Of a DNA stretch of 32,000 bases, positions 1 to 32,000 are shown one piece after another; within the stretch, counting starts at the first letter, position 1; every line of letters starts with the position of its first letter. Both the position numbers and the translations under genes were made by a program. Under the pieces are notes generated by a model that had not been told where the DNA came from, ran no database searches, and was given only the letters and a program-made list of their open reading frames with translations. The DNA is from Pyrodictium delaneyi (GTDB taxonomy: Archaea; Thermoproteota; Thermoprotei_A; Sulfolobales; Pyrodictiaceae): contig NZ_CP013011.1 of assembly GCF_001412615.1 (NCBI RefSeq), positions 1,170,001 through 1,202,000 on the forward strand, read 5' to 3'.

Positions 1-1092
1 AAGCTTATCCAGCATCTCTTCAAGCCTACTCTTCTCCTTTTCTATTTCGCCTTTGCATCCCTCGCCGACGCGGATAGGTTTGTCTATGCGCGATAGGAGT
101 ACTACACGGCTTTCTATCTGCTGCGAGAGTATTTTGTATCCGGTTAGCTCGGCGAACTTCTTTGCAAATGCGAGGACCTCTATGTGACGTAGCATGTCCT
201 TGTTGGAGAGGCGGTGTCGTGCAGCACCGACGTGCATATAGGATTTAAACTCTATGTAAGTAGGCTGTGCGATCTCTACGAGTTTGGCCCAGGCTTTGAG
301 TGCTGTGTCGTGGATGTTGAAGCTTCTCACTAGTGTGAACCTTATCACTGTAATGCTTGAGAAACTTGGCAACATTTCTAGAGTCTTCAGAGTTAACTCC
401 CAGGCCCTTGGCACGAGTGGTTTGTCAAACTCGTTGTAGCTCTTCTTGTCCCACGCCTCTATGCTGATATAGAGTTGTGTAGGCTCCTCCTCAAGGTTAG
501 CCAGTACGTCAGGGCGTACACCACGGGTTACTAGAAATGTTGTAAGGCCGCGTTTATGATACTCGTGTATTAACTCGCCAAGGCGTGGATAAAGTGTGGG
601 CTCACCGGTGAGACTTATAGCCACGTGGACTGGATTCATTGCTTCTTCCAGCATGCGCTTCATTCTTTCGTCAGCCTTGGGGTGGCCCCAGTAGCCCATA
701 AGGGATTCTCGATGCGCCTCTATGCTGCCTTCTGCTATGAGGTCGGGGTCGTCTATCCATGGTAGCTTAGTGTCGTCCCAGCGTATGGTGTCTGTTGGGC
801 GTAGCCTCCAGCAGTGTAGGCATGCATTCCAACACCATAGTGCAGCAGGGCTCATTTGTATATCGCGATGACTCTCTATTCCATAGAACCGGCACTTGTA
901 GCAGAACCTATTCTCTACAAGAGCCGCGTGTGTCCAATGGCACTTCTTGACGACGCTGTGGCGGCCAACAATTATGTAGCCTTGCCTCTCAAGTATACGG
1001 TATAAGCTGCGGTAAGGTTCTGGAAAATCGTCTATACGATACTTCCATCTCTTATTTCTAACAGTTCTGGGCCTAAAGTCCGCCTGGGTCAT
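1..1092 (-). CDS. taw1: tRNA 4-demethylwyosine synthase, Taw1/TYW1-type radical SAM enzyme (3' end of the gene lies beyond position 1)
   Basis: Not in the ORF track because it is open at the window edge. The reverse-strand ATG at 1092-1090 opens a stop-free frame to position 1 (364 codons). My translation starts MTQADFRPRTVRNKRWKYRIDDFPEPYRSLYRILERQGYIIVGRHSVVKKCHWTHAALVENRFCYKCRFYGIESHRDIQMSPAALWCWNACLHCWRLRPTD. It carries the radical-SAM CxxxCxxC box (CWNACLHC), an upstream second Cys cluster (CHW..CYKC) and later LTGEPTLYPRLGELI, as in archaeal Taw1. Confidence 0.8.
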   Translation of the reverse strand, partial: MTQADFRPRTVRNKRWKYRIDDFPEPYRSLYRILERQGYIIVGRHSVVKKCHWTHAALVENRFCYKCRFYGIESHRDIQMSPAALWCWNACLHCWRLRPTDTIRWDDTKLPWIDDPDLIAEGSIEAHRESLMGYWGHPKADERMKRMLEEAMNPVHVAISLTGEPTLYPRLGELIHEYHKRGLTTFLVTRGVRPDVLANLEEEPTQLYISIEAWDKKSYNEFDKPLVPRAWELTLKTLEMLPSFSSITVIRFTLVRSFNIHDTALKAWAKLVEIAQPTYIEFKSYMHVGAARHRLSNKDMLRHIEVLAFAKKFAELTGYKILSQQIESRVVLLSRIDKPIRVGEGCKGEIEKEKSRLEEMLDKL

Positions 1093-1297
1093 TCAACCCC
1101 CGTTAACCCTGCTTCACCTCTAGACCCCTAATTAGCAGCTCTGCTGGTAGGGTTTGTCAACTGATTGTCGAGAGAATTTTTAGACATAACTTATTACATT
1201 GCTAGCGACAAGGGGTGTGGTGCACACCCTTTAGCCGACCCCAAGGCGGGATGAGGGGAGTGGCCAGGACCGAACCCCATAAATGTGTACTTATGCT

Positions 1298-1381
1298 TCA
1301 GTGCTCCGCCTACTCATCACGCCTCTGCAGCCCTTACAATATGGTCGGGTGATGCTTGTCAGACCCAAAGGTCTTCATCAT
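1298..1381 (-). ncRNA. candidate box C/D sRNA (two C-N12-D modules with an unusually long internal spacer)
   Basis: On the minus strand: ATGATGA (1381-1375), 12 nt AGACCTTTGGGT, CTGA (1362-1359), a 38-nt spacer, GTGATGA (1320-1314), 12 nt GTAGGCGGAGCA, CTGA (1301-1298). The exact RUGAUGA-N12-CUGA spacing occurs twice within 84 nt of a non-coding gap. Confidence 0.5.
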
Positions 1382-1385
1382 GAAC

Positions 1386-1443
1386 ATGCTGAGCCAACAC
1401 CTAGCTGATTATGTGGTAATGTGATGAATTCCCTGTGGTCTGA
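1386..1443 (+). ncRNA. candidate box C/D sRNA (58 nt, degenerate 5' C box)
   Basis: On the plus strand: ATGCTGA (1386-1392, one mismatch to RUGAUGA), 12 nt GCCAACACCTAG, CTGA (1405-1408), a 12-nt spacer, GTGATGA (1421-1427), 12 nt ATTCCCTGTGGT, CTGA (1440-1443). This is the canonical archaeal C / D' / C' / D layout. Only the 3' half has perfect boxes. Confidence 0.4.
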
Positions 1444-1496
1444 GCCCCTTATGGTATACCATTCTATTCTATGCAACATATGCAAATATAGTATGT

Positions 1497-1856
1497 CTAG
1501 TTGATATCTATGTGTAGTTGTAACCCATTTTTCTCTACTACATCCCAGAACTCATTAGCAGATCTAATAACCCTTATAGGTTTCCCACGGGTGTTATCTA
1601 GTGCTTCTTCGAGTTCAAGAAGTTTCCTCTTAAATTCTAAACCTCTGCTAAAACCGCCAAGCCCTCGTGTTGAGACCACTCGATGACAGGGGACTATCAC
1701 AAGATCCTTATTCTGACGCATGTACATGCCCACTACTCTGGGTGTGGTCGCGCAAAGTTCTGCTAGAGCCCCATAAGTCACCGTATAGCCCATTGGAACC
1801 ATCATAAGGAGTAAGTAGACTATGTCCTTTCTTGAACGGGGGTCCTTCCAGCTCAC
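1497..1856 (-). CDS. ogt: methylated-DNA--protein-cysteine methyltransferase family protein (C-terminal catalytic domain only)
   Basis: 119-aa ORF with the alkyl-acceptor motif PCHRVV preceded by the helix-turn-helix segment TYGALAELCATTPRVVG. This matches the O6-alkylguanine-DNA alkyltransferase DNA-binding/catalytic domain. No N-terminal Ogt domain is present. Confidence 0.75.
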   Translation of the reverse strand: MSWKDPRSRKDIVYLLLMMVPMGYTVTYGALAELCATTPRVVGMYMRQNKDLVIVPCHRVVSTRGLGGFSRGLEFKRKLLELEEALDNTRGKPIRVIRSANEFWDVVEKNGLQLHIDIN

Positions 1857-1977
1857 CCTCTCCTCACCCTTTACATCTTGATGCTAGGGAGGGTTCATCG
1901 GCATCTTTGCGGGGAGGCCAGTCATCCCCCGTGGTCTCAGCCTTTTGAGATGTACTCTATCAAACCTGTGCAAAACA

Positions 1978-1985
1978 TTTATAAG
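1978..1985 (+). promoter_or_regulatory. TATA-box-like element upstream of initiator tRNA
   Basis: TTTATAAG preceded by the A-rich BRE-like CAAAACA, about 50 nt upstream of the mature tRNA 5' end at 2034. The other tRNA genes in this window show similar spacing. Confidence 0.4.
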
Positions 1986-2033
1986 GGTTTGTACAGAGAT
2001 GATGTTACAGCATGGTGGATGGCGGGGTAGCAT

Positions 2034-2110
2034 AGCGGGGTAGGGTAGCCTGGTAGCCCGCGGGGCTCATAACCCCGAGGTCGGTGGTTCAAATCCACCC
2101 CCCGCTACCA
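2034..2110 (+). tRNA. initiator tRNA-Met (anticodon CAT), CCA encoded
   Basis: AGCGGGG TA GGGT AGCCTGGTA GCCC G CGGGG CTCATAA CCCCG AGGTC GGTGG TTCAAAT CCACC CCCCGCT A CCA folds by hand into a cloverleaf. The A1:U72 pair and the run of G:C pairs closing the anticodon loop are archaeal initiator hallmarks. Confidence 0.9.
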
Positions 2111-2308
2111 CAAGCCCGCCGCGCGCGGGCCCCCGCCGCCAATTCTCCCTCCTTTCACGAAAATGCGAACGTCCACGTCTACTCTTCACAAGTTATTGAC
2201 GGTTCTCTGCTGATACGATTATTGTATTAATAATCGGTATTCGGATTAGTTACGATCAGCTATCTCTAAGAATCTGGTACCTCCATGCTGTTCTGATAAA
2301 GGGGATCC

Positions 2309-4489
2309 ATGATTATTAAGAAACAGTTTATGCTTGCGTTACCATTCTCGATAAGACGTGTTAGCGATATGAACTATACTAATATTGATAATTGTAAATC
2401 TAGTCTGCTAGTCGTGGCTGAGGGTCATGGGAAGCTAATTGAACTAGATTGTGTCGATAAATTTGTCTTTGTACCGCTAGACTATGATGGTGATGTTGAC
2501 TATGAGTTATATGATAATGAACGTGTGTGTGCAAGTAACCGTAGAGACGATAATAACTCCATACAAGTTATACGTGGTCCCCATACTATAGTATATGAGC
2601 ACAAAGGTCTACTAGGGAGATCCCTGAGTATATTGTTTCGTGCTAGCGGTTGTAGGAGAGGTGATGTAATTAACAGGGCTAGTACTATAAAGTCGGATCA
2701 AGATCTCGTCTCTAGTTATGTCCTCTACCGTCGTGCTGGCGAGTACTATTTAATATTTGATACTGCTACTTCATTTATTCATGTGAGACTTGGCGAGAAA
2801 CCTCTAGAGGTTAAGCATAGAAATGGAGTATTTATGGCTCTTTTTAAGGACTATATTAGGCTCCTAAGTCCTATTACGGGATTCATAGACATACCTTCTT
2901 CGGAAAGTAGTCTTGAACCGCTTGGGTACAATTCTGAAGGAGATATCCTTCTCTACAATAGGAATGATGGAGTGGTTTATGCTATTGATAAAATTGGCGG
3001 CATTAAGCCGGTAATTCGTTGTAATAGCATAAGTGTTATGCCCTCATATGAGGGATATAGTATCATTGAGTGTGACCATAGGGTAATAGGCGGTGTAAGT
3101 GCTGTAGCATCATATGGTCTAGCATTATTAAGGCAACTTATATCTTCACGTAGGTCCCTAATAATATTCCCCTATATAGTACTAGTAGATAATAATATAT
3201 CTATAATCGAGCTTGGAAAGATCACTAGCGTTCTAGCCGATGTAGTATGGGATGGGATTGCCAAGAAAATTAGGGTTTTTGGATTATACGGCGGAATAGA
3301 CCATGACACTGTTGGCAGAGTCGTATCAGTAATGGAGAATGAGGTTACAGGAAGATTTATTGACTATTCAATAATACTAGAAAGGTGCATATTGCAAAGG
3401 ATCGATAAAGGTGGAATATGCATACAGTATGACGGTATTTGCTCTGATAAGATTCTTAGGGTATGGGGGAGGCTCGTAGGCTTTGACATGAATAGTTTTG
3501 AGCCAGTTCTAGTAGTTAATGAGGATCATATTAGGCCGAGCGTACTTGAGTTTAACAATGGCAGTTTTTACGCAGAATATGTTATGCCAAAGCATTTAGA
3601 TGATTTGGATAATATTGATGGATTATACGTAGTTGAGAAATCTAGTGGTATATCTGTAAGAATTAAAAAAATTGATATAAGAAAGGTTTATGTAAACACT
3701 GACATAGTTGACATAGCGTTGCAAGACATCAGTACGGTCCGGATACGTCTCAGAATTACAAGTAACTTTGAGCTGTATAAGCTCTTCGTGCTCCCAGGAT
3801 ATCAGCAAGCTAAGATAATATATAGAGAATTGAAGATGAATAGTGACAGTGGAGGAATAATTTATGAAGCAGAAGCAATAATTAATGTTGAAATAGACGA
3901 ATTATATGCTAATAGGTATAGGCTGAATATACTCTTGGTAAGTGACAATAATATTAGGATACTTAGTTCTGTAGACGTAAGAGGAGAGATAATTAATATG
4001 TTTGGAATAATTAATAGTCTAGATATATTAGTTAATAACGATATTGAACTCTTGGAGGTAGTACTTAGAAAGAGTGGACATATAGTCTTTAGGGTGAATG
4101 ATATAGATATGCCTATTGAAGTTGGAGGAGAATTCTATTTGCGCGTGCCAGGTGGTATGGGTAGTGTAGTACTCCGGGATAGGAGTGGTATTAGAAGCTT
4201 TACTACTTTTGGTGTAAAGGGTAACACTGTTCTTGTACAGTTAGTTAATAAGCATATAGTTGAATTTAAGTGTAATGTGGGTTGTACATTGCTATGTGGT
4301 AAACATGTTCTAGTAAGCGGGAGGAGTGTATACGTTGATTTGAACGATATAGCTAACCTTGGTGATGTTTGCAAGATAATAAGCATAGGTTATGGAACAT
4401 TAAAAGAGGGTGTAGTTAATGTTCCTAGACTATTATTAGGGATGGCTGTGAGAGTTGGGGTTGAATTAGCTAAGCATCTTAAGTTGTGA
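2309..4489 (+). CDS. large AT-rich orphan protein (726 aa), no recognisable domain
   Basis: Uninterrupted 2181-nt ORF with ATG at 2309 and the purine-rich AAAGGGGA just upstream. Sampled 60-nt lines inside it give about 28-43 percent G+C, against about 45-60 percent in the flanks. It is rich in I, V, N, D, R and Y and looks mostly beta. I saw no TM segment and no catalytic motif I recognise. Confidence 0.6.
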
Positions 4490-5647
4490 CAACACATAGT
4501 CTCTAATTCTACTGGTGTCTGGTAGCTCAGTGACGAGATTGCCATTCTCCATTACTCTTTCTAGTAGTGGGCGTGGCTCAGAGCCATCATTACACTTGAA
4601 CGAGGGGGACTCGTTCCAAGGAAGTATGACGTCGTTCAATGGTGGGCATCGATATACCTGCTTCATGCCTGGAAGCTTTCCGCGCTTAGTTATGGGGATC
4701 CATTCATTGCCGCGTTTAATCTCTATAATGTCCATGCTTATATCTATGCTCGGCGGAAATGCTATCGATGTGCCAACACCGAATGCGTCAACTAGATCTC
4801 TGAGCTCCTTGATGCTTTCCTCGTCGAGGCCTCCGCTGACTATTATTTTTACATCCTTGTAGCCATTGAGGTTTAACGTCCATCGAACTTCCTCGATTAT
4901 TCTCTTCATGTTGCCTCTCCTACTGCTAGGAGTATCTAGTCTTACACCATAGAGGCGCTTGCCTAGTGTGCGCGCAGCTAATAGTGCTTCATATCTCTCG
5001 TCATAGAATGTATCGACAAGAGCTATCCGTGGGACATCAGGCTCAACAACTTCGTCGAAGGCCTTCCATGCTTCTACAGGATCGCCAAACAGTATTATCA
5101 AAGCATGTGGCATCGTGCCGCGGGGTTCGATGCCTAGAAATTCCCGTGATAACAGCCCGGAGACTGAGTCGCAGCCACCAATGTAGGCGGCTCTGTCAAC
5201 CATGGGGGCGAGTGCTGGATGTACTGAGCGCAGACCGAAGAATAACACAGTCTTATCTCCTGCTGCAAGTCTTATTCTAGCAGCCTTGGTGGCTATGCTC
5301 GTTTCATGGCGTAGAGCGCCAAGTATAGCTGTCTCTAGTTCGGCAAATTCACAGTAAGGTCCTTCAATAACCATTAGCGGCTCTACTGGCTTGAATATAG
5401 TGCCTTCACGCATGGCATAAACGTTGACCTGCTTTCCCTCGAGGATGGCTAAAGCTTCCTCGAGCCCGGCAAACACTGCCCACTTATATCCTCTAGGCAA
5501 ACTATAGGCGTGGAACTCAGCCCTCACAATAGTATTGCAGAGGCCCTTAGCCTCTAGGATGCGGCGTGTCCTCGTAAAGTACACGTCAGTAGCTCTACCC
5601 TTGAGTATATCATCTATGCTGGCTACGTAGAGGCGCGGCTTACTCAT
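4466..5647 (-). CDS. pncB: nicotinate phosphoribosyltransferase (archaeal type)
   Basis: 393-aa ORF. The overall sequence and the segments [27 protein letters not shown] and VSGGLDE match the archaeal NAPRTase family as I remember it. Its ATG lies 3 nt downstream of the stop of the upstream YjbQ gene, so the two form an operon. Confidence 0.8.
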
Positions 5648-5650
5648 ATC

Positions 5651-6061
5651 TTAGTCACCCATTATTTCGACAATTATCCTCCTAGTTCGAGGGCCATCGA
5701 GTTCTACCAGAAGGATGTTTTGCCATGTCCCCTTGACAAGCCTCCCGCCCAGAATAGGGAACACTCTGGAAGGACCTATAACTGCGGCAGCGAGGTGTGC
5801 ATGAGCATTATCATCTATCCTGTTGTGCCTCCAATCATAATCCGGCTTAAAGACTTCTTGTATAAACTCGATGTAGTCGCCAAGAAGACCAGGCTCAGCC
5901 TCATTGGCCATAATGGCTGCTGTTGCGTGAGGTACGAATACGAGACATAGACCATTCTTAATACCAGATTCACGGACAATAGCCTCAACGTCACTAGTTA
6001 AATCTATGATCTCGAAACGACTCGTACTGGTAACACTAAGCTCTTTGACTACAATCTTCAT
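5651..6061 (-). CDS. YjbQ/UPF0047 family protein (secondary thiamine-phosphate synthase-like)
   Basis: 136 aa with the family landmarks VPHATAAI, DDNAHAHL and GTWQNILLVELDGPRTR. Confidence 0.8.
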   Translation of the reverse strand: MKIVVKELSVTSTSRFEIIDLTSDVEAIVRESGIKNGLCLVFVPHATAAIMANEAEPGLLGDYIEFIQEVFKPDYDWRHNRIDDNAHAHLAAAVIGPSRVFPILGGRLVKGTWQNILLVELDGPRTRRIIVEIMGD

Positions 6062-6195
6062 TCAAAAGCCACCTCATAGCCTCGAAATAATCCCTAGCTT
6101 CTAAGGCGTAGAGTAGGCGCAAAAGAATTGTTCGAGCCAAGCTACAGTGTACATATTAATTCAGAGCGTTGACATGGCTCATCTGGCGGTATGCT

Positions 6196-6612
6196 ATGAA
6201 GAGCATAGGAGAACAGATAGAAAAACTAGTAGAGGAGAAGATAAAGCAGCTAGAGCTAGAGCTAGGTGATCCACTAGTATACGCTGATAAGGACTTCGAT
6301 AAACTACTAGAGAAATACCCAATAGTAGTAGTAGAGTTTGCAGCACCCTGGTGCAACCCCTGCAAAGCATATACACCAGTCTTCCGGAGAGTAGCACGCA
6401 AACTCATGAACAAATACGGAGACAAGATAGTCTTCGTGTACCTCGATACGGACAAACTCCCGGAAATAGCGGACCGCTACTCCGTAGAGAACATTCCCAC
6501 AACTATAGTATTCGTTAACGGTCATGTGGCGGACGTTATTATGGGTGCGACGCAGGAGTCACGGCTTGAGGATAAGATACTGAGTATAGCACGAGAAGTG
6601 CTAGACCATTAA
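6196..6612 (+). CDS. thioredoxin
   Basis: CxxC active site in thioredoxin context (EFAAPWCNPCKAY) and the cis-Pro segment VENIPTTIVF. The ORF track starts at TTG 6169. I prefer ATG 6196 (MKSIGEQ) because the AT-rich ATATTAAT box at about 6152-6159 sits about 40 nt upstream. Confidence 0.8.
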   Translation: MKSIGEQIEKLVEEKIKQLELELGDPLVYADKDFDKLLEKYPIVVVEFAAPWCNPCKAYTPVFRRVARKLMNKYGDKIVFVYLDTDKLPEIADRYSVENIPTTIVFVNGHVADVIMGATQESRLEDKILSIAREVLDH

Positions 6613-6836
6613 GTAATGATAGAGTAGACTAAGAGAATACACCTTCGAGCTTCGGCAAAGGGGGAGGTGCATCATCCCCTAATGCAGGGTCCGCTTGGGG
6701 ACAGCGCCTCCACATTCGCCAAGGATGAATAATGGGTTCCGAGACGAGACTTAAAACTCTGTTTTTGGCCCTGTCAGTTCAAGTATAAGGAGCTTGAGTA
6801 TAGCAGTGATGAAATTAGGCCGAGGTCCGAGCCCAG

Positions 6837-7673
6837 ATGCGGAGAGAGGATGGCACTGAGCCCATAAAGCTACCAATACTCGGATTTAAGCCACTCATAG
6901 GCGTTGTTCATCTTCCGCCAACACCTTCATCGCCCAGAGGCTATGGGGGCGTAGATAGACTCATAGAGTACACGCTAAGCGAGATAGCCAAGCTAGAGGA
7001 AGCAGGATTTGACGCAGTAATAATAGAGAACTACGGCGACAAACCCTTCGACATAGAATCTAGCGACGAAGTACTATTATCCGTGTTATCCGTGATAGTG
7101 AGAGAAACAGTAAAATCCACAAAGCTAGTAGTGGGAGTTAATGTTCTACGAAACAATGCTAAAGCATCAATAGCAGTAGCCTATGCTAGCGGCGCTAGAT
7201 TTGTACGAGTAAATGCATATTGCGAACTACGCGTAGCACCCGAGGGTGTCCTCTTACCCATTGCGAGAGAAGTTGAACAGCTTAGAAAACAGCTAGATAG
7301 AAACATTCTAGTTCTAGCAGATATCGATGTAAAGCATAGCGATCCTCTTGGAGCTTACAACCTAGGCAACGTACTCTATAACTGTATAGAACGCGGTCAT
7401 ATGGATGCTATAATAGCTAGCGGCACAGCTACATCCAAACCGCCAGAGCCAGGGTACATAGCGTTCATTAAGCGTAACTCGTCTAAACCAGTTATACTCG
7501 GTAGCGGCTTGAATATCAACAATGTACAACTTTACTGGAACCTCGTAGACGGCTTCATAGTAGGGTCATCGATCAAGTATATGGGTAGAGCCGAGAACCC
7601 GATAGACATACGCCGGGCTAAACAGCTGGCCGAAATGGTAGAAAATCTACGCGCTAAGACCTTTCCAGTGTAA
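6837..7673 (+). CDS. BtpA/SgcQ family TIM-barrel protein
   Basis: 278 aa. LIGVVHLPPTPSSPRGYGG and EAGFDAVIIENYGDKPF are typical of the BtpA family (photosystem I biogenesis BtpA-like, widespread in archaea). Confidence 0.7.
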   Translation: MRREDGTEPIKLPILGFKPLIGVVHLPPTPSSPRGYGGVDRLIEYTLSEIAKLEEAGFDAVIIENYGDKPFDIESSDEVLLSVLSVIVRETVKSTKLVVGVNVLRNNAKASIAVAYASGARFVRVNAYCELRVAPEGVLLPIAREVEQLRKQLDRNILVLADIDVKHSDPLGAYNLGNVLYNCIERGHMDAIIASGTATSKPPEPGYIAFIKRNSSKPVILGSGLNINNVQLYWNLVDGFIVGSSIKYMGRAENPIDIRRAKQLAEMVENLRAKTFPV

Positions 7674-7846
7674 AGCCTCTATCAGAGTTACCATGTTACC
7701 ATCTCTAAATCGGACGTAGAGGATATAAATAGTAGAACACTTGGGCTAGCCGCAGAGCAAGCTCCTAGAGTCGCCTACTGCTTGCTAGTTATGCGATAGA
7801 AGTAGCGATTTAGCACGAGGTAACGGGATGTGAGGTGATAGGGCCA

Positions 7847-8578
7847 ATGAGAATACTAGGAGAGCTGGAACCGACAAAGAACAATGAAAAGCTTGCAAAG
7901 AGGGTAGAAAAGCTTGCAGGAGTAGTCGATGCAATAGATATACCAGAAGCCCCTATGGGAAAGCCAATAGCACATGCGGCTATACTAGCAGCATATATCA
8001 AGGCCAAGTACGGCATAGATGCTATCCCACACGTACGTGTATCAGATCTAAACACTGTAGGACTGCTTAGCATCCTTGGCGGTCTTAAGGCCACGGGCAT
8101 AGAAGAGGCAGTACTCCTCAAAGGAGACCAACCAATAGTAGGCAAAGAGGTCGAGGAACTAACAGTCGAGTCAGCTGCGGAAGTAGCCTCGTCAAGACTA
8201 GGTGGTAAGCCACGCTTAGGCGCAATGATGAGCCTAAGATACCCCTTAGAAGCAATAACAAAAAGACTCCAGGCGCCCCTGGACTTCTACCTAGTACTGC
8301 GCCCTAGCCATTCCCTAGAAAAGCTGGAACAAGTAAGCAAGCTTGCCAAGAGTCTCAATAAGCGCCTCTATACATACGTCATAGTAGCTAGCAGTAGAAA
8401 TTACTCCAAGTTGAGAGAGATGCTAGTAGGCCAGCCGGTATACAACATAGACGAGGCAGTAAGATTCGTCACTAAGATACAGGGACTAGTGGATGGTATA
8501 CTAATCTCAAGCCCAGGCGATGTTGATACCATTAGCGAGACAGCCCGGCGGATAAAGAAGGAACTACGGCTAGACTAG
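7847..8578 (+). CDS. methylenetetrahydrofolate reductase-like protein (short archaeal form)
   Basis: The N-terminal pattern ELEPTK...VDAIDIPEAPMGKP...IDAIPHVRVSDLN resembles the MTHFR (MetF) fold family. The ORF track gives GTG 7835. ATG 7847 is preceded by GAGGTGA with 9-nt spacing. The product call is tentative. Confidence 0.45.
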   Translation: MRILGELEPTKNNEKLAKRVEKLAGVVDAIDIPEAPMGKPIAHAAILAAYIKAKYGIDAIPHVRVSDLNTVGLLSILGGLKATGIEEAVLLKGDQPIVGKEVEELTVESAAEVASSRLGGKPRLGAMMSLRYPLEAITKRLQAPLDFYLVLRPSHSLEKLEQVSKLAKSLNKRLYTYVIVASSRNYSKLREMLVGQPVYNIDEAVRFVTKIQGLVDGILISSPGDVDTISETARRIKKELRLD

Positions 8579-8640
8579 GTTGAACTAACAAAGACCGTGC
8601 ACCAAACTAGTAGGGAATGTTAGAATGTTAAGTTCTTAGC

Positions 8641-8931
8641 CTACTCCTCTTCTACGGTACGCGGTGCTACAATGAATCCCTTCTCCGTCTTGGCAGCATT
8701 AAGTAGAGCATCCTCTCTGTCAAGTCCCCGGCTCGGGTTATCGGGCCTCAATAGACCCTCCTTATCAACAGCGTGATAGAGGGGTTCAACACCCTCAAGC
8801 TCGGCCTCGAGAAGCGTGTCGATAAGTCTACGGGCCTTTACAATTCTCTTCTCGAGTTCTTTCGCCTCTTCGTCGTCAAGACTGATGCGTGAAAGCCATG
8901 CAAGATGTTTAACGTCTATGTTCTCCCTCAT
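8641..8931 (-). CDS. gatC: Asp/Glu-tRNA amidotransferase subunit C
   Basis: 96 aa. VKHLAWLSRISLDDEEAKEL ... VEPLYH ... LRPDNP ... GFIVAPRTV is the classic GatC pattern. Confidence 0.85.
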   Translation of the reverse strand: MRENIDVKHLAWLSRISLDDEEAKELEKRIVKARRLIDTLLEAELEGVEPLYHAVDKEGLLRPDNPSRGLDREDALLNAAKTEKGFIVAPRTVEEE

Positions 8932-8936
8932 TGTGG

Positions 8937-9968
8937 TCAGCCTCTCACATCCGGCATAACAGTTGCAGGTATTCCCAAGCGTTTAGAGACATAGGATGCA
9001 AAATAAGCAGCAGCCCTGCCACCACGATACCCGTCAACGATGAGCATTCTCGGCCTAGCCTCCTCGACGTAGCTGACAAGCTGGCGAAAATCAGCATGGT
9101 CGCTAAACGATACAATCCACTCACGGGGACTAACCCGGCGTAAGGGTTCCCGGAACTCCCAGCCAGTCAACAATATGTGTACAGGCCTCAAACCATTGCT
9201 AGGTAACACACGGCGACGGCGCCAGCTACTATAATGCCGGAACCCTATATACCAACCACTACGCTTAACTTCGCGAGCCTCACGAGTACCGTCAACAACC
9301 ACGTCACCAACACGATAGCCATGGCGCTCCAGCACAGAGACACTCCTGCCAACCCGCTGATTGACAAGAAACGGTGCGTCAACACCATGCCGCCTAAGCA
9401 GGAGCATAATCTCCTCAATCTTACCATAATAGCCATAAATGTACACTGGGCCGTACATCAATCCCTCCTGCACAACATCGGCCAGCAGTAAATCAATCTC
9501 TTCCTGCCACGGGCGTACCCACTCCTCGACCCCGTACGTAGCATCTATAACCAGCACGTCCAGCTCGTACAGTATATCAGTGCCAGGCAACTTAAAGTCA
9601 CCAGTATAGCCGACTCGTGTGCCATTAGCAAGCTCTACAACAACCTCGGCAGCACCCGGCACATGATTAGCCTGCTTAAGCGTCAGCACATCACCGTCAA
9701 TAGATACAGAGACACCATAGGGTAATACAAGCCTCTTACTGGGAGGAATCCTGTATCCAGACACCTCTAGCAGGTCTAGCGTCAGTGGAGTACCAGCTAT
9801 CAGTCCCAACTCTCGGATACTCCTAGAAAGTCCTACAATGTGATCTTGATGAATATGTGTCACTACACGGACGCTAAATCCAACAGCATGACCGTCAGCA
9901 ATAATATTAGTGCCAAGTACTATGGCACCCGTCTCCAACACACCAACAGTGCTTAGCGGTCTTTGCAA
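8937..9968 (-). CDS. metallo-beta-lactamase fold hydrolase, beta-CASP-like nuclease
   Basis: HxHxDH motif (THIHQDHIVG), later GDFK, and the C-terminal SFSDHADFRQL motif typical of beta-CASP/CPSF-like enzymes. Its stop is 5 nt before the gatC start, so the two are probably co-transcribed. Confidence 0.65.
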   Translation of the reverse strand: MQRPLSTVGVLETGAIVLGTNIIADGHAVGFSVRVVTHIHQDHIVGLSRSIRELGLIAGTPLTLDLLEVSGYRIPPSKRLVLPYGVSVSIDGDVLTLKQANHVPGAAEVVVELANGTRVGYTGDFKLPGTDILYELDVLVIDATYGVEEWVRPWQEEIDLLLADVVQEGLMYGPVYIYGYYGKIEEIMLLLRRHGVDAPFLVNQRVGRSVSVLERHGYRVGDVVVDGTREAREVKRSGWYIGFRHYSSWRRRRVLPSNGLRPVHILLTGWEFREPLRRVSPREWIVSFSDHADFRQLVSYVEEARPRMLIVDGYRGGRAAAYFASYVSKRLGIPATVMPDVRG

Positions 9969-10151
9969 CCCCTAATACTCCCTAGAATAATGGCTATACC
10001 GCTATGGTATTACAATTAAGCTTTGGCCCAACTCCACTATAGCTGATGCCGAGGTTCAAGGCTTATAAGAAGCAAGGACGGTGAGAAATGGTGATAATGT
10101 CTCTTGAGGGGAAAAAGGCAGCTAGGAGGGAAACCCTGGATATGGGCTTGT

Positions 10152-11168
10152 CTAGGCTTGCTTAGCGAAGCCGAAGGTTAGGTTGAAGAGCTGGTCTAGC
10201 TCTGCCTTGATCTCGTCTCTCTTCTCCTTAACGGCCTTCACTACGGCTTCTAGGGCGTTGTATGCTCTACTCGGTATCTTGCCGCGGAACCAGCTCACAT
10301 CCTTGGCCATGCCTACGCCAATGCTGTCGTACTTTATGCCGGTGAGTGGATCCTCTTCGCGCTCGTTGACTAGCTTGTCTATCTCTAGCACTAGTGTACC
10401 GCGTGCGAGCATGTAGTCGCCGTAGGGGTCGACGAGCTTTAGTACCTGCTTCTTAATCTTGCTTAGTATCCTTATGCCTAGGATCTTCTCCGGCGAGGGC
10501 CTTATCTTGGCCACCTGGAGAGCGCCGAGTAGTGCTACTATGCCGCTGAGGTCGCTGAAGGGCTCATACCATGGTCTTCCGCGGCCGCCGGCGGGCATCT
10601 GCTCGGCGCTGGCGCGTAGGAGCACCTGGCCGCTGAGCACAGTGTTGTAGGCGTAGGCCTTCTTGAACTTCTCGTCGAGTGCTATGTCTATGATGCTCTC
10701 AGCGTTGCTACCTACGAATAGCGTGTGGCGGGCAGGTGTATCGAACACAACACCCATGTAAAAGCCGAACATCACAGCAGCCTCTGGTCTGTCAGCGGCC
10801 TTGAACACTGTGTCGCCGAGCAAGGTCCTCTGTAGGGCGACGTCGCTTAGCCTCCTCGGGGCCTCGCTGTAGGCTATAACGCGGACTAGGCCGAAGCTCT
10901 GCATCATACGTAGGTAGTATAGTAGGTCGTTCATGCCGAAGTTCTTGAGAGCTACGTACTTCTCGCCGAGCATCTCTACGCGGACAATGCCGCCCACGAT
11001 TTCACTGACTTTCTTCGGCGGCTGGCCAGGCTCAGCGGCGCCTGCTAGCATGTCCTTGTAGAACTCTATTAGACCAGACACACCGCCCAGCTTACCCTGC
11101 GCTGCAGCGGCTAGCTCCTTGAACCTCCTAGGTACCCTAGCCTCTAGGGTCAGAGGGGGTAGCAGCAT
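10152..11168 (-). CDS. conserved-looking hypothetical protein (338 aa), function unknown
   Basis: Clean ORF with a strong G/C-ending codon preference. A TTTTTAA box (reverse strand, about 11207-11216) lies about 40 nt upstream of the ATG. The C-terminus is a coiled-coil-like helix (AVVKAVKEKRDEIKAELDQL). I found no motif I can name. Confidence 0.55.
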   Translation of the reverse strand: MLLPPLTLEARVPRRFKELAAAAQGKLGGVSGLIEFYKDMLAGAAEPGQPPKKVSEIVGGIVRVEMLGEKYVALKNFGMNDLLYYLRMMQSFGLVRVIAYSEAPRRLSDVALQRTLLGDTVFKAADRPEAAVMFGFYMGVVFDTPARHTLFVGSNAESIIDIALDEKFKKAYAYNTVLSGQVLLRASAEQMPAGGRGRPWYEPFSDLSGIVALLGALQVAKIRPSPEKILGIRILSKIKKQVLKLVDPYGDYMLARGTLVLEIDKLVNEREEDPLTGIKYDSIGVGMAKDVSWFRGKIPSRAYNALEAVVKAVKEKRDEIKAELDQLFNLTFGFAKQA

Positions 11169-11361
11169 ACTCCCACCACTCCACGTACAAGTACCTATGA
11201 AGCCAGGAGTTAAAAATTACCCTCTTCAACCCGGTATGCCGCTAATCCAGGACTAGCATGTTTAACAGAGACCAGGTGTATAATAACTCCGGTATTACGC
11301 TGGACAAGGCAAAACCACAGTTGTCTCAAAATTGGATAAGATAAACAAAAAGAGTAATATT

Positions 11362-12312
11362 TCAGTAACTCTGTGAGACGAGTACAGCAAGGAAGCTAAG
11401 CGTTACAAGCCAAGCACCAAGCACAACCACTCCTGCATTGGGATTAATTACAACAATACTCATAGCTATGGCGGAACCGAGAGAGGTTATAAACATGAGC
11501 CTCTTAAGAACAAGACGAGGATGAAGCGTCCTCGTTATTGATACTAGAATCCTGGCAGCGGTAGAACGGCGGACACGCATATACTCTGGCAAACGGTGCA
11601 ACAATTTCAAGCCATCACGAGTAAGCCTATAATAAACACGAGTTCTCCGGAAAGGCCCCCACCCACTATTGCGCAGAACACGGGCAAGAAGACGAGGCTC
11701 ACGCCTCGTGTAGACGGATAAGTATTCATCGAGCTGCCTCGACCCTACACGAGCAATGGCAGCCAAGTCTTCTAGCGGTAGCTCATAGCCGGGACTAGAA
11801 CCAAGCGCGACAATAACATCATAGAGATAAACATAGCGAGTAACGAAGGACAGTACATCATATACACTAGAAGCGTTATAACGAGAAGTTGTCATATCAC
11901 TGCTTATAGAATCTGTACCTGCGACGCTCCGAAGGATACCATATATCTCAATCCCTTTCTCGGTAAGCCGAATAAACCCATCATTAATGTCTACAAGCCC
12001 CTTGACTCTCATCTTACGTAAACTATCAAGTACAGCCTTACGCGGAACGTTTAGCGCAGCAACAACTTCATCTACATATGCACCATTCTCGCCAACAAGC
12101 ATCAATATATACAATTGAAGCCAGCCACGAGACAAGTCTATAACAGAGTCAACACGACGCAATAGCTCCAGCTTCTCGAAAAACCTGTTCTGCTGGACGA
12201 GCGTCTGTCGCGTAGCAGCCAAAGCAGTACCCCAGAGACTAGAGAAGAATACAGGAGGATGCAGTAGATTAAACCACCGTCGCCTACTCGCCACGAGACC
12301 ATGTAGAGTCAA
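11362..12312 (-). CDS. membrane-anchored winged-helix transcription regulator, ArnR-like (candidate archaellum regulator)
   Basis: There are two wHTH-like segments (YVDEVVAALNVPRKAVLDSLRKMRVKGLVDINDGFIRLTEKG and LEDLAAIARVGSRQLDEYL...YYRLTRDGLKLL). A C-terminal TM hairpin follows (LMFITSLGSAIAMSIVVI, loop NPNAG, VVVLGAWLVTLSFLAVLV). The gene is divergent from the archaellin gene. This architecture and position match the Sulfolobus one-component archaellum activator ArnR. The start is uncertain (TTG 12312 or GTG 12294; there is no early ATG). Confidence 0.5.
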   Translation of the reverse strand: MTLHGLVASRRRWFNLLHPPVFFSSLWGTALAATRQTLVQQNRFFEKLELLRRVDSVIDLSRGWLQLYILMLVGENGAYVDEVVAALNVPRKAVLDSLRKMRVKGLVDINDGFIRLTEKGIEIYGILRSVAGTDSISSDMTTSRYNASSVYDVLSFVTRYVYLYDVIVALGSSPGYELPLEDLAAIARVGSRQLDEYLSVYTRREPRLLARVLRNSGWGPFRRTRVYYRLTRDGLKLLHRLPEYMRVRRSTAARILVSITRTLHPRLVLKRLMFITSLGSAIAMSIVVINPNAGVVVLGAWLVTLSFLAVLVSQSY

Positions 12313-12326
12313 TGTTAAAACTCAGC

Positions 12327-12341
12327 TCGCCCACTGGGCGA
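12327..12341. promoter_or_regulatory. 15-nt palindrome flanked by two TTAAAAC boxes in the divergent regulator/arlB intergenic region
   Basis: TCGCCCA c TGGGCGA has perfect 7-bp arms. TTAAAAC occurs at 12315-12321 and again at 12356-12362. The second box is a plausible arlB TATA element, with GAGGTG at 12428-12433 as the SD before ATG 12443. Confidence 0.35.
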
Positions 12342-12442
12342 CACCAAGCCACCAGCTTAAAACAAACAGGAAACCCTCACATAGCACGGCCAAACAACCA
12401 GAAGAAAAAGGTGTACACCCCAGAAGCGAGGTGGTCTGGAAC

Positions 12443-13075
12443 ATGGCCCGTATGAGAGGTATAGTAGGTATAGAGGCAGCAATAGTACTAATAGCGTTCG
12501 TCCTCGTCGCGAGCGCGCTAGCATTCGTAGCAATCAACATGGGTATGTTCGCTAGCCAGAAGAGCAAGGAAGTAATGGCCAAGGCATACGAGTCCAGCAC
12601 ACGAGCACTCGACATAGCGGGAGACGCAATAGCAAAGGTAGACACAGCAACCAGTACTGTAACTATGGTATATGTACCAATAAAGCTAACGGCTGGTACA
12701 AGCCCCATAGACCTAAGCAAAACTGTAGTATCCCTCCTCATACAGAGGCCTGACGCAGCCGACAAGGCTATAGCCAACGCGATACCAACACCCCCAACAG
12801 CTCTAACAACACTGACAGATCTAGGTGCCACCGGCACGATAAACAGTTATGAGGCAAAGTGGTTCATATCTCTAGGTGACACGAACACGCTACTTGAGCC
12901 TGGTGAGCTAGCAATACTAGCCATAAACGTCACTGATACTACAGCTGGCGGTCTACCAGCATACAGCGCTGTACAGGTAGAGATAAAGCCACCAGTAGGT
13001 GCACCCCTAGTAGTAAAGTATCAGATACCACCCGTACTAACAAGCGACTACATAGACCTAGTAGTTGGTGGTTAA
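12443..13075 (+). CDS. arlB: archaellin (archaeal flagellin) with class III signal peptide
   Basis: The N-terminus MARMRG|IVGIEAAIVLIAFVLVASALAFV is the canonical prepilin-peptidase site plus hydrophobic helix of archaellins. The gene heads the arlX-like/G/F/H/I/J cluster. The ORF track lists GTG 12431. ATG 12443 has GAGGTG upstream. Confidence 0.9.
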   Translation: MARMRGIVGIEAAIVLIAFVLVASALAFVAINMGMFASQKSKEVMAKAYESSTRALDIAGDAIAKVDTATSTVTMVYVPIKLTAGTSPIDLSKTVVSLLIQRPDAADKAIANAIPTPPTALTTLTDLGATGTINSYEAKWFISLGDTNTLLEPGELAILAINVTDTTAGGLPAYSAVQVEIKPPVGAPLVVKYQIPPVLTSDYIDLVVGG

Positions 13076-13132
13076 TCTGTATAGTACTATAGCTAACTAG
13101 TTAAGTTACAGCATACAGGGGGTGGGAAGGAA

Positions 13133-13963
13133 ATGCACCTATCGGTTTTTTGTGCACCCCGTTTCCGGGGACAATTCAGGCTTCGTGGTGCCTCGATACC
13201 CGAGCATGTAATTATATTTACTGCCTTTATAGTTACATTAGTTGCTTTTACAGTTGTATTTACGACGTTTGTAAAACATCTAGGTTCCGGGGATAGTGGA
13301 AGCTACCAGTTACAGATACTTAGAGTCGATGGGGTTTTCGTAAATAGTAGCCTATACCGGGTAGATATTAGGCTTGCAAACCCCATTTCACTGTATGAAA
13401 TCGACAATGTATCGCTTAATATCGATGGATCTGTATATAGCTTTGATAGCTTTAAAGTAATAGGTCGCTTTGGATCGTTCATGCTCTATGGTGCGGTGCT
13501 GCCAGATGGATTTAGGAGTACAGTAGTGGAGTACAACAGTTTCAAATATGCTACGGAAGTATATATAGATGAAAATGGTATACCCCATGTAGGTATAAAG
13601 AAAATGGGTAGAATGTTAGTGGAATTCACTGGTACCGGAATATGTCGTATAGAGGCGGCTAGCCCGGTAATTGATTGTATACCGCTACTGTTAGCAAAAC
13701 TGGGGCCGACAGATGCCTTCAGGGATGTGCCTGTAGTTATACTAGCCTATACGTTACGTAGGCCTATGCTAGTACTAAGCGGGTTTAACAGCACTATAGA
13801 TGTTGTGACTGTGCTTATACCAGTTGGTAGTGGTAGTGGCGGTTTCCTAATGAATATGAGTGTTAATGATACAACCTACCGTATAGTAGTTGATGGTGTA
13901 TCTGCACGTGCACCCAGAGATAGTGGAATAGTTGAATTGGTGTATAGCATTGAGCGGGGCTAG
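13133..13963 (+). CDS. hypothetical membrane-anchored protein with a class III-like (prepilin-type) N-terminus, embedded in the archaellum operon
   Basis: 276 aa. The N-terminus ...FRLRG|ASIPEHVIIFTAFIVTLVAFTVVFTTFV resembles a PibD/FlaK-type site followed by a hydrophobic helix, and the rest is beta-rich. It is visibly more AT-rich than arlB. It has several N-x-S/T sequons (NSSL, NVSL, NSTI, NMSV). Confidence 0.5.
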   Translation: MHLSVFCAPRFRGQFRLRGASIPEHVIIFTAFIVTLVAFTVVFTTFVKHLGSGDSGSYQLQILRVDGVFVNSSLYRVDIRLANPISLYEIDNVSLNIDGSVYSFDSFKVIGRFGSFMLYGAVLPDGFRSTVVEYNSFKYATEVYIDENGIPHVGIKKMGRMLVEFTGTGICRIEAASPVIDCIPLLLAKLGPTDAFRDVPVVILAYTLRRPMLVLSGFNSTIDVVTVLIPVGSGSGGFLMNMSVNDTTYRIVVDGVSARAPRDSGIVELVYSIERG

Positions 13964-13982
13964 AACACTCGTAATACTCTAT

Positions 13983-14174
13983 ATGTTAATAGGAGTCATA
14001 CTGGCTATTATTGGTGTGCTTGGAGCTTACCTAGTTAATACTGGCGTGGTTGTGGTAGATGGAACTACGATGCAGATGGTGGTGCTTCTTGCTAGCATTG
14101 TACTGTTTGTGATAGGTTTGCACTGGGTAGTGGTAGGTATTGCTAGCTTACGTGGAGCAAGCCAGGGGGTATGA
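13983..14174 (+). CDS. small two-TM membrane protein
   Basis: MLIGVILAIIGVLGAYLV ... MQMVVLLASIVLFVIGLHWVVVGIA gives two hydrophobic helices in 63 aa. The ORF track starts at TTG 13932, overlapping the upstream gene. ATG 13983 avoids that overlap. Whether it is truly coding is uncertain. Confidence 0.35.
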   Translation: MLIGVILAIIGVLGAYLVNTGVVVVDGTTMQMVVLLASIVLFVIGLHWVVVGIASLRGASQGV

Positions 14175-14328
14175 TACGGTGTTAATAGTTTTGCGCTTCT
14201 ACGCTACATGGGAGGTAGAGAAACATTTGATAAAGTCTGCTTGGCAAGTATTATAAGTTGGAGTGCCTTAGCTCGTAGAATACTCGCCCCCGGCCCACCC
14301 TAATATGCATTGATGAGAGGGATTGTGT

Positions 14329-15066
14329 ATGGCCGTGTGGCGGTGTAGTTGCCCGATATGCCGGCTACTAGTACACCCGGTACTACGGAGGGCCGGGGGT
14401 AGCTCTGCAGCCGAAGCTAGGCCGGGAGCAACTGTAGCAGAGCAAGAGGCCCCTAAGCCCCAGGGGCTAGGAGAGATAATGGGTGGGCCGGGGGCCGAGG
14501 CAGAAACTGTAGGCGGGACACCTGGTATGCAAACACCTCCTCTAGCTCAACCGCAGCAGCCAGTGATAACAGAAGAGATAATGGAAGGCTTGGCGGCCAA
14601 GATAAGTGAAGGTATTCGTGAGGTTCTAGAGGGGAGTAACAAGGTTCTGGTGGAACGCCTTGAAAGGATAGAAGAGAATGTTGGTAAGCTACGTAAGGAG
14701 ATTCAAGGTCTAGTATCCAGCATGGAGAATATGATTGTTGAGTTTCGTGAAGCTCTTTCTGAGTTGAACAATCCCTTCGCCATGGCGTCTAGACCGGGTA
14801 TAGGACCGGCTGTTCTGGGTGGTGCCCATCCGCCGTTACCAGGCAACGGTGATAGCAAACTGGTAGCGTTAGTCCAGTCTCTACGGCAACTTATCGAACA
14901 AGTAGGACTAAAAACCGTAGAAGAATTGATAGACGAATATGTAAAGGCGGGCGTCTTAAAAGAGGAGGAGGCCCGCAAGATTAAGGCGATTGCACGGACG
15001 CTCGATAAGCTACGTGGTAAGAAACTTGACGAATCGACGTTAATCCCTCTCCTTGTCTCCGGCTAA
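14329..15066 (+). CDS. arlX: ArlX-like archaellum accessory protein (FlaC_arch-type coiled coil)
   Basis: The coiled coil VERLERIEENVGKLRKEIQGLVSSMENMIVEFREALSELNNPF ends in NPF as in the FlaC_arch domain of FlaX/FlaC/D/E. The C-terminal helical domain is LIEQVGLKTVEELIDEYVKAGVLKEEEARKI. The gene sits between arlB and arlG as in crenarchaeal operons. ATG 14329 is preceded by GAGAGGG. The N-terminal 80 aa are Pro/Gly/Ala-rich with no TM helix. Confidence 0.6.
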   Translation: MAVWRCSCPICRLLVHPVLRRAGGSSAAEARPGATVAEQEAPKPQGLGEIMGGPGAEAETVGGTPGMQTPPLAQPQQPVITEEIMEGLAAKISEGIREVLEGSNKVLVERLERIEENVGKLRKEIQGLVSSMENMIVEFREALSELNNPFAMASRPGIGPAVLGGAHPPLPGNGDSKLVALVQSLRQLIEQVGLKTVEELIDEYVKAGVLKEEEARKIKAIARTLDKLRGKKLDESTLIPLLVSG

Positions 15067-15097
15067 ACTCTACCCCTAGTAATCTAGGTGTAGAACT

Positions 15098-15589
15098 ATG
15101 AGAGCGCTGTCAGCGCCATTAACAGAAGCAATACTCGTAGTGGCAGCTATAACTGCAGCAATGGTAGTCGCGAGCGCAGTACTGTATAACGCATCCTACA
15201 TAAGCAACCGCATGGCTGCAGCAGGCGCTGAGGCAGGAAAATACATTAGCGAACGCGTAGCGTTTGTGTATGCATTCGTTAATTCATCTGACAACTGTCA
15301 CCACATATTTCTGAAGAACGTTGGTGACACCGTCATAGGTGATATAGGTTCATCCACACTTATAATTGGTAATAACACCTATGCAATACTACTCAACTAC
15401 AATCCCTCAGGAGCCTCTTCTGGCTGTGGATGCTGGAGCTATACAGAGGTTGAGAACCCTAACGGTGTCTGGGAGCCGCGCGAGACCATAGAAGTGTTAG
15501 CATGCCCACCTACAGTGATTGAGCCTCCGTATCGCTTTGTCATGACGCTGTCTAGTGGTGTAAAGCTGTCAGAAAGCTACACTGGGTGA
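15098..15589 (+). CDS. arlG: archaellum stator-like protein ArlG (FlaG)
   Basis: N-terminal hydrophobic helix (LTEAILVVAAITAAMVVASAVL) plus a beta-rich soluble domain (FLKNVGDTVIGDIGSSTLIIGN). It is in the operon position before arlF and arlH. Confidence 0.7.
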   Translation: MRALSAPLTEAILVVAAITAAMVVASAVLYNASYISNRMAAAGAEAGKYISERVAFVYAFVNSSDNCHHIFLKNVGDTVIGDIGSSTLIIGNNTYAILLNYNPSGASSGCGCWSYTEVENPNGVWEPRETIEVLACPPTVIEPPYRFVMTLSSGVKLSESYTG

Positions 15590-15594
15590 CGACA

Positions 15595-16101
15595 ATGACA
15601 TCTACTGTCATAGGAATAGCCCTAGGCTTGCTCATACTAGTACTGTCTGTTGTATGGTTTGCCAGTATATGGAACAACTATGTAATGACTTTTGCAGCTG
15701 GACTCCGTGAATTATCCGAGTATGTCAGCTATAGATCTAAGGCGTCATTTAAGGTAGTCAATGCAAGTCTCATTTCGGGTACAACGATAGAGGCGTATGT
15801 TGAAAACAATGGCGGCGTTGATGTAATAATAGACAATAGCTCAATAGTCATTGCTGTTTACATTAATGCTAGCGTTGAGAGGCGTGACATCGGGGTATAC
15901 GGGAAAGACTGGATAGTAGATCAAGTAGTAGTCGGCACATTGTCTCGCTCTATCGCGCCAGGCGAACCATTCTCACTAGAACCTGGAGCATTAATGCACC
16001 TAGTCTTCAATATAACTCGTATACCCGATGCTAACACCTCTATTCGTTTCATAATCAGTGATGGGAAGGGGGTGGTTGCTACTTATGTCTTCCAAAGCTA
16101 G
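15595..16101 (+). CDS. arlF: archaellum stator-like protein ArlF (FlaF)
   Basis: N-terminal TM helix (VIGIALGLLILVLSVVWFASI) plus a beta-sandwich-like domain (IEAYVENNGGVDVIIDNSSIVIAVYIN). It is a paralogous architecture to ArlG. The alternative start GTG 15586 overlaps the arlG stop (GTGA). ATG 15595 has GGGTGA upstream. Confidence 0.7.
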   Translation: MTSTVIGIALGLLILVLSVVWFASIWNNYVMTFAAGLRELSEYVSYRSKASFKVVNASLISGTTIEAYVENNGGVDVIIDNSSIVIAVYINASVERRDIGVYGKDWIVDQVVVGTLSRSIAPGEPFSLEPGALMHLVFNITRIPDANTSIRFIISDGKGVVATYVFQS

Positions 16102-16813
16102 CCTCAAGGGGCTCACGATATTCTCAACGGGTAACGAGGAGCTTGATAGCCGACTGGGTGGAGGGGTACCACATCCAGCATTCGTTATAATTGAAGGTGA
16201 AAACGGTACAGCAAAGACAACGTTTGCTGCACAACTCGCACTTGGTGCTTTACAAGCAGGTTTTCGTGTAGTATTCTTTACTACCGAGTCTACAGTGAAA
16301 CAGCTACTTGCTCAGACTAGAAACGTGACTATAGACTTAACAAAGTACTACATTAAGGGGCAGCTAGTCATATATAGTAGTTACCTTAAGAGTGTAACGT
16401 GGAGTCCCGAGTGGGTAAAGGAGAGCTTTAATGCGCTCCTTAGCTTTCTAGCTGAGAACCGTGGAGGCTTCCAGGTTGCCATAATCGATTCTCTTACGCC
16501 CCTATTAGAATATCTGGAGCCGGGAGACATATCGCGCTTGATATACATAGCACGGCTCCTCGCAGCTGACGGCTCGTCACTCATAGTTACTACACATAGT
16601 GGAGTAATTGATGAAAAAATAGCTAAACACCTTAAAGCGGCGGCAGATGTCTACTATCAACTTAGCCTCGCAAGTGTTGGTGGGAAACAAGTAAAGGTGC
16701 TCAAAGTAGTTAAAGCTAGAGGAGTGCCAGACGTAGTAGAGGGTACAGTAGCCTTCGATGTAGACCCAGCCTTCGGAATCAAAATAGTGCCAATAGTTGT
16801 GGCACAAGCATAA
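16085..16813 (+). CDS. arlH: ArlH (FlaH), KaiC/RecA-like ATP-binding protein
   Basis: GNEELDSRLGGGVPHPAFVIIEGENGTAKTT is a Walker A in KaiC/RecA context. The gene lies directly upstream of arlI. The alternative upstream ATG 16058 overlaps arlF further. Confidence 0.85.
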   Translation: MSSKASLKGLTIFSTGNEELDSRLGGGVPHPAFVIIEGENGTAKTTFAAQLALGALQAGFRVVFFTTESTVKQLLAQTRNVTIDLTKYYIKGQLVIYSSYLKSVTWSPEWVKESFNALLSFLAENRGGFQVAIIDSLTPLLEYLEPGDISRLIYIARLLAADGSSLIVTTHSGVIDEKIAKHLKAAADVYYQLSLASVGGKQVKVLKVVKARGVPDVVEGTVAFDVDPAFGIKIVPIVVAQA

Positions 16814-16855
16814 GCTATAGATGATTCTTAGTGTATTTAGACATGTACTGTAGAG

Positions 16856-18628
16856 GTGGCAAGCAGTATGTCGCTAACAAGGCCGGCTACAACCCAAGGT
16901 GTAGAGGAGCTACGAAGACTGGCCAGACGTTACCCGCATCTTGCTAATTATCTAAATAAAATTGTGCCAAGACTAGGATGGCCTGCATACTATGGCGAAG
17001 AAGTGCCACGTGACCTTCGTAAAGCCTCCTACATAAATGTCATGTATATAATAGATAAAGAGGCTGGTATATTCATTCATGTATATATGCCGCCAGAAGG
17101 TACAGAATCAGGCTACCGCAAATATGTAGCAGTCGAGCCGGAACGACCTCCGCGCGAACTGTTCTATCTTATAGAAGAGAAGCTGGCAACTGTGATAACA
17201 GAAAGGGATACTGTTCGTGATCTCGAAGAAAGAAAACGTGTGCTACTCGAAAAACTAAAGCTCATAATAGAGCCTGTTGACGCTCCAATAGATTATCGTG
17301 CACTTATCCCCCGTGTGCACTTGCTACCCCGTATACCAGTCTACAGGGCTCATCTCGACAACTTAATCTACTATATGATTCGCGACAAGGCAGGGCTTGG
17401 CATACTTGAACCAGTGCTTAAGGATCCATATATAGAGGATATATCCTGCCCTGGTGTAGGCTATATCTACATAGTGCACAAGATATTTGGGCCACTTGAG
17501 ACAAATCTCAAGTTTGAAACAGCCGAAGAGCTAGACCGGTTTATAATAGAGTTGAGCGAGCGCATTGGGAAACCCGTTAGCCATGCACGTCCTATAGTAG
17601 ACGCTACGCTGCCTGATGGCAGTCGTATCAACATAGTGTTTGGTACTGATGTAAGTCTCCAGGGCAGCAACTTTACTATACGCCGTGTTGCAAAAGTACC
17701 CATAAGTGTCACACAGTTGGTAAACTGGAACACCTTTGATGAACGTGTTGCAGCTTACCTGTGGATACTACTACTTGAGGGTAATAGCGGCTTCGTATCA
17801 GGCGAGACAGCATCAGGTAAAACAACTACACTTAATGCCATAGTAGCTTTCATCAATCCTACTGCAAAAATAGTTACTATCGAGGATACAGCTGAGCTGA
17901 ACATACCTCACCCCAACTGGGTACGTGAACTAACTCGAGATACTGGTAGCCCAGAGACGAGTGTAACGATGTTCGACTTGCTAAAGGCGGCGCTTCGTCA
18001 AAGGCCAAACTACATAATCGTGGGCGAGATACGTGGAGCGGAAGGCCTCATTGCGTTTCAAGCTATGCAGACAGGTCACCCAGTGCTTGCTACGTTCCAT
18101 GCGGCTAGTGTAGAGAGGCTAGTTCAGAGGCTTACGTCTCCACCGATAAACGTGCCAAAATCACAGCTAGACAACCTGAACTTCGTAGTAATCCAGAGCG
18201 CTATATATAGGGAAGGTGTGCTGGTGAGAAGAGTTCTAAGCGTAAATGAGATAATAGGGTACGATCCCAAGGCCGACTCAGCCCTCTACGTGCCAGCTTT
18301 CACCTGGGACCCAGTACGCGACCGCTTCACCTTCAGAGGGCGTGGTACTAGCTACCTGCTAGAAGAGAAAATAGGTGTAAAGCGAGGCCTCTCTAGACGC
18401 AATATGTTCTTGATATACGATGAGATGGATATACGTGCAAAAATAATACGTGCTCTCATAGAGAAGAAGGTGTTCAACTACTATCAAGTATTCAGAACAT
18501 TGGCTAGAATCTACGGGCTTGTAACCGAGTACGCGCGTAAGGCCTCTAAGGAGGAGGCGCCATACGCGATAGTGGAGGCGCTCGAGGATGCTCTTAGGAG
18601 AATACAGCGTGGCGACCTCATAAAGTAG
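16856..18628 (+). CDS. arlI: ArlI (FlaI) archaellum assembly/motor ATPase
   Basis: Secretion-ATPase motifs: Walker A GETASGKTTTLNA, Walker B/Asp box NYIIVGEIRGAEG and His box TGHPVLATFHA. It is 590 aa. ATG 16868 (MSLTRP), preceded by GAGGTG, is an equally good start. Confidence 0.92.
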   Translation: MASSMSLTRPATTQGVEELRRLARRYPHLANYLNKIVPRLGWPAYYGEEVPRDLRKASYINVMYIIDKEAGIFIHVYMPPEGTESGYRKYVAVEPERPPRELFYLIEEKLATVITERDTVRDLEERKRVLLEKLKLIIEPVDAPIDYRALIPRVHLLPRIPVYRAHLDNLIYYMIRDKAGLGILEPVLKDPYIEDISCPGVGYIYIVHKIFGPLETNLKFETAEELDRFIIELSERIGKPVSHARPIVDATLPDGSRINIVFGTDVSLQGSNFTIRRVAKVPISVTQLVNWNTFDERVAAYLWILLLEGNSGFVSGETASGKTTTLNAIVAFINPTAKIVTIEDTAELNIPHPNWVRELTRDTGSPETSVTMFDLLKAALRQRPNYIIVGEIRGAEGLIAFQAMQTGHPVLATFHAASVERLVQRLTSPPINVPKSQLDNLNFVVIQSAIYREGVLVRRVLSVNEIIGYDPKADSALYVPAFTWDPVRDRFTFRGRGTSYLLEEKIGVKRGLSRRNMFLIYDEMDIRAKIIRALIEKKVFNYYQVFRTLARIYGLVTEYARKASKEEAPYAIVEALEDALRRIQRGDLIK

Positions 18629-18657
18629 ATGCTTAATAGGCCTGGAGGTCTCGGGAT

Positions 18658-20310
18658 TTGTCGATCACAGCAACGGAGGTAAAGATTGAGCGAAGTAAAC
18701 TACTAGACCCAATATTCCTTGCAAGCCTAGCTGTCCCCGTAGCAGCAATAGCTCTAATTAGTAGCCCAGTAGCATATACAGCCATTGTCGTACCAGCACT
18801 GGCTGGTGTATGGCGAATATTACTACCCATAGCTAGGCGACAAGCCCGTACAAACCAGATGGATATGGATCTACTGTTCCTCCTTGCCCACATGTATGCG
18901 GTATCCACGGGAAGACCAGCCCGTCGCCGTCTCTTTGAGCTAAACACACTTGTAGGCGAATATGGTGACTATCAGCGCGTACTACGTAGGATAGCCGTGT
19001 TAGCTGTCGAGTGGGGCTACGGATTTGTCCGCGCAACACGCATGCTAGCTAATCAAGTTAGGAATGATGCCTTCCGCGGCTTCCTCATACGTATGAGCGA
19101 GGTTCTCCGTACGGGTGATGACGTAGTAAGATTTCTTAGGGTGGAGCTCGAGACAGCTATGCGCCAATTTACGAGTAGCTATATGCGTGCAATAGATCTC
19201 ATGCGTATATTTCTTGGACTCTACACGACGCTTATGAGTGCTTCAGCATTTGTTATACTGACTTTTACAATACTAGCAGTGTTCATGGGCGGCGACTCAT
19301 CAGTATTCGTAGTATCTATTATGGCACTCACTGTAACTATTGCAGTATTCGCTTTTATCGCTAAGATGATATCGCCCCGTGACCCAATAATTTATAGGTC
19401 AAAGGAAGTCTTGAATCCAATGCTAGCACGGCTTGCTAGGATAACAAGACTGGCCTTTACCGCATCAGTAGTATTGGGGCTTCTTACATACACTATTACA
19501 CGTGACCCCATGTACACAATACTAGCTTTCGCATTACCCGCTCTCGTCCCTGGCATAGTTGCAATGCGTATAGAAGGATTCATAAAACGTATAAACATGT
19601 TCTATCAAGTCTTTGTCCGCAGTTTCGGGCTCACGTTCTCGGTTATGCCTAACTATGCTAGTGCCCTTGCATCTGTCCTGTCCGCAGATTATGGCGTTCT
19701 AACACCTTATTTACGTCGGCTCCATGCCAGGATAACTAATGGTATTGACCCCCACATAGCTTTTCGCTATTTCGTATTGGAGACAATGAGTACAAATGTC
19801 CTACGTGGAACAAACATTATGGTCGACTCAATAGATGCTGGTGGCGATGCTACTGAGACGGGGCTTATGTTAAGTAGCCTCCTCATTAGGCTGGGAGATC
19901 TACGCATAGATAGAGACCGTGTAGCACGCACCTTTGAAGCAGTTGTATACCTTATGCAGGGTCTTGTGGCAGCAATATCTTCTGCAGTTGTAAATATACT
20001 AATCTTGTTTATGGGGTATTATAAACAACTCATAGGAATGTCGCAGACAATGCCTGAAGTCGTACAATATCTCCCATTCGCTATAACTATACCAAACATG
20101 ACGCTCGTATCATGGGCTATAGCTATATTCCTTGCCGCATTGATATTCATTAACGCGATCATGATAGCATATGTGCGTAGCAGCATATTCGAGATAGCAT
20201 TATTCCACATAGCTGTACTAGCAATAGTAACTGTCGCAGGAGTAAAGGCAATGGAGGTAATATCCCGTATGTTGATAATGCCCGTGTTAATACCTGGGCC
20301 AACGAGCTGA
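18658..20310 (+). CDS. arlJ: ArlJ (FlaJ) polytopic archaellum platform protein
   Basis: 550 aa with many TM helices and two T2SS-F-like repeats. It follows arlI directly. The TTG start at 18658 is supported by GGAGGT 8 nt upstream, and the first ATG would remove about 67 aa. Confidence 0.85.
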   Translation: MSITATEVKIERSKLLDPIFLASLAVPVAAIALISSPVAYTAIVVPALAGVWRILLPIARRQARTNQMDMDLLFLLAHMYAVSTGRPARRRLFELNTLVGEYGDYQRVLRRIAVLAVEWGYGFVRATRMLANQVRNDAFRGFLIRMSEVLRTGDDVVRFLRVELETAMRQFTSSYMRAIDLMRIFLGLYTTLMSASAFVILTFTILAVFMGGDSSVFVVSIMALTVTIAVFAFIAKMISPRDPIIYRSKEVLNPMLARLARITRLAFTASVVLGLLTYTITRDPMYTILAFALPALVPGIVAMRIEGFIKRINMFYQVFVRSFGLTFSVMPNYASALASVLSADYGVLTPYLRRLHARITNGIDPHIAFRYFVLETMSTNVLRGTNIMVDSIDAGGDATETGLMLSSLLIRLGDLRIDRDRVARTFEAVVYLMQGLVAAISSAVVNILILFMGYYKQLIGMSQTMPEVVQYLPFAITIPNMTLVSWAIAIFLAALIFINAIMIAYVRSSIFEIALFHIAVLAIVTVAGVKAMEVISRMLIMPVLIPGPTS

Positions 20311-20382
20311 TTCTGGAGATTCCAGGGTTAGGACGCGTAATATGTAATTTGAGCCCCTACTTCCTCATATAGAAGGGGAGTA

Positions 20383-22758
20383 GTGTTGAGGAGGACAATA
20401 GCGGCGCTGCTTGCGGGAATTCTCGCATTAATTAGTATTGCTGCACTCTCGGCAAATGCCCAAGATGCGCAAGAAACTTATACTGTTGAGCTACGGTTGG
20501 GAGACGATCTATATGTATTATATATCAATATGTCTACTGGCTATTTCGTAGAAACGTCGAGTACACTTTACATGAAGATGAATATTAGACTTGCGTATTC
20601 AACTAGCGCTGAACCTGTATTTGTGTCAGTAGAGGCAAGTCTTGCAGGCGTAGCTATAGGTTCGTCCATGGCAGGGTATCTATCTGATCAAACACCGACT
20701 CGCGAAATAGTTATCAGTGGAATTGTACCGCCGCATGTTGCGGAGCAGATAACATATCATAGCGGTCTAAGCTTCATAGAGGTCAAAGTAAAAGCCTATC
20801 GTGGCAACGAAAAAGCCGTACAAACCATAATGGTGCCCGTAGTAGTAGTAAAGAAGGAACCTAGCATATCGGTGGACGCATTCTTTGACAATGGGAGCCC
20901 CTATACAGTAGCTGTAATAGGTCGTGACATGTTTAGAAAAATCGTTGTTCGTGTGGCAAATACTGGAGAAATACAGGCACGTAATCTTAAGGTATCAATT
21001 CTATTGGGTAATAATACAGTCTACACTGGTACAGTAGCCACGATCCTAGAGCCAGGTGAGCAAGCAGAGACGGAGGCTACGATACCTGTCCCAGTACAGC
21101 CAGGTGTCTACACACTAACAGTCAGTGCGAGAGCGATAGTGGGTGCTGTAAGCTACGAGAAATCAACAAGCCTCATAATGGCTGTTATACCTAGACCCGT
21201 TATCCAGTTAGTACTTGTCAACTCTACACCCGTACTCGAAGGCGAGAAAGTATGTTTCACGATATATGTTAATGGTGTACCCGAGTTTGCTGATCCAAAC
21301 ATAGTGCTAGAATACTCTGCTCCTGGCGCCGGTCAAGATCAATGGAATCCGGTCTATGTTAAAAAAGGTAGAGAGAATGTATCATACTGTTGGGAGGCAC
21401 GTACAGCAGGAGATAGAACCACAGCTTACCTGTTCCGCGCAAAACTACTGCTTCGAATCTACGGGCTCGAGTACGCATCTTATAGCAATACCGTGCAGGT
21501 AACAGTAACACCTATTACATCTGTTCTGTCGCGGAGTAGCCTTCAGCTAGTAGTTGTGCCATCAATGATCTACGAGGGTGGGGAAGCTCGTGCCGTAGTG
21601 ACGTTATCGCCTACACTACCTGGATGTCTTACCGGGAGGCTAGAGGCTCTAGATACACAGACACTAACATGGACGCCGCTCAAGCAAATCAACATATGTG
21701 ATGGGAAAGGTATCGTAAATATATTCGCGTCGGAACTAGGTGTAGGTAATCACACACTTCGCGCCGTTGTCCAGTTGGGCAGCTACACTATAGCGAGTAA
21801 CGCAGCAAGTATTAGGATAGTTGCCAAGCCGGAGCTTGTAGCTAGACTTGTGCCGCCTATAGCTGCACCAGGCTCGTCCACTGAACTATTAGTAAAGGTG
21901 GATCCAGCTATTAGGGAATATAGGGTCTCCATAAAGCCCTCTTGGATGGATAACTGGATTAATACTACTGGGAAGCCCGGTGGTGTGACAGTACCCCTAT
22001 TAGCCCCTGACAAGGAAGGCGTCTATGACGTAAGAATAGAGGTAGCAATCAACGGTGTAAAGTTAGAAAAGACGCTTGTGCTAACAGTCCAGAAGCTCCT
22101 CTTGTTAGTAGCAGCTGAGCCGCAGAAGCTGCGCGCAGGCGAGGTAGACACGATAAATGTAAAGGCAACATTATCGGCGCCTCTGAATGGTACGGCAGTA
22201 TTCACGCTGTCTAGAGGCAATACAGTAATCGATAGTACGGAGAAGCTCATGGTTGACGGGAAAGCGGTAGCTAAGCTCACTGCTCCCAAAGAACCCGGCG
22301 TCTATACTATCAAGGTGTTCGTACCCGAGTACAGGATCGAGAACACTACATTAGTTAATGTGACTAAAATGATGTATGGTATAACGCTTACACTAAACGC
22401 CACGAAGACGGAGCCTAACGGCAAAATAGAGACAAGGATCGAAATACAGCCAAAGCCGACGAGCCCGGTAAACCTAGTACTGATGATCCAGTATCCGGAT
22501 GGTGTGTGGAGAACACTAGTCTCTAAGCTTGTAAGCAGCAACGAGGCAACTATAGTCATTGATGCGCCGAGCGAGCCCGGAACATACCGTGTTAAAGCTA
22601 CTATTCCATCAGTAAATGCTGAGAGCAACGTGGTAACTTTAGAGGTCACTGGTAGAGCTGTGAAAGAAATCGTTCCAGCTAACATGCTTCCAACGGTGAT
22701 AGCGGGGGCTGCTACAATAGCCATTCTGTGGAGCATAAGAGCTATACGCAAGCGCTAG
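20383..22758 (+). CDS. large secreted, C-terminally membrane-anchored surface protein with CARDB/Ig-like repeats
   Basis: Signal peptide MLRRTIAALLAGILALISIAALSANA|QDAQ. The C-terminal TM plus basic tail is LPTVIAGAATIAILWSIRAIRKR. Repeated beta modules of the CARDB kind are present (e.g. VANTGEIQARNLKVSILLGNNTVYTGTVATILEPGEQAETEATIPVPVQPGVYTLTV, and later EPGVYTIKV, EPGTYRVKA, KEGVYDVRI). There are many N-x-S/T sequons. It lies 72 nt downstream of arlJ on the same strand. Confidence 0.7.
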   Translation: MLRRTIAALLAGILALISIAALSANAQDAQETYTVELRLGDDLYVLYINMSTGYFVETSSTLYMKMNIRLAYSTSAEPVFVSVEASLAGVAIGSSMAGYLSDQTPTREIVISGIVPPHVAEQITYHSGLSFIEVKVKAYRGNEKAVQTIMVPVVVVKKEPSISVDAFFDNGSPYTVAVIGRDMFRKIVVRVANTGEIQARNLKVSILLGNNTVYTGTVATILEPGEQAETEATIPVPVQPGVYTLTVSARAIVGAVSYEKSTSLIMAVIPRPVIQLVLVNSTPVLEGEKVCFTIYVNGVPEFADPNIVLEYSAPGAGQDQWNPVYVKKGRENVSYCWEARTAGDRTTAYLFRAKLLLRIYGLEYASYSNTVQVTVTPITSVLSRSSLQLVVVPSMIYEGGEARAVVTLSPTLPGCLTGRLEALDTQTLTWTPLKQINICDGKGIVNIFASELGVGNHTLRAVVQLGSYTIASNAASIRIVAKPELVARLVPPIAAPGSSTELLVKVDPAIREYRVSIKPSWMDNWINTTGKPGGVTVPLLAPDKEGVYDVRIEVAINGVKLEKTLVLTVQKLLLLVAAEPQKLRAGEVDTINVKATLSAPLNGTAVFTLSRGNTVIDSTEKLMVDGKAVAKLTAPKEPGVYTIKVFVPEYRIENTTLVNVTKMMYGITLTLNATKTEPNGKIETRIEIQPKPTSPVNLVLMIQYPDGVWRTLVSKLVSSNEATIVIDAPSEPGTYRVKATIPSVNAESNVVTLEVTGRAVKEIVPANMLPTVIAGAATIAILWSIRAIRKR

Positions 22759-22796
22759 TAATGCTAATACTCTGGGTAGTACACAGAGGGTAGAAT

Positions 22797-23279
22797 ATGG
22801 AGATACTTTTAACCATATTTGTTCTGGCAATTCTACTACTCTTTGTGCTTGTAGTAGCAATCATAATCAGTGTAAACCGTAGTAGACGTAGTAGAAAGAA
22901 CGAGAGCGGGCATAGGGCCTATAGTGGTGAAGAAGGAGCTCCATCATTCGGGTTTGGCGGTGCCGTTGCTACTGCCGGGGAAACAGGAGGCTGGACCTCT
23001 GAGTCTTCAACCAGTGAAACTGGGAGAGAGGCTAGTGAAACAGTGACATCAAGGCTCTTGCTCGTTCTTGACAAGTATCGTGCAATGCCTATAGAGGAGC
23101 TAGAGCTGCGCGTGGGTGCTAGCCGTGAAGAGATAGTGAAGGCATTGCATGAACTAGAGAGGAAGGGGTTTGTCCGTGTGGAGGGTGGAATGCTTATATT
23201 CAGTGAACGTGGCGAAAAATTGATTACAAAGCTTCGCGAGAAATACTTCGATAAACGTCGCTGGCTCGAGAGCATCTAG
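22797..23279 (+). CDS. membrane-tethered winged-helix protein (N-terminal TM, disordered linker, C-terminal wHTH)
   Basis: TM helix ILLTIFVLAILLLFVLVVAIIISV, then the basic stop-transfer RSRRSRK, then a Gly/Ser/Thr/Glu-rich linker, then the wHTH PIEELELRVGASREEIVKALHELERKGFVRVEGGMLIFSERGEKL. Confidence 0.6.
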   Translation: MEILLTIFVLAILLLFVLVVAIIISVNRSRRSRKNESGHRAYSGEEGAPSFGFGGAVATAGETGGWTSESSTSETGREASETVTSRLLLVLDKYRAMPIEELELRVGASREEIVKALHELERKGFVRVEGGMLIFSERGEKLITKLREKYFDKRRWLESI

Positions 23280-23345
23280 GCTTAAGCGCATAATTTGAAG
23301 CCGACAGTATAGTGTTTATGAAATGGAATACTGAAAGTCTACCTG

Positions 23346-23780
23346 GTGTTCATCGGCTCGTGTGCCACATCTTCGGAGGACGATAATAGGTCAGTACGCA
23401 TCGTTAATGCCCCTAGAGGGGTATGGAGGATGCTCATTGGGCGAAAGAACCCGCTGGGGGTGATGGACGACCCCGTCAAAGGATTACTTCTTGAAGCACT
23501 TTCAACTCTTGATTATAATTATATAATCAAGGGAATAGATGTAGAACGCGGCGAAAATGAACTAAGAGTATCAGTTGTCATGAAGCCGCGACGTGACGAT
23601 GCAACAATATCTACATGGCGTATAATAGAGATGGAAGAACGTATAACTTCAGTACTCGGTCTCGAACCCGATCTCTCTCATAGCCGAGTTGGTGTCACAC
23701 CGGAGGGCTTCCTACTGGTTGTATACGTGTTTCGTATCAGGGGTATACGGCCAGTTGACTACGAGAATGCCGGAATTTAG
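23346..23780 (+). CDS. hypothetical protein
   Basis: ORF only, with no recognisable motif. The listed start is GTG. In-frame ATGs at 23430 and 23463 are alternatives. It converges on the next gene with a 4-nt overlap. Confidence 0.35.
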   Translation: MFIGSCATSSEDDNRSVRIVNAPRGVWRMLIGRKNPLGVMDDPVKGLLLEALSTLDYNYIIKGIDVERGENELRVSVVMKPRRDDATISTWRIIEMEERITSVLGLEPDLSHSRVGVTPEGFLLVVYVFRIRGIRPVDYENAGI

Positions 23781-24487
23781 CCATACGATTTTAGCTGTTG
23801 TATGATTTCCGAAATCCGTGTAGCTAATTGTTCCCCTTCGTCAGACACACCTGTGTAGTTTTCTATGAGAAGCCTACATTGTTGTGGCAAATTTTCCGAA
23901 ATGGCTTCATAATACTTACGCGACGTATAAGGTGTTACAACTATATGAGGTAAACCAGTATCAATACAACTTGTGACAGTATAACTAGCCTCCATCACAC
24001 GAGTAGTAGGCGATAACGATGAATGAATGTCAATGCATGCTATTGGTCTCTTATCAATCGTAACTATTATGTCATGGAAGTATTTTGCACCGCTTTGTCC
24101 ATGTATATAAGCTAGAGAGAGAATTTTGAATCCATCATTTTCGAGTTTAGTTGCTATCTGCTGTCGTAGCTCTTTGCAATGCCGGCAGCCGGCTTCAATA
24201 CCCTCTCTTTCTAATCCTCTTTCTATAAAGCGTAGAAGCACTAGTACATGGATACCGCGTGGTGTTATAACATAACTACGATGTCCGTTGTGTTTTCTTA
24301 CCTCTATGAGACCTAAACGTACAAGTTCTTCCTCAACATAGTTTTGGAAACTTCGAGGATTTAAGTTGGCTAGATTCATAAGCCTTGTCTTACGTAGTGG
24401 TCCGCGATGTTCCAGTATAGCTAGTACGTCGGAGATTATGAGGAGGGAATCGCGGCGCTTTATGTTTGGCCTAGAGTCTATCCCCAT
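23777..24487 (-). CDS. winged-helix DNA-binding protein (archaeal HTH_45-like N-terminal domain) with an uncharacterised C-terminal domain
   Basis: From ATG 24487: MGIDSRPNIKRRDSLLIISDVLAILEHRGPLRKTRLMNLANLNPRSFQNYVEEELVRLGLIEVRKHNGHRSYVITPRGIHVL matches the small archaeal wHTH family pattern (RR..L.II.DIL......KT.IM..ANL.......Y...L...GLI......Y.LT..G). A C-terminal domain of about 140 aa of unknown fold follows. The ORF-track start at 24622 adds 45 unlikely residues. Confidence 0.6.
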   Translation of the reverse strand: MGIDSRPNIKRRDSLLIISDVLAILEHRGPLRKTRLMNLANLNPRSFQNYVEEELVRLGLIEVRKHNGHRSYVITPRGIHVLVLLRFIERGLEREGIEAGCRHCKELRQQIATKLENDGFKILSLAYIHGQSGAKYFHDIIVTIDKRPIACIDIHSSLSPTTRVMEASYTVTSCIDTGLPHIVVTPYTSRKYYEAISENLPQQCRLLIENYTGVSDEGEQLATRISEIIQQLKSYG

Positions 24488-24598
24488 GGTGTCCCAGCCT
24501 ATGATACGTTGTGGGACGCCATCTCTACCATAGACTATCAAAACATGGTAAGAGACGACGACCCACACCTGGTAATACTGTTGTTTTAGTGTATATTT

Positions 24599-24614
24599 CT
24601 GTAGTGTACTACAG
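24599..24614. promoter_or_regulatory. inverted repeat (candidate operator) upstream of the wHTH gene
   Basis: CTGTAGT gt ACTACAG has 7-bp perfect arms. It sits in the AT-rich promoter region with TTTTAAAG and TTATATAC boxes on the coding (minus) strand, about 110-125 nt upstream of ATG 24487. Confidence 0.3.
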
Positions 24615-24650
24615 ATACGCAATGTATATAAGTCGCTTTAAAATATATGA

Positions 24651-25631
24651 TTACTCTGAATGTTTATACAGCGAACATATAGCGTATCCCTCCAATAACA
24701 CGCACAATCTATTGGTAGTAGCTTCGTATATTAGTGGTCTTCCAAGCCTCTCTGCTACAGTAATCACGTATCTAGGATCACTATTCATGACAACTGGGAG
24801 TGATAATGGGAGCTCACCCTTCCTTGCGAATGGCTCAGCTGTAGCCTTTAGCAAGGATTCTATTTGTTCTTCCCTTATCTCGGATTTGGCGTAAAACAGT
24901 GAAGAGGTGATAGCCATTATAATACCGGTACCAAAGAGATACATAAACAATTGCCTGTTATTTTCATTGCTATCATTTGTGTATAATTTTACTTCATAGA
25001 CCTTTGAGCCCTTAGTTTCACTAAGCTTAATATAATATATATTGTCTCTAGGTAAATATTCTAAGGTAACGGAAGCAGGAGCATAAATAGTTTCATTCAT
25101 AACGTGAACTTTGAAGGTATATTCCACTATCACCTTATAGCCTGTACCGGTAGGTATACCTGCCTCTCTCATAGCTTTCGAGACTAGTTCGTCTATGCTC
25201 TGTATATTTATCGTCGTATTGAGCTTCTCCCCTATTTCCATGTATCCTGTTGAGGAATCTAGACTTATCATAAACGGTCCTATTTCAACACGTTTGTTCT
25301 GCTGATACTCTATACGTTGTGGTAGCATTATGCTTGTATTGGTTGTAGTGATAGATAAAATTGCTGATACATTGAAGCTGTCCAGTAGTCTAGCAGGAAT
25401 AGCTGAATCGTTGCGTATAATGACTTCACCGGTTGGATATAAGATAGACTTGTGTACCTTGGCATCTATCTCTATAAATGCACCATAGTCTAGAGTTATG
25501 TTTGTTGATTGAGATTGTGGAGACGCCTTAACTAGAGCTAGACTAGCTCCAGAGAAACCTGCCAAAGCTAATCCAAGACTCATTAAAAGAAGGAGAATAA
25601 ACCCTTTGCGGCTATTTTTGCTCTTATTCAT
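24651..25631 (-). CDS. bitopic membrane glycoprotein-like protein, candidate fibre anchor/assembly partner
   Basis: Signal peptide MNKSKNSRKGFILLLLMSLGLALAGFSGASLALVKA. An extracellular beta-rich domain of about 190 aa carries 7 N-x-S/T sequons. It has a single TM (LFMYLFGTGIIMAITSSLFYA) and a cytoplasmic tail of about 78 aa. It lies directly downstream of the signal-peptidase gene on the same strand. Confidence 0.55.
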   Translation of the reverse strand: MNKSKNSRKGFILLLLMSLGLALAGFSGASLALVKASPQSQSTNITLDYGAFIEIDAKVHKSILYPTGEVIIRNDSAIPARLLDSFNVSAILSITTTNTSIMLPQRIEYQQNKRVEIGPFMISLDSSTGYMEIGEKLNTTINIQSIDELVSKAMREAGIPTGTGYKVIVEYTFKVHVMNETIYAPASVTLEYLPRDNIYYIKLSETKGSKVYEVKLYTNDSNENNRQLFMYLFGTGIIMAITSSLFYAKSEIREEQIESLLKATAEPFARKGELPLSLPVVMNSDPRYVITVAERLGRPLIYEATTNRLCVLLEGYAICSLYKHSE

Positions 25632-25668
25632 TACACGTATACACCACTCCGTGATGATACACTATGGT

Positions 25669-25737
25669 GAGAGGTTAGGCCATGGCTCTTGCCCTCTTGC
25701 TTGATAGAAAAGGGCGTAGAGCCAGCCTCGACCTCTC
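25669..25737. other. GC-rich nested hairpin (69 nt) in the AT-rich spacer between the peptidase and membrane-protein genes
   Basis: GAGAGGT t AGGC cat GGCTCT t GCCCT [cttgcttgatagaaa] AGGGC gt AGAGCC a GCCT cg ACCTCTC. Four stacked helices (7+4+6+5 bp) pair perfectly by hand. The local G+C is far above the surrounding spacer. GTGATGA at 25651-25657 lies just upstream on the plus strand. Confidence 0.5.
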
Positions 25738-25806
25738 CCGCTACTATTTACGGGTATCTATCTCTGTAAAATGTTTTGGAGATTGTAAATGGACCTAATC
25801 TCTAGT

Positions 25807-27027
25807 CTACTTGACCTTCTTTTTAACTAGCTGTGGGATAGAGGGCCTAATGAGCATTAGAGACACGAGCATGGCTATGAACAATTGAGCGCTTTGAATA
25901 CTCCCTCCCAGAAGTCGAGCCAAGTGTAGAAGCGGTAGACCAGCATAGGGGATCCTCACTATTTTCACACCTAACACACTAGAGGTTTCTACCGGCGCAT
26001 CCGGTGCACGATTATTGTCACCCTTTGTTGTAATCATTACTTTGCCGTTTTCGTCAATTGATTTGTTTATGACACGGTGTAGCACTATAGCGTCGCCAAG
26101 CCTATAGGCTATTATATCACCTGTCCTGACGTGATCTGTGGGTTTTACTATCACTATATCGCCAGGGTTTAGTGTAGGCTTCATGCTCCCTGTGAGTACC
26201 ATGAGGGGCCAGTAGCCCATCCATAGAGCTATGAGTAGGAACATTGCTAGCAATGATATTGTTGCTATCCAGTAGGGGTTACCATTATCTTTTGAGGCCC
26301 TCTTTTCGCGGTGGAGAACAATGCCTTGACCAAGAATAGTGATTACAAGTATTGCTGGTAGAAGGATGGCCATATTATAGATTGGTGCGGCTACGGCAGG
26401 TAGTATGGGTAGAAGCTTAGCGGGCGCATCTATTGCTATAGCATATACCATGGCATGGTTTCCAGAAGCGTATCTGGCGAGCATGTATATAGCTATGGCC
26501 GTAAAGGCTACTGGTAGCAACCCCATAGCTGTTGCCAGGGGGGCTCGAGTACCGGACAACATTAGCTCAATTTCGGACATAGTGAACTTCGTAGAAAGCA
26601 TAGATATAATATATCCGATGTGGGCCAGCCACGAAAGGAATCGCTGGTTTTTCCAGTAGACTGCCAGTGAGGCAACCGCAGCTCTACCGGCAGCTAGGGG
26701 TAACAGGAATATAGTGTTAAATACTGCAAAGTCTATTGATGGTGCTAACGGGTTAATGGCAAATCCGCCTATTAGACCTAGCCCTGAAAGCAATGCAATC
26801 CAGAATGTTAATGCTAAGATGGTCGACAATGAACCCTCTCTAGAGTAACCATAACTTCTTGAAAGACCTCCAGAGATTAATGCGGCTACAATAGCAACTA
26901 TTGATGCTAGAGCTGGTAAAACATAACTGTATATACCCCGATATACTTGTAGCATCAGAAATACAAACACAGCTGCATACGACGATATCACCAAATAAGC
27001 TAATAGTCTTCGCGACGCGCTACCCAA
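25807..27027 (-). CDS. type I signal peptidase (archaeal/ER, SipW-like S26 catalytic domain) fused to an N-terminal polytopic membrane domain
   Basis: The C-terminal 150 aa carry the S26 boxes LTGSMKPTLNPGDIVIV (Ser nucleophile), IIAYR...IVLHRV (His of the Ser/His-type enzymes) and TKGDNN, followed by a last TM (AQLFIAMLVSLMLI). The N-terminal 250 aa are about 7-8 hydrophobic helices with no motif I recognise. The start is uncertain (TTG 27027, with in-frame TTG/GTG shortly after; the first ATG is at codon 25). Confidence 0.75.
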   Translation of the reverse strand: MGSASRRLLAYLVISSYAAVFVFLMLQVYRGIYSYVLPALASIVAIVAALISGGLSRSYGYSREGSLSTILALTFWIALLSGLGLIGGFAINPLAPSIDFAVFNTIFLLPLAAGRAAVASLAVYWKNQRFLSWLAHIGYIISMLSTKFTMSEIELMLSGTRAPLATAMGLLPVAFTAIAIYMLARYASGNHAMVYAIAIDAPAKLLPILPAVAAPIYNMAILLPAILVITILGQGIVLHREKRASKDNGNPYWIATISLLAMFLLIALWMGYWPLMVLTGSMKPTLNPGDIVIVKPTDHVRTGDIIAYRLGDAIVLHRVINKSIDENGKVMITTKGDNNRAPDAPVETSSVLGVKIVRIPYAGLPLLHLARLLGGSIQSAQLFIAMLVSLMLIRPSIPQLVKKKVK

Positions 27028-27205
27028 CTCTACTTGCCCCTGAATTACTGGTTTATTTATTGTATCATAGATTCATTGATTATTCAATATAAGATATAAA
27101 TGAGATTATAATAAACGAAGATAAATTAAAAAGGGTTAGCCAATGATCGAGGTTTGCACCACTAACGACTTTGAATTATTTAACAATCTTTCCTACATTA
27201 AGCAC

Positions 27206-27871
27206 TTATGGTACGTTATATTCGTTCCAGGCTATGGCGTCAAACTCAATAGTTATTGTTAGGGTTTCACCTTGAGGAGCTTCCTGTAATACAGTTATGT
27301 CAAGGCTGATGTCTGCAGAGTTGCATGGATGTAACTGTTTGCCAAAATTGTCGCCCCACCATATAAGTACGTCGTTTTGCCCGTCTCCGGTAACGTCTAT
27401 TTCTACACCTTGCTGTAGTTCATGTTCATTAATTTCAAAGTAATACGTGCCGTCGAGGAGTATACGCCATATCTTGAGCGGTATTGTTCCGTCGTTATGG
27501 ACCTTGAACGCCACGTGTGTGTAGTACCATGGGTAAACATTGTGCAGCGTTATCTGCATGGCATCGTAGTCTCCATCACCATCGGTGTCAAGTAGTTCTA
27601 CCTCTGTGCAGCCCGTATCTTTATCGAGTTGAAGGGCTCCAGGTGACGGTAGATAGGACGCGTTCCAATCGTATCCTCCTGTATAGCCATATCCTGGAGG
27701 TAGTCCGCACCCATCAAGGTAGATTATTCCGTCCATTATTTCCCAATCGAGCTCGCCGGTAGCTACTTCGGCATTCACTTTTAGCGTTTCACTCCAGAGA
27801 GCATAGGCGCTTGCTATAGACATTGCTATAATAGCTATGAGTGATGGTATGAATAGTTTGCTCCCATACAT
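27206..27871 (-). CDS. secreted TasA/camelysin-like fibre subunit candidate (larger paralogue) with SipW-type signal peptide
   Basis: MYGSKLFIPSLIAIIAMSIASAYA|LWSETLKVNAEVATGELDW ... NVYPWYYTHVAFKVHNDGTIPLKI ... QLHPCNSADISLDITVLQEA ... ITIEFDAIAWNEYNVP. The post-signal motif, the Q/LHP segment and the terminal F.A..WN resemble B. subtilis TasA (AAFND..TFASGTLDL, LKPGD, FEATQWNG) as I remember it. It is a paralogue of 28022-28573. Confidence 0.65.
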   Translation of the reverse strand: MYGSKLFIPSLIAIIAMSIASAYALWSETLKVNAEVATGELDWEIMDGIIYLDGCGLPPGYGYTGGYDWNASYLPSPGALQLDKDTGCTEVELLDTDGDGDYDAMQITLHNVYPWYYTHVAFKVHNDGTIPLKIWRILLDGTYYFEINEHELQQGVEIDVTGDGQNDVLIWWGDNFGKQLHPCNSADISLDITVLQEAPQGETLTITIEFDAIAWNEYNVP

Positions 27872-28021
27872 GTGTGTTCAACTCACGCATATCCAAGACT
27901 TGATCTGGTTTGTTGATGGAGCTGGAGGGTGTGTACCCAGCCACCCCCACATAGATATGATTCTAAAAATTATGTGGCTATATGATGCTTCCAGGCAGAA
28001 CGTCTTCTGTCCTCTTAATGA

Positions 28022-28573
28022 TTACGGTACTTCGTTCCACTGAGCGAATACTAGTGTTACTTCGAATGTGTAACTGCCATTCTCCGCAGCGTCCTGGAGT
28101 ACAGCTATGTCTAGTGTGTATGTGTGGGTGTCACCTGGATGTAGCTGAGTATCCTGCGGCGTTAGCAGACCTACAGCTAGAGCTGTCGTGTTGACGCCAT
28201 CTATACTGCTACTGTAAAGCTTGACTGGTATAGTGCCTATGTTGGATATATTCATGTATACTTGCACATTGTACCCTGGATAGGCATTGTCCACTGTGAC
28301 TAGTAGCTTTATTACGTCGCCTTCTTCGTCTAGAATCTCTACATCAACGTTGCAGGAGGCTACGTCTTTACCTTCTTCGTTATGGAATTGAGAGTTGGGA
28401 ATTTGTGGGTCCGGGCCAGTATCGCTGCACATCCAGTCTGTAAATGCTACATCGACTTCTCCGGTATTGACCTCAGCATTTATCATCAGAGTTTCACTCC
28501 ACATTGCAAAGGCGCCAGCTACGGATGCTAACACGATGCCTAGAAGGGCTATGCTGTATATGGGATTTCTCAT
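28022..28573 (-). CDS. secreted TasA/camelysin-like fibre subunit candidate (smaller paralogue) with SipW-type signal peptide
   Basis: From ATG 28573: MRNPIYSIALLGIVLASVAGAFA|MWSETLMINAEVNTGEVDV ... NAYPGYNVQVYMNISNIGTIPVKL ... QLHPGDTHTYTLDIAVLQDA ... VTLVFAQWNEVP. It shares all landmark blocks with 27206-27871. The ORF track extends it to TTG 28600. Confidence 0.65.
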   Translation of the reverse strand: MRNPIYSIALLGIVLASVAGAFAMWSETLMINAEVNTGEVDVAFTDWMCSDTGPDPQIPNSQFHNEEGKDVASCNVDVEILDEEGDVIKLLVTVDNAYPGYNVQVYMNISNIGTIPVKLYSSSIDGVNTTALAVGLLTPQDTQLHPGDTHTYTLDIAVLQDAAENGSYTFEVTLVFAQWNEVP

Positions 28574-28767
28574 ACTTGGTTCAACTCGCACTTTGGTCAA
28601 GTAGTAATAGTCATGAATAAGACATAAAAACGTTGATTATACTTAGAATCTATTAAGGATAGGTATTACAAATACTTTGTAGAAAGATACAGTACTGATA
28701 AGGACTAACAGTAAATATAGTAAGGAACTAGCTACAAAATATACTACTGGTATGCTTTACTCGTAAA

Positions 28768-29607
28768 TTACTCGTAGAGAATCTCAGTCTCTATACTTGT
28801 ACGCAGAATTTTAGAGAGAGTTTTGGCTATATTGTATACGAATGATTCGCAATATTCGATAAAACTAGTACAAACGACTATAAGGTTATAGGAATCATCT
28901 TTACGATCGAGATCAATGCTTGCAATACCATGTGAGACGTCAAGTATATCAAATACTTTTAAAACTATATCTTCTACGAATTCGGTGTTTTGGCTGGTTA
29001 GTGTACTACGAAATCTATCAACAATCTTGAAGACTAGGCTATGAGCTATCCACATGGCACCGAGATTACTGTTTTTCAATGCCTCGGCAAGTTGTCCACC
29101 CAACCTCAGCGCTTCACCAGCTGCCTCGTTGCCATAGAGATTCCGGAGAGTCAACTCATCTAACACTAGAGCTGCTTCGAAGCTTCGGAGGACCCCTAGC
29201 TGTCCTACAGCTTCTATGGCTCCACGCCTTATTGATCTAACTACCTCTACGGCCCGTCTTGCAGAGAAACCGTAACGATAAACAAGGTATCCGGCAGCTA
29301 GCGTTGCACTGCGCCCCTTTCCGCCAAAACAATGTATTAGAACTCTCTTGCCCTCCTTAGCAGCACTTAGTGTTATCTTAGCAGCACGATAAAGCTGCCA
29401 GAGACTCGGCCATGCGAAATCCGGTATAGGGATGTGGATGTACTCGACACGGCTTTGTAACAGCGAAGGATCATAGGCTAGCTCGTGGGTTTCAACAGCA
29501 GCTATAACTACATCAAATTCTTTAGTAATGTAAGGCAGTACGGCTCTATCAAGCATCGGAGAGAACGCCACGTATTCATCGACTGGAAACACGTCAAAGA
29601 CTACCAA
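28768..29607 (-). CDS. protein-tyrosine/dual-specificity phosphatase with a C-terminal extension of about 120 aa
   Basis: The P-loop HCFGGKGRSATLAAGYL (HCxxGxxRS/T) sits in an N-terminal domain of about 155 aa. The listed start is TTG 29607, so the start is uncertain. The 3' third of the gene (about 28768-29100) is much more AT-rich than the phosphatase part. Confidence 0.75.
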   Translation of the reverse strand: MVVFDVFPVDEYVAFSPMLDRAVLPYITKEFDVVIAAVETHELAYDPSLLQSRVEYIHIPIPDFAWPSLWQLYRAAKITLSAAKEGKRVLIHCFGGKGRSATLAAGYLVYRYGFSARRAVEVVRSIRRGAIEAVGQLGVLRSFEAALVLDELTLRNLYGNEAAGEALRLGGQLAEALKNSNLGAMWIAHSLVFKIVDRFRSTLTSQNTEFVEDIVLKVFDILDVSHGIASIDLDRKDDSYNLIVVCTSFIEYCESFVYNIAKTLSKILRTSIETEILYE

Positions 29608-29702
29608 GGTTTAGCCTCCGCTATGTCTCAGTAATGATACGGATCTGTAGACGGTGAAGATATGGTTAAGGGTACAGCGATTAGAATTAAGGGTTAATCT
29701 TG

Positions 29703-29779
<77 letters not shown>

Positions 29780-29820
29780 CCCGGAACCCCGGCGGCCGTG
29801 TCACCAAGGAGACAAGCTGA

Positions 29821-29834
29821 GGTTTTATCAAGTT
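29821..29834 (-). promoter_or_regulatory. tRNA promoter element (shared motif, copy 1)
   Basis: Plus-strand GCTGAGGTTTTATCAAGTT reads AACTTGATAAAACC on the tRNA strand. It lies about 45-55 nt upstream of the tRNA-Asn 5' end. A near-identical copy precedes the next tRNA. Confidence 0.5.
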
Positions 29835-29999
29835 TACGCGCTACAGATGTAATGCAGTATGAAGATTACTACAATTGCGTATTAGGTCTAGAAGGGTTTA
29901 GGACTATGCGTGACTAAAGTCTGGTGCGTACACAGTAAGGAGTTGATTATAAGTCGTAGAGCGAAGTAGAAGGAAGTCTTGTGGACCGGGGCCCAGCGA

Positions 30000-30076
30000 T
30001 GGTGGGCCCGGGGGGATTCGAACCCCCGACCACCCGGTTATGAGCCGGGCGCTCTGCCGGGCTGAGCTACGGGCCC
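30000..30076 (-). tRNA. tRNA with anticodon CAT (elongator Met, or Ile2 if C34 is agmatidinylated), CCA encoded
   Basis: Reverse complement: GGGCCCG TA GCTC AGCCCGGCA GAGC G CCCGG CTCATAA CCGGG TGGTC GGGGG TTCGAAT CCCCC CGGGCCC A CCA. The GGGCCCG acceptor and discriminator A resemble archaeal tRNA-Ile bodies, so the identity is ambiguous from sequence alone. Confidence 0.85.
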
Positions 30077-30111
30077 ATACCCCGTGATTACTAGTCTAGG
30101 ACCCGGGGCTG

Positions 30112-30125
30112 GGTTTTATCAAGTT
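30112..30125 (-). promoter_or_regulatory. tRNA promoter element (shared motif, copy 2)
   Basis: Plus-strand GCTGGGTTTTATCAAGTT contains the same 14-nt core GGTTTTATCAAGTT as 29821-29834. It lies about 36-49 nt upstream of the tRNA(CAT) 5' end. Confidence 0.5.
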
Positions 30126-30358
30126 ATCGGTTCAGTTTCTTGGGATTCAGCTGACGGTATTATCGAATAGTATAGGCTTCGTGCTAGCAGCATAAAACCC
30201 ACTATGGTTATTGGATAATACGCTGGTATTGGGATAGTGCTTCCATAAGGTGAAAGAGATATAACTATACGATGGAAGTTGGCCGGGCATAACCTCAACT
30301 ACATCGCATAGCAGTGTAGCTACACGGAGAGAGTAGAGTATGCGGAGGTGTGTAGTGT

Positions 30359-30547
30359 ATGGCGTGTGAGAAGGCTGTGAAGGTTCGTGACCCGACTACT
30401 GGTAAGGAGGTTGAGCTAGTACCCATCAAGGTGTGGCAGCTAGCCCCCAGGGGCAGGAAGGGCGTAAAGATAGGCCTATTCAAGAGCCCAGAAACCGGCA
30501 AGTACTTCCGCGCCAAGGTACCAGACGACTACCCAATATGCAGCTAA
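30359..30547 (+). CDS. cren7: chromatin protein Cren7
   Basis: [62 protein letters not shown]. It is near-collinear with the Cren7 sequence I know (..[42 protein letters not shown]). GGAGGTG lies 8 nt upstream of the ATG. Confidence 0.93.
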
Positions 30548-30671
30548 ACCCGTGCTCGAGGGAGAGCCCACAATCTCAACTCATGGTTTTTCCCCCGTCT
30601 GTGTCCCTCCGCTAGGCTTAGCCCTATTGGGTGTCACGTACGGTAGCCTCTTCTCCCTGGGCAGGGGGTGT

Positions 30672-31166
30672 ATGCAGGGAGATTGGCTCCTGCCAGTAGT
30701 CTACCTAACGTGTACTAGAGCCGGGCTGGACCGTACAAGTCTTGCACGGCTGCTTGGAGTGCCCGGCTCTACCGCGAAGAAGCTGGTCTGGGCAGCTGCT
30801 CGCCGGGGGCTCGTCAGAGTAGAGGAGGGCTATATCCGGGCTACTACTCGGGGTCTAGAGCTTATAGAGAAGGTAGAGTATGTTGCGAGGAGAGCTAACA
30901 AGCTAGTATTCCTTGTGCAGGGCCGCTTGTTGATGGTTGTTGTTAGGCCTCGGCGGGGGCTACGTGCTTACAGCATACCCTCTAGCTTAGCATGTAAGGT
31001 CTACAGTGTGGTCGCCAGCGGCGTGGATAGCCCGCGCGAGGTTGCAGCGAGGACTGGTACTCACCCGAAGACAGCCTCTATAGTGATGCGGGCGCTCCAG
31101 GTCCTCGACTGTCCGGGCGCAGACTGTGTACTCGCTGAGCTCTGCGGCCCCGGCGGTAAGGAATAA
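30672..31166 (+). CDS. hypothetical protein with two winged-helix-like segments
   Basis: GC-rich ORF. The segments are LDRTSLARLLGVPGSTAKKLVWAAARRGLVRVEEGYIRATTRGLELI and DSPREVAARTGTHPKTASIVMRALQVL. ATG 30672 is preceded by GGGGTG. The ORF track extends it to GTG 30552. Both the coding status and the product are tentative. Confidence 0.4.
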   Translation: MQGDWLLPVVYLTCTRAGLDRTSLARLLGVPGSTAKKLVWAAARRGLVRVEEGYIRATTRGLELIEKVEYVARRANKLVFLVQGRLLMVVVRPRRGLRAYSIPSSLACKVYSVVASGVDSPREVAARTGTHPKTASIVMRALQVLDCPGADCVLAELCGPGGKE

Positions 31167-31270
31167 ACCCCTCCCCTAGTAGCATACAGCCATGGGTTGA
31201 ACCCCCGGCTGACCCGCGCATGATGCGCGGGGATGAGCGTCATGGTGGGCCCTGAGAAGCGTGCCTGGAT

Positions 31271-31407
31271 GGGCCCGTAGCTCAGCCAGGCAGAGCGCCG
31301 GGCTCCAGACCCCGGTTGCCGGTCCACAAAGGCGCTGGGTCTGTCGAGCCCCTGGATGAGAGGGAGAGACCCGGCGGTCGGGGGTTCAAATCCCCCCGGG
31401 CCCACCA
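31271..31407 (+). tRNA. tRNA-Trp (anticodon CCA) with a 60-nt intron at the canonical 37/38 position, CCA encoded
   Basis: Exon 1 (31271-31308): GGGCCCG TA GCTC AGCCAGGCA GAGC G CCGGG CTCCAG. Intron: 31309-31368. Exon 2 (31369-31407): A CCCGG CGGTC GGGGG TTCAAAT CCCCC CGGGCCC A CCA. CTCC (31303-31306) can pair with GGAG (31363-31366), leaving AGA bulges on both sides at the splice sites, which is bulge-helix-bulge-like. The exact junction could shift by 1-2 nt because of the repeated AGAC. Confidence 0.85.
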
Positions 31408-31590
31408 TGCATCTACTCGCCGCTTCCACCGTCCTCCCCATGTCCACGGCTTGCATTAGTTAGAATGCTTGTTATGCTAGCGTGCCACCCTCTTTCTCTG
31501 CGTCTTGCCCTCGGAGCCTCCCTGGCAGGGGTTACTGTCTTTAGCCCTGGGTAGAGGTAGCCGGCCCACGTAGGAGGTGTAGGAAGGGCG

Positions 31591-32000
31591 ATGGCGAGCA
31601 GGGTGAGGGACCCAGCTCTAGCGGATAGGGGCGCACTCCAGATAGAATGGGCAGAAATGCATATGCCTGTTGTAGCCAAGTTCATCCGCGAGAGGTTCAC
31701 CCGCGAGAAACCACTCCAGGGCGTCCGGATAGGTGCTGTCCTCCACGTAACCAAGGAGACGGCGGCGCTCGTTCGCACACTAGCAGCTGGCGGCGCTGAG
31801 GTCCGGCTAGCTGCAAGCAATCCGCTGAGTACTCAGGACGATGTGGCAGCGGCTCTTGCCCGTGAGGAGGGCATAGAGGTCTGTGCCTGGCGCGGGATGA
31901 ATGAGGAGGAGTACTTCTCCTGTATACGCTGGGTAACAGAGTGGAGACCCAACATAGTCATAGACGACGGTGGCGACCTCCACGCCATGCTTCACCGCGA
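31591..32000 (+). CDS. ahcY: S-adenosyl-L-homocysteine hydrolase (5' part; continues beyond the window)
   Basis: Not in the ORF track because it is open at the window end. ATG 31591 is preceded by GGAGGTG. My translation MASRVRDPALADRGALQIEWAEMHMPVVAKFIRERFTREKPLQGVRIGAVLHVTKETAALVRTLAAGGAEVRLAASNPLSTQDDVAAALAREEGIEVCAWRG... contains the conserved LHVTKETA and SNPLSTQDDVAAAL blocks of AhcY. Confidence 0.88.
   Translation, partial: MASRVRDPALADRGALQIEWAEMHMPVVAKFIRERFTREKPLQGVRIGAVLHVTKETAALVRTLAAGGAEVRLAASNPLSTQDDVAAALAREEGIEVCAWRGMNEEEYFSCIRWVTEWRPNIVIDDGGDLHAMLHR

What the first reader, a model, noticed from the sequence alone, without database searches (positions are those of the whole stretch)
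24651..28600. Crenarchaeal TasA-superfamily fibre locus: two secreted subunits, a dedicated SipW-type peptidase and a membrane partner
Two paralogues (27206-27871 and 28022-28573) share these blocks:
- a signal peptide followed by A-[LM]-WSETL-x-[VI]-NAEV-x-TGE-[LV]-D;
- N-x-YP-x-Y ... N-x-GTIP-[LV]-K;
- QLHP, L-D-I-x-VLQ-[ED]-A, and a terminal F-x-A-x(1,2)-WNE-x(0,2)-VP.

By eye these line up with TasA landmarks: AAFND..TFASGTLDL right after the SipW cut, LKPGD, and FEATQWNG.

Directly downstream on the same strand are an S26 peptidase of the Ser/His (SipW/ER) type and a glycosylation-rich bitopic membrane protein. The bacterial counterpart is tapA-sipW-tasA. In archaea, TasA-like donor-strand-exchange fibres are known from Pyrobaculum bundling pili (AbpA) and Pyrodictium cannulae (CanA).

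This locus differs by pairing two strongly diverged subunits with a fused peptidase. It is the best candidate in the window for a poorly described extracellular filament system.
Basis: partly seen in the sequence, partly recalled or inferred. Interest (0 to 1): 0.8.

Follow-up and report, generated by a model that had tools for sequence, protein, structure and literature searches.

The report
AbpX biofilm-fibre locus of Pyrodictium delaneyi

Summary
Two secreted paralogues (31% identity, E 2e-23) are followed on the minus strand by a long S26 peptidase and a membrane protein. The window is Pyrodictium delaneyi.

Subunit A is WP_055409108.1 (A0A0N7JD56). PMC12518558 (Nat Commun 2025) already names that accession as a putative AbpX-like protein. 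A and B match the solved P. abyssi AbpX donor-strand fibre (9sj2/9rhp; A-family profile E 3e-15). They are orthologues (58% and 64% identity) of the Zestosphaera "major AbpX pilin" and "AbpX-like minor subunit" in the 2026 AbpX preprint.

That preprint also describes the ten-helix signal peptidase I and the DUF5305 accessory protein. In related Thermoproteota loci:
- B follows A in 52/57.
- The long peptidase follows in 34/39.
- An HTH_45 regulator is linked in 23/31.

The peptidase has the Ser/His/Asp motifs of SEC11.

My own direct tests for TasA homology (Pfam PF12389, hhalign, Foldseek) were negative or inconclusive. The TasA-superfamily placement therefore rests on AbpX homology plus the literature.

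Verdict: correct interpretation, already known, low novelty. No fibre has been demonstrated in P. delaneyi itself.

The parts
28022..28573 (-). abpX-like major fibre subunit (A; Pyrde_1209, WP_055409108.1, UniProt A0A0N7JD56), 183 aa precursor. Mature protein 160 aa, pI 4.05, 15.6% Asp+Glu.
   Evidence: 100% identical to P0001 and its accessions. phmmer against AbpX 9sj2_C gives E 8e-7; the A-family profile gives E 3e-15. 58% identical to Zestosphaera A0A2R7Y7S4, called the 'major AbpX pilin' in the preprint. AF2 model has pLDDT 90.4 and is a beta-sandwich. Composition.
28505..28573 (-). Signal peptide of A (residues 1-23), ending A-F-A before the predicted cut A|MWSE.
   Evidence: Hydrophobic segment 3-27 and helix 5-22 in the AF2 model. 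A23 and M24 are nearly invariant and W25 is invariant in 61 homologues. The cleavage itself is inferred, not shown.
28448..28504 (-). Predicted N-terminal donor strand of A (mature residues 1-19, MWSETLMINAEVNTGEVDV).
   Evidence: Aligns residue for residue with the AbpX donor strand W2-I12. W2 is present in 60/60 homologues, an acidic residue at position 4 in 55/60, and hydrophobic residues at 6, 8 and 12. Has no secondary structure in the monomer model, as the preprint reports for AbpX.
27206..27871 (-). abpX-like minor subunit (B; Pyrde_1208, WP_055409106.1), 221 aa precursor. Mature protein 197 aa, pI 4.05, 17.3% Asp+Glu. Carries a DTDGDGDYD acidic loop.
   Evidence: BLASTP against A gives E 2e-23. 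phmmer against AbpX gives E 1e-4. 64% identical to Zestosphaera A0A2R7Y7T0, called the 'AbpX-like minor fibril subunit'. AF2 model has pLDDT 88.5. Keeps the AbpX Ca ligands E4, D18, D46, D48 and E52 as E4, D18, D73, D75 and D79.
27743..27799 (-). Predicted donor strand of B (mature residues 1-19, LWSETLKVNAEVATGELDW), after a 24-residue signal peptide (27800-27871) ending A-Y-A.
   Evidence: Motif check. W2 is present in 64/64 B-type homologues and D18 in 61/64.
26293..27027 (-). N-terminal polytopic membrane domain (about residues 1-245, roughly 8 helices) of the dedicated signal peptidase I (WP_143522069.1).
   Evidence: Kyte-Doolittle peaks at residues 8, 36, 70, 106, 164, 193 and 221, plus 254 and 377 in the catalytic part. 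A profile of 41 archaeal N-domains, built without close relatives, hits residues about 5-231 at E 5e-14. No Pfam or NCBIfam family covers it. The preprint describes AbpX-linked SPase I as having ten TM helices.
25807..26292 (-). S26 catalytic domain of the signal peptidase, Ser/His/Asp (SEC11/archaeal) type, followed by a C-terminal membrane helix.
   Evidence: TIGR02228 scores 84.9 bits against a cut-off of 51.85. PF00717 and PF10502 are above their thresholds. Aligns to human SEC11A/C at E 2e-9, with GSM (Ser281), HRV (His317) and GDNN (Asp337) matching SGSMEP, VHRV and KGDNN.
24651..25631 (-). Divergent DUF5305-family membrane protein (WP_055409102.1). Layout: TM1, an extracellular region of about 190 aa with 7 of the protein's 8 N-glycosylation sequons, TM2, and a cytoplasmic tail of about 75 aa. 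Presumed accessory of the peptidase.
   Evidence: PF17231 scores only 18.4 bits against a cut-off of 29. However, 7 of 10 genes in the same position after the peptidase in other loci pass PF17231 at 46-123 bits. A profile of 53 such genes, built without the close relatives, matches the window protein over residues 1-316 at 54 bits, E 3e-18. Topology. The role is taken from the preprint and the Tafi paper (TafG).
23777..24622 (-). HTH_45 winged-helix protein, probably the locus regulator. The true start is probably the ATG at 24490 (237 aa).
   Evidence: PF14947 scores 44.8 bits against a cut-off of 25.5. A homologue lies next to the abpX genes in Pyrofollis and Zestosphaera and in 23 of 31 Thermoproteota loci with enough flank. 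The preprint notes 'occasional transcription factors'. The start position is inferred from homologue lengths of 200-240 aa.

Best explanation
This is the abpX-type extracellular fibre locus of Pyrodictium delaneyi.

**Proposed mechanism**
1. A (major subunit) and B (minor subunit) are exported by the Sec system.
2. Their signal peptides are removed after A-x-A by the dedicated membrane peptidase. This is an archaeal/SEC11-type S26 domain fused to a polytopic N-terminal membrane domain. It probably works together with the DUF5305 protein encoded next to it.
3. Cleavage frees the amphipathic N-terminal strand X-W-S-E-T-L-x-[VI]-N-x-x-V.
4. That strand inserts into the open groove of the incomplete beta-sandwich of the next subunit (donor-strand complementation). 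This gives thin, very acidic fibrils without a chaperone.
5. In AbpX, calcium ions bound at the strand-groove interface stabilise the fibril, and cations let fibrils associate into a lattice or biofilm matrix.
6. The linked HTH_45 protein probably regulates the locus.

**Shown here**
- Homology to AbpX.
- Conservation of the donor strand.
- Acidic composition of both mature proteins.
- The catalytic motifs of the peptidase.
- The conserved gene order.

**Inferred from the homologue and the literature**
- Cleavage of the signal peptides.
- Polymerisation.
- Calcium dependence.
- The accessory role of DUF5305.
- Regulation by the HTH_45 protein.
For: **Homology to the solved AbpX fibre**
- A against 9sj2: E 8e-7. 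B against 9sj2: E 1e-4.
- The A-family profile against 9sj2 gives E 3e-15 over profile positions 26-171, matching chain residues 2-148.
- 9rhp is a self-complemented construct that carries WSETLSLSATISTG at its C-terminus.

**Orthology and prior naming**
- A and B are orthologues of the Zestosphaera major and minor AbpX subunits named in the preprint.
- Subunit A is named AbpX-like in PMC12518558.

**Family features**
- Donor strand: W2 is invariant, and position 4 is acidic in 55/60 A-type and 45/64 B-type homologues.
- pI is 4.05 for both mature proteins, with 15.6% and 17.3% Asp+Glu. AbpX has pI about 4.0 and 14.6%.
- Calcium ligands are conserved 4 of 6 in A and 5 of 6 in B.
- AF2 models are confident beta-sandwiches with an unstructured N-terminal strand.

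**Peptidase**
- TIGR02228 is above its cut-off, and the Ser/His/Asp motifs align to SEC11A/C.

**Synteny in Thermoproteota loci**
- A is followed by B in 52/57.
- The long SPase follows in 34/39.
- DUF5305 sits after the SPase.
- An HTH_45 gene is linked in 23/31.
Against: - No experimental data exist for P. delaneyi. No fibre has been seen, no N-terminus mapped and no expression shown.
- Foldseek against the PDB gave only weak, generic beta-sandwich hits (no E < 1e-3). DSC pilins and the TasA fibre appeared only at E of about 0.01-0.07. The AbpX entries did not appear and seem to be absent from that library.
- One AbpX calcium ligand (E52) is Ile/Val in all A-type proteins. E142 is not conserved.
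- The AbpX cysteine pair (99/138) is not at the positions of A's Cys26/Cys51.
- Identity to AbpX is low, so details such as lattice formation and calcium stoichiometry may differ.
- The window's DUF5305 protein misses Pfam's own threshold.
Confidence: 0.85

Rival explanations
1. A and B do not co-polymerise. They form two separate homopolymeric fibres, or one fibre plus one non-fibre surface protein, and merely share one processing peptidase. 'Minor subunit' would then be a misnomer.
For: - Both proteins have a full donor strand and a full sandwich domain, so each could self-polymerise.
- B-type proteins are more conserved than A-type (60-75% against 55-68% identity to the window proteins).
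- B-type proteins keep more AbpX calcium ligands.
- P. abyssi manages with a single AbpX.
Against: - The A-B pair is adjacent in 52/57 loci.
- The two donor strands are nearly identical, which fits cross-complementation.
- The preprint reports AF3 co-assembly of the Zestosphaera orthologues. That is a prediction only.
Confidence: 0.2
2. The two proteins are secreted or surface-attached beta-sandwich proteins, such as adhesins or S-layer-associated proteins, that do not polymerise. The resemblance to AbpX would then reflect only a shared fold and a shared signal-peptide type.
For: - Foldseek returns only generic Ig-like or beta-sandwich matches.
- The Pfam hits are weak matches to CARDB and Ig-like domains.
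- No fibre has been reported for P. delaneyi.
Against: - The similarity to AbpX is significant at the sequence level and covers the donor strand as well as the sandwich.
- The donor-strand residues that matter in AbpX (W2, E4, L6, hydrophobic 8 and 12) are the most conserved part of both families.
- The monomer models leave that strand unstructured.
Confidence: 0.06
3. They are camelysin-like (Peptidase_M73) secreted metalloproteases, or 'ribosomally synthesised peptides with a SipW-like signal peptide', as some automatic annotations of homologues say.
For: - Weak hits to PF12389 Peptidase_M73 (E 0.17) and TIGR04088 cognate_SipW (E 0.097).
- One JGI homologue carries the 'ribosomally synthesized peptide' name.
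Against: - Those hits cover only the signal peptide and the first strand, and are below threshold. Only 2 of 61 family members hit PF12389 at E <= 1.
- No HExxH or other metalloprotease motif is visible in either sequence.
- The proteins are folded domains of 160-197 aa, not peptides.
Confidence: 0.02

Closest known systems
Pyrodictium abyssi AbpX (WP_338249486.1; PDB 9sj2 fibre, 9rhp self-complemented monomer) with its downstream SPase I
   Same: - Homologous subunit (profile E 3e-15).
- The same X-W-S-E-T-L donor strand.
- pI of about 4 and about 15% acidic residues.
- A dedicated TIGR02228 signal peptidase directly downstream.
- Same genus.
   Different: - Only about 30% identity despite the shared genus.
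- The P. abyssi locus is 'minimal' (abpX plus SPase). P. delaneyi also has the minor subunit B, DUF5305 and an HTH_45 gene.
- The E52 calcium ligand is Ile in A, and the cysteine pair sits elsewhere.
- The AbpX signal sequence is 54 residues, against 23-24 here.
Zestosphaera tikiterensis NZ3 abpX locus (A0A2R7Y7S4 major, A0A2R7Y7T0 minor, A0A2R7Y9R0 tip; example locus of the 2026 preprint)
   Same: - Orthologous A (58%) and B (64%).
- Same order: A, B, long SPase, gene after the SPase, with an HTH_45 gene next to it.
   Different: - Zestosphaera has a third, 316-327 aa AbpX-like 'tip' gene between B and the SPase. The window has none.
- Such an extra gene is present in only 8/39 loci.
- Genes overlap or abut in Zestosphaera, whereas the window has gaps of 150-180 nt between genes.
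Bacillus subtilis tapA-sipW-tasA (TasA fibre, PDB 8aur)
   Same: - A secreted matrix-fibre subunit encoded with a dedicated ER/archaeal-type signal peptidase.
- Assembly by N-terminal donor-strand exchange (PMC9674648).
- The literature places AbpX in the TasA superfamily.
   Different: - Not a member of Pfam PF12389 (12 bits against 22.5).
- hhalign against TasA aligns only the signal peptide and first strand.
- There is no TapA homologue.
- The peptidase has about 10 TM helices instead of SipW's few, and scores 60 bits against the 190-bit cut-off of the SipW equivalog.
- A DUF5305 partner is present.
Haloarchaeal Tafi pili (TafE pilin, TafD signal peptidase, TafG DUF5305, TafB regulator; PMC12337348)
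   Same: The same accessory set: a dedicated signal peptidase, a DUF5305 protein proposed to assist it, a transcription regulator, and strand-donation pilins.
   Different: - A different pilin family. No sequence match to A or B was seen in PDB searches.
- Tafi pilins are often Tat-dependent.
- Tafi loci carry tip (TafC) and anchor (TafF) proteins that are absent here.
Pyrobaculum calidifontis AbpA bundling pili and Pyrodictium CanA/CanX cannulae
   Same: Archaeal extracellular filaments assembled by donor-strand complementation. The literature classes them in the TasA superfamily.
   Different: - No detectable sequence similarity to A or B in the PDB sequence searches, even at E <= 10.
- Cannula genes lack a dedicated peptidase, and P. 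delaneyi has no cannula genes.

Membership tests
AbpX family (TasA-superfamily clade defined on P. abyssi AbpX) | Significant sequence similarity to AbpX over the donor strand and the sandwich domain | tested here: met
   A against 9sj2_C gives E 8e-7; B gives E 1e-4. The A-family profile gives E 3e-15 over chain residues 2-148 of 163.
AbpX family (TasA-superfamily clade defined on P. abyssi AbpX) | [quoted passage not shown] | tested here: met
   A reads M-W-S-E-T-L-M-I-N-A-E-V and B reads L-W-S-E-T-L-K-V-N-A-E-V. W2 is present in 60/60 and 64/64 homologues. Position 4 is acidic in 55/60 and 45/64. The feature is defined in the preprint.
AbpX family (TasA-superfamily clade defined on P. abyssi AbpX) | Very acidic mature protein (pI about 4.0, about 15% Asp/Glu) | tested here: met
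   A has pI 4.05 and 15.6% D+E. B has pI 4.05 and 17.3% D+E.
AbpX family (TasA-superfamily clade defined on P. abyssi AbpX) | Acidic calcium ligands at the strand-groove interface (AbpX E4, D18, D46, D48, E52, E142) | tested here: inconclusive
   The window's A keeps 4 of 6, with E52 replaced by Ile65. B keeps 5 of 6. E142 is not conserved, and the alignment is unreliable there. The AbpX fragment used was rebuilt from HMMER output.
AbpX family (TasA-superfamily clade defined on P. abyssi AbpX) | Incomplete jelly-roll / beta-sandwich fold completed in trans | tested here: inconclusive
   The AF2 monomers are confident beta-sandwiches (pLDDT 90.4 and 88.5) with an unstructured N-terminal strand. 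Foldseek against the PDB gave no hit below E 1e-3. The AbpX entries did not appear in that library. No multimer prediction was available.
AbpX family (TasA-superfamily clade defined on P. abyssi AbpX) | Chaperone-free, Ca2+-promoted polymerisation into fibrils of about 2.5 nm | not testable with these tools
   Needs a recombinant protein assay or cryoEM of P. delaneyi culture fractions.
Archaeal abpX locus (as laid out in the 2026 preprint) | Dedicated SPase I with about ten TM helices encoded next to abpX | tested here: met
   A 406-aa protein two genes downstream scores above the TIGR02228 cut-off. It has 9 clear hydropathy peaks plus a weaker one near residues 130-147. Its N-domain is homologous to those of 41 other archaeal loci at E 5e-14. 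A long SPase is present in 34/39 archaeal and 11/12 other loci. The helix count rests on hydropathy only.
Archaeal abpX locus (as laid out in the 2026 preprint) | AbpX-like minor subunit next to the major one | tested here: met
   B is 64% identical to A0A2R7Y7T0. B follows A in 52/57 loci.
Archaeal abpX locus (as laid out in the 2026 preprint) | Predicted tip protein | tested here: not met
   No third AbpX-like ORF exists in the window; the A and B profiles hit only the two genes. The extra gene of >=300 aa is present in only 8/39 loci, so it is optional.
DUF5305 (Pfam PF17231) | Score above Pfam's gathering threshold | tested here: not met
   The window protein scores 18.4 bits against 29.
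DUF5305 (Pfam PF17231) | Homology to bona fide DUF5305 proteins, with the same position and topology (TM, extracellular domain, TM, cytoplasmic domain) | tested here: met
   7 of 10 positional orthologues pass PF17231 at 46-123 bits. A profile of 53 positional orthologues, built without close relatives, hits the window protein full-length at 54 bits (filters off; the default-filter run listed nothing). The protein has two TM segments.
ER/archaeal-type signal peptidase I (S26B; SEC11, SipW type) | Ser-His(-Asp) catalytic residues instead of Ser-Lys | tested here: met
   Aligns to SEC11A/C at E 2e-9. GSM Ser281, HRV His317 and GDNN Asp337 sit opposite SGSMEP, VHRV and KGDNN. The identity of the SEC11 catalytic residues comes from my own knowledge of the SEC11A structure paper.
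Bacillus SipW equivalog (NF046067) | Score above the equivalog cut-off | tested here: not met
   60 bits against 190. It is related to SipW but is not SipW itself.
TasA / camelysin family (Pfam PF12389 Peptidase_M73) | Score above Pfam's gathering threshold | tested here: not met
   A scores 12.1 bits against 22.5, and B has no hit. Only 2 of 61 A-type homologues hit at E <= 1. Hits in relatives cover only the signal peptide and first strand.
TasA superfamily (remote homology) | Profile or structural similarity to TasA beyond the signal peptide | tested here: inconclusive
   hhalign of the A-family alignment against TasA gave 50 columns, probability 4%. The TasA sequence was checked as identical to 8aur. 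Foldseek placed 8aur_A at E 0.025 for A and 0.065 for B. The superfamily placement rests on the published HHsearch and CLANS analyses.

The most novel reading that the evidence does not exclude
The two-subunit system may work differently from single-subunit P. abyssi AbpX. B is better conserved and retains the calcium site, so it could be an obligatory nucleator or adaptor in the manner of TapA. The 8-helix N-domain of the peptidase, together with DUF5305, could form a membrane platform that couples signal-peptide cleavage to fibre initiation or anchoring, rather than being only a protease with a helper. Nothing in my data excludes this reading, and nothing specifically supports it beyond conservation patterns.
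Probability: 0.15. Interest if true: 0.5.

Novelty: already known. Interest (0 to 1): 0.22.

Why it matters
The finding matters little as a discovery. AbpX fibres, their donor-strand and calcium mechanism, the ten-helix signal peptidase, the DUF5305 partner and the minor subunit are described in PMC12518558 (2025) and in bioRxiv 10.64898/2026.01.04.697558 (2026). Subunit A of this window is named in the first of these.

It is useful in three ways:
- It is a clean positive control. A reader working from raw sequence reached the right family, the right cleavage site and the right peptidase type.
- P. delaneyi is a cultivated close relative of P. abyssi. It has the complete five-gene locus that P. 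abyssi lacks, and it has no cannulae.
- That makes it a good organism for asking what the minor subunit, DUF5305 and the peptidase N-domain contribute.

Tried and rejected
1. **Foldseek of both AF2 models against the PDB.** Only weak generic beta-sandwich hits came back. The AbpX entries did not appear, so this could neither confirm nor refute the fold assignment.

2. **hhalign of the A-family alignment against B. subtilis TasA.** Only the signal peptide and first strand aligned, at 4% probability. The alignment is shallow (Neff 2.6) and TasA was a single sequence, so the test is weak.

3. **Pfam scan of all 61 A-type homologues.** There was no consistent family. PF12389 was hit in 2 of 61.

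4. **Word-indexed homologue search for the DUF5305-like protein.** It found only the protein itself. The full HMMER scan of 1.84 billion representatives found only 3 relatives. Homology had to be shown through positional orthologues instead. One of the 56 positional genes (L050) is an unrelated ABC ATPase and slightly contaminates that profile. The default-filter hmmsearch listed nothing. With filters off it gave 54 bits.

5. **Profile of 12 bacterial/Archaeoglobus SPase N-domains.** It did not hit the window peptidase. Cross-domain homology of the N-domain is supported only by one pairwise hit (Syntrophomonas L072, E 1e-4).

6. **Are the flanking genes part of the locus?** I tested the DSP phosphatase (28768-29607), the 791-aa surface protein, the TM-wHTH protein, ORF 23346-23780 and the archaellum genes. 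None is found next to abpX in 81 other loci, so all were rejected as parts.

7. **The preprint's supplement held as text.** It does not mention P. delaneyi.

8. **The sigma-70 promoter / intrinsic terminator scanner.** Not used, because it does not apply to archaea.

Full report
**1. The observation**

The four minus-strand ORFs are present as described:
- A: 28022-28573, 183 aa.
- B: 27206-27871, 221 aa.
- A 406-aa protein: 25807-27027.
- A 326-aa protein: 24651-25631.

A and B are clear paralogues (31% identity, E 2e-23). The one exception is the C-terminal pattern, which fits B exactly and A only in relaxed form (FAQWNEVP).

Both proteins start with a hydrophobic signal peptide that ends in A-x-A. 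It is followed by M/L-W-S-E-T-L.

**2. Identity of the window and the proteins**

Subunit A is 100% identical to Pyrde_1209 of Pyrodictium delaneyi (WP_055409108.1, UniProt A0A0N7JD56). The other three are:
- B: Pyrde_1208.
- The peptidase: WP_143522069.1.
- The membrane protein: WP_055409102.1.

A plain sequence search of the PDB with A hits two entries:
- 'AbpX' (9sj2), E 8e-7.
- 'Archaeal bundling protein X' (9rhp), E 2e-5.

B hits the same two more weakly. A profile of 61 A-type homologues hits 9sj2 at E 3e-15 over nearly the whole chain. 9rhp carries the strand WSETLSLSATISTG grafted onto its C-terminus, so it is a self-complemented donor-strand construct.

**3. What the literature already says**

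PMC12518558 (Nat Commun 2025) named AbpX after seeing its fibrils in P. abyssi cultures. It placed AbpX in the TasA superfamily by HHsearch. [quoted passage not shown] That accession is subunit A.

The preprint 10.64898/2026.01.04.697558 (January 2026) adds the following:
- It solved the fibre: donor-strand complementation by W2-I12, and three Ca2+ ions bound by E4, D18, D46, D48, E52 and E142.
- It describes typical archaeal abpX loci. These contain AbpX, an AbpX-like minor subunit, sometimes a tip protein, an SPase I with ten TM helices, a DUF5305 accessory protein and occasional transcription factors.

Its example is Zestosphaera tikiterensis. The 'major pilin' A0A2R7Y7S4 is my hit P0063 (58% identical to A). 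The 'minor subunit' A0A2R7Y7T0 is P0181 (64% identical to B). The window therefore holds an orthologue of a published locus type. P. delaneyi is not mentioned in the preprint's main text or in the held supplement.

**4. Independent checks of the family features**

- **Donor strand.** W2 is invariant in both clades. Position 4 is acidic in 55/60 A-type and 45/64 B-type proteins. Positions 6, 8 and 12 are hydrophobic.
- **Composition.** Mature A has pI 4.05 and 15.6% D+E. Mature B has pI 4.05 and 17.3% D+E.
- **Calcium ligands.** I aligned both clades to the AbpX fragment recovered. A keeps E4, D18, D46 and D48 (as E4, D18, D59 and E61) but has Ile at the E52 position, as do all A-type proteins. 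B keeps five of the six, inside a nearly invariant D-x-D-G-D-G-D-Y-D loop. E142 is not conserved. The AbpX cysteine pair is not at the positions of A's two cysteines.
- **Predicted structure.** AF2 gives confident beta-sandwich monomers (pLDDT 90.4 and 88.5). The N-terminal strand is left without secondary structure. The preprint reports the same for AbpX monomers.

**5. The peptidase**

The C-terminal 160 residues are an archaeal/ER-type S26 domain:
- TIGR02228 scores 84.9 bits against a cut-off of 51.85.
- The domain aligns to human SEC11A/C at E 2e-9.
- GSM (Ser281), HRV (His317) and GDNN (Asp337) lie opposite the SEC11 motifs.

The N-terminal ~245 residues form a polytopic membrane domain with no Pfam or NCBIfam family. 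Hydropathy gives nine clear helices for the whole protein, with a possible tenth. A profile of 41 archaeal N-domains, excluding close relatives, hits it at E 5e-14. The fusion is therefore a conserved family trait. It also supports the 406-aa start over the 340-aa GenBank annotation.

**6. The membrane partner**

This protein evolves fast:
- The indexed search found only the protein itself.
- The exhaustive search found three relatives.
- It misses Pfam's DUF5305 threshold, scoring 18.4 bits against 29.

In other loci, however, the gene directly after the peptidase passes DUF5305 in 7 of 10 tested cases. A profile of 53 such genes, built without the three close relatives, matches the window protein end to end at 54 bits.

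The protein has two membrane segments, and 7 of its 8 N-glycosylation sequons lie between them. In Tafi loci the DUF5305 protein TafG is proposed to assist the peptidase TafD.

**7. Synteny**

I fetched 81 loci with the A-family alignment and analysed them with my own ORF calls and phmmer.

| Feature | Thermoproteota loci | Bacterial, Archaeoglobus and other loci |
|---|---|---|
| B directly follows A | 52/57 | 2/18 |
| ~400-aa peptidase within 4 kb downstream | 34/39 | 11/12 |
| Extra AbpX-like gene of >=300 aa ('tip') | 8/39 (absent in the window) | 0/12 |
| HTH_45 gene linked | 23/31 | 0/10 |

In the window, and in its three closest relatives (Pyrofollis and two Pyrodictiaceae MAGs), the HTH_45 gene follows DUF5305 on the same strand. 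The conserved unit therefore runs from 23777 to 28573.

The flanking phosphatase, the 791-aa surface protein, the TM-wHTH protein and the archaellum genes are not linked to abpX elsewhere.

**8. TasA**

My direct tests do not show TasA homology:
- PF12389 is far below threshold, and only 2 of 61 homologues hit it at all.
- hhalign against TasA aligns only the signal peptide and first strand, at 4% probability. The TasA sequence was verified as identical to 8aur.
- Foldseek places the TasA fibre, the Sulfolobus 0406 thread and the Fim/Cfa pilins among many generic sandwiches, at E of about 0.01-0.07.

I therefore file the proteins as AbpX-family members. I treat 'TasA superfamily' as a published classification that I could not reproduce with these tools.

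**9. Mechanism and verdict**

The most likely mechanism is the one in section 3, transferred by homology:
1. Sec export.
2. Cleavage after A-x-A by the dedicated peptidase, probably together with DUF5305.
3. Release of the W-S-E-T-L strand.
4. Chaperone-free donor-strand polymerisation of A, with B incorporated or nucleating.
5. Cation-dependent stabilisation and bundling into a matrix.

Steps 1 to 5 are inferred for P. delaneyi, and none has been observed there.

Interest is low. The residual value is that P. delaneyi offers a cultivated host with the complete locus.

Noticed in passing
window 13100-20310 (+): An archaellum operon lies about 3.5 kb from the abpX locus:
- An Arch_flagellin-domain protein at 15098-15589.
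- ArlH/FlaH at 16058-16813.
- ArlI/FlaI at 16856-18628 (649 bits against a cut-off of 550).
- ArlJ/FlaJ at 18658-20310.

The window therefore holds two surface-filament systems. The adjacency is not seen in 81 other abpX loci, so it is probably coincidental.
   Followed up: partly
window 20383-22758 (+): A 791-aa protein with a signal peptide, a CARDB/Ig-like domain (PF07705, 27.6 bits) and a C-terminal membrane anchor with a basic tail. It sits between the archaellum operon and the abpX locus. It is not related to A or B and is not found near abpX elsewhere.
   Followed up: partly
window 22797-23279 (+): A 160-aa protein with an N-terminal membrane helix, a Gly/Ser/Thr/Glu-rich linker and a C-terminal winged-helix region. 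The matches to TrmB, MarR and Lrs14 families are weak and sub-threshold. It may be a membrane-tethered regulator. It is not conserved near abpX.
   Followed up: no
window 27206-27871 versus 28022-28573, and alignments A1/A2: The 'minor' B-type subunit is better conserved across Desulfurococcales than the 'major' A-type: 60-75% against 55-68% identity to the window proteins. B-type also keeps a nearly invariant D-x-D-G-D-G-D-Y-D loop that matches AbpX calcium ligands D46, D48 and E52. All A-type proteins have Ile or Val at the E52 position.
   Followed up: partly
window 25807-27027 and 24651-25631: Public annotations disagree on the start codons. The peptidase is given as 340, 395 or 406 aa, and the DUF5305 protein as 304 or 326 aa. 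Profile alignments that reach residue ~5 of the peptidase and residue 1 of the DUF5305 protein support the long forms. The short forms would cut off membrane helices.
   Followed up: yes
window 27028-27205, 27872-28021 and 25632-25806: The locus genes are separated by gaps of 150-180 nt in P. delaneyi. There are T-tracts after A (aatttttag) and after B (ccctttttaatttat), followed by AT-rich stretches. In most other lineages the genes abut or overlap; for example the SPase and DUF5305 genes overlap by 10-20 nt. This may indicate separate transcription units. It was not tested.
   Followed up: no
window 31271-31404 (+): A 134-nt tRNA match found by Rfam (52.4 bits) but missed by ARAGORN. It is probably an intron-containing archaeal tRNA.
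   Followed up: partly
window 31400-32000: The last 600 bases are about 62% G+C, against 40-50% elsewhere in the window. No Rfam family matches there at E <= 0.01. The cause is unknown. It may be the edge of a structured RNA gene or an rRNA leader beyond the window.
   Followed up: partly
window 30359-30547 (+) and 28768-29607 (-): A Cren7 chromatin protein gene (PF11520, 118 bits). A dual-specificity phosphatase gene lies directly upstream of subunit A (PF00782, 54 bits). The phosphatase is not conserved near abpX.
   Followed up: partly
loci L018, L021, L024, L027, L043 (about 463-469 aa) and L001/L028 (327 aa): The optional third AbpX-like gene between B and the peptidase comes in at least two size classes. 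It still matches the A subunit (E 1e-11 to 1e-23). It has no Pfam family (for the L028 protein).
   Followed up: no
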